Shown piece by piece: positions 1-64,000 of a stretch of DNA of 64,000 nucleotides. The stretch is taken from NCBI GenBank assembly GCA_041694815.1, contig JBGFSC010000033.1, forward strand, positions 1-64,000, written 5' to 3'. The stretch's first letter is position 1. Every line of letters begins with the position of its first letter. The position numbers were made by a program, and so were the translations under genes. This DNA comes from Elusimicrobiota bacterium. GTDB lineage: Bacteria; Elusimicrobiota; Elusimicrobia; UBA1565; JACRDR01. Below the pieces are notes generated by a model. That model saw only the letters and a list, made by a program, of their open reading frames with translations, did not search any database and was not told the DNA's origin.

Positions 1-80
1 TAATTCTTTAAACGACATCCAACAGATTTCTCGTTCTTTCGGTAGGTGGTAACGATGTGCCCGACGAGTTCTCTCCGAAT

Positions 81-147
81 AGGTCTATAGGGTCCGATTC
101 GTCTGGGCCTTAAGGCTCAGGCAAATTGGGGCGCCGCCCTTAACAAT
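81..147 (+). promoter_or_regulatory. Shared upstream motif copy 1 (AGGTCTAT...GGGCCTTAAGGCTCA, then -10-like hexamer)
   Basis: Similar to motifs at 10058-10118 and 18638-18718; AACAAT lies 22 nt after CTCA and 7 nt before the GTG at 155. Confidence 0.55.
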
Positions 148-154
148 TAAGGTA

Positions 155-550
155 GTGCGAAAAATTATCCTCGCGGTATTTTTGGCTGGACTAAGCGCTG
201 CGGCTTACGGCGGAGCCGCGGACCTGCTGCGCCAGTGCCTGGCGTCCAAGAAACTCTCCTCCGCGCGGGTCGATGTCGATGCCGTGAGTGAGCACCTGCC
301 GGGCGCCTCGGCAGCGGAAATTGACAGCCTGGTCGATACGGCGGTGGTTCTGGCGTCCTACGGGAATAAGTCCGTACTTTCCACGGAAGACTTCATCAAC
401 GCGATCGATCAACGCGCCGCCCGAGCGGCGGGCATCAGCGTAAAAGAGTACCGCGGCTTTAAAGAGCGCCTAAGCCGGCCCGCGGCGGGAGTCGTCTTGG
501 ATACGTTCCGTGAGAAGGCTGAGAAGCGCTTCAAAATCCGATGGGAATGA
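155..550 (+). CDS. Signal-peptide protein with AAA+ lid-like fragment and conserved C-terminal module
   Basis: MRKIILAVFLAGLSAAAYG signal; VDVDAVSEHLPGASAAEIDSLVDTA...EDFINAI resembles FtsH-type AAA lid; ends EKAEKRFKIRWE. Confidence 0.75.
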   Translation: MRKIILAVFLAGLSAAAYGGAADLLRQCLASKKLSSARVDVDAVSEHLPGASAAEIDSLVDTAVVLASYGNKSVLSTEDFINAIDQRAARAAGISVKEYRGFKERLSRPAAGVVLDTFREKAEKRFKIRWE

Positions 551-1317
551 ACTGGGCGACCGTTTTTCTTTTGGCCCTTGCCCCTCAGGCCTCCACGCAG
601 GACTTCATCCCTAAATTCGTCTATATTCCGCCCGGCGAGTTCAATATGGGCAGTCCTAATAACGAGAACGATAGATTTTGGAACGAAACCCAGCATCATG
701 TTCGTTTGAACCAAGGCTTCGAAATGCAGACCACGGAGGTGACCCAGCTTCAGTATTACCTGATCACCGGCAGCAATCCCTCGCGGTTTAAGTACTGCGA
801 AAAATACGGCCCCAAACAGGAGCCGATCTGCCCCAATCATCCCGTGGATCAGGTTTCCTGGGACGATGCGCAGGCGTTTATCCAACGGTTGAACGAATTG
901 CAGGATAAATGTGTCTATCGTCTCCCCACCGAGGCGGAATGGGAATACGCGGCAAGAGGAGGGAGGTCGACGATCTATTCGTTCGGTTCGGACGCCTTCG
1001 GTCTCGACGCCCATGCCTGGTATTACGATAACTCAAATGGCCGTCATCATCCCGTTGCTTCAAAAAAGCCGAACCCATTCGGCCTTTATGACATGCACGG
1101 CAATGTCTGGGAGTGGGTAGCGGATTGGTATGGTGGGGACTATCCGAAACAGAGCGTAACGGACCCTCAAGGCCCGAGTACAGGCTCGTACCGGGTTTTT
1201 CGTGGCGGCTCCTGGGACAGCAGCGCCGGGAACTTGCGGTCGACTCTGCGCCTCAGCGGCTTCCCGGACCTCCGCTGGAGCACTCTGGGCGTCCGCCTTG
1301 TGAGGTCATGTCGTTAG
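547..1317 (+). CDS. Secreted FGE-sulfatase (SUMF1/formylglycine-generating enzyme fold) domain protein
   Basis: YRLPTEAEWEYAARGG, NPFGLYDMHGNVWEW and RVFRGGSW motifs; ATGA overlap with the upstream gene. Confidence 0.9.
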   Translation: MNWATVFLLALAPQASTQDFIPKFVYIPPGEFNMGSPNNENDRFWNETQHHVRLNQGFEMQTTEVTQLQYYLITGSNPSRFKYCEKYGPKQEPICPNHPVDQVSWDDAQAFIQRLNELQDKCVYRLPTEAEWEYAARGGRSTIYSFGSDAFGLDAHAWYYDNSNGRHHPVASKKPNPFGLYDMHGNVWEWVADWYGGDYPKQSVTDPQGPSTGSYRVFRGGSWDSSAGNLRSTLRLSGFPDLRWSTLGVRLVRSCR

Positions 1318-1334
1318 TACGGCGAGCTATCGAG

Positions 1335-2606
1335 TTACGGCGACCAGCTGGGGGTAAAGGAGCTTCCGGGGATATCGGCCACGGCGTGCGGCGCGCTGCC
1401 GTCGGCGTCCATCCAGTAGAGCTTGCGCCGCCCCTCGCGCGTGCTCGTGAAGGCGATGAAGCGCCCGTCCGGAGACCAGGAGGGGTCCTCGTTCGTGCCC
1501 TCGCCATGCGTCAGCTGCCTGAGATTGGAGCCCGTGATGTCGACGAGGAAGATGTCCATCGGGTCCTTGGGGTTGGCGCGGCCTGAGAAAACGATCCACT
1601 CCCCTGTCGGAGACCACGAAGGCGAGTCGCACCAGTTGAGCCGGGTCAGCCGCCGGGTCTTGCCCGTCTTGGGCTCGAGGATGTGTATCTGGGGGTTGCC
1701 GCTTCGGTCCGAGGCGAAGGCGATCTGCGCCCCGTCGGGCGAATAGGTGGGCGAGGTGTCGACCCCGAAATGAGAGGTCAGCGGCTTGACCGAGAGATCG
1801 GCCATGTTCATCTGGTAGAGATTGGGATTTTTCTGCTTGGAGAGGGTCAGCACCAGCTTCGAGCCGTCGGGCGAGAATCCGCCGGCGATATTGAGCCCTT
1901 GCCGCTCGGAGAGCGCGCGCGTCAGGCCGCTGCCCAAATCGATTTCGAAGAGGTCCGGATTGCCGTGCTTATAGGACGTGTAAAGCAGGCGGCGCCCATC
2001 GGGGCTCCAGCGCGGCAGCAGATTGGTCGAGCGGTCGGCGGTCAAGCGCTTGAGGCCTTCCCCGTCGTAGTCGATGAGGTAGACTTCCTTGTGCCCGGTC
2101 TGGTTGTTGACGAAGGCGATCTGGGTATGGGCGATGCCCGTCTTCCCGGTCAGTTGGCGTACGATGTCGTCGGCCATGCGATGGGCCAGTGAGCGCCAGA
2201 ACTTGGCGTCCTGCCGGTAGTAGCGCTCGAGCACGGGCTCTCCGCTGTGAAAATCCAGGAGCGAGGCCGTAAGGGTGAGCTTATCGATCTGTTTGGAGAG
2301 CTTGACCGCCAGGGCGAAGCCCGCCCCGGCCTTGCGCCAGTCCTCGGCCTCGCCCCCCGGGTCCGCCGCGGCGGCGGCCGAGGGCGGCTCGACGATCTTG
2401 AAGTAACGTGAGGCCAAAAGATCGTCGCGCAGCACGGAGCGGATGCGGTGGCCCAGCTCCGCCTCTTCCCGCCGGTCCGGATGCTCGGCCACGAAGGGAG
2501 GAAGCCCGATGGCCTGCGTGACCGCGGCCGGCCCCTCCACTCCGATGTAGACGTCCGCCGCGGCGGCTGGAAAGGCCAGCGCGGCCAGCCAAAACAAAGC
2601 GCTCAC
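1335..2606 (-). CDS. tolB: Tol-Pal beta-propeller protein TolB
   Basis: PD40 repeats (P.WSPDG), TolB N-domain, operon with pal and cpoB; GTG start overlaps cpoB stop. Confidence 0.92.
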   Translation of the reverse strand: MSALFWLAALAFPAAAADVYIGVEGPAAVTQAIGLPPFVAEHPDRREEAELGHRIRSVLRDDLLASRYFKIVEPPSAAAAADPGGEAEDWRKAGAGFALAVKLSKQIDKLTLTASLLDFHSGEPVLERYYRQDAKFWRSLAHRMADDIVRQLTGKTGIAHTQIAFVNNQTGHKEVYLIDYDGEGLKRLTADRSTNLLPRWSPDGRRLLYTSYKHGNPDLFEIDLGSGLTRALSERQGLNIAGGFSPDGSKLVLTLSKQKNPNLYQMNMADLSVKPLTSHFGVDTSPTYSPDGAQIAFASDRSGNPQIHILEPKTGKTRRLTRLNWCDSPSWSPTGEWIVFSGRANPKDPMDIFLVDITGSNLRQLTHGEGTNEDPSWSPDGRFIAFTSTREGRRKLYWMDADGSAPHAVADIPGSSFTPSWSP

Positions 2607-3271
2607 AAACGCCGGAGCTGCTTGGCGGCCTCGGCCGCCTCGGGGCTTTTGGGAAAGTCCTCGCCGATCGACTGCAAATATCTCTTGGCCTCCGGAAGCC
2701 GGGTATTGAGCTTGATGAGGCAGAGGGCGTACTTGAGCCGGGCGGAAGGGGTCAGCGGGCTTTTGGGGTAGCGGTCGAGCAGCGTCGCGTATTGCCTGGC
2801 GGCCTTCTCCCATTGCTCCTTGGCGTAGAGGGATTCCGCCGTCCGGTAGAGGGCCCGGTCAGGCCTCCCGCCGGCGGCCTCCTTGGCTTCCGCCGCCTTC
2901 TGGGCGGCTTCCTCGGCCGCCTTCTGGGCCTGGAGGATGGCTTCCTGCTGCTTATTTAAGCTCTCGCCCAGAGCCGTCACCTTCTGGCCCATCACCGCCT
3001 TGAGATCGTCGATCTTGCCGGAAAGCTGGCTCATGCGCTCGCCCGAGTCCTTGAGTGTTTCGGTGAACGAGGTGAGGTCTCCCCGCACCTCGTCGAGCTT
3101 GACCGAGAGATCGGCCTGGTTGGCCTGCATGCTCGAAAGCGTTTTCTTGAGCTCGCTGACCTGGTCCTTGATCTCGTCGGCCTGTTGATTGAGATCGAGC
3201 ACATCGCGTTGGGTCGCGATGCAGCCGGAGAAGAGGAGAAGGGAAAGGGAGATGGGGACGGCGCGCCTCAT
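2603..3271 (-). CDS. cpoB: CpoB/YbgF-like lipoprotein (coiled coil + TPR)
   Basis: Lipobox LFSGC, coiled coil, TPR (YPKSPLTPSARLKYA), directly downstream of pal. Confidence 0.8.
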   Translation of the reverse strand: MRRAVPISLSLLLFSGCIATQRDVLDLNQQADEIKDQVSELKKTLSSMQANQADLSVKLDEVRGDLTSFTETLKDSGERMSQLSGKIDDLKAVMGQKVTALGESLNKQQEAILQAQKAAEEAAQKAAEAKEAAGGRPDRALYRTAESLYAKEQWEKAARQYATLLDRYPKSPLTPSARLKYALCLIKLNTRLPEAKRYLQSIGEDFPKSPEAAEAAKQLRRL

Positions 3272-3828
3272 CGAGGCGATTTGGGTTTCCCTTTCGTCTG
3301 GGCCGCGGCCGGGCGCTCCCTTAAACGAGTGGCGGCACGGCGGTTTTGATGCCAGCAATCCTCGGTCGAATCGGTGCAGACCGGCTGCTCCTCCCCGTAG
3401 GAGATGGTGCCGATATTTTTCCCGGGCACGCCGAGGCGGATGTAGTATTCCCGGACTTCCTTGGCGCGGCGCTGCCCGAGCGCCAAGTTGTACTCCGTCG
3501 TTCCCCGCTCGTCGCAATAGCCCGCGACGAGCGCCTGCAGCTTGGCGTTGGCCTTAAGATATTCCGCGTTCTTGCGGAGAATGCCCCGGGCCTCCTCGGA
3601 GAGGCTGTAGGCGTCGTAATCGAAATAGACGGGTTCGACGTTCGGCACGTCGACGAACTCCGAGCCTCGGATATCGACTTCTCCGACCTCCACTCCCGGT
3701 GCGGCGGCGTCGACCGTCTCGGCGTCGGGCTTGGCCTGCTTGACGGTCTTGCGCGGGGCGCAGCCGGCGGCGATCGCGGCGCAAAGCGCCGCCGAGACGA
3801 AGGCGGAAAGACGGGCGTTTCGGGTCAT
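3268..3828 (-). CDS. pal: Peptidoglycan-associated lipoprotein Pal
   Basis: Lipobox AAGC; VYFDYD, GYCDERGTTEYNLALGQRRA, NRRA OmpA-C motifs. Confidence 0.95.
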   Translation of the reverse strand: MTRNARLSAFVSAALCAAIAAGCAPRKTVKQAKPDAETVDAAAPGVEVGEVDIRGSEFVDVPNVEPVYFDYDAYSLSEEARGILRKNAEYLKANAKLQALVAGYCDERGTTEYNLALGQRRAKEVREYYIRLGVPGKNIGTISYGEEQPVCTDSTEDCWHQNRRAATRLRERPAAAQTKGKPKSPR

Positions 3829-3835
3829 GCCGCGA

Positions 3836-4144
3836 TTATAATTTTTGGCGGCGGCGCATGTCAAATTCGCGGCGCTTTTCGCGTTGAGAGACGCGGAATG
3901 CCTTGAGCTTCTCCTGCTGCCCGGCCCGGAACTGCGTCCAAGCCTGCCGGCGTTTCTTGGGCTCCTGTTGCGCCAATGAGGCCCGGAAGGCCTCTCGCTC
4001 TGCGCGCTGAGCCTCCTTAAAGGCGGCCTTCTCGGCCTTTAGCTCGTTCTCGAAGGCGCGACGCTCCTCACGCGGGCCCGCGTGGCCGCTCGGCGGCAGC
4101 CAGAGAGCCAGTATCGCGGCGGAAAGCGGCAATGCAAGGCGCAT
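3836..4144 (-). CDS. Small secreted charged helical protein, hypothetical
   Basis: Signal peptide followed by AF(K/R)-rich helical repeats. Confidence 0.65.
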   Translation of the reverse strand: MRLALPLSAAILALWLPPSGHAGPREERRAFENELKAEKAAFKEAQRAEREAFRASLAQQEPKKRRQAWTQFRAGQQEKLKAFRVSQREKRREFDMRRRQKL

Positions 4145-4222
4145 GTTCCCTCCTACCATAAGATACGATTATCCGTGGCGAAAGTTCCGTGTTTTTTTAT
4201 TTGTTGGTATAATGAAGCGCCG

Positions 4223-4849
4223 ATGACGAACCCCCATAGCGGAGGCGCCGAGCTCAGGGCCCTCATTTCCGCCACCCTGTCCGATTTCAAGACCACGGCC
4301 TGCGTGGCTCCCAGCTCCGATGCCCTGATCCAGGCGATGGTCTCCGCCCTGCCCCTGGCCAGGGCCGAATGCGTCGTCGAGTTCGGCGCGGGCACGGGCT
4401 CCGTGACCGAAGCCCTGCTCGAGTCGATGCCGTCTCGGGCGACGCTGCTCAGCTTCGAGATCAACCCCGAGCTGGCCGCCTTTACCCGCGAGCGGCTGGA
4501 CGACCCGCGGCTCCACGTGATCCCCCGGGGAGCCGAATGCCTGGGCGAGGAGCTGCGCCGGCGCGGCATCGAGAGGGTCGACGCGATCGCCTCCTCCCTT
4601 GGCCTGACATTCATGCCCGATCCCCTCCGGCATCGGATTTTCGACGCGGCGGCACGCTCACTCAAGCCCGGAGGGACGCTGACCCAGTACGTCTATATGC
4701 ACGGCGCCGTGCTTCCCTTCCGGCGTTTCGACGGCGAATTCCAACGCTTCCCGGCGCACTCCTTCTTCGGCAGCCGCTTCTCCAGAGTGGAACGAAGACT
4801 GATTTGGCTCAACCTGCCGCCGGCCTTTCTTTACACCTGCCGCATTTAA
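4223..4849 (+). CDS. SAM-dependent methyltransferase, phospholipid N-methyltransferase-like
   Basis: VVEFGAGTG motif I, APSS motif, C-terminal WLNLPPA. Confidence 0.85.
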   Translation: MTNPHSGGAELRALISATLSDFKTTACVAPSSDALIQAMVSALPLARAECVVEFGAGTGSVTEALLESMPSRATLLSFEINPELAAFTRERLDDPRLHVIPRGAECLGEELRRRGIERVDAIASSLGLTFMPDPLRHRIFDAAARSLKPGGTLTQYVYMHGAVLPFRRFDGEFQRFPAHSFFGSRFSRVERRLIWLNLPPAFLYTCRI

Positions 4850-5451
4850 GCGGCCGTCTTTTCCAGCACCTTTCCCGCCGGGTCGATCGAATAAACAATG
4901 GGCTTGCAGGTGCCGATATTGAGCTCCATCACCTGTTCCTTGCTCAAGCCGTCTAACTCCATGACGATGGCCCGCAGGCTGTTGCCGTGGGCGACGACGA
5001 GGACCTGCTTGTCTTGGAGCACCTCGGCCAGGATCGACTCGCGGAAGAAAGGCAGGCAGCGCTCGGCCGTGTCCTTGAGGCTCTCGCCGCCAGGCGGGGC
5101 CACGTCGTAGGACCTGCGCCAGATATGGACTTGGGCGTCGCCGAACTTCTTGGCCGTCTCGGCCTTGTTGAGGCCCTGCAGTTCGCCATAATGGCGCTCG
5201 TTGAGGGCACGGCTGCGGATGACGTGCAGGCCGTCCTGGCCCAGTTCCTCGAGGATGATGGCCAAGGTCTGTTGGGCGCGCTTGAGCTCGGAGGTGAAGG
5301 CGATGTCGAAGCGCGTGCCCCGGAGCAGGGCGGCCGCCTGCCGGGCCTCCTGCTCGCCTAAGGGCGTGATCGGCACGTCGACCCAGCCCGTAAAGCGGTT
5401 CTCGAGGTTCCACTGCGACTGCCCGTGACGCACCAGAACGAGGCGGCCCAT
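4846..5451 (-). CDS. gpmA: 2,3-BPG-dependent phosphoglycerate mutase
   Basis: LVRHGQSQWNLENRFTGW, LNERHYG, AHGNSLR. Confidence 0.95.
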   Translation of the reverse strand: MGRLVLVRHGQSQWNLENRFTGWVDVPITPLGEQEARQAAALLRGTRFDIAFTSELKRAQQTLAIILEELGQDGLHVIRSRALNERHYGELQGLNKAETAKKFGDAQVHIWRRSYDVAPPGGESLKDTAERCLPFFRESILAEVLQDKQVLVVAHGNSLRAIVMELDGLSKEQVMELNIGTCKPIVYSIDPAGKVLEKTAA

Positions 5452-5563
5452 GAGGCCGGAATTGTACCACATTGTTTTTGATAGAATGGGCGGGCGCGGG
5501 TGGCGGGCATGGGTTCCATGCCCGACAGGACTCGCGCCCCTTACCGACAAAAGCTTTCGACCC

Positions 5564-6259
5564 ATGCCCGCCATCCGAATACTGGCCGTCGACGACGACC
5601 CGGATATCCGCTCCCTGCTCGAGGACCTGCTCGGCGAGGCGGGCTACGAGGTCAAGGCGGTCGCCTCGGCCTTCCAGGCGCGTGGGGCCATCGCCAAATG
5701 GACGCCGCATCTGGTGCTGCTTGACCGCGCCCTGCCGGACGCCGAGGGGCTCGAGCTGCTCGGCGAAATGCGTTCTCAAGCCGCGTCGGCGCTGATCCCC
5801 GTGCTATTTCTGACGGCCAAGGGGAGGCCGGCAGACAAGGCCGAGGGCCTGCGCGCCGGCGGGGACGATTACCTGGCCAAGCCGTTTAACTCCGAGGAGC
5901 TTTTGGCCCGCGTCGAGGCGCTGCTCCGGCGCTGCCTGCCGCCGCCGGCCCCGAGCCGGGTTCTGCGCGCCAAGGGGCTGATGGTGGACCTGGAACGGCA
6001 CGAGGCTTCCGTCGACGGCCGGCCCGTGCACCTGCCGCCCAAGGAGTTCGAGCTGCTGGCGGCGCTCATGGAGGGGCGCAACCGGGTCTTGTCGAGGCGG
6101 TACCTGCTCGAGCGCGTGTGGGGGGCCGGCAACGACCTGGAGATGAACACGAAGACGGTCGACGTGGCCGTCGGGCGCCTGCGGGCTGCCTTGGGGGGGC
6201 TGGGCCGCAAGATCGTCGCCGTCCAGTCCTACGGCTACCGGCTCGATTTGGACGATTAA
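5564..6259 (+). CDS. OmpR/PhoB-family response regulator
   Basis: Receiver (AVDDD, LLD, KPF) plus winged helix (EFELL, GYRL). Confidence 0.93.
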   Translation: MPAIRILAVDDDPDIRSLLEDLLGEAGYEVKAVASAFQARGAIAKWTPHLVLLDRALPDAEGLELLGEMRSQAASALIPVLFLTAKGRPADKAEGLRAGGDDYLAKPFNSEELLARVEALLRRCLPPPAPSRVLRAKGLMVDLERHEASVDGRPVHLPPKEFELLAALMEGRNRVLSRRYLLERVWGAGNDLEMNTKTVDVAVGRLRAALGGLGRKIVAVQSYGYRLDLDD

Positions 6260-6272
6260 AGCTCTCTGGATG

Positions 6273-6408
6273 AACGACAGCTTTTACGCGCCTCGGGCGC
6301 GTGACTCGTCGCGCTTCGCGCGACGAGTTCGAGGTTTCTCGCGAGTATTCCGAGCTTGGCACGCGTAGCGTGCCATGCAACGCGCTCAAGCGCGTAAAAG
6401 CCGCCGTT
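6273..6408. repeat. MITE/REP-like element family A, complete copy
   Basis: Terminal inverted repeats aacgacagcttttacgcgc / gcgcgtaaaagccgccgtt, internal palindromes; related copies at 47542-47722 and 55838-55914. Confidence 0.8.
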
Positions 6409-6422
6409 GTTTCTATCGTATC

Positions 6423-6758
6423 TTATTGCACGCCGTGCCGGATGCGGTCTAGGAGCAGGCGAGCCTTGGGCTCGGCGCGGCCTGGGGAGAGGAAGTAGAG
6501 CCCGTACAGGTACAGGTTCGGATCGTACGGGTCGCGTCCCGCGATGCGCACGATCCGCGCCTCGAAAGCGAACACGTCCAGGTCGGAGCTGATCTCGATG
6601 CGGAGAGGGGTATGCGGCAATTGTCCCTGCACCTGCACGAAGGCCCCTCCCATCCCGAAATTGAGCACCATGCCGGCCACCACGCCCTTGCCCGTGGAGA
6701 CGCGCGCCGCCAGCCTGCAGGGGTAGCGCGCGTAGACGCGCTTCGGGGGAGCCGCCAT
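6423..6758 (-). CDS. PilZ-domain protein
   Basis: RxxxR (KRVYAR) and NxxxxG (NFGMGG) motifs; about 110 aa. Confidence 0.8.
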   Translation of the reverse strand: MAAPPKRVYARYPCRLAARVSTGKGVVAGMVLNFGMGGAFVQVQGQLPHTPLRIEISSDLDVFAFEARIVRIAGRDPYDPNLYLYGLYFLSPGRAEPKARLLLDRIRHGVQ

Positions 6759-6881
6759 AGAACGATAGTTTAGTCGGGAGTCGAGCACAAGGCAAGGGCC
6801 GTTTAGCCGATCCTCGTTCATGGCTTCAGTGTAGCCTACCTGGGGCCGCGGGGTCCAGGAAAGAAATATTCAAGGGAAAAA

Positions 6882-7667
6882 TCACGAGGAAACCGACGTA
6901 TACTGGGCTAGGGCGCCGCGCCAAAACTTCAAGCTGAGGGCCATCGCGAACGCGGAGAGCCCGAAGGCGTATAGCATCGGGCCGGTTTCAAGCGTGCCCA
7001 GCAGGGCCTTGGTGGGGAAGGAGGTCATGACGCCGATGGGAATAAACAGCACCAGGGCCCAGCGCATCGCCGCCGAGTAGACATCGATCGGGAAGCGCCC
7101 GAGGAACATCAGCTCACGGTAAAGCCATATGGTGTTCTCGAGCTCCTGCGTGCGCACGGCCAGGGCCGCCACGACGATGTGTATGGCCAGGGCGATGGCG
7201 ATTCCGTTTAAGACGAGAAAGGCGTAGGCGGCCGCCTGGCCCGGGCCGATCGGCACGGGCAGGCGCTGCCAATTCATGGCCAGGAGGACGATCACGGGCA
7301 TCACCGTGGTGACGTCGAGAAAATCCACGGTCGAGGCCGCCATGCGGAGCAGCGGGGAGCAGGGCTGGATCAAATAATAGTCGAGATCGCCCTCCTGCAC
7401 CGCGCGGCGGGCGCCGTAGATCCCGCGGAAGAATATCTGGGTGACGATGTCGACGAGGTTGTAGGTGAGAAAGAAGAGCAGCGTCTCCTCAAGCCCGTAT
7501 CCCGCGACGCTGGGCGCGTGGCGGAATATGGCCACCATGAAGGCGAAGAAGAACAGAAGGCGTATGAGCTTGCCCAGCAGAAACCCCACCGAGCCCAGCC
7601 CGTAGGAGAGCTGTGCGGAGAGGCTCATGGCGCCCATGCGCAGCCAGATCCTGAAATGCTTGCTCAC
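6882..7667 (-). CDS. ABC-2 family transporter permease
   Basis: Multiple TM helices, GDLDYYLIQP motif. Confidence 0.88.
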   Translation of the reverse strand: MSKHFRIWLRMGAMSLSAQLSYGLGSVGFLLGKLIRLLFFFAFMVAIFRHAPSVAGYGLEETLLFFLTYNLVDIVTQIFFRGIYGARRAVQEGDLDYYLIQPCSPLLRMAASTVDFLDVTTVMPVIVLLAMNWQRLPVPIGPGQAAAYAFLVLNGIAIALAIHIVVAALAVRTQELENTIWLYRELMFLGRFPIDVYSAAMRWALVLFIPIGVMTSFPTKALLGTLETGPMLYAFGLSAFAMALSLKFWRGALAQYTSVSS

Positions 7668-8458
7668 CCTCCCTCCGCGGCGTAGCTGCGCACTCCGCGC
7701 TTCCAGAAGGCCTGCACGGCGGAGGCCACCAGCAGCAGCCAGGCAGCCTGAAGGCCCAGCAGGCGAAGGGCCTCGCCCGGCGGGACCCTCTCGAGGTAGA
7801 TGTTGACCGGAAAGAACACCAGGTAGGGAAAAGGGGTCATGCGGAGCGCTGCTTGGAGCGGATGCGGCAGCACGTCCAGCGGAAAGAAGGCGCCAGCGGC
7901 GAATTGCAGGAATAATTCGAAACAGAACAGGGGGCCTCCCGACTGGGAGGTCCAGAAGGCCAGGTTGGAGATGAAGAACTCCATGTAGAAGAAAATCAGC
8001 GAGGAGAGCAGGGCCGCGAGCGCGAAGAGGGGAAGCGTCCAGGCGCCGGTGGGGACGTAGAGGGGAGCCTTGAGCAGGTAGATCAGCGCCCCTATCTCGA
8101 GCAGCGCGGCTAGGGCGTGAACCGTTTTCTGAGCGAAATCCTGGGCGAGGCAGTATCCTTGGTAGCTCAGGGGGCGCAGCAGGTAGCTGGAGATGCGTCC
8201 CGAGGCGATTTCGCCGACCACCTCCCAGCCGCGCCCCGTGAACGCGAAGGAGCGTAGCAGGGAGACGGCGAGCACGTAGCTGAGCATCTGGGCCCTGGAG
8301 TAGCCCAAAAAGCGTTCGTCTTGGCCCAGCAGGGCGGACCAGAAGAAATACAGCGCGAGGATGGCCGCCAGGCCCCCGACGCGGTCCATCAGTAGGGAGG
8401 CGCGCCGCTGCAGCACGTTCTGCAGGCTCAGCGAATAAACGTAGAGGTACTTGCTCAT
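7664..8458 (-). CDS. ABC-2 family transporter permease
   Basis: Multiple TM helices, GRISSYLLRPLS motif. Confidence 0.88.
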   Translation of the reverse strand: MSKYLYVYSLSLQNVLQRRASLLMDRVGGLAAILALYFFWSALLGQDERFLGYSRAQMLSYVLAVSLLRSFAFTGRGWEVVGEIASGRISSYLLRPLSYQGYCLAQDFAQKTVHALAALLEIGALIYLLKAPLYVPTGAWTLPLFALAALLSSLIFFYMEFFISNLAFWTSQSGGPLFCFELFLQFAAGAFFPLDVLPHPLQAALRMTPFPYLVFFPVNIYLERVPPGEALRLLGLQAAWLLLVASAVQAFWKRGVRSYAAEGG

Positions 8459-9441
8459 GCCAGATGGGAGCTGTCGGCGAAAAGGCTGCGGACTACTTCC
8501 TGCACGGGGGTCTCCTCGATGGTGAGGTCCGCGACGGGAAAGCGGGAGAGCAGAGCGGCGGCGCGCTTGGAAACCTCCGAGCGCGGCACCTCGATGACCG
8601 CGTGCAGCCCTCCGTTTTCGGCCACCCGGCCGATCTCCTCGAGCGCGGAGGCGGGGACCGCCTCGTTGAAGTCCGCGCGGATCACCTTGACCGGGGCGTA
8701 GCGCTCCACGACCCGGCGCAGCGAGCCGTCGTATAGCAGCCGCCCCGAATCGATGATCAACACGCGGGGGCAGAGCTCGACGATATCGTCCATGTTGTGG
8801 CTGGTGAGCAATACGGTGGCCTTGTTGCGCCGGTTGTATTCCAGGACGAATTGGCGCACGCGCTTCTGCATCACCACGTCGAGCCCCAGGGTCGGCTCGT
8901 CTAGCAGCAGCAATCTAGGCCGATGGAGTATGGCCACCGCCAGCTCCGCCTTCATGCGCTGGCCGAGCGAGAGCTTCTTGACCGGGATCGACAGGCAGCC
9001 TTGCAGCTCGAGCAGGTCGACGAGCTCCTCGACGCTGCGCCGGTACTCGGCCTCGGGGACCTCGTAGATCTTCTGATTCAGGCGGAAGGTCTCCTGCGCG
9101 GGCAATTCCCACCACAATTGGGAGCGATGCCCCATGACCAGCGAGAACTGCTTCTGGAATTCCGATTCCCGCTTCCAGGGCACGAAGCCGAGCACGGAGG
9201 CCGTGCCGGAGCTGGGGTTGAGCAGGCCCGAGAGCATCTTGAGGGTCGTCGTCTTCCCCGCGCCGTTGGCGCCTAAAAATCCGACGAGCTCGCCTTCCTC
9301 GATCCGGAAGCTGGCGCCGACGACGGCGGGAATGTCGCGCCATTGGCGGTGCAACAGGGATTTAAAGGCGTTCCAGAGTCCGGGCCCCTTCTCCGGCACT
9401 CGAAAAGTCTTGCTGAGGTTGGAAGCCTCGACGATAGCCAC
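8455..9441 (-). CDS. ABC transporter ATP-binding protein
   Basis: GANGAGKTT, LSLGQ, LLLDEPT. Confidence 0.95.
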   Translation of the reverse strand: MAIVEASNLSKTFRVPEKGPGLWNAFKSLLHRQWRDIPAVVGASFRIEEGELVGFLGANGAGKTTTLKMLSGLLNPSSGTASVLGFVPWKRESEFQKQFSLVMGHRSQLWWELPAQETFRLNQKIYEVPEAEYRRSVEELVDLLELQGCLSIPVKKLSLGQRMKAELAVAILHRPRLLLLDEPTLGLDVVMQKRVRQFVLEYNRRNKATVLLTSHNMDDIVELCPRVLIIDSGRLLYDGSLRRVVERYAPVKVIRADFNEAVPASALEEIGRVAENGGLHAVIEVPRSEVSKRAAALLSRFPVADLTIEETPVQEVVRSLFADSSHLA

Positions 9442-9467
9442 GCCTTATTGTACTAAAGCTATGCGTT

Positions 9468-9983
9468 TTAAGGTTTGAATCCAATTTTCGGAGAGGGCCT
9501 TTTCTGGCCCGCCATAAGCCGCCGAATGGCACCGAAAATGTTCTGGATGTAGATGTCATGGCCCTGCATTTTACGCTCGAGTTTCTGTAATTTTTGGGCG
9601 GACTCTTTGTGGGTAGAGATTATTTCGCGCAGTCGAATGAAGGCCCGCGCTATTTTTACGCTGGCCTCGATGGCGACCGGGGTGTGGAGAACGCTGGAAA
9701 GCATGACTGCGCCATACTCCGTAAAGACGTGCGGGAGATAACGGCGTCCTCCGCGGCCCATGTTTGAGGTTGCAAAATGCAACCTCAAAGAATCGGCCTC
9801 CTCGGGAGTCAATTGGAACATGAAGTCTTCGGGAAAGCGCTTTCAATTGCGGCTGACTTGTTGATTAAGCCGTTTTGTCGTGACGCCGTAAAGAGCTACG
9901 AGATCAACGTCGAGCATGACTTTGTGGCTGCGAATCAAATAAATGCGGCGCTCGATTTGTTCCATGGGAATTATTGATTTCAT
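9468..9983 (-). pseudogene. ORF6N-domain DNA-binding protein with in-frame TGA
   Basis: Reads MKSIIPMEQIERRIYLIRSHKVMLDVDLVALYGVTTKRLNQQVSRN*KRFPEDFMFQLT...GGRRYLPHVFTEYGAVMLSSVL; stop at 9843-9845. Confidence 0.8.
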
Positions 9984-10057
9984 TCGGGCTCCTGCTACAT
10001 ATATATACGAGTGAACCCCACCTTTTGTTCCCTTCTTCTGCAGAAATTCTGCAACAA

Positions 10058-10118
10058 AGGCCTATTGGGGTATTAGGTCTTTAGTCTCATGCGGGGGTAT
10101 GAGATCCGGGGTTACTAT
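10058..10118 (+). promoter_or_regulatory. Shared upstream motif copy 2 (AGGCCTAT...AGGTCTTTAGTCTCA, then TACTAT)
   Basis: Similar to 81-147 and 18638-18718; TACTAT 23 nt after CTCA. Confidence 0.55.
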
Positions 10119-10128
10119 AAGCCAGGTC

Positions 10129-10791
10129 ATGAAAAGGCGATTTCGTCGATATGGCCTAGCGGCTCTTTTCCTATGCCAGGGCCTGGGACTTTCCGGATTT
10201 CGCCGGCCTGAATCCAGCGTGGGAAAGCCATCGAACCCGGAACCAAAATTTCCTTTGCTTGGCGACGTCGTTGACCTGGATGCAGTCACAGAGGAGCTGT
10301 TAGGAGAGTTGGATAAGTTGCGAACTTCGACGAGTCCGTCGCCGTTAGGCGTTATGGATCCTCGTGATCTAATTGACCCGGCGTTAGGCGGGCGCTTGGC
10401 AAGGTCGATTCAATTCCGTTTGCCTGGGCCGGCCGAAGCGGAACGTCTTTTGCGGTATTATGTACGCAAGAAACGTATATCACTGGACATCGATGTTGAT
10501 TTGCGGGCGGTGGCCTCCGAGGCTCAGGGTTTATCCTCTGCTCAACTAAAACAGCTAGTCGATGAGGCAGGCTCACAGATGGCGTGTCGGTGGGCGTCTT
10601 CAGTGAATGCGGATGATTTCCGTGAAGCATTGGAGGTGTTGCAAATGGGGCCGGTCCAAGCTGAGGAAGCGAGGAGAAGAAGAAGGGAAGAAGCAATGAA
10701 TGAGCTGGCAGAGCGTTTCCGCCATCAGGCGACCGCCTTGCCTGGCGAAGGAATCGAAACCGCTGTAGAGCGATTTAGGTTGCAGTGGTAA
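10129..10791 (+). CDS. Signal-peptide protein with AAA+ SRH/lid fragment and conserved C-terminal module
   Basis: LIDPALGGRLARSIQFRLP...DVDLRAVA...GLSSAQLKQLVDEA...DDFREAL..MG resembles the C-terminal half of an FtsH-type AAA domain; ends ETAVERFRLQW. Confidence 0.78.
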   Translation: MKRRFRRYGLAALFLCQGLGLSGFRRPESSVGKPSNPEPKFPLLGDVVDLDAVTEELLGELDKLRTSTSPSPLGVMDPRDLIDPALGGRLARSIQFRLPGPAEAERLLRYYVRKKRISLDIDVDLRAVASEAQGLSSAQLKQLVDEAGSQMACRWASSVNADDFREALEVLQMGPVQAEEARRRRREEAMNELAERFRHQATALPGEGIETAVERFRLQW

Positions 10792-10838
10792 CTGTTCCTA
10801 AAGTTGAGAATGCGTGGAAAGTGGATGCCTGGCACCCA

Positions 10839-11516
10839 ATGAATCGCCTGGGGCGATCCGTTCGTCTTTTGATCTTTTTGTCGAGCGCGTTGACGCCGGC
10901 CTCCGCCATCGGGCCTCGTGGTCCGGGGACGCCGCCGCCAACGTCTTCGGATCCCGCAAAAACCCGGTTAGCGGATTTGCTAGCCAAGCTGCGAGGAACA
11001 GGAAACAAAATTTGTGCAGCAACAATATTACTCACGGGTGTAGAGGATAGAGATCGAGACGACATACTTTCTTTGTTGGATCCGATGCCGATAGTTGTAG
11101 TTCATCCCGATGGGCTCCGTGCGAACTATGTCGGAGGAGCCTCCCAGCGTCTTAATGAGGTGTTCAGCCAGGTGACGGCTAAGCACGACGGAGGAGCTTT
11201 GTATCTTGATGATTTTGATGAATTTAATAAGGACCCGGTATTAAGGTCGCAAACGATAATGGGCATAGATACGGCGGTCGCGCTGAGCAAACTAAAGGGA
11301 TTTCCGGTATTGATATTTGCGCAGACCAATTGGCCGGAGCGCCTAGACCCTGCTTTGCGTCGCCGCTTCGCGTACGTGATCAACTGGCGAGCGGACGAAC
11401 TTCTTCGTGATAAGCAGATTAAGAGGCTGCAAGAACTCCTGGCCGATCAGGCTTCGCCGGTCTCTGCTTGGGCGGATGCCGAGACTGCGGAGCGGCGCTT
11501 CAAGCTGCCTTGGTAG
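10839..11516 (+). CDS. Signal-peptide protein with degenerate AAA+ core (no Walker A) and conserved C-terminal module
   Basis: YVGGASQRLNEVF, LYLDDFD, AQTNWPERLDPALRRRF; ends ETAERRFKLPW. Confidence 0.78.
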   Translation: MNRLGRSVRLLIFLSSALTPASAIGPRGPGTPPPTSSDPAKTRLADLLAKLRGTGNKICAATILLTGVEDRDRDDILSLLDPMPIVVVHPDGLRANYVGGASQRLNEVFSQVTAKHDGGALYLDDFDEFNKDPVLRSQTIMGIDTAVALSKLKGFPVLIFAQTNWPERLDPALRRRFAYVINWRADELLRDKQIKRLQELLADQASPVSAWADAETAERRFKLPW

Positions 11517-11554
11517 TTGCTTCCCCGGGCTTATTTTGATAATATAACGTTTCC

Positions 11555-11866
11555 ATGTACGCGATCATCGAGACGGGCGGCAAGCAGTTCTGGGTCACCC
11601 CCGGCGAGGTCATCCGGGTCGAGAAACTCGAGGCCAAGGAAGGCTCGGAGCTTAAGCTCAAGGCCCTCTGGGCCGCGGGCGAGCCCGGGCAGGGCGGCGA
11701 CTCCAAGAAGCTGCCCTCCGCCGAGGTAACGGTGCAGGTCGTCAAGCAGCTGCGCGCGCCCAAGGTCATCGTCTTCAAGAAGCGAACCAAGAAGGCCTAC
11801 CAGAAGACCCAGGGCCATCGCCAGGACCTGACCGAGATACGCATCAAAGAAATTTCCCTGAATTAA
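11555..11866 (+). CDS. rplU: 50S ribosomal protein L21
   Basis: MYAIIETGGKQ...GHRQ. Confidence 0.97.
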   Translation: MYAIIETGGKQFWVTPGEVIRVEKLEAKEGSELKLKALWAAGEPGQGGDSKKLPSAEVTVQVVKQLRAPKVIVFKKRTKKAYQKTQGHRQDLTEIRIKEISLN

Positions 11867-11878
11867 CCGGATTTATTT

Positions 11879-12157
11879 ATGGCACATACAAAAGCGCAGG
11901 GCTCTTCCTCAAACGGACGCGACAGCCATGGGCAGCGCCTGGGCGTCAAGCGCTACGGCGGCCAATTCGTCCTGGCCGGCTCGGTGCTGGTCCGCCAGCG
12001 TGGCACCAAGTTCCTTCCGGGGCTCAACGTGGGCCGCGGCAAGGACGACACCCTCTTCGCCAAAGCCTCGGGTGTGGTGACATTCCAGTGGGCCAAGAAG
12101 GACAAGAAGCGCCTGAGCGTCATCCCTTCCGGCAACGGCGCCGCGAACGGCCAGTAA
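11879..12157 (+). CDS. rpmA: 50S ribosomal protein L27
   Basis: [22 protein letters not shown]. Confidence 0.97.
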
Positions 12158-12184
12158 GACTCCGTTTTCCTCGAGGACCGGCGA

Positions 12185-13501
12185 GTGACAAACTTCGTCG
12201 ATAAAGTCCGCATTTTTGCCAAGGGCGGGCAGGGGGGAGACGGCTGCCTTTCCTTCCGTCGGGAGAAATACGTAGAATTCGGTGGACCCGACGGCGGAGA
12301 CGGCGGGCGGGGCGGCGACGTCTACCTCGTCGCCGACCGTAATCTTGGCACCCTGCTGGATTTTACCCGTCGGCCCCATCTCGAGGCTTTATCCGGAGAA
12401 AACGGCAAGGGCGCCAATAAGACGGGGCGGGGGGCAGACGATCTTATCGTCTCGGTCCCGATCGGGACGATGGTCTACAAAAGGGACCAATTGCTCGCGG
12501 ATCTAGTCGAAGAGGGCCAGAGGGTGCTCGTCGCCAAGGGCGGCCGCGGCGGCCGAGGTAACCTGTCATTCAAGAGCCAGCGCAACACCGCTCCCCGCAT
12601 CGCCGAGAAGGGCGAGCCCGGCGAGCAGGCCGTCGTCGACCTGGAGCTCAAGCTCATCGCCGACGTGGGCCTGACCGGGCTGCCCAACGCGGGCAAGTCG
12701 ACGCTGCTGGCCAGGCTCAGCCGCGCGCGCCCCAAGATCGCGGATTACCCGTTCACCACCCTGGCGCCGCATTTAGGCGTCGTCGAGCATAAGCGCTCGA
12801 GCTTCATCATGGCCGACATCCCGGGGCTCATCGAGGGGGCGCATCGCGGCAAGGGCTTGGGTGACGCCTTCCTGCGCCATATCGAGCGCACGCGCCTGCT
12901 GGTTCACTTGGTCGATCCGTTGGGCTACGGCGGCAAAAGCGCCGAGGATGGGGTGCGCGTCATCGAGGCGGAGCTTAAGTCTTTTTCCGCGAGGCTGGCG
13001 AAGAAGCCGCGCGTTCTGGTGGTCAACAAGATGGATCTGCCCGAGGGCCCCGTCGTGCTGCGCCGATTGCGCGGCCGCTACAGAACCCGTCCCGTCTTCG
13101 GCATCTCCTGCGCCTCGGGGCAGGGGGTCTCCGAGCTCGCCGACCGGCTCGCCGAGGAGCTCGCCCGCCTGCCTCGGGAGGGCGAGGGGGCGGCCCGGCC
13201 GGCCGGGCCCGAGAAGCTCCTGGTTAGCCCCGGCTTCGAGATCCGGCGGAGGCAGGGGGGCTTCGAGGTCTCGGGAGCCTACGTCGAGCGGATCGTGCGC
13301 ATGGCCGACCTGTCGCTGCCCGAATCGGTCGCGCGGCTGCAGCTGGCCCTGCGGAAGGTCGGGGTCGACCGTGCGCTTCGTAAGGCCGGCATCCAGAACG
13401 GCGACGTCGTTCGCGTGGCGGGGCACGAATTCGAGTGGTCGGACGCCCCCTTCGCCCCACCGCCCCGCATCCCCCGTACCCGGCGCACCCGCATCCAATG
13501 A
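12185..13501 (+). CDS. obgE: GTPase Obg/CgtA
   Basis: Gly-rich Obg fold, [21 protein letters not shown]; rplU-rpmA-obg synteny. Confidence 0.97.
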
Positions 13502-14379
13502 ACACGCTGCGGGAGTACGAGGCGCGGATACAGGACGTGGGAGGCATCGACGGCGCCGTCTTGTTCTGCGAGCGCCTGGCCTCCCGCCACTACGAGAATT
13601 TCCCCGTCGCCTCCAGGCTGCTGCCGCGGCACACCCGGCGCCACGTGGCCGTGCTCTACGCCTTCGCGCGCATCGCCGACGATTTCTCCGACGAGGCCGA
13701 GTACGAGGGCGTGCGCCGCCAGCGCCTGGAGGACTGGCGCAGGCAGCTGTGGGCTATCGGCAAGGAGCCGCCCCGGCATCCGGTGTTCCTGGCCATGGAG
13801 GAGAGCCTCCGGCAGCTCGACCTGCCCCGCGAGCCCTTCGACGACCTGCTGAGCGCGTTCCTGCAGGATGTCGACAAGCGCCGCTACGCCAGCTTCGATG
13901 AGGTGGCCGATTATTGCCGGCGCTCCGCTAATCCCGTGGGCCGGATCGTGCTCATGATACACGGCTACCGCGATCCGGAGCTCTTCAAGCTCTCCGACGC
14001 CATCTGCACCGGGCTGCAGCTCGCCAATTTCTGGCAGGACGTGTCCGTCGATCTGAAAAAGGACCGCATCTACATCCCGGAGGAGGATTTCCGCCACTTC
14101 GGCTACGGCGAGGCGGACCTTCGCATGGGAGTCGTCAACGAGCGCTTCCGCAACCTCATGAAGCACCAGTGGAAGCGCACCCGGGCCCTCTTCGAGACCG
14201 GCCGGCACCTGTGGCCGAGGCTCCGGTTCCCGCTCTCCTGGGAGATCAAGCTGACCTGGCTGGGGGGAAACCAGGTGCTTCATAAGATACGCCGCGCCGG
14301 TTTCGACACGCTGCACCAGCGCCCAGCCCTGACGAAATGGGATTGGATGAAGCTGCTGTTGTTCGGGTGGGCGGCGTGA
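13498..14379 (+). CDS. hpnC: Squalene synthase HpnC
   Basis: HYENFPVAS, YAFARIADD, YCRRSANPVGR, LQLANFWQD. Confidence 0.93.
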   Translation: MNTLREYEARIQDVGGIDGAVLFCERLASRHYENFPVASRLLPRHTRRHVAVLYAFARIADDFSDEAEYEGVRRQRLEDWRRQLWAIGKEPPRHPVFLAMEESLRQLDLPREPFDDLLSAFLQDVDKRRYASFDEVADYCRRSANPVGRIVLMIHGYRDPELFKLSDAICTGLQLANFWQDVSVDLKKDRIYIPEEDFRHFGYGEADLRMGVVNERFRNLMKHQWKRTRALFETGRHLWPRLRFPLSWEIKLTWLGGNQVLHKIRRAGFDTLHQRPALTKWDWMKLLLFGWAA

Positions 14380-15224
14380 CGGGCGGGGAGGCGGCGGCCC
14401 GGCGCTCGAGCTTCTACGTGGGGTTCCTGTTTTTGCCCTCCGAGAAGCGCCGCGCGCTCACCGAGGTCTACGGCTTCTGCCGGATGATCGACGACATCGT
14501 CGATTCGGGAGAGCTCACCCGTGTTGAAGCCGAGAAGAGGCTTGAGTTCTGGCGCGAGGAGATCGCGCGGCTCTACGAGGGCAGGCCGGGCCATCCCGTG
14601 TCCCAGGCGCTCGCCTACCCCGTCGAGCGCTTCGCCCTGCCGCGGCAGGCCTTCCTGGACCTCATCGGCGGCTGCGCGATGGACTTGGAGCGCCGCCGCT
14701 ACGAGGATTTCAAGGAGCTGGAGGCCTATCTCTACGGCGTCGCCGTCACGGTGGGGCTTCTCTGCGTCGAGATTTTCGGCTACCGTCACAGCGACGCGGC
14801 GCGCGTTCGGGAATACGCGACGCACCTGGGCTACGCCTTCCAGCTCACCAATATCCTGCGCGACGTGGGCGCCGATCTCGAGATGGGGCGGATCTACCTG
14901 CCCCTCTCGGAAATGCGCGCGGCAGGCTACTGCGTCGAGGAGCTCCATAGCCGCCAGCATAACAAGGCCTTCGTGGCGCTCATGGAGGCGCAGTATGCGC
15001 GCGCCAAGGGCTATTACGCCCGCGCGCGGACCCTGCTGGACCCGCGCGATCGCGCGGGGATGCTCGCCGCCGAGCTCATGGCCCGTCATTATGAAGGGGT
15101 GCTCGACGAGATACGCCGGCGGCAGTACAGGGTCTTCTTCGAGCGGATCGGCTTGAGCCCCTGGCAGAAGCTGCGTTTGGCCGCGGCCGGCTGCGCCTAC
15201 AGCTATGGGCTTGTGACACCATAA
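14376..15224 (+). CDS. hpnD: Presqualene diphosphate synthase HpnD
   Basis: SSFY..F.FL, DDIVD, FQLTNILRDVGAD; last codons supplied by the MITE. Confidence 0.9.
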   Translation: MTGGEAAARRSSFYVGFLFLPSEKRRALTEVYGFCRMIDDIVDSGELTRVEAEKRLEFWREEIARLYEGRPGHPVSQALAYPVERFALPRQAFLDLIGGCAMDLERRRYEDFKELEAYLYGVAVTVGLLCVEIFGYRHSDAARVREYATHLGYAFQLTNILRDVGADLEMGRIYLPLSEMRAAGYCVEELHSRQHNKAFVALMEAQYARAKGYYARARTLLDPRDRAGMLAAELMARHYEGVLDEIRRRQYRVFFERIGLSPWQKLRLAAAGCAYSYGLVTP

Positions 15225-15476
15225 TATGGACGATCTGGAGGCCCGAGCTTGAGACGATTTCGAGGCGCGACGAGGGAGCATAGCCGTAGGCTATGTGACC
15301 GAGGAGCAACGATGAAATCGGCCAAGCTCGGGCCTCCCCGCAGGGGCCGGGCGATTTTGGGCTGCGCCAGCGTCGCTCGTCGCTCACATACCGCTGCGGG
15401 TATGCTCGCTCCTCGCTCCTTGGCTCGCTCCAAAATCGCCTCGGCCAGATCGTCCATATTATGGTGTCACAAGCCC
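15207..15476. mobile_element. 270-bp non-autonomous element (MITE family B)
   Basis: Perfect 32-bp terminal inverted repeats (15207-15238, 15445-15476), TAT on both flanks, two internal hairpins, no transposase. Confidence 0.88.
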
Positions 15477-15477
15477 T

Positions 15478-16827
15478 ATGGCCTTCTCTGACGTCGTCGT
15501 CCTGGGCGGCGGCTTCGCCGGCCTCGCCTGCGCGAGCGCGCTGGCCGAGCGCGGCGCGCGCGTGACCTTGCTCGAGAAGAAGCCCCATCTGGGCGGGCGC
15601 GCCTATTCCTTCAGGGAGCCCGGGACAGGCGCCGTCATCGACAACGGACAGCATCTGTTCATGGGCTGCTACGGCGAGACGAAGGCCTTCCTGGGCCGCG
15701 TCGGCTCGGCTTCCTTGTTGCGTTTCTCCCGGGGGACTCGCGTCGACTACCGCGACGGCATGGGCCGGCGCGACGCGCTGTCGTGCCCCGCGGCGCTGCC
15801 GGCGCCCTGGCATCTGGCCTTCGGCGTGCTCGGGCTCGCGGGGCTGTCCTTGCTCGACAAATGGAATCTCCGGAAGCTCAAGACCTTCTTCGATGAGGGC
15901 GGCAGGGACCGCTCCGCCGAGCTCGATGCCATGACGGCGCGGCAATGGTTGAGTTCCGTCGGCCAGTCGCCGCGGGCCCAAGAGAGGCTCTTTGACCCCA
16001 TCGCCATCGGAGCCTTGAACGAGTCGCCGGAGCGCGCCTCGGCGCTGGGCCTGGCCCAGGTGCTCGAGCGCCTCTTCTTCCGCGACGCCGAGGATTCCCG
16101 GCTCGGCCTCGCGTCCGTTGGCCTAAGCGAGCTCTATACCGAGCAGGCGCGGCGATTCATCGAGTCCCGCGGCGGCCGCGTCGTGCTCGGCAAGAAGGCC
16201 GCCGCCTTGGAAAGCGAGGGCGGCAGGATTTCCGCGGTGAGAACCTTATCCGGAGAGCGCATCGCGGCCGATGCGTTCGTCTCGACCCTGCCGCCGTGGG
16301 CATTGGACAAGCTCGAGCGGCCCCTTGAGCTTCACGGGGAGTGGTCGGGACTTAAGCCCTCGCCGATCATCGGCATTAATCTGTGGCTTGATCGGGCCGT
16401 GCTGGAGGAGCCCTTGATCGGGCTCCTGGGAACCTCGATCCATTGGATTTTCAACAAGAACGCGCTCTGGGGGCTCCGCACGCAAGAGCAATATCTGTCG
16501 CTGGTCATCAGCGGAGCCCATGATTTCCTCGGCGCCCCGCCCGCCTCCTTGCTGGAATTGGCCAAGCGGGATCTGGAGCGCTGCTTGCCCGATTTTAAAA
16601 AAGCTAACATAAGCCGATGGTACGTGGTCAAGGAGCCCTTCGCGACGCTGTCTCCGGTTTGCGGCTCCGACCGGCTGCGGCCGCGCCACGAGTCGCCGCT
16701 GCCGAACTTTTTTTACGGCGGGGATTGGACGCAGACCGGGCTTCCGGCGACCATCGAGAGCGCGGTGCAAAGCGGCCACGCCTGCGCGCGGCTGATAGGG
16801 AGGGGAGTCCATGATCAAGTCCGATAA
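15478..16827 (+). CDS. hpnE: Hydroxysqualene dehydroxylase HpnE
   Basis: GGGFAGL FAD motif, [27 protein letters not shown]. Confidence 0.93.
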
Positions 16828-17380
16828 GTGGATACGGAAAATGTCGCTGCAGCATAAGATGATCGACCCCTTCGTTGAAAAGCTGCAGGCCAACGGCCAG
16901 ATTTCCTACGGGCTCTCCTCGTATGGCTACGATATCCGCGTCACCGACCAATTCAAGATCTTCACCAACGTGCTGGGGGCCGTCGTCGACCCCAAGAATT
17001 TCGACGAGAAGTCCTTCGTTGATTTCAGAGGCCCTTTCTGCATGGTCCCGCCCAACTCCTTCGCACTCGCCCACTCCTTCGAATATTTCCGCATCCCGCG
17101 CAACGTGCTAGGGATATGCATTGGCAAGAGCACCTACGCCCGGTGCGGCATCGTCGTCAACATTACCCCGTTGGAGGCCGAGTGGGAGGGGCACCTGACG
17201 ATCGAGATATCCAACACGACGCCCCTGCCGGCCAAGATCTATTCGAATGAAGGGATCGCGCAACTCATCTTCCTGGAGTCCGACGAGGTCTGCGAGACCT
17301 CGTATAAAGACCGCAAGGGCAAGTACCAGGCCCAGCAAGGCATCACCCTGCCGCGCATCCTGAGCGCTTCGGCGTCGTAA
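16811..17380 (+). CDS. dcd: dCTP deaminase
   Basis: [26 protein letters not shown]. Confidence 0.96.
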
Positions 17381-17704
17381 AAAGCGGTAACTTTCGCCTG
17401 CAAACGCGGCTTCGGCCTGTTCCCCAGCGCCGCTACTTGAGGCGTACCTTTTAGTAGCCGCGTTCGTCGCTCTTTGATTCGTCTCGAAATCCGTATTTTT
17501 GCGTTCGAACCGTGTTTTTGAACGGCTTCTAGAAAAATATCCACCTTATTGCAAAAACCATTTATAACAATTGCGTTTTTTGCGCCAACTCCGTCTGAAA
17601 AGAGTTGGAGCGAAAAGACTTTATAGAACATGCGCTTTTTTACCCAATGTGGATATTTTTCGAGTCGGGACGGAACTTATTCGTGGCTCGATCGTATATA
17701 TAGT

Positions 17705-18574
17705 ATGGCGATGATCGAGTTAGACGGCGAGCGATTGCTCGCCGAATGCGACACGAAGAAAGATGCCGAACTGTTTGCCAGGCTGGAGCGCTTTCGAGGA
17801 GAAGAGTCCGAGTCGCTCGCGCAGACATTGGCATGTTTGGCGACGTTGGATAGACGCAAGGCGGCTGATGAGCTTGCGGACGGTTCTCTGTTTCTCTATT
17901 GCACTCGGAAACTCGGTTATTCCGAGGCAGAAGCCTATATGAGAATCCGGGTGGCGCGAGCCGCCAACGACTTTCCGCGGATTCTAACGATGATCGGTCG
18001 CGGGCAGATCCATGTCAGCGCGGTCGCCCGGATAGCGCCTTATCTGGATTCCGAAAATTATAGGAGCCTGCTGGGCAAGGCCAGTCGGCGAAGCCGCGAG
18101 GAACTCGATCGGCTGATTGCGGAATTAGAGCCGCAGATAGAGAGGCGACCGGTCATTCGCTCTCTATCCGTGGGGAATAATGCTCGCGCTCCGATTGTCA
18201 CAGCGGAATCGCTCTTCGAACCGCCTTCGCCGCAGCTTCACTCTTCTTTCTCGCAGTCGGCATCGGGAAGGGAAAATAAAATCGAGATGAAGATCGAGCC
18301 CTGGCTGCCGACGGCCGTGCCTGATAACGCCGGCGCGTGTTCCGTTCGCCCGCCTGCCGGCCGGGTTTTATTTAGCTTCGTCGGCAGCGAGGCCTTTCGG
18401 GCTAAATACAAGCGGGCGAAGGAAATATTGCTTCATAAATATCCCGATGGAAGTCCAGAGAAGATATTCGATGACGCGTTGGAAGCGCTGTTGGACAAAA
18501 AAGATCCTTGGCGCCGATTGGCGAGGAAAGAAAGGCGCCGGGCGATGGCAGGCTCTGAGGTGGATTCTTCATAG
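17705..18574 (+). CDS. DUF222-like protein of the kind usually fused to an HNH nuclease; no HNH seen
   Basis: SLFLYCTRKLGYSEAEAYMRIRVARAANDFPRIL pattern; lower-GC surroundings. Confidence 0.6.
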   Translation: MAMIELDGERLLAECDTKKDAELFARLERFRGEESESLAQTLACLATLDRRKAADELADGSLFLYCTRKLGYSEAEAYMRIRVARAANDFPRILTMIGRGQIHVSAVARIAPYLDSENYRSLLGKASRRSREELDRLIAELEPQIERRPVIRSLSVGNNARAPIVTAESLFEPPSPQLHSSFSQSASGRENKIEMKIEPWLPTAVPDNAGACSVRPPAGRVLFSFVGSEAFRAKYKRAKEILLHKYPDGSPEKIFDDALEALLDKKDPWRRLARKERRRAMAGSEVDSS

Positions 18575-18637
18575 CTCTGGTGCATGGGCCCGCTTCCAAA
18601 TACGATAAACGCTTGCGCAGTGACATCATAGGACCTT

Positions 18638-18718
18638 AGGCCTATTTCCAGGAGTCCTAAAAAACCACGTATTAAGGCCCTAAAGGCTCAGGCGGCTTAG
18701 CCGTTTGGCGCGTACACT
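18638..18718 (+). promoter_or_regulatory. Shared upstream motif copy 3 (AGGCCTAT...AAGGCCCTAAAGGCTCA, then TACACT)
   Basis: TACACT 22 nt after CTCA and 6 nt before the ATG at 18725. Confidence 0.6.
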
Positions 18719-18724
18719 TTACCA

Positions 18725-19432
18725 ATGCGTTTGCCGTGGATTCTCTGCTGTTTGCTCGCCGTCGCACCGTCTCTGGCGGCCGAAACCGTCGAGTCGATCA
18801 AGGCCGGCTCCGGCGTTGACTTCGGAGAAGGAGCGACGGCGGTTGGCCTGACGGGAAATCCCTCGAATTCCTCTTTCGGGTCTCAATTCGCCGCCCTATT
18901 TAAGCTCGGCCAAGCCAGGAGGCAGACGCCTGGAGTTAGGCGCAGGGGGCCGATCATCGTCAAGGAGCCGGCGCCTCCGCCGTTTCCGAAAAATCACGAT
19001 TATTGCTGGCCAAGCGCCTTGGACCGCGCGGCGGGTTTCGTGATCGGAGTTGTTTTTCCGACGGTGCTTCTAACCGCCTTGAGTTTTGCCTCGGGCATCG
19101 GCTTGGGGACCGGCTTAGAGAGTGCTACCAGCATGGCCGGCTTCCTATTGCCCCGACTCGCGGGAGTCCTCTACGGGGTCACTACGGTGATGGCATGGGC
19201 TCATATAGTGAATTGGATGCTCCGTCAGACATGGATTCAATGGCCGAAAGGCCGCGCGAAACCGGTGGATCCCATGGCGATCGTAATGGCGTTCGCCCTA
19301 GGATTCTTTTCTCCTCCGCTGGCCGGATTGATCATCGGCTGGAGTATGGGCCGGCATTGGGCGGCGTTCCTATCCCAGAGACTGGGCTGCGCGGTTGAGA
19401 AACTTCTCTATCGAATATGGTATCGCCTATGA
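18725..19432 (+). CDS. Membrane protein, paralog family member 1
   Basis: Signal peptide, ESIKAGSGVDFGE, PIIVKEP..NH..C, several TM segments. Confidence 0.75.
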   Translation: MRLPWILCCLLAVAPSLAAETVESIKAGSGVDFGEGATAVGLTGNPSNSSFGSQFAALFKLGQARRQTPGVRRRGPIIVKEPAPPPFPKNHDYCWPSALDRAAGFVIGVVFPTVLLTALSFASGIGLGTGLESATSMAGFLLPRLAGVLYGVTTVMAWAHIVNWMLRQTWIQWPKGRAKPVDPMAIVMAFALGFFSPPLAGLIIGWSMGRHWAAFLSQRLGCAVEKLLYRIWYRL

Positions 19433-20562
19433 AACCGATTTTATTGGCTCTTGCCCTGGCCCTCGCCGCCGACGCGCCGGCCTCGGCCGGCGAAAGCGAG
19501 GAGCTCAAGGCGGCTCTCGAGGAGACCCGGGGCCTGCTGGACATGAACAAGCCCCGCCGGGAATTCGAGCGCCATAGCGGCGATATGCGTTCGGTGGCCT
19601 TTTCCTCCGACGGCTCCATGATCCTCTCTGCCAGCCACGGCAACGTGTTCCTCTGGGGGGTCGACGACCTGGAGTTTATCACTAAATTTGAGCCGCCGAA
19701 CGAATACGGTGGCTTCCACGGGGCCCAGCTCAGTCCGAAAGATGAAACGCGAATCCTTACCGCTAGCACGAACTGGGTCATCCTGTGGCGGTGGAACCAG
19801 GAGGAAGGCGCGCTCGAGCGGGTCAAGAAACTCGACGTTGGGGGAGACGGCGCCGAGATCGCGATCTACAGCACCGATGGCTCTCGCATCGTCACGGCTC
19901 ACGGCAAGAGCGCTATCGTATGGGACGCCGATGGTAACAAGTTGGCCCTCATCGAGGCGCCGGGCGACATCCATTCGGTTTCGATCAACCCGGAAGGCTC
20001 GAGATTGGTCACGGTGCATCGGGACGGGTCGGCCAGCGTGTGGGAAGTCGGAGTCCTGAAAAAGAAGCTTCTCCTGTTTGATGTGATTGGTGGGAAAAGG
20101 CTTCTGGACCTTCCCAAAGGCAATCGGCGGGGAGCCGCGCTTTTTAGCCCCGATGGTTCCAAGTTCCTGACCCTCGGCGGAGATTTCAGGCTGCGGGATG
20201 CGTCGAACTGGCAAGATTTGGGGATTTTCAAGCCAGAACAGGGGGTGTTTTCGACGGCGGCGTTCAGCCGGGACGGCTCGCGAATTGCGGCCGCTAACGA
20301 TAAGGAAACGGTGGTATTCAACGCCAGGACGGGTGAGATCGTCAAGGTGCTGCCGCCCGCCCTTTGCGTGGGATTTAGCCCGGAGGGTACTTATCTGGCG
20401 ACCGGAGGGATCGATCGCGTGGTTCGAGTTTGGAAGATAGCCTTCTCGTCGCAGGAGCTCAAGGCCGTGGAGCATCGTCTAAAGAATAAGGCGAACGCCG
20501 CCGATCCTGAAAAGGCGAAGGACGAGATCCAGACGGCCGAGGAGCGCTTTAGGCTTGATTAG
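19429..20562 (+). CDS. Secreted WD40-repeat protein with conserved C-terminal module
   Basis: Signal peptide; repeats SVAFSSDG / FSPDG / VRVWK; ends QTAEERFRLD. Confidence 0.88.
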   Translation: MKPILLALALALAADAPASAGESEELKAALEETRGLLDMNKPRREFERHSGDMRSVAFSSDGSMILSASHGNVFLWGVDDLEFITKFEPPNEYGGFHGAQLSPKDETRILTASTNWVILWRWNQEEGALERVKKLDVGGDGAEIAIYSTDGSRIVTAHGKSAIVWDADGNKLALIEAPGDIHSVSINPEGSRLVTVHRDGSASVWEVGVLKKKLLLFDVIGGKRLLDLPKGNRRGAALFSPDGSKFLTLGGDFRLRDASNWQDLGIFKPEQGVFSTAAFSRDGSRIAAANDKETVVFNARTGEIVKVLPPALCVGFSPEGTYLATGGIDRVVRVWKIAFSSQELKAVEHRLKNKANAADPEKAKDEIQTAEERFRLD

Positions 20563-21157
20563 GGTCCTAGCGGCAGCTTTGGTATTGTCTTATTTTTGCG
20601 TGCCAGCCGGCGCCGGCGAGCTGGAGGAGGCCAAGCAGGAGTCCGGGATCGAGTTCGGCGAGGCGGGGGCCGCCGCTTCGGTCCTAAGTCCGATCCCCGC
20701 GCGCGCCCCGGGCCCGATCGCGGGCCTGATGCATTTGGTTCAGAAGGCCAGGCGCGGAGGCCCGCCGGCGCCCATCGTCGTTTCCGAACCCATCAATCAT
20801 AAGAATTGTTTGTGCAAAAACAGCGCGGACGAAGAATTTCTAGGTTATATAGTCGCTCTCTTGCCCCTAGCCGCCGGGATTCTCGTAATGATCGTTTTTG
20901 GAGACCCATTTTTTGGCGGCGTGGCACGCGCCGCGATTCCCCAAATGATTCTGGCGCGACTTGCCGCATCCGCGCTTGTCACCGCCTGGTTTTGTCGCTT
21001 GCGGAGTCCTATAAAATTCGATTGGTTAACGGGCACCACTCTCGGGCTCATCGCTGTGACGACGGCGGTTTTTCCGCCTATTGGCGGAGCTTTCCTGAGC
21101 TACTTATTGGTTGGGGATCTAATTAGGTGGTTCCATCATTTCCTGCGCCGAGAATGA
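20555..21157 (+). CDS. Membrane protein, paralog family member 2
   Basis: EEAKQESGIEFGE, PIVVSEPINHKNC, TM segments, RWFHHFL. Confidence 0.78.
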   Translation: MIRVLAAALVLSYFCVPAGAGELEEAKQESGIEFGEAGAAASVLSPIPARAPGPIAGLMHLVQKARRGGPPAPIVVSEPINHKNCLCKNSADEEFLGYIVALLPLAAGILVMIVFGDPFFGGVARAAIPQMILARLAASALVTAWFCRLRSPIKFDWLTGTTLGLIAVTTAVFPPIGGAFLSYLLVGDLIRWFHHFLRRE

Positions 21158-21744
21158 AGACCTCTATTTTCTTGACCTTAATCGTTCTGGTGGCTTCGGG
21201 TCAGCGAGAGAGGCTTTTCGCCGGCCAAGCCGAGGCGATAAGGCATGAGTCGGGAATTTTTTTCGGGGAAGGCATGTCCGTGCCCTCCTCGGTCGCGGCG
21301 GAGGACAGGCGGATCGGCCCCTCCGCCCTGCTGTTCGCCTTCCAAAAAAAGAAAGCCGGGCCGAGAGGGCCCATCGTAGTGAAGGAACCGATCAATCACA
21401 AGGTTTGTTCTCCAAATCGGCGCGAGCAATTGGCCGGAGCGGTGGCTGGAATTATCGTCCCGACCCTTGCGGTCTTGGGAATGGAACTCGCTTGGGCCTT
21501 TAGTGGTGTTTCCTCACCCATGACTTTCCTGGCGCCGCGGGCCATCGGCATGGCGCTGGCCGGAGTTTTGGCCTTGGCCTGGGGCCGGTCTCGTAAAACC
21601 AGTCTTTCCGAGAATGCGATGTTTTCGACCATGGCGGCCGCCACGGGCTTTATATCCCCGTCCGCCGGCATATTCGTGTTAGGGATGGTCTTTACGAGCC
21701 AGGTCTTGGCCTCCTGGTTCCACCGCCGTCTTCATCTCTTATGA
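21154..21744 (+). CDS. Membrane protein, paralog family member 3
   Basis: EAIRHESGIFFGE, PIVVKEPINHKVC, TM segments, SWFHRRL. Confidence 0.78.
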   Translation: MKTSIFLTLIVLVASGQRERLFAGQAEAIRHESGIFFGEGMSVPSSVAAEDRRIGPSALLFAFQKKKAGPRGPIVVKEPINHKVCSPNRREQLAGAVAGIIVPTLAVLGMELAWAFSGVSSPMTFLAPRAIGMALAGVLALAWGRSRKTSLSENAMFSTMAAATGFISPSAGIFVLGMVFTSQVLASWFHRRLHLL

Positions 21745-22298
21745 AGAACTCAGCTTTCAGATACGTATTCCTTGGCCTCGCCTTCGCGGCGGGCGTACTG
21801 CACGCCGGGTCCCTCGAGGAGGCCAAGGATGGGTCGGGAAGCGTGTTCGGGGAGTCCGCTGGCTCTTCGGCCTCCGCCCCGCCCGCGCGGCTAGGGATTA
21901 CCGATAAGGTCCGACCGCTCGTAGCCAGACTTTACCGGCCCCGTAGGGAGCCGATCATCGTCAAGGAACCGCCCAATCATCGGCTCTGCTTTCCAGATAA
22001 TAAGGACGCTAAAATCGCGACCTGGATCGCCGTCATCCTGCCCGCGACGGCCATTACGGTGCTGGCCGCCACCTCGGCCTTGGGGCTGTCGCCCATTTCC
22101 TTCGCAGTGCCGGGCGCCATCGGCGCGGGACTGACCATCATCGGCCTAATTAGGGCTGACATGTTTAGGCCCAGCTGGAAGGCGATCGCCGTCGCCGCCG
22201 CCTTGGGTTTCTTCTTGCCGGCTATTCCGGTGCTTTTCTGGGGCGCCGGCTTATGGGATGGCGCCGTGTCCTGGATTCATCGGCTGAGGCATCGATGA
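21741..22298 (+). CDS. Membrane protein, paralog family member 4
   Basis: EEAKDGSGSVFGE, PIIVKEPPNHRLC, TM segments, SWIHRL. Confidence 0.78.
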   Translation: MKNSAFRYVFLGLAFAAGVLHAGSLEEAKDGSGSVFGESAGSSASAPPARLGITDKVRPLVARLYRPRREPIIVKEPPNHRLCFPDNKDAKIATWIAVILPATAITVLAATSALGLSPISFAVPGAIGAGLTIIGLIRADMFRPSWKAIAVAAALGFFLPAIPVLFWGAGLWDGAVSWIHRLRHR

Positions 22299-23409
22299 AT
22301 ATCCTCTTTATGGCCGCAGCCGTGCTCGCGGCCTCGTTGCCCGGCCGCGCCTTCGCCCAGGCTCGAGGCATACTCGCGGAGCGCAAGGCCTTTCTCGAGG
22401 AGATCGAAGCGCAGCGGCCCACCGAGCCGACGCTGACCCACACCCTGCAGGCTTCGGGACCCATCGCGTTTAACGGAGACGGTTCCCTGGCGCTTATCGG
22501 CTCGACCTTGTTCGACGCCAGGAGCTGGAAGGTGGCCGGATATTTGGACGGCCATAAGCAGGCGGTGACCGCCGCGGCCGTTTCCCAGGACGGCAGGATC
22601 GCGGCGACGGCGAGCTGGCACAGCCGGGACAAGACGGCGATCCTATGGGAGCTTCCCTCCGGCCGCCAGGCTCGCGCGATCAAGGGGCCTTCGGCCATAC
22701 TCTCGCTCGCCTTGAGCCCCGACGGTTCGCGGCTCGTCACGGGACATCATAATAAAAGCGCGATCATCTGGGATGTCGCCACCGGCAAGAGGGTGCTCGA
22801 ACTCATAGGGAATGAGAATACGGTCTACGCCGTGGCGTACAGCCCCAGCGGAGAAAAGATCGCCACGGCGGGGGCGGATGAAAAAATCCATATCTGGGAC
22901 GCCAAGACTGGAAAACGGACGCATTGGGCCGAGGGTAGCCTTGGCGCGATCATCTCCTTGGCGTTTACTCCAAACGGCGATAAGATCATCAGCGGTTCCG
23001 ATAAAGGGATGGTGGAAGCCACGCCCGTCAACGGCGGTCGAGGATGGAAACCTCTCTTTAAGAACGTCGGCAAACCGTATTCAATCGCCGTCAGCCCTAA
23101 TGGGAAAAAAATCGTGGCGGCCGGCACGATACCCAGGCTGTTTGATGAGGTGAGCGAACGGTTCTCCTTTTTCGAGCTGACGGCCTCCCGGTCGAAGGGG
23201 ACTTCTTTTCCGTCGCGTTTTCTCCCGGGGGTTATGAAATATTGATCTCCGGGCTCGATGGGATCACCAGGGTATGGTCCATCGCTATGTCGCCCGAAAG
23301 GATACGGGAGAAGCTCAAGGAGTTCGACGAGCGCCTCAGGCAATCCGCGGCCATCCAAGCCGCCAACGGAGAAGCCATCGACGCCGAGGAGAGGTTCAAA
23401 TTATGGTAG
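22295..23409 (+). pseudogene. Secreted WD40-repeat protein with conserved C-terminal module, frameshifted near 23178
   Basis: The -1 frame continues DGLPVEGDFFSVAFSPGGYEILISGLDGITRVWS...AIDAEERFKLW*, completing the last WD repeat. Confidence 0.8.
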
Positions 23410-23990
23410 CGCGCCTATGCCTCGCCTTCATTCTATATTTGCCCGTCATGTCGCGGGCCGGGGAGACGGAAAAGCTCAAGCAGGAGTCCGGTATTCTATT
23501 TGGAGAGAGTCGGCAAAACACCGGTGCCGTGTCGTTCTTTAGGCTGCCGGGACGCAAGGCCGGACCCGCGGCGGCGAACGCCGCGGCGCCCAAGGCCATG
23601 CCGCCCAATATCATCCCTCCGCCGCGATTTAACAGGTATGACGTTCCTACCTGGGAAATTTTAGCAAGCTTCTTGGTGACGGTCGCCCTGCCTTTGGCGG
23701 CCGCCGGGGCGGCTCAGCTGGGCATTCAGGCGAGCATACAGGCGAGCGCAGGGCTTCCTTTGATCGGCTGGCGCGTGTTGGGCGGCTTGGCATGCGGCAT
23801 TTGGGCGCTCGCCTGCGGTTGGGCCAATCCGAAGCAAAGGATGAATAAATGGGTTTTCGGCGCCTTGATGGCGGGGCTCGGGAGTTTTTTGCCGGGCGGC
23901 GCCGCTTTTTTGCTATCTGCCGTCTCCATGAACCAATTGCTCGGCCCGGTCGCCTCATGGATACACAGCGCCCTTAAGCGAGAGCCGTGA
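23403..23990 (+). CDS. Membrane protein, paralog family member 5
   Basis: Signal peptide, EKLKQESGILFGE, TM segments, SWIHSAL. Confidence 0.75.
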   Translation: MVARLCLAFILYLPVMSRAGETEKLKQESGILFGESRQNTGAVSFFRLPGRKAGPAAANAAAPKAMPPNIIPPPRFNRYDVPTWEILASFLVTVALPLAAAGAAQLGIQASIQASAGLPLIGWRVLGGLACGIWALACGWANPKQRMNKWVFGALMAGLGSFLPGGAAFLLSAVSMNQLLGPVASWIHSALKREP

Positions 23991-24039
23991 CCCGGTTCGC
24001 GTTTACATCCCGTACATAATTTAGTACCATTCTTCAGTC

Positions 24040-24474
24040 ATGCCGCAGGGGACTTTCGTCGCCGATTCCAAGCTCGCCCAGCAGAACCGCCGCTGGCATG
24101 TCATTGACGCCGATGGGCAGGTGCTGGGCCGGCTCGCCAGCCGCGCCGCGGTGCTGCTTAAGGGAAAGCACAAGCGCTTTTTCAGCCCGGCGGTGGACTG
24201 TGGGGATTTCGTGGTGGTGACCAACGCCGCCAAGATCCGTCTCACCGGCAACAAGCTCAACCAGAAATTTTACTTCTCGCATTCGGGCTATGCCTCCGGC
24301 GCCAAGACGACCCCCCTTAAGCTGCAGATGGAGCGCGATCCCCGCAAGGTCGTCTACCTGGCGGTCAAGCGCATGCTCGACTCCAACCGCCTCCGCTCGC
24401 CGCAATTGAGGCGGCTGCGCGTCTATAAGGGCGATAAGCATCCCCACCCGCTCCCCGAGGCCGCGCGTGGCTAA
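24040..24474 (+). CDS. rplM: 50S ribosomal protein L13
   Basis: WHVIDADGQVLGRLAS, DCGDFVVVTNA. Confidence 0.97.
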   Translation: MPQGTFVADSKLAQQNRRWHVIDADGQVLGRLASRAAVLLKGKHKRFFSPAVDCGDFVVVTNAAKIRLTGNKLNQKFYFSHSGYASGAKTTPLKLQMERDPRKVVYLAVKRMLDSNRLRSPQLRRLRVYKGDKHPHPLPEAARG

Positions 24475-24868
24475 GAACGGGGACTGGGTACTGGCCACGG
24501 GCCGCCGGAAGACCTCCATCGCCCAGGTCAAGCTGCTACGGCAGGGAGACGGCAAGGTGACGGTCAATTCCAAGCCCTTGGACCAGTATTTCCACGGCCG
24601 GGACCGCCAGGTGCAGGACGTGCTCTCGCCCTTGAAGGCCGAGGGCGCCGGCGGCTACAACGTGTCGGTGAAGGTCTTCGGCGGCGGCGTCAACGGGCAG
24701 GCCGGGGCCATCCGGCACGGCATCGCCCGGGCCTTGGCCAAAATCGACGAGAAGCTCAAGAAGGCGATGCGCCTTCAGGGATTTCTGACCCGCGACGACC
24801 GCATGGTCGAGCGCAAGAAGTCGGGCCAGCCGAAAGCGCGCAAGCGCTTCCAGTACTCCAAGCGTTAG
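24467..24868 (+). CDS. rpsI: 30S ribosomal protein S9
   Basis: TGRRKTSIA, GQAGAIRHGIARAL, QYSKR. Confidence 0.97.
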   Translation: MAKNGDWVLATGRRKTSIAQVKLLRQGDGKVTVNSKPLDQYFHGRDRQVQDVLSPLKAEGAGGYNVSVKVFGGGVNGQAGAIRHGIARALAKIDEKLKKAMRLQGFLTRDDRMVERKKSGQPKARKRFQYSKR

Positions 24869-24890
24869 GGCGGCCCGCCCTCCCACCCTC

Positions 24891-25199
24891 TTGACGGAAA
24901 CGATCAAGATACGAGGCCTCCTCCGGATCCCGGCCTGGATATTCGGCGTCTGGGGATTGGCCGTCTCGGCGAAGGGCGCCTGGGACCTGCTGGGCTTCGG
25001 CGAGCCCGAGGCCAACCGCTACGCCCCGCGCCCCTGGGAATTCGTGAGCCAGGCCGAATGGGCCCGCTACGCCTTCTTCGAGCTCTGCTATGGGCTGGCC
25101 TGCCTTGCCCTGGCCTGCCTTATGATGCGATTTGCGCGCTTTTTGCCCGAGACCCTGGAGCGCCCGAAGGCCGAGCCGGCCTTCGACATATTCCGTTAG
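24891..25199 (+). CDS. Small two-TM membrane protein, hypothetical
   Basis: Two hydrophobic segments; fills the gap between rpsI and the aminotransferase. Confidence 0.65.
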   Translation: MTETIKIRGLLRIPAWIFGVWGLAVSAKGAWDLLGFGEPEANRYAPRPWEFVSQAEWARYAFFELCYGLACLALACLMMRFARFLPETLERPKAEPAFDIFR

Positions 25200-25200
25200 C

Positions 25201-26451
25201 ATGCCCCCGCTGCCGGCAACTACTAAGGCACTCTCGTCGCTGCCTCCCTACTTGTTCGTCAAGCTCAACTCCGTCAAGGAGGAGGCCCAGCGGCGCGGGT
25301 TAAGCCTGATCGATCTCGGCATGGGCAACCCCGACCGGCCCACGCCGGAGCATGTCGTGGGGGCCCTGTGCCGCGCGGCCAAGGACGACCCCTCCACGCA
25401 CCGCTACCCGCAGACCCGAGGGACTGCGGCGCTGCGCAAGGCCATCGCCGACTGGTACGGCCGCCGTTTCGGCGTGGCTCTAGATCCCGAGACCGAGGTG
25501 CTGCCCTTGATCGGCTCCAAGGAGGGGCTGGCCCATCTTTTCTTCGCTTATCTGGGGCCTTCCGATTACGCGCTCATCCCCAGCCCGTGTTATCCGGTCC
25601 ACTACAACGGCACTTTGCTCACCGGCACCAAGCTGCATTTGATGCCGCTCCTCGAGCGCAACGCCTTCCTGCCGGAGCTCTCCAAGATCCCCAAGGCGGT
25701 CGCCGCGAAGGCGAAGATCCTCCTCATCAATTATCCGAACAACCCGACGGGGGCCGTCGTCGAGGATCTTTCCCTGTTCGAACGCTGCGTCGCCTTCGCC
25801 AAGAAGCACCGCTGCTTCGTGGTGCATGACAACGCCTACTCGGAGATCGCCTTCGACGGCTACCGCGCGCCGTCCTTCCTCCAGGCCAAGGAGGCCAAGC
25901 GTTTCGGCGTGGAATTCCACTCCTTCTCGAAATCCTATTCGATGGCCGGCTGGCGGGTGGCCTTCGTGGTCGGCAACTCCGAGATCATCGCCAACCTGGC
26001 CAAGTTCAAGTCCTTTTTGGACTACGGGATCGCCGGGTTCGTCCAGGCGGCCGCCGTGGAGGCCTTGCGCGGCCCTCAGGATTACGTGGCGGCGGTTACC
26101 GAGCTCTACCGCGACCGGCGGGATGTCTTGGCCCGCAGCCTTCGCGAGGCGGGCTGGCCGGCGCAAGCCCCCAAGGCCAGCATGTACTTGTGGGCCGGCC
26201 TGCCCCCCGGATTCGCGCGCATGGGCTCCTTCGCCTTCTGCCAGTCCCTGCTGCTCAAGCAAGGCGTCGTTTTGGCTCCGGGAGTCGGCTTCGGCCCCCA
26301 TGGGGAGGGTTTCGTCCGCTTCGCCCTCGTAGAGGAGCAAGGGCGCATCCAGGAGGCGGTCCGCCGCATCGCCCGCTTCCTCCAGGACGGCCCGCAGCGC
26401 GCCAAGAAGACCGGGCCCGGCGGCAAGAGCGTGTTGCTCGTCGAGCACTGA
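25201..26451 (+). CDS. PLP-dependent class I/II aminotransferase (LL-DAP/AlaC-like)
   Basis: LIGSKEGL, NYPNNPTG, HDNAY, HSFSKSYSMAGWR. Confidence 0.92.
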   Translation: MPPLPATTKALSSLPPYLFVKLNSVKEEAQRRGLSLIDLGMGNPDRPTPEHVVGALCRAAKDDPSTHRYPQTRGTAALRKAIADWYGRRFGVALDPETEVLPLIGSKEGLAHLFFAYLGPSDYALIPSPCYPVHYNGTLLTGTKLHLMPLLERNAFLPELSKIPKAVAAKAKILLINYPNNPTGAVVEDLSLFERCVAFAKKHRCFVVHDNAYSEIAFDGYRAPSFLQAKEAKRFGVEFHSFSKSYSMAGWRVAFVVGNSEIIANLAKFKSFLDYGIAGFVQAAAVEALRGPQDYVAAVTELYRDRRDVLARSLREAGWPAQAPKASMYLWAGLPPGFARMGSFAFCQSLLLKQGVVLAPGVGFGPHGEGFVRFALVEEQGRIQEAVRRIARFLQDGPQRAKKTGPGGKSVLLVEH

Positions 26452-26461
26452 CGTCCCTGCG

Positions 26462-27199
26462 ATGAACCCCATCCATATCGGTTGCTCCGGATTTCCCATC
26501 AATCGCGCCGGTTATTTCGGCACCCTGGCATCGGTGGAGATCCGCTCCTCGTTCATCCGACTGCCGCGCCTGGATACGGCGCGGCGCTGGCGGCAGGAGG
26601 CGCCGCGAGGATTCATCTTCTCCCTGCAAGCTACGAGCGGCATCACGCACCCCTCGCCCGGCGTTCCGGGGTCCGGCTTCTTCCGCCGCAGCGCCGCCGT
26701 CTCGGAATGCTGGAGCAGGACGGCCGAGGTGGCAGACGCCCTCAAGGCTAATTTCGTGCTCTTCGAGACTCCGGCGAGCTTCTACCCGAACGCGGACCAT
26801 CTGCGGGACATGTACGCCTTCTTCAAGGGCGTGGGCCGCGGCCGGTTTTTGTTCGCATGGCAGCCGCACGGCAAATGGGAGGCGGCGCTGGTGCGCAAGA
26901 TCTGCGGGGACCTGCGCCTCATCCACGCGGTCGACCCGCTGGCCGTCAAGCCGGAGGCGGGGTCCGTGCGCTACTTCCGGATGAGCGGCGCCGGTCCCGG
27001 CCGGCCGAGCTGGCGCGGGCACGGCTATAGCGACGGGGAGCTGCGGGAGCTGCGGGGGTTGTGCGAGGAGAAGGCGTCCTTCGTCTTTTTTCTCAACGCC
27101 GACATGTGGAAGGACGCGCGGCGATTTCAGGCGATGACGAACCCTATCACACCGCTTAGGCCCTCCCGCTACTGGCCCCCCCGCGGGGGGGGCCAGTAG
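26462..27199 (+). CDS. DUF72-family protein
   Basis: IGCSGF, VE..SSF, RRWRQEAP.GF.FSL, HAVDP, YFR. Confidence 0.8.
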   Translation: MNPIHIGCSGFPINRAGYFGTLASVEIRSSFIRLPRLDTARRWRQEAPRGFIFSLQATSGITHPSPGVPGSGFFRRSAAVSECWSRTAEVADALKANFVLFETPASFYPNADHLRDMYAFFKGVGRGRFLFAWQPHGKWEAALVRKICGDLRLIHAVDPLAVKPEAGSVRYFRMSGAGPGRPSWRGHGYSDGELRELRGLCEEKASFVFFLNADMWKDARRFQAMTNPITPLRPSRYWPPRGGGQ

Positions 27200-27202
27200 C
27201 CT

Positions 27203-29056
27203 ATGTGCGGTATCGCCGGAGCCCTTCGCCTCGACGGGGCCCCTCCCCGCGCCGAGGCCGTCGCGGCGATGCGTGCCGCCCTGGCCCATCGCGGGCCGGA
27301 CGACGAAGGGCAATGGTCCCAGGGGCCCGCCTGCTTCGGCTTCCGCCGCCTGTCGATCCTGGATTTAAGCGGCGGGCGCCAACCGATGTCCTCGGCCGAC
27401 GGGAGGCTCACCGTCGTCTTCAACGGCGAAATCTATAACCATCCGCAGCTCCGCTCCGAGCTGGAGGCGGCGGGCGCACGCTACCGCACGCGTTCGGACA
27501 CCGAGACCATACTCCATCTCTACGAGCGATACGGCGCCGGCGCCTTGGGTCGCCTACGCGGCATGTTCGCCGTCGCGTTATGGGACTCCTCCAGCGCGGA
27601 GCTACTGCTCGCCCGCGACCCGATCGGTATCAAGCCCCTTTATTACAGCGCCGGCCCGCGCGAGCTGCTTTTCGCCTCCGAATTGCGCGCCTTGGTGGCC
27701 GGGGGCGTCTCGACGCGGCTCGATGAGCGCGGCGTTTGGGAATACCTGCTCGACGGCTTCGTGCGCGCCCCGCGCACGGCCCTCGCGAGCGTCCGCAAGC
27801 TGCCGCCGGGGCATCTGCTGAGGGCCGGCGCCGCGGGCGTGCGCGTCGAGCGATTCTGGAGCCCTCCGCCGGCGCAGACCCGCATCGACGACGAACGGGA
27901 GGCTTTGGAGCGGCTGGAGTCCCTGCTCCTCGATTCGGTCCGCTCGCAAATGCTTAGCGACGTGCCGGTCGGAGCGTTCTTGAGCGGGGGGGTCGATTCG
28001 AGCCTGGTGGCCGCCCTCATGACGCGGGCCTCGCCCCGCCCGGTCTCCACATTCTCGATCGGCTTTTCCGGAGCGCGTCCCGGGCTCGACGAGTCCGCTT
28101 ACGCCAGGACGGTCGCCCGGCATTTGGGAACCGACCATCACGAGCTGGTCCTCGGGGCTCGGGTGCTCGACGACCTCGAGCGGCTCTCGGAGTGCTTAGA
28201 CGAGCCGGTGGCCGATTCGGCGATGCTGCCGACCCTGCTCTTGTCGCGCTTCGCCCGCGAACGCGTGAAGGTCGTTCTCACCGGAGAGGGTGCTGACGAG
28301 CTTTTCGCCGGGTATAACCGGTACAAGGCGGCTCTCCTTTCCGAGCGCATCCAAGGCCTTCCGGGCTGGCTACGGCCGCCGGCCGCCGCGCTCGCCCGGC
28401 GCCTCGGCCGGGGCCGCGTATTCGAGGGCATCCCCTATTCCTCGCTGGTCGACTGGGCCTCGGCCTTAAGGCACGGGGACGCGGCCGGGCTGCGTTCGGT
28501 TTGCGCGCCGGAATTTTTCGAAAGCGCGAGCCGCGAGCCGGCGCCGGATGGCTGGGAGCGGCCCGGCCTCGACGCCGCATTGGCCTACGACCTACGCAAC
28601 GTGCTCTGCGACGCGCTGCTCATGAAGGTCGACAAATCGAGCATGCGCGCTTCCTTGGAGGCTCGCGTCCCTTTCCTGGACCCGGGGCTGGTCTCCTTCG
28701 CGGCCCGGCTCCACCCGAGCCTCAAGATGCGCCGCTTCAAGGGCAAATACCTGCTGCGGCGCCTGGCGGAGAAGCTACTCCCGCGGTCCATCGCCTGGCG
28801 GCGCAAGCACGGCTTCATCGTGCCTTGGGAAGAATGGCTGAGCCGTCCCTCCGAGGCGACCTCCGCCTTGCTCAGCGGCCAGACGTTAAGGGACTGCGGT
28901 ATTTTCGACCTGGCGGCCGTCGGGCGCCTGCGCGGCGCCTTGATCGCGGGACGCGCCGGCGACGCGGGGCTGCTATTTAGGGTGGCGGTGTTCGCCTTGT
29001 GGCTCGACGGGATTCAAGAAAAAGCCGAAAAATTGATAGCATATCGCCGCTCATGA
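27203..29056 (+). CDS. asnB: Asparagine synthase (glutamine-hydrolysing)-family amidotransferase
   Basis: MCGIAG, HRGPD, FNGEIYN, FLSGGVDSS, TGEGADELFAGY. Confidence 0.93.
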   Translation: MCGIAGALRLDGAPPRAEAVAAMRAALAHRGPDDEGQWSQGPACFGFRRLSILDLSGGRQPMSSADGRLTVVFNGEIYNHPQLRSELEAAGARYRTRSDTETILHLYERYGAGALGRLRGMFAVALWDSSSAELLLARDPIGIKPLYYSAGPRELLFASELRALVAGGVSTRLDERGVWEYLLDGFVRAPRTALASVRKLPPGHLLRAGAAGVRVERFWSPPPAQTRIDDEREALERLESLLLDSVRSQMLSDVPVGAFLSGGVDSSLVAALMTRASPRPVSTFSIGFSGARPGLDESAYARTVARHLGTDHHELVLGARVLDDLERLSECLDEPVADSAMLPTLLLSRFARERVKVVLTGEGADELFAGYNRYKAALLSERIQGLPGWLRPPAAALARRLGRGRVFEGIPYSSLVDWASALRHGDAAGLRSVCAPEFFESASREPAPDGWERPGLDAALAYDLRNVLCDALLMKVDKSSMRASLEARVPFLDPGLVSFAARLHPSLKMRRFKGKYLLRRLAEKLLPRSIAWRRKHGFIVPWEEWLSRPSEATSALLSGQTLRDCGIFDLAAVGRLRGALIAGRAGDAGLLFRVAVFALWLDGIQEKAEKLIAYRRS

Positions 29057-30567
29057 GGCGCGCCTTGTGGGGCCTGCTGCTCGTTCTCGCGGCGCCGGCG
29101 CACGCCGGCAAAATCCGCCTCGTCGTCTACCACACCAACGACGTGCACGGCTGGATCATGGCGCAGCCGGCGACATTCTCGGCCGACGTCTCCTCGCGGA
29201 TGATCGGCGGCTACCCGGCGCTGGCCCGCCTGCTCTCGCGCGAGAAATTGCCCCGCCTGCTGCTCGACGGCGGCGACTGGTTCCAGGGCACGCCGGAGGG
29301 CACGCTCACCAACGGCCGCGCCGTCGCCGAGTGCATGAACGCCGTGGGCTACGACGCGGTGGTGGTGGGCAACCATGACTTCGACCTGGGTCAGGGAAGG
29401 CTGCGGGAGCTGGTGTCGGCCCTCAAGATGCCCGTGCTGGGCGCCAACGTCTACGATGCCGAGGGCCGCCGCGCCGATTTCGTCAAGCCCTACGTCCTGC
29501 GCCGGGTAGGGGGGGTTCGGATCGGCATCTTCGGCCTGCTGACCTCGGAGATGCGCCGCCTGAGCTTTCCCAAGAACATCGCGGGCTTGCGCTTTAGGCG
29601 CGAGGTCGACGAGGCGCGCGAGATGGTGCGGCAATTGCGCCGCGAGGGCGCCGACGTGATCATCGCCGTCAACCACGTCGGCTTCGAGAATCCCGACGGC
29701 TCCGCCTTCGAGGGGGACAAGTTCCTGGCCTCCGAGGTGCCCGGCATCGATTTGATCGTCGGCGGGCATACGCACACCCGCCTGCGCCATCCCGTCCGCG
29801 ATCCGAGAAACGGCACGCTGATCGTGCAGGCGGGATGCTACCTGACCCAGGTCGGCAAGGTGACCTTGGATATCGACCCGGCGACGAAGAAGGTCATTCA
29901 TTCGGAAGGGCGCCTGATCAACCTATGGGTCGACGAGCTGGGCGAGGACGCGCGGCTCAAGAAAATCGTCGATAGGCACCACCGTTCGGTTGACGGGCAG
30001 CTCAACCAGGTCATCGGCACCGCGGCCGAAGCGCTCGACCGAGGCTATCACGAGGAATCGGCCTTGGGCAATTGGGTCACCGATTGCTCCCGATCGTGGG
30101 CCGGCACGGAGCTCGCTTTCCAGAACTCGGGCGGGCTACGCCGCAGCCTGCCGGCGGGGCCGGTGACCGTGCGGCGGATATTCGAGATCATGCCTTTCGA
30201 GAATGCGGTCGCCACCTTCACCATCACCGGGGCGCAGGTCCGCGAGGCGCTCGAGCATGGGGTTTCCGGCAGGCGGGGGGTGCTCCAAGTCGGGGGGCTG
30301 CGTTTCACCTACGATCCGAGGGCCGCGGTAGGCCGCCGGGTGCGCGAGATATGGGTCAACGGCGCGCCATTGGAGGAGGAGCGCCGCTACAGCGCCTCGG
30401 CGGCCGACTTCATGCTTGAAAGCGGCGACGGGTCCGCGGTGTTCCAGGAAGTCGCGGATAAAACAGTGACCCCCCTCTTGGTTCGGGACATGCTCTTGTG
30501 GTGCGCCGAAAACCATTCTCCGATCCACGCGCCCCCGAAAAATCGTATGATGGAGCTCAAGGACTGA
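29053..30567 (+). CDS. Secreted bifunctional 5'-nucleotidase/UDP-sugar hydrolase
   Basis: HTNDVHG, DGGD.FQG, GNHDFD, GGHTH metallophosphoesterase motifs; C-domain NSGGLR, PFEN. Confidence 0.93.
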   Translation: MRRALWGLLLVLAAPAHAGKIRLVVYHTNDVHGWIMAQPATFSADVSSRMIGGYPALARLLSREKLPRLLLDGGDWFQGTPEGTLTNGRAVAECMNAVGYDAVVVGNHDFDLGQGRLRELVSALKMPVLGANVYDAEGRRADFVKPYVLRRVGGVRIGIFGLLTSEMRRLSFPKNIAGLRFRREVDEAREMVRQLRREGADVIIAVNHVGFENPDGSAFEGDKFLASEVPGIDLIVGGHTHTRLRHPVRDPRNGTLIVQAGCYLTQVGKVTLDIDPATKKVIHSEGRLINLWVDELGEDARLKKIVDRHHRSVDGQLNQVIGTAAEALDRGYHEESALGNWVTDCSRSWAGTELAFQNSGGLRRSLPAGPVTVRRIFEIMPFENAVATFTITGAQVREALEHGVSGRRGVLQVGGLRFTYDPRAAVGRRVREIWVNGAPLEEERRYSASAADFMLESGDGSAVFQEVADKTVTPLLVRDMLLWCAENHSPIHAPPKNRMMELKD

Positions 30568-30568
30568 C

Positions 30569-31156
30569 ATGCTCGAAAAGGCCAAGGTGAAGGTAGAGAA
30601 GTTCTGGACCTTCGGCAAGAAGACGCTGGCGGCCCTAAGCTTCTGGGGCCTGGTGTTTAGCCTCGTCACCATCGGGCGCCTGCGCGCCGCCTTCGACTAC
30701 GACGACACCTTGGTGGACTCAACACCCGCCTTCAACAAGGCCTTTAAGAGCGGCTCGCAGCCCTTCTCGACCCAGTTCTGGTCCGTCGTCAACCGCAACT
30801 ACGACCTCGAGCGGCGCAAGCTCTTGAGCAACGCCCTGGCCTGGACGCTGAGGATTTTCGGCTTCAAGATCACGATCATCGCGACCCGCCCGCCGGTGGA
30901 GGCGGAGGCCCTGCGCAAGGAGTGGCGGCATCTGGCCGCGCAATTCGTGTTCTCGGAGAATCGCGCGGCGCGGCATCTGCTGCTCAAGCAGGCCAATTAC
31001 GTGCTCTTCTTCGGCGATTCCGATTCCGACATCCAGGCCGGCCGTAACGCGAACGTGTTCACCGCCAGAATTCGCCGTAGTCCCAAGTCCTCGTATAAGG
31101 AGGATTATCATCCCGGTGCCCTGGCCGAGTGGGTCATTCCCTTGAGCGAATACTAA
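30569..31156 (+). CDS. HAD-family class B acid phosphatase-like (AphA-like) protein
   Basis: FDYDDTLVDS and FFGDSDSDI motifs, N-terminal TM. Confidence 0.75.
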   Translation: MLEKAKVKVEKFWTFGKKTLAALSFWGLVFSLVTIGRLRAAFDYDDTLVDSTPAFNKAFKSGSQPFSTQFWSVVNRNYDLERRKLLSNALAWTLRIFGFKITIIATRPPVEAEALRKEWRHLAAQFVFSENRAARHLLLKQANYVLFFGDSDSDIQAGRNANVFTARIRRSPKSSYKEDYHPGALAEWVIPLSEY

Positions 31157-32593
31157 ATGGATATTCCCGACCATTCCGCCGCGTACCGCTTCCGCCGGAT
31201 GCTCAATTGGTTTCCGCTCGGCCTAGCCTACGCTTTCTTCTACATGGGCCGTTACAATCTGACGGTCGCCAAAAGCGCGCTAGGCGACGCCCTGATGACC
31301 AAGGCGGACTTCGGAACGATATTCGCCGTCGGCGCTTGGGTCTATGGCCTGTCCTTCTTGGTGACGGGACCTCTTACCGACAAGCTCGGCGGGCGCAAAG
31401 CCATGCTCGCGGGCACCGCCGGCGCGATTGCGGCCAACCTCCTCATGGGATTGACGCTCTATGGAATCGCGAATTGGGGATGGACAGTCCCGATCTTCTG
31501 GTCCTTCATGATTCTCTACGCGGTTAACATGCATTTTCAGAGTTACGGCGCCGTCGCCATCGTCACGGTCAAGGCGCCGTGGTTCCATGTGCGCGAGCGC
31601 GGGACGTTCTCGACGATCTTCGCCGTCATGATCACGCTCGGCATCTTCTTCGCCTTCGATTGGGGCTTCGCGATCGTCGGCGCGACGCGGAGCCTGCCGC
31701 CTGAATCGCTCGGCTTCTGGGGAGCGGTTTTTAAATCCATGATTCCGGCCGGCGCGGGGGTTGACAGGAACTGGTGGCTCTTCTTCATGCCGGCGTGGCT
31801 CCTGGGCGCGTGCTGGGCGGCGATGTTTCTTTGGCTTCGCGACAATCCCAGCGAAGCCGGCTTTAAGGACTTCGACACGGGAGAGGAATCCGTCTCGCAT
31901 GACGGCAAGCGCCTGCCGGTGCGCGAGGTTTTCTATAAGATTGTCACGCACCCAGTCCTGATCGTCGTTTGCGGTATCGAATTCTGCAGCGGCGTGCTGC
32001 GCAACGGCATCATGCATTGGTATCCTCTCTTCGCCGCCGAGGTTGGATTCAAGAAATCGTTCTGGATCACCCAAAACTGGGGCTTGACGCTGCTCATCGC
32101 CGGGGTGGCCGGCGCTTTCCTTACGGGCTGGGCTTCCGACCGACTATTCCAGTCCCGCCGCGCGCCGATGGCGGCCATCCTCTACGGGCTGATGGCGGTC
32201 AGTTCGCTCGTGATGGCATTGACGCTCGGCAAGTCGCTGTGGTGGGGAGGAGCGGCGACGCTGCTCATTTCGCTCTCCGTTATCGGCGTCCACGGCATCC
32301 TGTCGGGAACGTCGACTGCAGATTTCGGAGGCGCCAAAAACGCGGGCGCCGCGGTCGGCGTTGTCGATGGCATGGTTTATCTTGGCACGGGCCTGCAATC
32401 GGTAATCATCGGTAACATCACCCCGGTCGGAGAGGCCGCCAAGGATCCCGGCAATTGGTTTTGGTGGCCTATGTTTCTTGTGCCGTTCTCATTTATCGGC
32501 CTCGTTCTGTCGGCGAGAATATGGAACGCCGTGCCGAGGAAGGCCGGAGCATCGGTCCCGGTACCAAATACCGCAGAAGCGGCGGCAGCCTAG
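31157..32593 (+). CDS. MFS organophosphate transporter (GlpT/UhpT-like)
   Basis: YAFFYMGRYN, WF..RERG, RDNPSEAG, GWASDRLF.SRR. Confidence 0.85.
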   Translation: MDIPDHSAAYRFRRMLNWFPLGLAYAFFYMGRYNLTVAKSALGDALMTKADFGTIFAVGAWVYGLSFLVTGPLTDKLGGRKAMLAGTAGAIAANLLMGLTLYGIANWGWTVPIFWSFMILYAVNMHFQSYGAVAIVTVKAPWFHVRERGTFSTIFAVMITLGIFFAFDWGFAIVGATRSLPPESLGFWGAVFKSMIPAGAGVDRNWWLFFMPAWLLGACWAAMFLWLRDNPSEAGFKDFDTGEESVSHDGKRLPVREVFYKIVTHPVLIVVCGIEFCSGVLRNGIMHWYPLFAAEVGFKKSFWITQNWGLTLLIAGVAGAFLTGWASDRLFQSRRAPMAAILYGLMAVSSLVMALTLGKSLWWGGAATLLISLSVIGVHGILSGTSTADFGGAKNAGAAVGVVDGMVYLGTGLQSVIIGNITPVGEAAKDPGNWFWWPMFLVPFSFIGLVLSARIWNAVPRKAGASVPVPNTAEAAAA

Positions 32594-32725
32594 CGGGTCT
32601 CATTTCCTCAAAAAGTACCAATCTTCTAAGGACACAGCTTTTTCCTGGTTAAAGGCGATTTTCTTATGCTATAATTGTGCCCTGTCGTTGACGGTGCCGT
32701 TTGTGGCCAAATTGACCACAATCGA

Positions 32726-33520
32726 ATGACATCCACGCTTAGACGGCCGATCATCGCGGGCAATTGGAAGATGAATTTGAGCCTGCGGGAATCGGCCGAT
32801 TTGATTCGCGCCCTGCTCGACGGCATCCCCGCCCCAGGCTCGGGTCCCGAGATCATTGTTGCCCCTCCCTTCACCGCCTTGACCGTGGCCGCCGAGCTTC
32901 TTAGGGGCCGGCCCGTGCGCCTGGCGGCTCAAAATCTCTTTTGGGAGAAATCCGGGGCTTTCACCGGCGAGATATCTCCCGCCCAGCTCAAGGACGCCGG
33001 CTGTTCCGCGGTGATCATAGGCCACTCGGAACGCCGCAGGCTTTTCGGCGACAGCGACGCCTCCGTGGCCAAGAAGCTCAAGGCGGCGCTGGGCGAGGGG
33101 CTCCTCCCAATCGTCTGCATCGGCGAGACCTTGGAGGAACGCGAAGGCCAGAAAACCTACCGGGTGCTTGAGACCCAGATCCAGGGGGCCCTGCAGGGAC
33201 TGGCACCGTCCGAGCTGGCGACCCTGGTGATCGCCTACGAGCCGGTCTGGGCCATCGGCACGGGCAAAACGGCCACGCCGGCCCAGGCCCAGGACGCGCA
33301 TCTGTTCATCCGCAAGCAATTAGCGAGGCTGCACGGCGAGGGCTTCGCCCAGGCCGCGCGAATCCTATACGGGGGATCGGTGGCCCCGGAGAACATCGAC
33401 TCCCTGATGGCGCAGCCGGATGTCGACGGCGCCTTAGTCGGGGGGGCCAGCCTAAAACCCGTTTCATTCCTCAGGATCGTTCATTATAAAAAGGAGATTT
33501 TGCATGGATCAAAATCCTGA
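32726..33520 (+). CDS. tpiA: Triosephosphate isomerase
   Basis: [30 protein letters not shown]. Confidence 0.97.
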
Positions 33521-34142
33521 ATTGGCCAAGCGGATCACCGAAAAGGTGGTCGAGAGGATGGAGCGCTCCAAGACTCCGATTCCCGTCGGCGTGTCCAACC
33601 GGCATGCCCATCTGGACCAGGCGCATTGGGACATCCTTTTCGGCAAGGAGCTCTCCCCCCGCAAGTTCCGCTCGGTCAAGCAGCCTGGTTTCTTCGCCTG
33701 CTACGAGACCGTCGACATCGAGGGCCCCAAGGGTAAAATCTCCAACGTGCGTCTCATCGCCCCGCACCGCCCCAAGACCCAGATCGAAATTTCTAAAACC
33801 GACGCCAGCACGCTGGGCCTGCGCCCCCCGGTGCGGGACTCGGGCAAGCTGGAAGGGTCGGCCCCCGTGCGCATCATCGGCCCCAAGGGCTCCATCGAGA
33901 TCAAGGAGGGGCTCATCATCGCCCGGCGGCACATCCATTTCCACCCGCTCGAAGCCAAGGCCATGGGCGTGCAGGACGGCGAGATCGTCCGGGTACGCGC
34001 GGGATCGGGCGGCATCCGCGAACTGATTTTCGAGCAGGTCTTGGTGAGGGTCTCCGACCAGTTCAGCTTGGAGATCCACCTGGACACGGACGAGGCCAAC
34101 GCCGCATGGGTGAAGTCGGGCGACTTGGTGAATATCTGTTAA
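33504..34142 (+). CDS. pduL: PduL-type phosphotransacylase with N-terminal encapsulation-peptide-like helix
   Basis: [26 protein letters not shown]. Confidence 0.93.
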
Positions 34143-34152
34143 GGAGGAGAAC

Positions 34153-34452
34153 ATGGATGCTCTGGGAATGATCGAGACGAGGGGCCTGGTGGCCTGCGTG
34201 GAAGCCGCCGACGCGGCGGTCAAGGCCGCCAACGTGCGGCTGGTGGGTTATGAGAAGGTGGGCACGGGACTGGTGACGGTGCTCTTCCGCGGAGAGGTCG
34301 CGGCCTGCCGGGCCGCCTGCGACGCGGGAGCCGCCGGCGCGCAGAAGGTGGGCGAGCTCGTGGCGGTGCACGTGATCCCGCAGCCTCACCCCGACCTCGA
34401 GGGCAAGATGCCCATCTCGCTGCCCGAGACGGTCAATCGCGGGAGGAAGTAA
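34153..34452 (+). CDS. BMC-H hexameric shell protein
   Basis: [30 protein letters not shown]. Confidence 0.95.
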
Positions 34453-34488
34453 CCGTCGTGGGATTAAAACGAATAGGCCCCCTCGGCT

Positions 34489-34515
34489 ACTCGCCTCCCC
34501 GTGGGGGAGGCGAGT
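34489..34515 (+). promoter_or_regulatory. 12-bp perfect hairpin covering the Shine-Dalgarno of the next gene
   Basis: actcgcctcccc-gtg-ggggaggcgagt, 3 nt before the ATG at 34519. Confidence 0.6.
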
Positions 34516-34518
34516 GAC

Positions 34519-34824
34519 ATGATATTTGCCAAGGTCGTCGGCACCGTCGTTTGCACGCTTAAGGACGAGAAGCTCGTCGGCACCAAATTGCTCCTGGTCC
34601 AGCCGGTGGACTTGGGTCGCCAGCCGAAGGGAAATCCCATCGTCGCCGTCGATGCCGTCGGCGCCGGCGAGGGGGAGCTGGTGCTGCTGGTGCAAGGATC
34701 GAGCGCCCGGCAGACCGTGCGCACCGAGAGCCGCCCCGTCGACTGCGCGATCTTCGCCATCGTCGACACCGTCGAGAAGGAGGGCAAGACCCTCTTCCAC
34801 AAAGGCCAGGAGGCCGCCGCCTGA
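34519..34824 (+). CDS. BMC-P (EutN/CcmL) pentameric vertex protein
   Basis: AKVVGTVVCT.K, VAVDAVGAGEGE, GSSAR, D.AI.AIVD. Confidence 0.95.
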   Translation: MIFAKVVGTVVCTLKDEKLVGTKLLLVQPVDLGRQPKGNPIVAVDAVGAGEGELVLLVQGSSARQTVRTESRPVDCAIFAIVDTVEKEGKTLFHKGQEAAA

Positions 34825-36257
34825 TGGCGCTCGAACAGAAGGACATCGCCGAGATCGTGGGCGAGGTGCTCAAGCGGCTGAGCGCGCTTCCAGCGGATCG
34901 GCCGCCCGCCCCGCAGGCGACGGGGACAGGCGTGGTGTTCGCCTCCGTGGACGAGGCGGTGCGGGCGGCGGCCAAGGCGCAGGCCGCCTTCCAGGAGCTC
35001 GGCCTCGAGAAGAGGCGCGCCGTCATCGCGGCGATGCGCGAGGCGGCCGTCTCGAGCGCCGAACGCTGGGCCAAGATGGCTGTCGAGGAGACCGGCATGG
35101 GGCGCTGGCAGGACAAGGTCCAAAAAAACCTCGTCTGCGCCAAGAAGACTCCCGGAGTCGAGGACCTGCAGTCGCGTTCTTACACGGGGGACACGGGCCT
35201 GACCTTGGTCGAATACGCGCCCTACGGAGTCGTCGCGGCGGTCACGCCCTCCACCAATCCGGCCGCCACCATCATCAACAACTCGATCTCGATACTCTCG
35301 GCGGGTAACAGCGTGGTGTTCGCGCCCCACCCCGCGGCTAAGAGGGTCTGCCAGGACGCGATGAGGGCCTTAAGCGAGGCCGCCGTTTCCGCCGGGGCGC
35401 CCGCCGGAGTGATTACTACCTTCGCCGAGGCGACGCAGGAGAACACCAAGGCCTTGCTCGCGCATCCCGAGGTCCGCGTCAACATGGTCACCGGCGGCCC
35501 GGCCATCGTTAAGGTCGCCATGACCACCGGCAAGACCTGCAAGACCATCGCCGCCGGGCCGGGAAATCCGCCTGCTGTCGTTGATGAGACAGCCCTTTTT
35601 CCTAAATGCGCCTCCGACATCATCTTCGGGGCGAGCTTCGACAACTGCGTGCTCTGCACGGCGGAGAAGGAGGCGATCGTCACGCAGGCGGCCCGCGAGC
35701 GCTTCCTCAACTCGATGCGCTCCGACTCGAGGGCCTTCGAGCTTTCCCCCAAGCAGCTCGAGCAATTGACCGCCCTGGTCATCCAGGAGGGCGGGCGCGG
35801 CTGCAAGGATCCTCGGCTTAACCGCGACTATGTCGGCCGCGACGCCGCCGTCATCGCCAAGGGCATCGGGCTCAGCCTCCCGGAGGGCGCGCGGCTTTTA
35901 TGGGCCGAGGTCCCCAACGATCACCCCCTGATCTGGACCGAGCAGCTCATGCCTGTCCTGCCGGTGACCGTCGCCCGCGACGTGGACGCCGCCATAGAAT
36001 TGGCCTACGAGGCCGAGGGCGGCAATCACCACACCGCCTCGATGCACTCGATGAACGTCGACCATCTCACGCGCATGGCGCGGCGCATGCAATGCTCCAT
36101 CTTCGTCAAGAACGCCCCGACGCTATACGGATTGGGCCTGGGGGAGGGCTACGCCTCGATGTCGATCGGCACGCCGACGGGAGACGGGTTGACCAAGGCG
36201 AGCCATTTCGCCCGGCCGCTGCATTGCAGCCTGGTCGGGTATTTTAGGATCGCTTAG
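34824..36257 (+). CDS. CoA-acylating aldehyde dehydrogenase (EutE/PduP-type) with encapsulation peptide
   Basis: EQKDIAEIVGEVLKRL N-helix, TPSTNP, GPGNPP, FDN..LCTAEKE. Confidence 0.93.
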   Translation: MALEQKDIAEIVGEVLKRLSALPADRPPAPQATGTGVVFASVDEAVRAAAKAQAAFQELGLEKRRAVIAAMREAAVSSAERWAKMAVEETGMGRWQDKVQKNLVCAKKTPGVEDLQSRSYTGDTGLTLVEYAPYGVVAAVTPSTNPAATIINNSISILSAGNSVVFAPHPAAKRVCQDAMRALSEAAVSAGAPAGVITTFAEATQENTKALLAHPEVRVNMVTGGPAIVKVAMTTGKTCKTIAAGPGNPPAVVDETALFPKCASDIIFGASFDNCVLCTAEKEAIVTQAARERFLNSMRSDSRAFELSPKQLEQLTALVIQEGGRGCKDPRLNRDYVGRDAAVIAKGIGLSLPEGARLLWAEVPNDHPLIWTEQLMPVLPVTVARDVDAAIELAYEAEGGNHHTASMHSMNVDHLTRMARRMQCSIFVKNAPTLYGLGLGEGYASMSIGTPTGDGLTKASHFARPLHCSLVGYFRIA

Positions 36258-36265
36258 GAGGAAGC

Positions 36266-36817
36266 ATGCAAGCCAATCTCGCGGTGGGACTTCTGGAGAC
36301 CTCCTCGATCGCCCGCGGCATCGAGGCGGCCGACGCGATGTGCAAGACGGCGTCGGTGACCTTGAATAAGACCAATATCATCGCCCGCGGAAAATACACG
36401 ATCTTGATCTCGGGGCCCGTCGGGGAGGTTGAATCCTCGCTGCGCGCCGGCATTGAGATCGCCAAGGACTCCGTCATCCATCAATTCATCATCCGCAACG
36501 TGCACCAGCAAGTGCTCGACGCCTTGGAGAAGCGCCTGCCGGTGGAGGCCTTGGAGGCTGTCGGCATCATCGAGACGAAGGAGGCCATCGCGGCCGTGCA
36601 CGCCGCGGACTCCGCGGCGAAGGCGGCCCGCGTGCATCTGCTCGAGGTGAGGGCCGTCGTGCCCGGAGGCAAGGGGCTCGTGACCATGACGGGCGAAGTC
36701 GGCGCCGTGCGCTCGGCGGTGGCCGCGGGCATCGCCTCCGTTCCGCAGGGGATGCTCGTCAGCCATGTCATTATCCCGCAGGCGGATCGGCAGTTATTGG
36801 GCGCGGTCGGCAAATGA
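36266..36817 (+). CDS. BMC-T tandem-domain shell protein (PduT-like)
   Basis: Two BMC domains (SIARGIEAADAM.K; AVGIIET..AADSAAKAA). Confidence 0.9.
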   Translation: MQANLAVGLLETSSIARGIEAADAMCKTASVTLNKTNIIARGKYTILISGPVGEVESSLRAGIEIAKDSVIHQFIIRNVHQQVLDALEKRLPVEALEAVGIIETKEAIAAVHAADSAAKAARVHLLEVRAVVPGGKGLVTMTGEVGAVRSAVAAGIASVPQGMLVSHVIIPQADRQLLGAVGK

Positions 36818-37269
36818 ATCTCGTTATCGGCTCCGACCACGCCGGCTTCGAGGCCAAGGAGAGGCTCAAGAAATTCCTCCAGGCCCAGGGGCATGCCGTG
36901 ACCGATTTCGGCTGCTATTCGACGGAGGCTGTCGATTATCCCGATATCGCCCAACTCGTCGGCGAGAGCGTCGCGCGGGGCGAGTTCGAGCGCGGGGTGC
37001 TTTTGGACGGCTTCGGAGGGGCCGTGGCCTTCGCCGCTAACAAGGTGCCCGGCGTTCGGGCCGTCTGCGCCTACGACATCGTCAGCGCCCGTTTTTCGGC
37101 GGCCCACGAGAACGCCAACGTGCTCTGCGTCGGCGGCAAGACGCATGGCGAATTGGCCCTGCAGGAGATACTCAAGGCCTTCTTGTCGACCCCCTTCGAG
37201 GGCGGGCGGCACGAGCGGCGATTGGCCAAGGTGTTGTCCATCGAGTCGAAGTACGGGGGAACCAGGTGA
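36814..37269 (+). CDS. rpiB: RpiB/LacAB-family sugar-phosphate isomerase
   Basis: GSDHAG, VDYPD, ANKVPGVRA, FEGGRHERR; Asp at the usual catalytic Cys position. Confidence 0.9.
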   Translation: MNLVIGSDHAGFEAKERLKKFLQAQGHAVTDFGCYSTEAVDYPDIAQLVGESVARGEFERGVLLDGFGGAVAFAANKVPGVRAVCAYDIVSARFSAAHENANVLCVGGKTHGELALQEILKAFLSTPFEGGRHERRLAKVLSIESKYGGTR

Positions 37270-37547
37270 AGCTGGCTCGGGTGATCGGCCGCGTGTTCTG
37301 TGCCCGCCAGTCGGAGGCGATCGACGGCAAAAAGTTGCTCTTGATCCAGCCCCTCGCGTGGGAAGACGAGACGCCGAAGGGAGACCCGCTGGTCGCTTTG
37401 GATGCCGTCGGCGCCGGGGCCTCCGAAAAAGTCTACTGGGTCGCGGCGCGCGAGGCGGCCGTCGCCTTCGAGGACCTGCCTCCCACCGACGCCGCCGTCG
37501 TCGGCATCGTCGAGGGGCATCAGGTCCGAGACTTCAGGAGGCAATGA
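37266..37547 (+). CDS. BMC-P vertex protein
   Basis: LARVIGRV, VALDAVGAG, DAAVVGIVE. Confidence 0.9.
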   Translation: MKLARVIGRVFCARQSEAIDGKKLLLIQPLAWEDETPKGDPLVALDAVGAGASEKVYWVAAREAAVAFEDLPPTDAAVVGIVEGHQVRDFRRQ

Positions 37548-37843
37548 TGTTCTTAGCGGAAGTGGTCGGCAATGTCTGGGGGACGCGCAAACACCCCTCC
37601 CTGGAGGGCAAGCGCCTGCTGCTGGTGCGGCCGATCGACCCGATGACGGAAAAGCCCCTTGGCGAGACGCTCATGGCCCTAGACGGTGGGGTAGGCTCGG
37701 GGCCGGGCTCCGTCGTGTTGGTGATGGACGAAGGGGGTTCCGCCCGGCAGATTTTAAAGGACGAGAAGGCGCCCGTTCGGGCAGTGGTCTGCGCGGTGGT
37801 CGACCAGGTCGCCGCGGGGCGGGAGGCGAAGCGCTATGCGTGA
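37544..37843 (+). CDS. BMC-P vertex protein
   Basis: [26 protein letters not shown]. Confidence 0.9.
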
Positions 37844-38876
37844 GGCCGAGATCAAGCAGGTCGTCGATGCCGTCGTGCGGGTACTGGCCGAGAAGGGGAT
37901 GCTCAATAAGGATTGCGGCTGCGGGGCGTCTTCCAAGGCGCACCAGCCGGTGACGGTAACGACCGGCACGGCCGGCAAGATTTTTTCGGACGCGTGGCGC
38001 TCGCCAAGCCCGGCTAAAAGCGCTCCGGTCCGGCCCCAGGCGCAGTCCCAGCCGGAAGAGGAGATCGAGCATACCTCCGCTCCCGGCTGCCCGCATTGCG
38101 CGCCCGTGGCCGAATGTAGCCCCGGGCAACTCTCGGCCCTGGGGGTCGACCGCATCGCGGTCTGTCACCCCACCAAGAACTGCTCTAAGATCGCTCGCAC
38201 CGTCGACCATACCCTGCTTAAGCCCAACGCCACCCAGGAGGAGGTCGCCAAGCTTTGCGAGGAGGCGCGCGCCTACTGCTTCGCCTCCGTCTGCGTCAAC
38301 CCGAGCTATGTGGCGCTCTGTTCGAGGCTGCTTAAGGGCTCGGGGGTCAAGATCTGCACCGTCATCGGATTCCCCCTGGGCTCCACCACGCCGACGGTCA
38401 AGGCCATCGAGGCGAGGGATGCCATCGCCAACGGGGCTGACGAGATCGACATGGTGCTAAACATCGGGGCCCTCAAGTCGGGCAATGACGCGCTGGCCGA
38501 GGGAGATATCCGCGCGGTGCGCGAGGCCACCCGAGGCAAAGTCTTGAAAGTGATTTTGGAAACTGCTCTCCTGACCCAGGACGAGAAGCTGCGCGCCTGT
38601 AAGCTCGCCAAATCGGCGGGCGCCGACTTCGTCAAGACCTCGACCGGCTTCGGCGGGGGAGGGGCGACGGTCGAGGATATCCGCCTCATGCGCGGGGCGG
38701 TTGGGCCGCTCATGGGTGTCAAGGCCTCCGGGGGCATCCGCGACGCCGCCACCGCGCAGGCCATGCTGGAGGCCGGAGCGACCCGGCTGGGCACCTCGGC
38801 GAGCATCGCGATCGTCACCACGCCGGGCGCCGCTGAGGCCGCCGCCCCCGGCGCCAAGGAAGGAGGGAAATACTGA
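37836..38876 (+). CDS. deoC: Deoxyribose-phosphate aldolase with ~115-aa N-terminal extension
   Basis: [35 protein letters not shown]. Confidence 0.95.
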
Positions 38877-39148
38877 TGGCGACACGGATCAAGATGCGAA
38901 TCGACCTTCAATGCGGGTCCTGCTCCGCCCTGATCCATCAAGCCGACCCGCCGCAGCGTTTTTGCCCGTGCTGCGGGGCCGGCTTCGAGCGCTTTTGCCT
39001 CAAATGCGGCAAGAAGGTGGACATGTACTTCGAGGAGTGGTGGCCCGAGGAAGACGAGTGCCTGAGGACCTATTCTCCCGCCAAACGCTGTCCTAGCTGC
39101 AATAGCGGCTTGGAAGTCGAAGAACGCGAAATCGAAGAGGGGGACTAA
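38876..39148 (+). CDS. Small zinc-ribbon protein (four CxxC)
   Basis: CGSC, CPCC, CLKC, CPSC. Confidence 0.75.
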
Positions 39149-39447
39149 TGTCAGAAATCCGGGAAGCGCTGGGGCTCGTGGAAACCAAGGGGTTCGTCGG
39201 CATGATCGAGGCCTCCGACGCCATGGCCAAGGCGGCCAAGGTGCGGCTAGTCGGCTACGAGAAGGTGGGCAACGGGCTGGTCACGACTCTTTGCCGGGGC
39301 GAGGTGGGCGCCGTGCGCGCGGCCGTCGAGGCGGCTGCCGCAGCCGCCCAGAAGGTCGGCGAACTGGTGTCCGTCCACGTGATTCCCAGGCCCCACGACG
39401 ACCTGGAACGGTACCTGGATGCCATCGCCGTGAAGCTCAAGGCGTAA
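39148..39447 (+). CDS. BMC-H hexameric shell protein
   Basis: [29 protein letters not shown]. Confidence 0.95.
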
Positions 39448-39471
39448 GCCCTCCGGGCGCGACGCCGGACG

Positions 39472-39705
39472 ATGTACACCGCCGACGACCTTATCGACGC
39501 TATTTTCGAATGCCTGCCCCGCGACGCCCGGGCGCCGCGGCCACCCGCCCCCTCCCCCCGCGGTCGGCCTTTCCTGACGGAGGCGGCCATCAAAAAGGCG
39601 TTGACTCCCGGAGCCCGACACCTTACAATACCAAGGGACTCCATCGTCAGCCCTTTGGCCCTCGATTGGCTGACGCTCAAGGGCGTAGAAATCATCCGCG
39701 AGTAG
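39472..39705 (+). CDS. Small BMC-associated protein with encapsulation-peptide-like helix
   Basis: ADDLIDAIFECL, Pro-rich linker, LTEAAI...IVSPLALDWL domain. Confidence 0.65.
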   Translation: MYTADDLIDAIFECLPRDARAPRPPAPSPRGRPFLTEAAIKKALTPGARHLTIPRDSIVSPLALDWLTLKGVEIIRE

Positions 39706-39724
39706 CATTATTAAGGAGAGCCGA

Positions 39725-40801
39725 ATGGACGTAAGCAGCTTGCTCAAATTGATGGTCCAAAGGGAGATTTCCGACATCCATTTCAAGGCGGATTCTTCCC
39801 CCGCCTTAAGGATCCATGGCCAGATGATCCCGGCCTCGAACATCCAGAAGCTTAGCGCCGAGGACGTCAAGGGAATCGCCTATCAATTGATGACCCCCCA
39901 GCAGGTCAAGCATTTCGAGGGAGAAGACGAGATGGATTTTGCCTACAGCCTTCCCGGGGTGGCGCGTTTTCGCATCAACGTCTACCGGCAGAGGGGCTCG
40001 GTGGGCCTGACCATGCGGGTAGTTCCCTTGAAGGTGGGTGATTTCCAGTCGCTCAATCTTCCCGCCCAAGCCTTGACCCGGTTGGCCCAGGAAAGCCGCG
40101 GCCTGATCCTGTTTACGGGCATCACCGGGGCGGGAAAAACAACCTCGATGAACAGTTTCCTCAACTATATCAACGCCAACTACCAGTACCGGATCATCAC
40201 CGTCGAAGACCCCATCGAGTTCTATCATCAGGACCTCAAATCCTCCGTCGTGCAGCGGGAGGTGGGCCACGACACCCGCTCCTTCGCCCACGCCCTGCGG
40301 CACGTGCTCCGGCAGGACCCGGACCTCGTCGTCATCGGGGAGATGCGGGACTTCGAGACGATCCAGGCGGCGATACTGGCGGCCGAGACAGGTCATCTGG
40401 TGCTCTCGACCCTGCATACGATGGACGCGGTGCAGACCATCGACCGAATCATCGACGCCCATCCCGCGCACCAGCACCCCCAGGTGCGGCAGCAATTGGC
40501 CAACACGCTCAAGGGGGTCGTCGGGCAGCGCCTGGTGCCGACCCAGGACGGCAAGGGCCGCGTCCCCGCCACCGAGATCATGGTGGCCAACAGCCTGTCC
40601 CGGCGGCATATCCTGGAGGGCAAGAACGCCGAGCTCTATAAGCTGATGGAGGGCGGCGCCTACTACGGCATGCACACCTTCGACCAGGACCTTATCCGCC
40701 TCGTCCAAGAGCAGAAGATCGACCAGAAGACAGCGTTGGAGAACGCCAGCAATCCCGAGGATATCGCGCTCAAGATGCGCGGCGTTTCGGCGGGGGTCTA
40801 A
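39725..40801 (+). CDS. pilT: PilT/PilU-family type IV pilus retraction ATPase
   Basis: SDIH, GITGAGKTT, EDPIE, LRQDPD, GEMRD, AETGHLVLSTLHT. Confidence 0.9.
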   Translation: MDVSSLLKLMVQREISDIHFKADSSPALRIHGQMIPASNIQKLSAEDVKGIAYQLMTPQQVKHFEGEDEMDFAYSLPGVARFRINVYRQRGSVGLTMRVVPLKVGDFQSLNLPAQALTRLAQESRGLILFTGITGAGKTTSMNSFLNYINANYQYRIITVEDPIEFYHQDLKSSVVQREVGHDTRSFAHALRHVLRQDPDLVVIGEMRDFETIQAAILAAETGHLVLSTLHTMDAVQTIDRIIDAHPAHQHPQVRQQLANTLKGVVGQRLVPTQDGKGRVPATEIMVANSLSRRHILEGKNAELYKLMEGGAYYGMHTFDQDLIRLVQEQKIDQKTALENASNPEDIALKMRGVSAGV

Positions 40802-41575
40802 GTGGGAGAACCGGAGGGAGAGAAGGAGGTCGAGTCGATCCTGACGGATCTGGAGTCGATCTTGTCCGGGACTCCTCCCGCCACCCCGCCGGCCAAGGAG
40901 GCGCCCGCCAAGGCGATTGCCGCCAAGCCGGCCGATGTGCCGGAAATCAAGCTTTCCGCGAGCACGACCGCACCGGCCGAAGCAACTCCTCCGATTCCGG
41001 CATCGGCACCGCCTCCTCCGACCATCTCGCTGCCCGCGGCCGCTCCGCCGCCGGTTCAAGCCAAGCCAGCGGTCCAGGCTCCTCCCCTGGTCCAAGCGCC
41101 GCCACCGGTCCAAGAGCCGCCTCCCGTGTCCGTTCCGACGCCGGCGACCGCAGCAACACCGCCCGCTGCCGCGCCGCAGGCTTCCGGGGTTCCCGAGAAT
41201 ACTCCTAAGGACCAGATCCGGCGCGTCGGCTTTCTCTACGCCCCGGAGCAGAAAGGGAACGTGGAGGAGTTTCTGAAATTCATCGATTCGGTGGCATTGA
41301 AGGTGTCCAAGAAACCGTTGTACATCGAACGTGTGATGGTGAGCGAGTTTCCCGAGCAAGGAGATCCCAAGTTGGCCTTCGAGCAGGCTAAGGCAGGGAA
41401 GGCCGTAGGCGTGGTCGGGGTGTTGGCCTCGCTGCCCGAAAGCAGGATACGCGAAATCGAGGAGGTATTCTCTGAAAACGGCATGTTTTATCGGACCGTG
41501 CATCCAGACGACATGCTCAAACGCTCGACCGTGGTCGATCTGCTCGTAGACCTGATGTTGAGCAGCCCTGCTTGA
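40802..41575 (+). CDS. Hypothetical protein: acidic N-helix, Pro/Ala linker, C-terminal alpha/beta domain
   Basis: Long ORF in operon; low-complexity PA linker. Confidence 0.7.
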   Translation: MGEPEGEKEVESILTDLESILSGTPPATPPAKEAPAKAIAAKPADVPEIKLSASTTAPAEATPPIPASAPPPPTISLPAAAPPPVQAKPAVQAPPLVQAPPPVQEPPPVSVPTPATAATPPAAAPQASGVPENTPKDQIRRVGFLYAPEQKGNVEEFLKFIDSVALKVSKKPLYIERVMVSEFPEQGDPKLAFEQAKAGKAVGVVGVLASLPESRIREIEEVFSENGMFYRTVHPDDMLKRSTVVDLLVDLMLSSPA

Positions 41576-41577
41576 CG

Positions 41578-43128
41578 ATGCTGGAGATGTGGGAGCTCAT
41601 CCCTTCGCCGACCGCCGCCCAGCCCCATCGGCAAACGTTGTGGCTCAAGGGCCAATTGGCGGACGTCAACGCCGTCATCCGCCGTTTGGGCTCGGTTTGC
41701 GGCCGCCCCCGCAAGGGGTCGCGCGGCAAGTTCAATTTCAGTCTCTACCTGCATCCCGACGGCCCGCAGGCCATCGGGAATATCCAGTCGGCCCTACGGG
41801 ACATCACCTCACCGGGCTCCACCGCCGCGACGCCGCCGGTCAAGCCGGCTCCGGCCGCGCCCGCCGAAGCTCCGGAACTCCCCGCGCCCAAGCCGATCGT
41901 TCAGGAAACGCCGAGCGCGACTCCGGCCGCAGCCGCTCCAGCGCCCGCTCCGCAGCCGCTCTTCGGCGCCGCGCTGGAGCCTAATAGCGACTACAATTTC
42001 GAGGCCATGGTGGTGGGTTCCTTCAACCGCTTCTCGCACGCGGCTGCCAACTCGGTGGTCTCCAATCCCGGGACGATGTACAACCCCCTGTTCCTCTTCG
42101 GCAATCCCGGCACGGGCAAGACCCACCTACTGAGCGCCATCGCCCAGGCCTTGCAGCAGCCGGTTTGGCTCAGCAGCGGGCCACGGCTGGCGCGGGCCGT
42201 CGCGCGGGCCGCGCCAGCGGGAAGGATCGGAGAGCTAGAGGAGTTGGCCGAACGCTCGCGGGCCCTGCTCATCGACGACATCCATTTACTCTCGGTCAAC
42301 GAGCACAACCAGGACGGACTGGTGAAGCTGCTGCGCCGTTTCTTTTCGGCCTCCAAACAGGTCGTCATGAGCTCCGCCTACCCCCCGCGCGCGTTGACGG
42401 CCATGGAGCAGGCCCTGGATTTCAAAATCGCTTCGGGCTGGGCGGTCGAAATGAAGGCCTTTGGCCCGGAGGTCCAGCGCGAGATCCTCGCCATGGCCCT
42501 GCAGCGCGCCGGGTTTGCCAACGACGAGGTTGCCGTAACGCAGGTCCTGGGCCATATCGGCGAGGCCTTTTTCGATCTCGGCCGGTGGCTGCGGCGCCTC
42601 AAATCCCTCGCCGCGTTGCGCGCCGCCGCGGGCCAGGCCGCCTCGCTGCACGAGCTGCTGCCCGTCCTTTTCGTGCCCGAGCTGCCGGTGCCGGAGCCCC
42701 TTTCCGACGAGGAGGTCCAGGGCCTTCTCGGGCAGATGCCCCCGGCGCCCGCCGGCGCCGCCCAAGGCGCCGTCTTTTTCCCGAAAGGACGTAGCGCCCA
42801 TGCCGAACTTATGCTGCGCCGTTTGGCCGCCGTGTCCAAGCCCAACGGCTGGCCATTCCCGATCCGCCGGGCGGCGCTGGAGGCCTACGACCCGGACCAG
42901 CTCTTCGGCGTGCCTTTCGAAATAGCCGAGGCCTGTGAAAACGCGCGCGCCGGAGCTGCCCTGGTGTTGGGCCCCGCTCCCGGTTCGGGCCTGGCGGGCC
43001 GGGAGACCGAGCTCGCGCACGCGGTGGGGCATATACTCGAAAGCTTGGGCATACGGTTCGGTTGGATCCCATTTAGCCGAGTCAACGAGCTGGCCCCGTA
43101 TTTTCGCGCGGGGCTCGATCTGAGATGA
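41578..43128 (+). CDS. DnaA-like AAA+ domain protein lacking the DnaA DNA-binding domain
   Basis: YNF..MVVGSFNRF, YNPLFLFGNPGTGKTHLL, LLIDDIH; C-terminus unlike DnaA domain IV. Confidence 0.8.
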   Translation: MLEMWELIPSPTAAQPHRQTLWLKGQLADVNAVIRRLGSVCGRPRKGSRGKFNFSLYLHPDGPQAIGNIQSALRDITSPGSTAATPPVKPAPAAPAEAPELPAPKPIVQETPSATPAAAAPAPAPQPLFGAALEPNSDYNFEAMVVGSFNRFSHAAANSVVSNPGTMYNPLFLFGNPGTGKTHLLSAIAQALQQPVWLSSGPRLARAVARAAPAGRIGELEELAERSRALLIDDIHLLSVNEHNQDGLVKLLRRFFSASKQVVMSSAYPPRALTAMEQALDFKIASGWAVEMKAFGPEVQREILAMALQRAGFANDEVAVTQVLGHIGEAFFDLGRWLRRLKSLAALRAAAGQAASLHELLPVLFVPELPVPEPLSDEEVQGLLGQMPPAPAGAAQGAVFFPKGRSAHAELMLRRLAAVSKPNGWPFPIRRAALEAYDPDQLFGVPFEIAEACENARAGAALVLGPAPGSGLAGRETELAHAVGHILESLGIRFGWIPFSRVNELAPYFRAGLDLR

Positions 43129-44492
43129 CCCTGCCCGTGTGGGTGGCCCTACTGCTCTGCGCCGCCTCGGCGGCCGCCGCGGCGCTCGCGGCTCGCCGCG
43201 TTGGCGCGAACGGGGAAGGCGAGAAGAGGCCGAAGGCTCCCGGGATCGCGCTGGAGTCGACGCTGCGCGAGGTTGCCGCCACCATCGCGGCCCGCCCCAG
43301 CCGGCCTTCCGACAGCCTGGGGGCGATCGTCTCGATCATCGCGAAGGCGGTCAGCGCCGACCTGTGCGCTTTTTTGCTCTTCGAGGAGGCCAGCGGGGAG
43401 TTGGTCACGCAGCCCGGGGCCTACGGCCTGTCCTCGGGACAGGAAGGCTCGCTCTATCGCCTCCCGCTCAACAACGATACCTCTTCCTCGGTGCGGGTGT
43501 TTAAGACCGGGTTGTCGTTCTTGACTGGGGACGCTCAAAGCGACCCAAGGGTCATCAGTCATTACGTCAAATTGTGGAAATGCCATTCCCTGATGGTGGT
43601 TCCCTTGACCCTCGAAGGCAAGCGCGTCGGCGTTCTCCGCGTGGGGAGCTTCCAAAAGGACTTTTTTTCCGCCGAGCATCTCCGTTTCGTCGAGCTGCTC
43701 GCGGAGGAGGCGGTCGTCATTCTAGGAGGGGCCCTGCTGACGCAGAAGCTGCGCGAGACCAACCAGCGGCTCGAGGAGCTTAACCGGCTCAAGGATGAGT
43801 TCGTCTCCACGGTAAGCCACGAGTTCAAGACGCCGTTGACCTCCATCAAGGGATTTGCGACCGTCATGCTCGAGGGGTCGCCGGGCCCGATCAACGCCGA
43901 CCAGAGGAAATTCCTGACCATCATCCAGAACGCCTGCGACCGCCTGACGATGCTGGTCTCGGAGCTCCTCGACATCTCACGCCTGGAGGCGGGCGTGCGC
44001 ATGGAAATGCAGGAAGTGTCCTTGGAGGAGATGCTCCGCGTCTCGCAGGAGAACCTCCAATGGCAGGCCGAGAGCCGAGGCATCCGTCTGTCGCTCGAGC
44101 TCCGGGACTCCCTGCCACCCATCCAAGGGGATCCCCGCTGGCTGCGCCAGGTGGTCGACAACCTGCTTTCGAACGCGATCAAGTTCACGCCCAAGGGCGG
44201 CAGCGTCTGTATGCGGGCGTGCCTCCAGGGCGACGCCGTCGAGGTGACCGTCGAGGACACTGGCGTGGGGATCGCGCCGGAGGACCAGCCGCACATCTTC
44301 CAGAAATTCTATCGCGCCCGCAGCCAGGCCCCTTTGAACGCGCCGGGGACGGGGCTGGGCCTGGCGATCGCCAAGACGGTAGTGGAGAAGCACGGCGGGC
44401 GGCTCTGGTTCGATTCGCAGCCCAACCGCGGCTCGAGATTTTACTTTGTCTTGCCGACCGCCGAGGCGGCGGCGCGGATGCAGCGTGTCTAA
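43125..44492 (+). CDS. Membrane-anchored GAF-domain sensor histidine kinase
   Basis: VSHEFKTPLT H-box, NLLSNAIKF, DTGVGI, GTGLGL. Confidence 0.93.
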   Translation: MTLPVWVALLLCAASAAAAALAARRVGANGEGEKRPKAPGIALESTLREVAATIAARPSRPSDSLGAIVSIIAKAVSADLCAFLLFEEASGELVTQPGAYGLSSGQEGSLYRLPLNNDTSSSVRVFKTGLSFLTGDAQSDPRVISHYVKLWKCHSLMVVPLTLEGKRVGVLRVGSFQKDFFSAEHLRFVELLAEEAVVILGGALLTQKLRETNQRLEELNRLKDEFVSTVSHEFKTPLTSIKGFATVMLEGSPGPINADQRKFLTIIQNACDRLTMLVSELLDISRLEAGVRMEMQEVSLEEMLRVSQENLQWQAESRGIRLSLELRDSLPPIQGDPRWLRQVVDNLLSNAIKFTPKGGSVCMRACLQGDAVEVTVEDTGVGIAPEDQPHIFQKFYRARSQAPLNAPGTGLGLAIAKTVVEKHGGRLWFDSQPNRGSRFYFVLPTAEAAARMQRV

Positions 44493-44528
44493 CGGTGCCT
44501 GGCACCGACAAATAGGAGGGGGGACTCT

Positions 44529-44981
44529 ATGCGAAAAAACTGGAAGGCAATGGGCTGGGCCTTGGCGTGCGCCGCCCTGGCCGCCGGATGCTACGGCCCG
44601 CAGAGCCGCGTCAAGAAGGGCCAGGTGCAGAACACAATCAACCAGGACCCGAACCGCAACCAATACTTAGAGGCGATCGGCATCGGCGCATCCGATCCGG
44701 CGCTCGCCAGCGACACGCAGCGCAAGGCCCTCGCGCGCGACGCCGCCATCGTCAAGGCGCAGTATGAGATGCTCTCCATGGTCAAGGGCGTCATGCTCCA
44801 GGGAGGGGTGACCGTCCAGCGGGCGATGGAGACCGATTCCACGCTCGAGGCGAAGGTCAATGACGTCATCAAAGGCGCCGAGATACTCAAGAGCGAGTTT
44901 ACCGCCGACAACGGCTGCGTCGTGACGATCCGACTCCCGAAGAAGCGGTTGGAGGAGATGATGGGAGTGAAGTTCAAATGA
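44529..44981 (+). CDS. LPP20-like lipoprotein
   Basis: Lipobox LAAGC; A.GIGA, ALARDAAIVKAQ. Confidence 0.7.
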   Translation: MRKNWKAMGWALACAALAAGCYGPQSRVKKGQVQNTINQDPNRNQYLEAIGIGASDPALASDTQRKALARDAAIVKAQYEMLSMVKGVMLQGGVTVQRAMETDSTLEAKVNDVIKGAEILKSEFTADNGCVVTIRLPKKRLEEMMGVKFK

Positions 44982-46018
44982 GTCGCCTATGGCTGGCCGC
45001 GCTCTTGATCGCGGCCGGTTGCTCGCACGGGCGCCTAAAGCCGGGGCCGGGCGAGCAGGGCGAGGTCATCGAATCCGAGGGATGGTCGCCTTCAGACGGC
45101 GACCTGCTCAAGTCGCGCCAACGAGCGCTGGCGGAGGCGCAGAGGAAGGCGGTCGAACGCGTGGTGGGGGTATTTATTTCCGCCAAGACCCGCGTCGACG
45201 CCGCGGTGCACGTGGATTCCCGGATAATGGCCAATGTCGAGGGGTATATCCGGAAATACGACGTGTTGGAGGAACGAAACGAGGCGGGTTTCTTTAAGAT
45301 GCGCATCCGCGCCCTGGTGCTCTACCGCAAGATCGGCGACGATTTAAGGGAGCTCGGCCTGCTTCGCCCGCCTCCTCCCCCGGGCAATCCGAGGGTGAGC
45401 GTGCTGCTTAAGCCCGACGGCGCTGCGGGATCTGGGAGCCTGGCCGCGCGTGGGGTGCGCACGGCACTCGTGGAGCGTGGGTTCGCGGTGATCGACGGCG
45501 AGGGCGCCTACGACCTCGCGGTGACGGGGGATGCCGACGCGCATCCCATCGAGGACTCCCGCCTGGCGGGATTCCGCTCCTTCCGCGCGCGCGTCTCACT
45601 GCAGGCCAGCAAGATGGGCTCATCGCAGCTCTTGAGCCGCAAGACCCAGGAGGCCTCCGCACTCGACCCCTCACCAGAGGTGGCCCGGGCCAAGGCCCTC
45701 GACGTCGCCGGCGCCATGGCCGGCGAAGCCTTGGCGGCGGAACTCTCGAAGGCGCTGGCCTCGCGCATCGAGGTGCGTCTGCGCATCCATGGGATCAAGG
45801 GGCTCGAGAAGATACGGGCCGTGGCCGAGGATGTGCGGGGCAATCCCGGGGTGGCCGCGGTGACGCTGTCGGCCTATCGGGACGGGATCGCGGAATTACA
45901 GGTGACGACGGAGCGGATCCCGGGCGACGAGCTGGCGGCGCTCATGCTCCGGATGCGATCGCACCGCTTCGCCGCCAGGTCGGTGTCTCCCTATGAGGTC
46001 GAACTGGAGGGGCAATAG
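44978..46018 (+). CDS. Lipoprotein with FlgT N-terminal-like domain
   Basis: IAAGC; RQRALAEAQRKAVERVVGVFISAKT. Confidence 0.65.
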   Translation: MSRLWLAALLIAAGCSHGRLKPGPGEQGEVIESEGWSPSDGDLLKSRQRALAEAQRKAVERVVGVFISAKTRVDAAVHVDSRIMANVEGYIRKYDVLEERNEAGFFKMRIRALVLYRKIGDDLRELGLLRPPPPPGNPRVSVLLKPDGAAGSGSLAARGVRTALVERGFAVIDGEGAYDLAVTGDADAHPIEDSRLAGFRSFRARVSLQASKMGSSQLLSRKTQEASALDPSPEVARAKALDVAGAMAGEALAAELSKALASRIEVRLRIHGIKGLEKIRAVAEDVRGNPGVAAVTLSAYRDGIAELQVTTERIPGDELAALMLRMRSHRFAARSVSPYEVELEGQ

Positions 46019-46613
46019 CCTTGCCGCCCTGCTCGTGGCGGCCGGCTGCGCTCCGGCGCCGGTGCGTTTCACCTCCGCCAATTTCCACGCGCTGGCTCCG
46101 CCTCGCGTGGCCGTGCTGCCGTTCGACAACTGGAGCGTCGACTTGGTCGGTCCGGCGATGCTCCGGAGCCTATTCGAGGCGCGCCTGCGGGAGCGCGGCT
46201 ACGAGGTGGTCTCTATGGAGGCGGTCGATGCCCGATTGCGGGAGCTGGGCGTCACCCACGGGGGCCAGCTGAAGGCCTTTTCGCCCCAGGCGCTCGGTTC
46301 GGCCCTGGGGGTGGAGGGGCTCATCTACGGGACGGTCGAGGAGTTCGTGATGCAGAACATCGGCTTCATCGCGCGGCGCTGCGTGCGCCTGCACGCCAGA
46401 TTGGTGCATGCCGCCGGCGGCGAGCGGCTCTGGGAGGACACGGGGGAGGGGAATTGGGCCCGGGTAACTTTCGACAAGAAGGAGGCGCAGCGTATCTTCT
46501 TGGAGGGTTGGACCTACCGCGAGATCGAAAATATATTCAGGAATCCCCTTTTACCCGAATCGAAGGCGGCCGTGCAAGACCTCATTTCGCGCCTGCCGAG
46601 GAGGAGTTCATGA
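45993..46613 (+). CDS. GNA1162/DUF799-like lipoprotein
   Basis: VAAGC; RVAVLPFDN, LGVEGLIYGTV. Confidence 0.7.
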   Translation: MRSNWRGNSLAALLVAAGCAPAPVRFTSANFHALAPPRVAVLPFDNWSVDLVGPAMLRSLFEARLRERGYEVVSMEAVDARLRELGVTHGGQLKAFSPQALGSALGVEGLIYGTVEEFVMQNIGFIARRCVRLHARLVHAAGGERLWEDTGEGNWARVTFDKKEAQRIFLEGWTYREIENIFRNPLLPESKAAVQDLISRLPRRSS

Positions 46614-47542
46614 ACAAGCGTTTGTTTTTAGCCGTGATCCTTGGGCTTTCGGCCTGCGGCCCCAGCGCGTCGGTGCATAGGCGCCAGCCCGTTACGGCCA
46701 CGGAGACTCGCGCGCTCGACTCGAAATATACCGGCCCCAAGCGCCGCATCGGCATCGTCGATTTCGAGAACAAGAGCGCCTACGGACAGAACCGGCTGGG
46801 GAGCGCAGCCTCCGACATACTCGTCACCGAGCTGGCCAAGACCGGCAAATTCGTCGTGGTGGAGCGCGATAAGCTGCAGAAAATATTCGACGAGCAGAAA
46901 TTGCAGGCTTCCGGGGCCGTCGACGCCAGGACCGTCGTGCGGGTCGGCAAGATCCTGGGGCTAAACGCCATCGTCACCGGCGCCGTCTCGCAATTCGGCG
47001 TCAAGGAGGAGGGCAGCGACTACCTCCTGGTGGCCTCCAAGCGTCAGGTCGCCGAGGTGACGGTGGACATACGCGTCGTCGACGCGGAGAACGGGCAAGT
47101 GCTCTACGCGGACTCCGGCAAGGGGGTGGGCAAGAGCACCAAGCGCAACGTGCTCGGCCTGGGGGGACGAGGGGGCTACGACGAGACGATAGAGGGCGAG
47201 GCGCTGCGGGCGGCGATCGTGCAGTTTACCGCCAACGTGGTCAGCCAGGTGCACAAGAAGCCCTGGTCCTGCCGGATCGCCGCCGTCAGCGGCGGCCGTC
47301 TCTACCTCAACGCGGGGCCGACGATGGGGCTCGAGAAGGGGGCCTCCTTGGACTGCTTCCACCTGGGCTCGGAGGTCATCGATCCGACGACGGGGCTGGT
47401 GCTGGGCCATGAGGAGGTAGCCTTGGGTCGGGCGGTGGTAGACGGGCCTTTCGGCGACAACGGGGAGGGTTCCGTGGCGCGCCTGGTGCGCCCCAGCGGG
47501 CCGGCCCCGGCGGCGAAGGATATTTGCCGGTTGGCGGAATGA
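46610..47542 (+). CDS. CsgG/HfaB-family lipoprotein with FlgT C-terminal-like domain
   Basis: LSAC; RIGIVDFEN, FVVVER, VDIRVVDAENGQV, LYLNAG, IDPTTG.VLG. Confidence 0.8.
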   Translation: MNKRLFLAVILGLSACGPSASVHRRQPVTATETRALDSKYTGPKRRIGIVDFENKSAYGQNRLGSAASDILVTELAKTGKFVVVERDKLQKIFDEQKLQASGAVDARTVVRVGKILGLNAIVTGAVSQFGVKEEGSDYLLVASKRQVAEVTVDIRVVDAENGQVLYADSGKGVGKSTKRNVLGLGGRGGYDETIEGEALRAAIVQFTANVVSQVHKKPWSCRIAAVSGGRLYLNAGPTMGLEKGASLDCFHLGSEVIDPTTGLVLGHEEVALGRAVVDGPFGDNGEGSVARLVRPSGPAPAAKDICRLAE

Positions 47543-47722
47543 ACGACAGCTTTTACGCGCTCCATAACAACGGACGCGGCGCCGACCGGAGTGTCGGCGC
47601 CGGACTTCGTCGCGCTTCGCGCGACGAAGTTCGAGGTTTCTCGCGAGTATTCCGCGCGACGAAGCTCTTTAACGACAGCTTTTACGCGCTTTGGGCGCGT
47701 GACTCGGCGCCGAGTTCGGGAT
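47542..47722. repeat. MITE/REP-like family A, composite copy
   Basis: Two direct aacgacagcttttacgcgc starts (47542, 47671) and the shared core tcgtcgcgcttcgcgcgacg...ttcgaggtttctcgcgag. Confidence 0.78.
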
Positions 47723-47764
47723 TTAACAGATGGAACTTATTGGCATGAGAATCGTATATACGGT

Positions 47765-49285
47765 ATGCTCGCCAAGGTCTGGTCCGCGGGGGTCCGCGGC
47801 GTCGACGGCTATCCCGTATCCGTGGAACTCGACATCGCCAACGGCCTGCCGGGCTACACCACCGTCGGCTTGCCGGACAGCGCCGTGCGCGAGTCCCGGG
47901 AACGCGTCCTCAGCGCCTTGCGCAACTCGGGATTCCAATTCCCTCCGCGCCGGGTCACGGTCAACCTGGCGCCGGCGCAGCTGCGCAAGCGCGGCACCCA
48001 GTTCGACCTTCCGGTCGGGCTGGGACTCTTGGCCGCCTCGGGCCAGCTTCCCGCCGGCGACTGGATGCGGCGCTACTGCTTCCTGGGGGAGCTGGCCTTG
48101 GACGGGAGCGTGAGGCCCGTCTCCGGGGTGCTGCCCATGGCCGCGGCGGCCCTTTCGGCCGGGGCCCAGGGGGTGCTGCTCGCGCGCGAGAATTCGGGCG
48201 AGGCGGCGGCCGTGGGGATCAAGAGCTACGGCGTCTGCACCCTGCAGGAGGCAGTGCAATTCGTCGCCGGCGCCTCCGCCCTGCCGCCTGCCCGCGCTCC
48301 CCGGCCCAAGCCCATCCTTCGCGGCGAGGACATCGCGGATGTCCGGGGGCAGAGCCTGGCCAAACGGGCCCTCGAGGTCGCGGCGGCCGGAGGGCATCAC
48401 CTTCTTTTAAGCGGGCCTCCGGGCTCCGGCAAGACCATGCTCGCCCGGCGCCTGCCCGGGCTGCTTCCCCCGTTGAGTCGCGGCGAATCGCTGGAGCTCG
48501 CGAGGATACTTTCGGTACGCGGCGAGGCCGCCAGTCGCTGTTGGCCCTCGGAACGCCCCTTCCGCGCGCCTCACCACGGTGCCACCATGGCGGCGCTCAT
48601 CGGGGGCGGGCCCTACTGCCGGCCGGGCGAGATATCGATGGCGCATCGCGGCGTTTTATTCTTGGACGAGCTGCCGGAATTCAAGCGCGAGGCGCTGGAG
48701 GCGCTCCGCGTTCCCTTGGAAACGCGGCGCGTGCTGGTCTCCCGAATCAAGGAGACCGTCGAATACCCGGCCGATTTCATCCTCGTGGCGGCGCAGAATC
48801 CCTGCCCCTGCGGCTTTCTGGGGCACCCGACGCGCCCCTGCCGCTGCGGCCCGCGCGCGGTGGACGCCTACCGGCGGAGAATTTCGGGGCCCCTGCTTGA
48901 GCGCATTGACCTGCGCATCGAGGTCTCGCCGCTTCCCTTCTCCGATTGGAACGCCGACGGTCCCTGCGCCGGAGCGGAGACTTCGGCGGCGGTGCGCGAG
49001 CGGGTGTCGCGGGCGCGCCGCAGGCAGGCGGCCCGCCTGGGTGAGGGCCGAGACAATGCTTCGCTTGGGCCCGCCGAGCTGCGCCGCCACTGCGCGTTCG
49101 CGGACCGGGGGCGGGCCCTGCTCGAGGCCGCCGCCTCCCGCTGGGGTCTGTCGGCCCGGAGCCTCGACCGGATATTGAAGGTCGCCCGCACCCTGGCGGA
49201 CTTGGCGGACTCGCCGAAGTTGGAGACCCCGCATTTGACCGAGGCGATCGCGTTATGCGCCGAAAACACAGGCACGGAGGTTTGA
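47765..49285 (+). CDS. comM: ComM/YifB Mg-chelatase-like ATPase
   Basis: VGLPD.AVRES, GPPGSGKTM, PFRAPHH, LFLDELPEF, NPCPCG. Confidence 0.93.
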   Translation: MLAKVWSAGVRGVDGYPVSVELDIANGLPGYTTVGLPDSAVRESRERVLSALRNSGFQFPPRRVTVNLAPAQLRKRGTQFDLPVGLGLLAASGQLPAGDWMRRYCFLGELALDGSVRPVSGVLPMAAAALSAGAQGVLLARENSGEAAAVGIKSYGVCTLQEAVQFVAGASALPPARAPRPKPILRGEDIADVRGQSLAKRALEVAAAGGHHLLLSGPPGSGKTMLARRLPGLLPPLSRGESLELARILSVRGEAASRCWPSERPFRAPHHGATMAALIGGGPYCRPGEISMAHRGVLFLDELPEFKREALEALRVPLETRRVLVSRIKETVEYPADFILVAAQNPCPCGFLGHPTRPCRCGPRAVDAYRRRISGPLLERIDLRIEVSPLPFSDWNADGPCAGAETSAAVRERVSRARRRQAARLGEGRDNASLGPAELRRHCAFADRGRALLEAAASRWGLSARSLDRILKVARTLADLADSPKLETPHLTEAIALCAENTGTEV

Positions 49286-49286
49286 G

Positions 49287-50003
49287 ATGATCAACGCGTG
49301 GTTGTTATCCGTTTTACTTTGTAGGGCGGCGTCGGCTGAACGCAGCCATACGGTGGTCGAGAAGGACACGCTGTGGGACCTGGCCTCCCGTTACTACGGC
49401 GACCCGTTCCAGTGGAGGAAGATCTCGGAGGCGAATCCTCCCCCCGAGGTGCGCGACCCGCATTGGATATATCCCGGCCAACGCCTGATCATCCCGGACC
49501 TCGAGGCGGCGGGGCAGCCGCAAGATCAAGCCGAAGAAAAGCCAGAAGCCGAGCCCGCGCCTATCGCCGCCGCTCCGCCGCCGGAGCCGGCCGTAGAGCC
49601 GGCTCCCGCTCCACCCGCTCAGGTGGCGAGCGAATCCATTTCGACGAGATTCCCGGAGGGCCTCGTCGCCCAGCCGCCCTCCAATGTCCGCCTACTCGCC
49701 AAGCCTGGCTGGTCGGCGGATGGGGCCGTCAGCGGCTTCGAAGGGCAGGAATCCATGGCCGCCGAGGGCGATCTCATCGACATCCGTCTCAAGCCAGGGC
49801 TGTCGGCCTCGCCGGGAGAGCGCTTCTTCGTCTTCCGCAAGGCCGCGCCCGGCGAGGCGGACGCCGACAAGAAGGCGACGTATCTAGTTGAGATCGGCAG
49901 GATACGGATCAAGAAGGTCCTGGCCGACGGCGGCTATCGCGCCGTGATACTCAAATCGAACGATTCCCTGCAGATCGCAGACCTCGTCCAGCGAGGGGGG
50001 TAA
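49287..50003 (+). CDS. Secreted LysM-domain protein
   Basis: HTVVEKDTLWDLA..YYGDPFQW, PHWIYPGQ. Confidence 0.88.
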   Translation: MINAWLLSVLLCRAASAERSHTVVEKDTLWDLASRYYGDPFQWRKISEANPPPEVRDPHWIYPGQRLIIPDLEAAGQPQDQAEEKPEAEPAPIAAAPPPEPAVEPAPAPPAQVASESISTRFPEGLVAQPPSNVRLLAKPGWSADGAVSGFEGQESMAAEGDLIDIRLKPGLSASPGERFFVFRKAAPGEADADKKATYLVEIGRIRIKKVLADGGYRAVILKSNDSLQIADLVQRGG

Positions 50004-50007
50004 TGGT

Positions 50008-50406
50008 ATGGAATTCGACGGCTTAAAGAAGCTTCTCTGGTTCTTGGCGATACTCATCGGGCTGGGCCTCTACGTCCGCTCCCATTACGACTTTCAGGAC
50101 GCGCTGCGCTTCTCCAGGCGGCACCCGCACCCGAAACTGTCGCCGGCCGTGGATTATTATTCGGGCATGGCCTATTACCTGCGCGAGGATTACCCGCGCG
50201 CGGTGGACGCCTTCACGCAGCTGCTGACGGACTACCCCACCTCCTACTACGCGCCGCGCGGCCTCTTGAGGCTGGGCAGCAGTCATATGGAGATGCGGCA
50301 ATACCAGCAGGCCCGCGAGGCGTTCGAGAAATACATGGAGGAATTCCCTAATGGCAAGGACAGGGCCTTGGTCGATTCCAAATACGAATTCATCAAGTTC
50401 CGATGA
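50008..50406 (+). CDS. Membrane-anchored TPR protein
   Basis: N-terminal TM and two TPR motifs. Confidence 0.75.
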   Translation: MEFDGLKKLLWFLAILIGLGLYVRSHYDFQDALRFSRRHPHPKLSPAVDYYSGMAYYLREDYPRAVDAFTQLLTDYPTSYYAPRGLLRLGSSHMEMRQYQQAREAFEKYMEEFPNGKDRALVDSKYEFIKFR

Positions 50407-50798
50407 GCCCCGCGCCGCAGCCGCCTTTCGCCGGGCTCGTCCGCGAGCGGATGCGCGAGCGGGGCATCGGCCTTCGTGAGCTCTGCCGCGCCGTGCGCCT
50501 CGACCCCTCCTTCTTCTCCAAGGTGCTCGCTGGCAAGCGCAGCCCTCCCTCCGAGGAGGCCGTGCTTCGCCGCATCGCCGAGGCCCTGGCCATGGACGCC
50601 TCCGCCCTCGTCGTATCCGCCGGCCGCATCCCGATGGAATGGAGCGGCGTATGGAAGGACCCCGGCCTTTTCGAGTCCATGCATCGACTGGCTCTCCGGG
50701 GCGTCCAGGCTCCCGTCCGGCAGGCCGCTTCCTCGTGGTCGACCGGGCCCGAGCGCAAGGTGGCCAAGGCCAAGGCGTTCGGCGACGAATTGCTGTGA
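50403..50798 (+). CDS. XRE-family helix-turn-helix protein
   Basis: GLRELCRAVRLDPSFFSKVLAGKRSPPS. Confidence 0.8.
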   Translation: MSPAPQPPFAGLVRERMRERGIGLRELCRAVRLDPSFFSKVLAGKRSPPSEEAVLRRIAEALAMDASALVVSAGRIPMEWSGVWKDPGLFESMHRLALRGVQAPVRQAASSWSTGPERKVAKAKAFGDELL

Positions 50799-51668
50799 CG
50801 GCGGCCGAGGAGCGCCGGCTTTCGCGGGAGCAATTCCCGGCTCTATTAGCCTCCATCGAGGATGCGCCCCAGGCGCTGCACGTCCGCGGCGATCTCGACG
50901 AGGGCCCCGCGGTGGCCATCGTAGGCTCGCGCAGGCCGACCCCCTACGGTTGCCGGGTCGCGCGGGCACTGGCCTCGGGCGCCGCCGCGGCCGGCTTGCG
51001 CGTGGTCAGCGGACTGGCCCGAGGCATCGACGCCCGGGCGCATGAGGCGGCGCTGGAGGCCGGAGGGAAGACCTGGGCCGTGCTCGGCTCGGGACTGGGC
51101 CGCGTCTACCCTCCCGAGCATCGCGGGCTGGCCGAGCGCATCGTCTCGGCGGGCGGCGCGTTGCTGAGCGAATACCCGTTCGACCGCGGCCCCGAGGCGT
51201 ATCACTTCCCGATGCGCAACCGTATCCTAGCTGGGCTCTCGTGGGCGACGGTCGTCGTCGAGGGCGACATGAAGTCCGGCTCCCTGATCACGGCGCGCGA
51301 GGCGCTCAAGCAGGGGCGGCAGGTCCTGGCCGTCCCTGGTCCCGTCGATTCGCCGATGAGCGAGGGGCCGAACTGGCTTCTGCAAAACGGGGCGGCCCCG
51401 GCCTGCGGCGTCGAGGACATCCTGGGCGCCCTCCCGCCTTCCGTTAGGTCCCAGTTGGACGCCTCCGGTGTCACGCCCGGCCGCGGCGAAGGCGCCGGGC
51501 AAGGCGATACTACACCTGAGGAGCAAAAAATCTTAGAATTACTCGGCCCGAATTGCCGTCACTTAGACGAGATCGTCTGGGAGACGGGGATGGACGCCTC
51601 GGCCTTGTCCCGGATCCTGGTGGGTCTGCGGATGAAGGATTTGATCGGCGCGTATCCCGGGCAGCGTT

Positions 51669-51682
<14 letters not shown>
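50795..51682 (+). CDS. dprA: DNA processing protein DprA
   Basis: VAIVGSR, VSGLARGID, FPMRNRI, SGSLITA. Confidence 0.95.
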
Positions 51683-53981
<2,299 letters not shown>

Positions 53982-53996
53982 AGAGACCCAACGGTC

Positions 53997-54899
53997 GTGG
54001 CAGACGATTTAGCTTATTGGATCCAACGCTTCCTGCTGCATCTGCGTTCCCAGCGCAATTATTCCGCGCACACCCTGCGCTCCTATTCTGGCGACCTCAA
54101 GCGGTTTGAGGCTTTCATGGCGAAGCAGGGCGCCGGGGCGTCCGGCCTGGAGCGCCGGCATGTCCGCGCCTATCTGGCCTCGCTGCAGGCGGCCGGGGGC
54201 AAGCGCAGTTCCCTGCTGCGAAGGATGGCCAGCCTGCGTTCCTTGCGCGCATTCCTCATCGAGCAGGGGGTCCTCGCGCGCGACCCGTTTTTGGCCGTCC
54301 GTCTTCCCAAGAAGGAGTCGCGGCTGCCCAAGTTCTTGACCGAATCGGAAATGAGCTCGCTGCTCTCGGCCCTGCCCGACCGTCGCGGAGGCTTCGACTG
54401 GCCCGAGCGCGACCTGGCGATACTGGAGCTGCTCTACTCCTGCGGGCTGCGCCGCTCGGAGCTGCACGGGCTCAACGTGGCCGACGTGGATTTCCTGGGC
54501 GGGGCCCTGCGCGTGACGGGTAAGGGTTCCAAGGAACGGGTCGTTCCCATCGGCGAGCGCGCGCTCAAGACGCTGCGCCGCTACCTGGCCTCGCGCAAGA
54601 GCGCGGGCGGGGAGGCGGGTGGAGAGGCGCTTTTCCTCAACGCGCGTGCTGGAAGGCTTTCGGAGGAGGGCATCGCCTTCATTCTCCGCCGCTGGGCGAA
54701 GGCCGCGGGTTTCCTTAAACCCGTATCGCCGCATCTATTCCGCCACAGCTTCGCCACGCATCTGGTCTCGCGCGGCTGCGACTTGAGAAGCGTCCAGGAA
54801 ATGCTCGGGCATAAGAATATCTCCAATACCCAGATTTACACGCATCTCTCGCTCGAGCACATTAAGGAAGTCTATCGGCAGAGCCACCCCCGCGCATGA
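53997..54899 (+). CDS. xerC: Tyrosine recombinase XerC
   Basis: LYSCGLR, GKGSKER, HLFRHSFATH, LGH, TQIY; topA-xerC synteny. Confidence 0.88.
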   Translation: MADDLAYWIQRFLLHLRSQRNYSAHTLRSYSGDLKRFEAFMAKQGAGASGLERRHVRAYLASLQAAGGKRSSLLRRMASLRSLRAFLIEQGVLARDPFLAVRLPKKESRLPKFLTESEMSSLLSALPDRRGGFDWPERDLAILELLYSCGLRRSELHGLNVADVDFLGGALRVTGKGSKERVVPIGERALKTLRRYLASRKSAGGEAGGEALFLNARAGRLSEEGIAFILRRWAKAAGFLKPVSPHLFRHSFATHLVSRGCDLRSVQEMLGHKNISNTQIYTHLSLEHIKEVYRQSHPRA

Positions 54900-55837
54900 A
54901 AGACAAGATCACGCTGCTTATGGAGGAAACCGGCTGCGAGCAGGGGGAAGCCGAGCTGGCGCTGGAGCTTTGCGGCTATGAGCTGGAAAAGGCCGTGGCC
55001 GCCGTGCCGCGCCTTTTTCAAAATATTATAGTTTTGAAGGGGAAATTTAAGGAAGAGGTGGAGGGACTATACGGCCTTCTCCTCATAATCTTGAATCTGC
55101 GCGAACACTCCCTACTGCGCGCCAAATCGGTTGTTTCGTACAACCCGGCCATCTACGCCGCCTCCCTGGAGCAGAACTGGTTCGAGTTCGAGAAACATCT
55201 CTATGCCTCGCGGCTTTGGGAGGGGACCCTGCAGCCCTTGAGCCAGGAGATCGAGCAGCTCATGACCGGGTATTTCAGCTCTGAGGAATCGGCGCCCTTT
55301 TACTCTGATAGCCGGGGCCTGCCGGTGCAGCAGGAGACGCTGGCATTGAGATCCTTGTTGGGCAGGCGCTTCGCCGCCGAAGGCTTCCGCTTGTTGCTCC
55401 AACGCGACGTGCTGGACATGGGCCAGTTCCAGGAGATACGCCCTTACGCCGGAAACGGGCGCCGCCCGGGGACGCGGCGCAGAGGCCCGTCCCGTGGGGG
55501 GCCGCTGATTTTGCGCATCACGCTCGAGGGTTCGCCCGATGGAGTGGAGGCGGCCGACCTGCGGGCGGGGGACATGGTCTACGCCCAGATCACCGACACG
55601 CGGGATATCGCCCAGTACCTTTCTAAGCTATTCGGGCCCGGCGCCTCGGAGGACACGAGCTCACTGCTCGTGCCGGTAGAGGCGGTCGAAAGCGGCCCTA
55701 GCCAGGAGATCGGCATCCGCGTCCGTTTCTCGCTGGGCGTTTGCGGAGACGTGAACGTGGCTCCGGAGACGAGGCTCAAGGTGATTCGCCGTTCGTCGAG
55801 ATCGAAGGAGTCTTGGTGGAAGAAGTTCTTTGGGTAA
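54896..55837 (+). CDS. Hypothetical protein with N-terminal UBA/EF-Ts-like helical motif
   Basis: KITLLMEETGCEQGEAELALELCGYELEKAV; ATGA overlap with xerC. Confidence 0.65.
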   Translation: MKDKITLLMEETGCEQGEAELALELCGYELEKAVAAVPRLFQNIIVLKGKFKEEVEGLYGLLLIILNLREHSLLRAKSVVSYNPAIYAASLEQNWFEFEKHLYASRLWEGTLQPLSQEIEQLMTGYFSSEESAPFYSDSRGLPVQQETLALRSLLGRRFAAEGFRLLLQRDVLDMGQFQEIRPYAGNGRRPGTRRRGPSRGGPLILRITLEGSPDGVEAADLRAGDMVYAQITDTRDIAQYLSKLFGPGASEDTSSLLVPVEAVESGPSQEIGIRVRFSLGVCGDVNVAPETRLKVIRRSSRSKESWWKKFFG

Positions 55838-55914
55838 TTCTCGCGAGAAACCTCGAACTTCGTCGCGCGAAGCGCGACGAAGTCACGCGCCCGAGGCGCG
55901 TAAAAGTCGCCGTT
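55838..55914 (-). repeat. MITE/REP-like family A, half copy in reverse orientation
   Basis: Reverse complement closely matches about 6273-6348. Confidence 0.8.
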
Positions 55915-55933
55915 TAGTAGTTACGGAGGCATC

Positions 55934-57223
55934 ATGCCGGCCTTGGTCGTCGTAGGCGCCCAGTGGGGCGATGAGGGAAAGGGCAAGATCGTCGACTTCC
56001 TCAGCCGCGGGGCCGACATGGTGGTCCGCTACCAGGGAGGCAATAACGCCGGGCATACCATCATTTTCAAAGGACGCCCGCTCGCCCTGCACCTGATCCC
56101 ATCCGGCATCTTGTTCGCCGGCAAGCGCAACGTCATCGGAAACGGCGTCGTCGTCAGCCCGGGCGCGTTCCGCGACGAGGTGCGCCTGCTGCAGGCCCGT
56201 GGCGTGCGCGTGCGCGGCCGGCTCTTTGTGAGCCTGGGCGCGCACGTGATCCTTCCCTACCACATCGTGCTCGACGGGCTGCGGGAGGAGGGCGGCAGGG
56301 GTATCGGCACGACCAAGAAGGGCATCGGTCCTTGCTACGAGGACAAGGTCGCGCGCATCGGCATCCGCGTCTGTGATTTCCTCGACCCGGAACTGTTCAA
56401 GTCCCTGGTGGAGCAGAACCTGCGCGTCCGGGCGGTGGAATTGGGCGCGGGCCCCAAGCCCTTGGCTCAGATCCGCCGTGAGGTATTCGGCGACTACGGC
56501 GCCTTGCGGGCCTTCCTTAAGCCCTTTGCGGTCGACACGCCCCCGATCATCAACGAGGCATTGAGCCGAGGGCGGCGGGTGCTTTTCGAGAGCGCGCAGG
56601 GCGCCATGCTCGATCTGGATTTCGGGACCTACCCGTTCGTGACTTCCTCCAATCCGGTCGCCGGAGGCGCCTGCATCGGCGCGGGCGTCGGCCCAAGCCA
56701 GGTCGGCCATATCTTGGGGGTCACCAAGGCCTACACCACCCGCGTAGGCCTGGGCCCGTTCCCTACGGAGCTCGACGGGCATATCGGGCGCTACCTCCGC
56801 GAGAAGGGCAAGGAGTACGGCGCTACGACGGGCAGGCCCCGGCGCATCGGCTGGCTCGACCTGGTCCAGCTCAAGCGCGCCATCCTCGTCAGCGGGATCC
56901 GTTCGCTTGTGATGACCAAGCTCGACACGCTCGCCAACGTGCATCCCGTCAAGGTCTGCGTCGCCTACCGGCTGGGCCGCAAGAGGCTGGCGGCGTTCCC
57001 CATGGGACGCCGGGAGCAGCTCGAATGCGAGCCCGTTTACGAGACCCTGCCCGGCTTCAGCGGGGATTTTACGGGGATCCGCCGCTTCGACGCGCTGCCC
57101 AAGGCCGCGCGGGATTATGTGGCCTGGGTGGAGAAGCGCCTGGAGACACCGATCGATATCGTGTCGGTGGGCCAGAGGCGGGAAGAGACGATCGTCCGCC
57201 GGCCGAATTCCGCTTGGAAATAA
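55934..57223 (+). CDS. purA: Adenylosuccinate synthetase
   Basis: QWGDEGKGK, GGNNAGHT, GTYPFVTSS, TTGRPRR. Confidence 0.97.
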   Translation: MPALVVVGAQWGDEGKGKIVDFLSRGADMVVRYQGGNNAGHTIIFKGRPLALHLIPSGILFAGKRNVIGNGVVVSPGAFRDEVRLLQARGVRVRGRLFVSLGAHVILPYHIVLDGLREEGGRGIGTTKKGIGPCYEDKVARIGIRVCDFLDPELFKSLVEQNLRVRAVELGAGPKPLAQIRREVFGDYGALRAFLKPFAVDTPPIINEALSRGRRVLFESAQGAMLDLDFGTYPFVTSSNPVAGGACIGAGVGPSQVGHILGVTKAYTTRVGLGPFPTELDGHIGRYLREKGKEYGATTGRPRRIGWLDLVQLKRAILVSGIRSLVMTKLDTLANVHPVKVCVAYRLGRKRLAAFPMGRREQLECEPVYETLPGFSGDFTGIRRFDALPKAARDYVAWVEKRLETPIDIVSVGQRREETIVRRPNSAWK

Positions 57224-57253
57224 AGCCTTAAATCCGTGTCAAGGGCCTAGGTC

Positions 57254-57281
57254 TTGACAGGCCAAGGGCATCTGCTATACT
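57254..57281 (+). promoter_or_regulatory. Sigma70-type promoter
   Basis: TTGACA-16 nt-TATACT with extended -10 TG. Confidence 0.75.
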
Positions 57282-57291
57282 TCGACTGTTG

Positions 57292-57372
57292 TACCGATAA
57301 ACCGGCAAACCCTCCGCGAGGAGGGGGCGCAAAGCGTAGGGCCTGGAGGTCCAGGTCGCCTGGCTACCGAAG
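57292..57372 (+). ncRNA. c-di-GMP-I (GEMM) riboswitch
   Basis: GGCAAAC-CCTCC-GCGA-GGAGG-GG-GCGCAAAGC...GGGCCT...AGGT...GCTACCGA: GNRA-capped stem and conserved flanks of GEMM. Confidence 0.85.
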
Positions 57373-57480
57373 ACAACAGTAGGTTCCGGGGTCGCGCAGC
57401 TGGAGTTCCCGTTTCCGCCCGGCCTTGACTGGCTATCTTCGGGATAGAGGGGTGAGATAGTCAGCGAGGCCGGGCCTTTT

Positions 57481-58011
57481 ATGGGCAACGGGAGGCGCTT
57501 GAAAGGGAATATCGAGGCGGCTTGGGCGTACTGCGGATGGACCGCGTGGCTCGCGGTCTGGGGGTATTGCCTCCCCGCCCCCGCGTACGCCGAGCCGGCT
57601 CCGGTGGGGTTAGAGGCCCAAGGAGTCGATCCTTGGGCCGCTTTGCATAGTCGCGACCTGGACGTGCGTGACGCCTTCAATCGCCCGGTATCCAGGCGCC
57701 TCATCGAGGGCCAAATCAAGGCGGCATCCTCCGGGGCCCGGGATTCGGTCTCATTTTTCTCCAGGCTTCCCAAGGCGCGCTCGGTGCTGGTCTCCTTGGA
57801 ACGGATGCTGATAGCCAGCTGCGGCCTGGCGGCGCCCTCGCCATGGTCCGGTTTACGTATCGCCGTCACTTCCTGGCTGTGCCGCCCGTCGCCCAAGATC
57901 TCGGTGTTCTGGGCCTTCCTGAGTGTCGCCTCGGCTGCCGCTGCGTCGATTTCGCTGGTCGTCATGCAACCCCGCAAAATCGCCTCCCCCGCGCCGGTCC
58001 TGCGCTGTTAA
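57481..58011 (+). CDS. Possible membrane/secreted hypothetical protein downstream of the riboswitch
   Basis: ORF with two hydrophobic stretches; no recognisable domain. Confidence 0.4.
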   Translation: MGNGRRLKGNIEAAWAYCGWTAWLAVWGYCLPAPAYAEPAPVGLEAQGVDPWAALHSRDLDVRDAFNRPVSRRLIEGQIKAASSGARDSVSFFSRLPKARSVLVSLERMLIASCGLAAPSPWSGLRIAVTSWLCRPSPKISVFWAFLSVASAAAASISLVVMQPRKIASPAPVLRC

Positions 58012-58110
58012 TTCCCGTAAAAGCCCCGTAACAAGTTCCCTGTACAGTTGTTGAAGTTTTGCCGCTCGAGCATTCGGTTTGACGTGGAAAACGAGGAGGA
58101 ATTTTAAGCC

Positions 58111-58884
58111 ATGCCGTTTTACGCGCGCGCGCGCTTCTATAGCGTCCTGATGTGGATCGCCGGGCCGGCGCTTGGGGGTGATGTGCTCCAGAAAGAACTC
58201 GGCCGCATGTCCGACCGAAACCCCGCCGTTCGACGGCAGGCGGCCGCTCGGCTGGCTCATGCCGAAGGGCGCTCGGCTGCGGCGGCGCTCGAGTCCGCCC
58301 TGAAGGATTCCGACGCTTCCGTCCGCCGCGAGGCCGCGCTGGCCCTGGGCCTGCGCGGGTCTCTGGGGTCCGCCCAAGTCCTGATCTCCTGCCTCAAGGA
58401 CCGGGACGCGCAGGTCCGCCAGGGCTGCATCCGGGCGCTGGGACTGATCCGGGCACCCCAGGGGGTCGCACCGCTGTCTTCGGAGCTTAAGCGCGGGGAC
58501 GCGCATGAGAAGGCGGCGGTCTTGGAAAGCCTGGGCCATATAGGCGGCCCCGAGGCTTTCGGCGCCGTCCGCGATGCCTTGAGCGCCTTGCGCGGGAACC
58601 GTCGCCGTGGAGCGCCTATCGATCAGCCCCTGATGCAGGAGGAAGAGGCGATCCGGGCCTTAGGCAGGCTGGGCCGACCCGAGGGAATCCCCTTGGCGAA
58701 AGAGGGACTGAGCTCTCCGGACGATCGCATCCGCGCGGTTTCCTGCTTGGCACTGGCTCGGATGGGCGACGGCTCCGAGCGCCTGCGCTGCGCGGCCCTT
58801 CTGTCTCATCCGGACCCGTTGGTCCTCAAGGATGCGGCCGAGGCCTTGAGCCGGATGGAAGCAAGGGAGAAGGCGCGGGAATAA
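58111..58884 (+). CDS. HEAT/PBS-lyase repeat protein
   Basis: Repeated LKD.D..VR..AA.ALG. Confidence 0.85.
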   Translation: MPFYARARFYSVLMWIAGPALGGDVLQKELGRMSDRNPAVRRQAAARLAHAEGRSAAAALESALKDSDASVRREAALALGLRGSLGSAQVLISCLKDRDAQVRQGCIRALGLIRAPQGVAPLSSELKRGDAHEKAAVLESLGHIGGPEAFGAVRDALSALRGNRRRGAPIDQPLMQEEEAIRALGRLGRPEGIPLAKEGLSSPDDRIRAVSCLALARMGDGSERLRCAALLSHPDPLVLKDAAEALSRMEAREKARE

Positions 58885-58885
58885 T

Positions 58886-61800
58886 ATGGCACGCCCTATC
58901 GCCCTGCTGGCCGGCCTTCTTCTGGCGCCAAGCTTTTGTTGGGCGGTCCCTCAGGATATCTCCGGCGGCATCTCCACCGCCGAACCGGGCTCGAGGAAGG
59001 TATTCTATCACGAATCCTATGATCGGACATGGGTGTTCTACCAGAACAGCTTAAGCAAGTTCGCCTACCAGTCCTACGACGGGGTCAACTGGACGGCAGA
59101 CACCCAGGTTTTTCCGGCGGCGGATGTTTCCGCGGCCGGCTGCACCGGAACCCCGGGCCCCGTGGGTAGCATCTGGTATGTCGCTTCCTCCACCCGCGTT
59201 TATGCCATTGCTGGGGAGGATTCCGCGAACGAAACCAACGACAATACCAACGCCAACTATCCCAACAAGGTCTATTTGCGCCGCGGAGACTTAAATTCGG
59301 ATGGGACGATCACCTGGGGCAGCGTGGCTTGCCGGGCCCGAGACATCACCTTTGACGGCGGATTGGGGGATTATCTGGCGGGGATGTCCGTGTCCATCGC
59401 GGTTCCCGAGGATGAAACCGCAAACGGCGGCAACAACCTCATGTGGGTGGCTCATTTTAGGCGCAGGACCACCGTTTTCCGCCAGGCCCCAGCCGGACAG
59501 AACCAAATCACGGCGGCGACTCTGGGCGGCGGAGTGGATTTGCAAGACGGCCACGCCCTTCAAGAAGCCAGCAACGCCAATGGCTTTGAGAGCGTGGTGC
59601 CTATCAACGATGCCGGGACCTGGAAATTCTTGGTAGGCAATAATGATCGTTCCGATCAATCGGATCCGATCGTAGACCGTTTTGTAGTCAGCGCCGCGGC
59701 CCGGGAGCTTGGCGGAGAACTCGACCCTACCGGTCCCGGGATCAACAACAACGCCTACTCCGTCTCCTTGGCTCCCGAGGGGGCCTCCTCCATTGTCCAT
59801 GCGGCCTATGTCGACAGCAGCGGCCGTATCGCGTATCAAAGGCGCACAGGCGCGGGGACCTGGGCCGCGGCGATCGTGGTGGATGCTTGCGCGGCGGTCA
59901 ATAGCTCTCCGTGCAAAAATCCGTCCGTGGCTTATGTGCCAGACCCCGCGACCTTTAATAGGGTGTATATCGTATATCTTTCCAGCTACGGCGCCGTCAA
60001 TTATGCCGTAGGCCCGGCCACCGCCACGGCAGCCGGAGAATTCACCGTCATCCAAGGCTGGCAGTCGAGCGGATCGAATCCGATCGTTCCGGTTAAAAGC
60101 ACGGCCCCGGCGCCGCTGGCGGTCGTTTGGAACGACGCCTCCCCACAAGCCAAGATCGACTTTATCATCACCTCCGGATACGCGTCCCCGACTGTCAGCT
60201 CGGTGGCCGAAAGCCCCGGCAAGGCCTGGTTAAGCTCCAACAAATTCGATCTGTTGATAACGGGGTCCAACTTCCTGGATCTGGGAGGCACGAAGAAGCC
60301 AAAGGTCAAGCTGTTGGAGAATGGAGCGGATCAATCCGCTATCACGGTCACTTCCACCACCTTCGTCAATGCCAGCACTCTTCGGGCTTCCATCGTCCTG
60401 ATCGCGCCGACGACCTCCTATGACGTGAGGGTTATCAATCCCGACGCGAAGTTTACCGTGTTTCAGGACACGGTGACCATTTCGTCTCCCACCCTGAGCT
60501 CTCTGACGGATGCAGACGGGAACATTCTTTCCGGAGGTATTTTCCCCAACAATAACGGTACGACCGCCATGACGCGGGATGTGACGGTCAACGGTTCTAA
60601 CTTTCAGAACTGGGGCTCCAGCGTTCCCAAGGTCTCCGTCGTTTCAGGGATTTCCTTATATGCCATTACGGGCCTTAGCAGCAACTCGTTTGTCGCAAGA
60701 CTCAAGATTTCAACGACGACGGTTGCCGGCACCTATGCCCTCACGGTTCAGAATCCGGACAATCAATCCGTGACCCAGTCCTCCACCTTTACGGTGACCC
60801 GGCCCTCGGCCACTATCAACTATCCCATCGAAGGCAACGGCCTGCTGGGCGGATTTACCACGGGCTTTGCCACCCTCAACGGGGTGGCAGACTATGATAC
60901 CACGGGGGACGGCCTGGGGGATTCGGTCGCCGGGATCACTCAAAATACATCGGATATACGCATCGTCTCCCTTGGAGGCGCCGGTTGTCCTGCAAACGGC
61001 TATCTCTGGAACGGAAGCGGATTCGCCGCGCCCGGGAGCTTCGCGGATCAGGAGCAGGAGTGGCAGGCGGCCAGCGCCCCGAGCCCGTGGGCGTACTCCA
61101 CCCTCAATATGAATCTATTCCAAGCGGTCGATACCGAAGGGTGTCCCTTCCGGCTGGAATCCCGGGGAAGGAGCTCCGATGGGGGGCGAAGCATGGCTTC
61201 CGGAGCCGGAATCGTCACCCTGACCATGGACCGCAAAAGGCCGGTGATCGATGTCACCTCTCCACCGGGCGGCCAGATCATCAATACGGCCGATAATATT
61301 TTCATGGTTTTCAGCGATGTCTCCGGAGTCAAGAAAGTGGAATTCACGCTCCAGGCGGATACCGAAACGGCCCGTTACTGGACCGGATCCTCCTGGACGG
61401 CGAACGAGATGTGGCTTTCCACCCCGGCCAGTCCCCAGATGCAGTTCAACCCTCCCACCGCCAGCAACAATGTCACCATCAGGACGATAACGGACGATCT
61501 CAAGCGCCCGGCCTGGGTGGATGGATGGAAATATCGGATCAAGGCCAGGGCCACCGACCGGTTGGAGCAATTGGGTTATGCTCCCGGCGGGGCGTCTGCC
61601 CCCACCGAAACGGTGTTCTTCTACGACGTTTCGGCTCCTACGGTGACCTTGGAGTCTCAATGGCTGAACGTCTCCACATGCACCGTGGCCTCCGGTTGCG
61701 CTACCAGCTGGAAAAGGTCCGTCCCGTCGATCGGCGGCGGCATTTCCGACAATGTTTCGATCCTGGAGGCGATCCACAACCCCAACGTCAAATTAAGGAT

Positions 61801-64000
61801 TTTCGACATCACCGCCACCAACCTTTACCTGGACACCGGCACCTTGAGCTTCACCAACATCGCGGCGGGCAACGCCTGGTTCGACGCCAAGAAAAGCGGA
61901 GGCCATGCCAATTGCAGCGTCAACGGCAGCGCCGGAACCTGGAATTGCAGCTTCAGCGCGGTGCCTGTCGGCGGCTCCTGCGGGGCGCAGGGAGGGCCCG
62001 GCTGCGGCTGGCAGAATGGCCGAGAATACCGCATCGAGGTCTACGGGTTAGACGGGGCCGGCAACTCGACCGGCACGGCGGCCAGCCCGCTGTTTACACG
62101 CTATTTCAAATTCGACGCGGACAATCCCACGATCACGATCGACTATCCGATCGAGGGCGGTCTCTACGGGCTCAACGGGACCAACGACCCGCGCGGAAGC
62201 TCGGGCGATTCCACCAGCGGCGTCGACTATGTCGAATACCGACTGGAGTATCCGGGCTCGGGCGGCCTCACCAAATGGACCAAGGGCGTGACCGGATCCT
62301 GTTCGGGCGGAGCCAAGGGCCCCAACGACTGGTGCGACCAGACCGCCGCGATCTGGAACATCGCCGGCACGACCACGACAGTCCCTTATGCCGTCTGGCA
62401 CGCCTCCGAGGCCACCAACGCCGGCAAATGGGTCAACGGCGAGCAATACGCACTGATCGCGCGCGTCGTCGACAAGGCCGGCAATTTCTCGGTGACTTAC
62501 GCCACCGTCACCTTCAAGCTCGACTCCTCCTCGCCCGTCGCCTCGGTGAGCTTTCCGGGCGCCTCCACCTTCTTTAGCGCCCAAATCGGAGGCGTCAATG
62601 GGTTCGTCCAGGATTATCCGTTGACCACGCGGCAAAGCGGAATCGATCTCATGAAAATCGGCATCCAGCGCTTGGGCGACGGCTTCTGGTGGAATGGGGC
62701 CTCCGGCTGGCAGGCGACCCGCAATGACCCGGCCCAAGCAGTGGTTCAGGGCAGCCCCGGGGAAAACACGGCTTGGAGCCACGCGAACTTCGGAGGGTTC
62801 TGGAGCAATATCACCTGGAGCAGCGAGACCTTCCGCGTCTATGCCTGGGCGCAGGACAAGGTGGATCAGCCGAGCTCCGCCTACCGCAATGTGGAGTCGT
62901 CCCAGACCTTGGATCAGACCTTCTATTATGACGTCATGTCCCCGACTTCCTCGGTCATCGCCCCGATCAACAATCAATGGTACAGCGCCGTCTCCGGCTA
63001 CGACCTCTCTTATATATTGGGCACCGCCACGGATCGTCCGGCCTCGGGGCCGGGCTCGGGAAACACCATCTTCCGGGCCTACGCGGAGATCCGCTATCCT
63101 GACGACGGCGATGCCAACAAATGTTGGGGCGGCACGGCTTTCGACAAGCAATGCTATCAGGACGGAGGCGCCACCTGCGGCTCGGCCGCCTCCAGCTGGC
63201 AAGAAATGACGATCTCGGGCAGCTCCTGGACCTTTCCGGTCCAAGCCGGAGGAGGGGCTTTATGGACCGCCATGACGGACGGCAAGACCTATCAGGTCCG
63301 GGTCTGCTCGCTCGACAACGCCGCCGACAGCACGGGCGCATCGAATTTCAGCAGCCGGAACAAAGAAACGAACTTCACGAGCAACGTCAACGAGAAAAGC
63401 CTGCGCGTCGACAAGTCCGGCCCGAGCTCGCTGATCCAATCCCCGAACCAGGCGGAGGTCTCGATCCTGACGACGATCAGCGGGACCGCCAGCGACGGCA
63501 ATAGCGGGATATTCCATGTCCGGGTGGCGTATTACGGCGAGACGGAAGCCAATTGGTGGAACCCCGTCACCCGGGCCTTCGACCTGGGGGGCGCCTCCTC
63601 CAATCCGCCGGATTCCGCTTTCATCGCCGCCTCCACGCAGACGTTAAACCCTGTTCCTTGGGAGGTCAGCGGAGCTTCCATTCCCGCCATGGTCAACGGC
63701 CAATTCTACCGCATCTTCGCCGCGGGCCAGGACCAGGTCTCGAATACGACCACCTTCCCCGGACATGGGAGCTACACGAATCCGCCGACCCAATCTTCCT
63801 TTATAAGGATCAAGCGCGTCGCCGCCGCCCCGACCTCGGCCATCAATGTTCCCGGAGCCGGAGAGCCCCATTACAAGCCCAGCGGCGGACAGTCGCTGAC
63901 CTCGATCTCCGGCTCGCTCGCCGACGCCACCACCCTGCAGATCCGCCTGACGAACGTGAGCGCCGAACCGGATCAGGTATGGACTGGGGCCTCCTGGGTG
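58886..64000 (+). CDS. Giant secreted/surface protein with tandem Ig-like repeats (>1705 aa, runs off the window)
   Basis: MARPIALLAGLLLAPSFCWA signal; frame reads sensibly at both ends and the ORF track lists no closed ORF in it; IPT/TIG-like segments, then repeats with W.G..W and D.AGN motifs. Confidence 0.88.
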   Translation, partial: MARPIALLAGLLLAPSFCWAVPQDISGGISTAEPGSRKVFYHESYDRTWVFYQNSLSKFAYQSYDGVNWTADTQVFPAADVSAAGCTGTPGPVGSIWYVASSTRVYAIAGEDSANETNDNTNANYPNKVYLRRGDLNSDGTITWGSVACRARDITFDGGLGDYLAGMSVSIAVPEDETANGGNNLMWVAHFRRRTTVFRQAPAGQNQITAATLGGGVDLQDGHALQEASNANGFESVVPINDAGTWKFLVGNNDRSDQSDPIVDRFVVSAAARELGGELDPTGPGINNNAYSVSLAPEGASSIVHAAYVDSSGRIAYQRRTGAGTWAAAIVVDACAAVNSSPCKNPSVAYVPDPATFNRVYIVYLSSYGAVNYAVGPATATAAGEFTVIQGWQSSGSNPIVPVKSTAPAPLAVVWNDASPQAKIDFIITSGYASPTVSSVAESPGKAWLSSNKFDLLITGSNFLDLGGTKKPKVKLLENGADQSAITVTSTTFVNASTLRASIVLIAPTTSYDVRVINPDAKFTVFQDTVTISSPTLSSLTDADGNILSGGIFPNNNGTTAMTRDVTVNGSNFQNWGSSVPKVSVVSGISLYAITGLSSNSFVARLKISTTTVAGTYALTVQNPDNQSVTQSSTFTVTRPSATINYPIEGNGLLGGFTTGFATLNGVADYDTTGDGLGDSVAGITQNTSDIRIVSLGGAGCPANGYLWNGSGFAAPGSFADQEQEWQAASAPSPWAYSTLNMNLFQAVDTEGCPFRLESRGRSSDGGRSMASGAGIVTLTMDRKRPVIDVTSPPGGQIINTADNIFMVFSDVSGVKKVEFTLQADTETARYWTGSSWTANEMWLSTPASPQMQFNPPTASNNVTIRTITDDLKRPAWVDGWKYRIKARATDRLEQLGYAPGGASAPTETVFFYDVSAPTVTLESQWLNVSTCTVASGCATSWKRSVPSIGGGISDNVSILEAIHNPNVKLRIFDITATNLYLDTGTLSFTNIAAGNAWFDAKKSGGHANCSVNGSAGTWNCSFSAVPVGGSCGAQGGPGCGWQNGREYRIEVYGLDGAGNSTGTAASPLFTRYFKFDADNPTITIDYPIEGGLYGLNGTNDPRGSSGDSTSGVDYVEYRLEYPGSGGLTKWTKGVTGSCSGGAKGPNDWCDQTAAIWNIAGTTTTVPYAVWHASEATNAGKWVNGEQYALIARVVDKAGNFSVTYATVTFKLDSSSPVASVSFPGASTFFSAQIGGVNGFVQDYPLTTRQSGIDLMKIGIQRLGDGFWWNGASGWQATRNDPAQAVVQGSPGENTAWSHANFGGFWSNITWSSETFRVYAWAQDKVDQPSSAYRNVESSQTLDQTFYYDVMSPTSSVIAPINNQWYSAVSGYDLSYILGTATDRPASGPGSGNTIFRAYAEIRYPDDGDANKCWGGTAFDKQCYQDGGATCGSAASSWQEMTISGSSWTFPVQAGGGALWTAMTDGKTYQVRVCSLDNAADSTGASNFSSRNKETNFTSNVNEKSLRVDKSGPSSLIQSPNQAEVSILTTISGTASDGNSGIFHVRVAYYGETEANWWNPVTRAFDLGGASSNPPDSAFIAASTQTLNPVPWEVSGASIPAMVNGQFYRIFAAGQDQVSNTTTFPGHGSYTNPPTQSSFIRIKRVAAAPTSAINVPGAGEPHYKPSGGQSLTSISGSLADATTLQIRLTNVSAEPDQVWTGASWV

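What the first reader, a model, noticed from the sequence alone, without database searches (positions are those of the whole stretch)
18725..23990. Translationally coupled seven-gene array: five paralogous membrane proteins interleaved with two tagged WD40 proteins
Seen: order M-WD40-M-M-M-WD40-M, every junction overlapping. The M proteins share signal peptide + E..K..SG..FGE, then a basic patch + PI[IV]V[KS]EP..NH..C (4 of 5), divergent TM segments and a W[FI]H end (4 of 5). Inference: a conserved leader with a variable membrane domain suggests a second targeting motif on polymorphic membrane-active effectors, receptors or immunity proteins paired with the tagged proteins. I do not recognise the family.
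Basis: partly seen in the sequence, partly recalled or inferred. Interest (0 to 1): 0.8.

Follow-up and report, generated by a model that had tools for sequence, protein, structure and literature searches.

The report
Tagged protein arsenal from split polyprotein
An uncultured Elusimicrobiota bacterium ends 67 otherwise unrelated proteins, most with a predicted export signal, with the same short peptide, which in related genomes marks the joints of giant multi-part proteins; this seven-gene array is one batch of that set, which likely works in the membrane and cytoplasm of another cell.

Summary
The array is real: M-WD40-M-M-M-WD40-M, all six junctions overlapping. The second WD40 gene is broken by a frameshift. 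The M proteins match no family, and no homologue outside this genome turned up in the protein search. The larger finding lies beyond the array. The WD40 tail, E[TS]AE[EK]RF[KR]L, ends 67 proteins of this genome: 40 WD40-like, 17 M-type and 10 others, including AAA fragments (0-1 reversed-sequence decoys). It is conserved as protein, not as DNA. In three other genomes of the class it occurs only at a midasin-like AAA/vWA/WD40 locus. In two of them it is internal, five times each, mostly just before signal-peptide-like membrane hairpins in polyproteins. This genome keeps those modules as separate coupled genes. M proteins carry a signal peptide, yet their charges predict that the N-terminal side faces a cytoplasm (30 of 31). 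Best reading (0.45): an exported, tag-addressed arsenal acting in a host or prey cell. One-to-one M-WD40 pairing is not supported. The scan noted similar N-terminal leaders on other Elusimicrobiota DNA before; it did not note the C-terminal tag.

The parts
18725..19432 (+). M1: signal peptide, E..K..SG..FGE leader, low-complexity linker, PIIVKEP..NH..C, 3-4 membrane helices; no tag. Its first 350 nt are duplicated (88%) on contig C11 in front of a different 2-helix end
19429..20562 (+). W1: signal peptide, WD40 beta-propeller, C-terminal helix and tag
   Evidence: Pfam PF00400 E 2e-24; AlphaFold model pLDDT 88
20446..20556 (+). C-terminal helix and tag of W1 (core AEERFRL at 20536-20556); outside the propeller, lower confidence in the model
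20555..21157 (+). M2 (TTG start overlapping the W1 stop by 8 nt)
21154..21744 (+). M3; model = short leader helix, disordered linker, four-helix membrane bundle
21741..22298 (+). M4; closest paralogue outside the array is on contig C33 (39% over the membrane part)
22295..23245 (+). W2, first frame: signal peptide and most WD40 blades; runs out of register after about nt 23125-23185
   Evidence: PF00400 E 1e-29
23149..23409 (+). W2, second frame: last blade, helix and tag (core AEERFKL at 23383-23403); its stop overlaps the M5 start by 7 nt
23403..23990 (+). M5: leader and WIH end, lacks PIIVKEP..NH..C
83..550 (+). Another tagged gene of the window (open frame): hydrophobic N-terminus, AAA-lid-like segment (by eye), tag AEKRFKIRW
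10015..10791 (+). Tagged gene (open frame) with an AAA-lid-like segment (by eye), tag AVERFRLQW
10779..11516 (+). Tagged gene (open frame) with a degenerate AAA domain, tag AERRFKLPW
   Evidence: Pfam PF00004 E 1e-6

Best explanation
The array is one batch of a lineage-specific set of coupled genes whose products are predicted to be exported and likely act in the membrane (M proteins) and cytoplasm (WD40 propellers, AAA parts) of a host or prey cell, with the C-terminal E[TS]AE[EK]RF[KR]L peptide likely serving as an address or handle for delivery. Shown: the gene layout; the tag on 67 proteins of at least four unrelated kinds; its conservation at protein level; its internal position before membrane hairpins in polyproteins of relatives that hold the same AAA, vWA and WD40 modules; the charge bias of the M proteins. 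Inferred, step 1: a modular polyprotein (cargo, helix and tag, signal-like helix with A-x-A, second helix, next cargo) and this genome's operons (cargo, tag, stop/start overlap, signal peptide, leader, next cargo) are two states of one design; the direction of change is not established. Step 2: the signal peptide takes each product across the inner membrane. Step 3: leader and/or tag are read by a second machine (a secretin system, or the co-encoded AAA-vWA unfoldase through its intact MIDAS site) that passes the cargo on. Step 4: M proteins insert as hairpins or four-helix bundles with both ends in the target cytoplasm, and the propellers bind target proteins. Duplication, tail swapping and decay (the W2 break) diversify the set.
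For: Tag: 50 strict matches, all within 16 residues of a stop, among 31,135 six-frame ORFs; 0 in reversed ORFs. 65 profile matches. 67 in the final census, on 39 of 45 WD40-like ORFs. All six Arg and all six Leu codons are used. 0 of 119 foreign WD40 proteins and 0 of 81 foreign loci carry it. Independent recovery: a profile built only from this genome found G294, where the motif recurs five times in a 4,285-aa frame. A wider profile found G477, with five copies as A-x2-RF[KQ]I, four followed by x-W, matching the W two places after the core in 19 of 28 extended tags here. The AAA-AAA and vWA modules of G294 have their best matches here on C20 (49% and 35%), as separate genes with hydrophobic N-termini inside a run of five tagged WD40 genes. 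Cytoplasm-type cargo with signal-like N-termini: AAA_5, AAA and peptidase M41; Lon- and Clp-like by eye. M charge bias: Lys+Arg 183 on the N-terminal side against 43 on the other, 30 of 31 proteins. At the first helix N>C in 24 of 33, C>N in 3, against 30 and 28 of 76 in a crude mixed control (Fisher p 0.0008). Fast turnover: paralogues 20-35% identical, GC3 0.64-0.75 against 0.83-0.91 in flanking core genes, and different content between dcd and rplM in relatives. The genome has 4 secretins, 10 T2SSE/PilT-family ATPases and 2 weak TLC nucleotide-transporter-like genes.
Against: No export step was tested, and signal peptides were judged by hydrophobicity and by eye, not by SignalP. No FlhA-type type III gate, contractile sheath or VirB4-family match was found in a 98% complete genome, and no secretin or Omp85 gene lies within 13 kb of a tagged or M gene. 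The first M helix is strongly hydrophobic (median Kyte-Doolittle about 2.0) and should stall in the Sec channel rather than pass as soluble cargo. In the polyproteins the hairpins are flanked by basic residues on both sides, which places the cargo and tag in the producer's own cytoplasm, not outside. The five M proteins of this array lack the tag. About 11 of 16 other genomes with this vWA show no WD40 or tag in the stretches fetched, and G318 has the WD40 and helix without the motif. No host or prey is known. The TLC matches are partial (E 2e-10, 2e-8).
Confidence: 0.45

Rival explanations
1. The proteins work in the producer's own inner membrane, facing its own cytoplasm. The signal peptide plus leader would act as an unusual anchor, equal to the polyprotein hairpin, and the tag would be a client handle for the AAA-vWA chaperone, in a diversifying surveillance or defence system like the MoxR-vWA ternary systems.
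For: Polyprotein hairpins predict cytoplasm-facing cargo. The M charge bias is N-in. ATP-using cargo needs ATP. The MIDAS D-x-S-x-S...T...D is invariant in 15 of 15 aligned vWA domains. Outside this genome the tag is confined to the AAA-vWA-WD40 locus. Kaur et al. describe MoxR-vWA-propeller systems near membranes (PMC7159879, passages).
Against: The leader is charged and follows an A-x-A-like site, so no known route returns it to the cytoplasm. Tagged WD40s have a single hydrophobic segment. One AAA-vWA locus plus one lone vWA would serve 67 clients, and most vWA-bearing relatives show no tag.
Confidence: 0.27
2. The tag is a relic of the polyprotein joint (the basic region ahead of the next signal helix), carried along by duplication and tail swapping. 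The array is an ordinary expansion of periplasmic or surface proteins with no shared pathway.
For: The motif sits where the basic n-region of an internal signal peptide would be. 24 of 66 tagged genes overlap a downstream signal-peptide gene. The expansion is seen in one genome only.
Against: A, R and F stay nearly invariant while flanks and cargo are 20-30% identical and synonymous sites are free. More than half of the tagged genes showed no overlapping signal-peptide gene. The tag sits on unrelated folds.
Confidence: 0.13
3. The M genes are a poly-immunity or receptor array, each M protein pairing with or neutralising a tagged partner.
For: Small, divergent, tandem membrane proteins in a variable spot; M/WD40 interleaving recurs at C54 and C6.
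Against: No toxin or immunity family match. The ratio is 5:2 and not alternating. 17 M-type proteins carry the tag themselves. Most tagged WD40s have no M neighbour.
Confidence: 0.15

Closest known systems
Giant multi-domain membrane proteins of Omnitrophota and other PVC relatives, including Elusimicrobiota (West-Roberts et al., bioRxiv 10.1101/2023.11.21.568195; passages read)
   Same: Very long frames with enzyme domains separated by membrane segments, proposed to be cut into pieces and linked to predation; G294, G477 and G479 have this build.
   Different: The passages propose C39/S8 self-cleavage and say cleavage points are unknown; the words polyprotein, MoxR and WD40 do not occur in the main text. 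Here the joints show a repeated tag plus a signal-peptidase-like motif, and the same modules exist as separate coupled genes. Supplements were not seen.
MoxR-vWA beta-propeller-containing ternary systems (Kaur et al. 2020, PMC7159879; passages read)
   Same: MoxR/midasin-clade AAA+, MIDAS-bearing vWA and beta-propellers in one locus, with variable membrane-linked parts.
   Different: There the propeller (about four blades) is fused C-terminal to the vWA. Here full propellers are separate genes with signal peptides and a tag, the AAA is doubled, and 'Elusimicrob' and 'signal peptide' do not occur in that text. The window's array itself has no AAA or vWA gene.
Chlamydial inclusion membrane (Inc) proteins (PMC3656976, PMC3048545; search listing and abstract starts only)
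   Same: Many divergent proteins sharing a two-lobed hydrophobic segment and little sequence similarity, exposed to a host cytosol.
   Different: Incs are type III substrates. M proteins have a signal-peptide-like start, a shared leader and often a C-terminal tag, and no FlhA-family gene was found.
Motif-defined effector sets such as Legionella Dot/Icm C-terminal signals, oomycete RxLR-dEER and type IX C-terminal domains (recalled, no call)
   Same: A short shared terminal feature on many unrelated cargo proteins, including eukaryote-like repeat proteins.
   Different: Different sequence; about 9 conserved residues after a helix; combined with a signal peptide; also found inside polyproteins; no matching apparatus identified.

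Membership tests
WD40 beta-propeller proteins (W1, W2) | WD40 repeats over the Pfam cut-off and a propeller fold | tested here: met
   PF00400 85 and 102 bits, cut-off 27; W1 model of four-stranded blades, pTM 0.85
Any curated family for the M proteins | Match over the cut-off in Pfam or NCBIfam, or a significant PHROG match | tested here: not met
   Best E 0.02-0.08, all below cut-offs
Any solved fold for the M proteins | Clear structural match | tested here: inconclusive
   Model pTM 0.36; best Z 6.2, rmsd 5.5 over 103 residues (vinculin head), within helical-bundle background; Foldseek best E 1.7
Chlamydial Inc proteins | Two-lobed hydrophobic domain | tested here: inconclusive
   14 of 31 M-type proteins have two predicted helices; the five in this array have three, plus an amphipathic end
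Chlamydial Inc proteins | Export by a type III system | tested here: not met
   No FHIPEP/FlhA match in the 98% complete genome; signal-peptide-like N-termini
Chlamydial Inc proteins | Location in a host-derived membrane | not testable with these tools
   No host known
MoxR-vWA beta-propeller ternary system | MoxR-clade AAA+ with a MIDAS vWA partner | tested here: met
   On contig C20, not in the window: AAA_5 E 7e-30, VWA E 2e-7; MIDAS residues invariant
MoxR-vWA beta-propeller ternary system | About four-bladed propeller fused C-terminal to the vWA | tested here: not met
   The vWA gene ends after the vWA domain in G000 and G005; propellers are separate full-size genes, or are separated by membrane hairpins in polyproteins
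MoxR-vWA beta-propeller ternary system | Third component with variable N-terminus, TPR and propeller | not tested
   Not searched
Giant PVC membrane proteins | Single frame of 10,000 residues or more with interspersed membrane segments | tested here: not met
   Array genes are 185-377 aa; related frames are 1,700-9,958 aa, several cut by contig ends
Giant PVC membrane proteins | C39 or S8 self-processing peptidase | not tested
   Polyproteins were not scanned against Pfam
Type IV secretion substrates with C-terminal signals | A type IV secretion system in the genome | tested here: inconclusive
   PF03135 (VirB4-family) not found; Dot/Icm-type components were not searched
Polymorphic toxin-immunity arrays | Recognisable toxin domain with an adjacent cognate immunity gene | tested here: inconclusive
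   No toxin or immunity family match, but unknown domains cannot be excluded

The most novel reading that the evidence does not exclude
Elusimicrobiota use an undescribed two-step delivery route. Cytoplasm-type machines (AAA unfoldases, protease parts, WD40 adaptors) and hairpin membrane proteins are made either as one signal-peptidase-cut polyprotein or as coupled genes, are addressed by an N-terminal F[GD] leader and a C-terminal RF[KR]L tag, and are installed in the cytoplasm and membrane of a prey or host cell. The tag would also mark the long-sought cut points of the phylum's giant proteins.
Probability: 0.3. Interest if true: 0.88.

Novelty: new variant of a known kind. Interest (0 to 1): 0.67.

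Why it matters
If the tag is an address, one regular expression lists the delivered arsenal of an uncultured bacterium (67 proteins) and gives a bait to find the export machine. It would explain why ATP-dependent enzymes in this phylum carry signal peptides. Independently of that, the one-to-one match between polyprotein joints in some genomes and stop/start overlaps in this one gives testable cut points for the giant proteins of Elusimicrobiota, which the preprint passages read here call unknown.

Tried and rejected
DNA-level repeat or recombination site: rejected. Synonymous sites in the tag are free, and the 6.8-kb region has only one paralogous DNA match inside the array (350 nt on C11). 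Tag as part of the propeller: rejected. It lies after a separate helix in the model and occurs on 26 non-WD40 proteins (17 M-type and 9 others; the tenth 'other' is the W2 fragment). M membrane domains as split-off membrane modules of the polyproteins: not supported, scores no better than reversed decoys. Programmed frameshift in W2: no canonical slippery heptamer in the switch interval, only a T5 run. Whether the break is real or an assembly error is open: no sequencing run was listed, and the metagenome scan gave only distant WD40s (55 loci, at most 44% identical). Homologue searches: M profile, 3 self hits among 8,000 candidates; W1 tail, self only among 7 candidates; the tail-plus-blade profile was swamped by generic WD40s; ESM Atlas gave no usable hit; single-protein AAA scan of genome contigs found nothing. 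Class-wide searches scored only 2-16 candidates per genome, so misses are weak. One weak extra hit, a tag-like stretch in a 61-codon frame of G023 (E 0.018), is unexplained. No convincing promoter or terminator excess. Literature searches that found no description of the tag or the M family: (listings only), and passages of three papers. Meheust et al. 2020 (PMC7785019) is not held and may bear on lifestyle.
Full report
1. The observation. All six junctions overlap, by 4, 8, 4, 4, 4 and 7 nt. The shared M motifs are as described. One correction: W2 is split over two frames, with the switch between about nt 23125 and 23185. No reads were listed to tell a real break from an assembly error. Array genes have GC3 0.64-0.75 against 0.83-0.91 in flanking core genes. 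The interval is variable: G005 has about 0.7 kb between dcd and rplM, G004 has 5.4 kb of unrelated genes, and in G001 and G002 the two genes lie on different contigs with other neighbours. Three of four loci found with the related AAA alignment are titled Elusimicrobia bacterium (56-63% identical), which places the genome in Elusimicrobiota by inference.

2. The M proteins. They have no Pfam, NCBIfam or PHROG family. A profile search returned only three of themselves among 8,000 scored candidates, and the ESM Atlas gave nothing usable. The M3 model shows a short leader helix, a disordered linker of about 55 residues and a four-helix bundle (pTM 0.36), with no fold match above background. I hand-picked 35 M-type genes in the genome from motif and profile hits, and a 36th is cut by a contig start. 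Further look-alikes with other leaders exist and were left out. The build (signal peptide, E..K..SG..F leader, Pro/Ala linker, glycine-rich hairpin) recurs weakly in 10 of 392 other class genomes, five of them clear by eye (G412, G031, G005, G280, G131). In G313, G514 and G515 the leader lies inside larger proteins. So the leader is a class-wide module, in line with an earlier scan note on an FDG leader (e1-4359880).

3. The tag. The strict pattern A[ED][EKDQRL]R[FY][KR][LIF] ends 50 of 31,135 six-frame ORFs and 0 reversed ORFs. It occurs only once elsewhere, as a second, internal copy in a double-propeller gene. A looser pattern gave 63, of which I dropped 2 as chance. The profile found 65 places. 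The final census, with four profile hits added by hand, is 67: 40 WD40-like, 17 M-type and 10 others. The others include an FGE-sulfatase-like protein (by eye), a degenerate AAA domain, AAA-lid-like pieces (by eye) and the W2 fragment. 39 of 45 WD40-like ORFs are tagged. A crude ATG-only test found a signal-like start in 56 of 67, and most of the 11 misses show one by eye behind another start codon. Codon use is free, so the constraint is on the protein. In the W1 model the tag follows a well-predicted helix outside the propeller and is itself uncertain (pLDDT 62-69). None of 119 foreign WD40 proteins and none of 81 foreign loci carry it.

4. Relation of M genes to tagged genes. Of 14 M loci, 7 bear the tag on M proteins themselves. 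Of the other 7, four have a tagged non-M gene within 3 kb (C38 here, C54 with M-M-M-WD40-M, C6, C33), and three have none. Random places reach about 9%. Only about 7 of the tagged WD40 genes have an M neighbour. M proteins and WD40s therefore look like two cargo classes of one programme, not fixed pairs.

5. Relatives. The tag profile built from this genome alone gave only weak hits in 10 of 300 phylum genomes and in 2 of 5 family genomes. One weak hit, G294, was real: a 4,285-aa frame (cut by the contig start) with double AAA, vWA and several propellers. The motif occurs there five times, four of them directly ahead of a hydrophobic helix ending P..A-x-A, a short loop and a second helix. G005 has one tagged WD40 behind separate AAA and vWA genes. 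A profile including these found G477 independently, with five copies in two frames: two before hairpins inside the frame, one internal without a hairpin, two near stops. G479 (9,958 aa) has a looser [KR]-V-K-F motif before most later hairpins. In these genomes the tag was found only at this locus. The vWA occurs in 17 of 393 class genomes, mostly in long frames. About 11 of the 16 others show no propeller or tag in the stretches fetched, G131's propeller is cut by a contig end, and G318 has the propeller and helix without the motif. In this genome the AAA and vWA are separate genes on C20, inside a run of five tagged WD40 genes. 24 of 66 tagged genes overlap the start of a following signal-peptide gene. 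Polyprotein joint and stop/start overlap are thus equivalent positions.

6. The topology paradox. By the positive-inside rule (established knowledge), the side of the M proteins that holds leader and linker, and the tag in two-helix members, faces a cytoplasm: 183 against 43 Lys+Arg, 30 of 31 proteins. At the first helix the split is 24 against 3 of 33, while a crude mixed control splits 30 against 28 of 76. A cleaved signal peptide would put that side in the periplasm. The same clash holds for AAA_5, AAA and M41 domains behind signal-like starts, which earlier notes also saw for Lon and FtsH (e1-7655375, e1-7655371). In the polyproteins there is no clash: the hairpins leave the cargo in the producer's cytoplasm.

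7. Mechanism. I rank delivery into another cell first (0.45), because it resolves the paradox for both soluble and membrane cargo and fits fast, lineage-specific turnover. The genome has 4 secretins, 10 T2SSE/PilT-family ATPases, 4 Omp85 genes and 2 partial TLC matches. It has no FlhA, sheath or VirB4-family match, and none of the secretin or Omp85 genes is within 13 kb of a tagged or M gene. Against it: the hydrophobic M helices should stall in Sec, the polyproteins point to the producer's own cytoplasm, and no host is known. An own-membrane AAA-vWA client system (0.27), a poly-immunity array (0.15) and a functionless relic (0.13) remain open. Binding could not be modelled.

8. Known systems and novelty. 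The closest published things are the giant PVC membrane proteins (bioRxiv 10.1101/2023.11.21.568195, passages), the MoxR-vWA propeller systems (PMC7159879, passages) and, by analogy, chlamydial Inc proteins (listing). A defining feature of each was tested and not met. Searches showed no description of the tag or of the M family; subscription papers and supplements were not seen. I class it as a new variant of a known kind (an effector-like set defined by a terminal motif), with a 0.3 chance that it marks an undescribed delivery route. Interest 0.67.

Noticed in passing
window 17630-18574: DUF222-like gene (Pfam E 0.018, below cut-off) with low GC3 (0.60) just upstream of the array; three paralogues on C20, C12 and C16; a 140-nt AT-rich stretch before it (17392-17532) recurs on C52 and C40.
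   Followed up: partly
window 83-550, 10015-11516; L047 (C8:6634-7077); L024 8639-9250: An FtsH-like protease appears in separate pieces, each with a signal-like start: degenerate AAA domain (tagged), AAA-lid-like domains (tagged, by eye) and a lone M41 peptidase domain (untagged, Pfam E 2e-22). They could be dominant-negative or self-assembling parts.
   Followed up: partly
L037 (G000:C38:140775-154423): Run of 11 co-directional tagged WD40 genes on the window's own contig, one a double propeller with an internal tag; recent duplications share N-terminal sequence.
   Followed up: partly
L022 (G000:C12:19178-23784): Array of eight M-like genes with another leader (ENASEA..ALE.GL...AG.RAEE) but the same basic patch and PI[IVT]V[KRQ]EP motif and two helices; untagged and not in my counts.
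   Followed up: no
G000 contigs C8, C19, C25, C37, C38, C40: About ten FGE-sulfatase-like proteins (by eye), several directly behind tagged genes; one is itself tagged (C34).
   Followed up: no
L045 2571-3107 (G000:C11:3568-4107): The promoter region, signal peptide, leader and linker of M1 are duplicated at 88% DNA identity in front of a different, shorter membrane domain: direct evidence of head/tail swapping.
   Followed up: yes
L110 12826-13821 (G294): A transposase-like frame (by eye) begins right where the polyprotein ends, 14 residues after its fifth tag, so the polyprotein may have been cut by an insertion sequence.
   Followed up: no
window 58850-64000 (frame runs to C38:100225): 13,791-codon open frame, already covered by earlier notes.
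   Followed up: no
window 13435-16827: Squalene/hopanoid synthesis genes of the hpnC-hpnD-hpnE type (by eye) directly upstream of dcd; the hpnE-dcd link is kept in G001, G004 and G005.
   Followed up: no
L291 1453-1638 (G023): Isolated tag-like stretch (SAEKRFRFP after a helix-like segment) in a 61-codon frame behind a propeller/TPR-like gene; may be a decayed tail or chance (E 0.018).
   Followed up: partly
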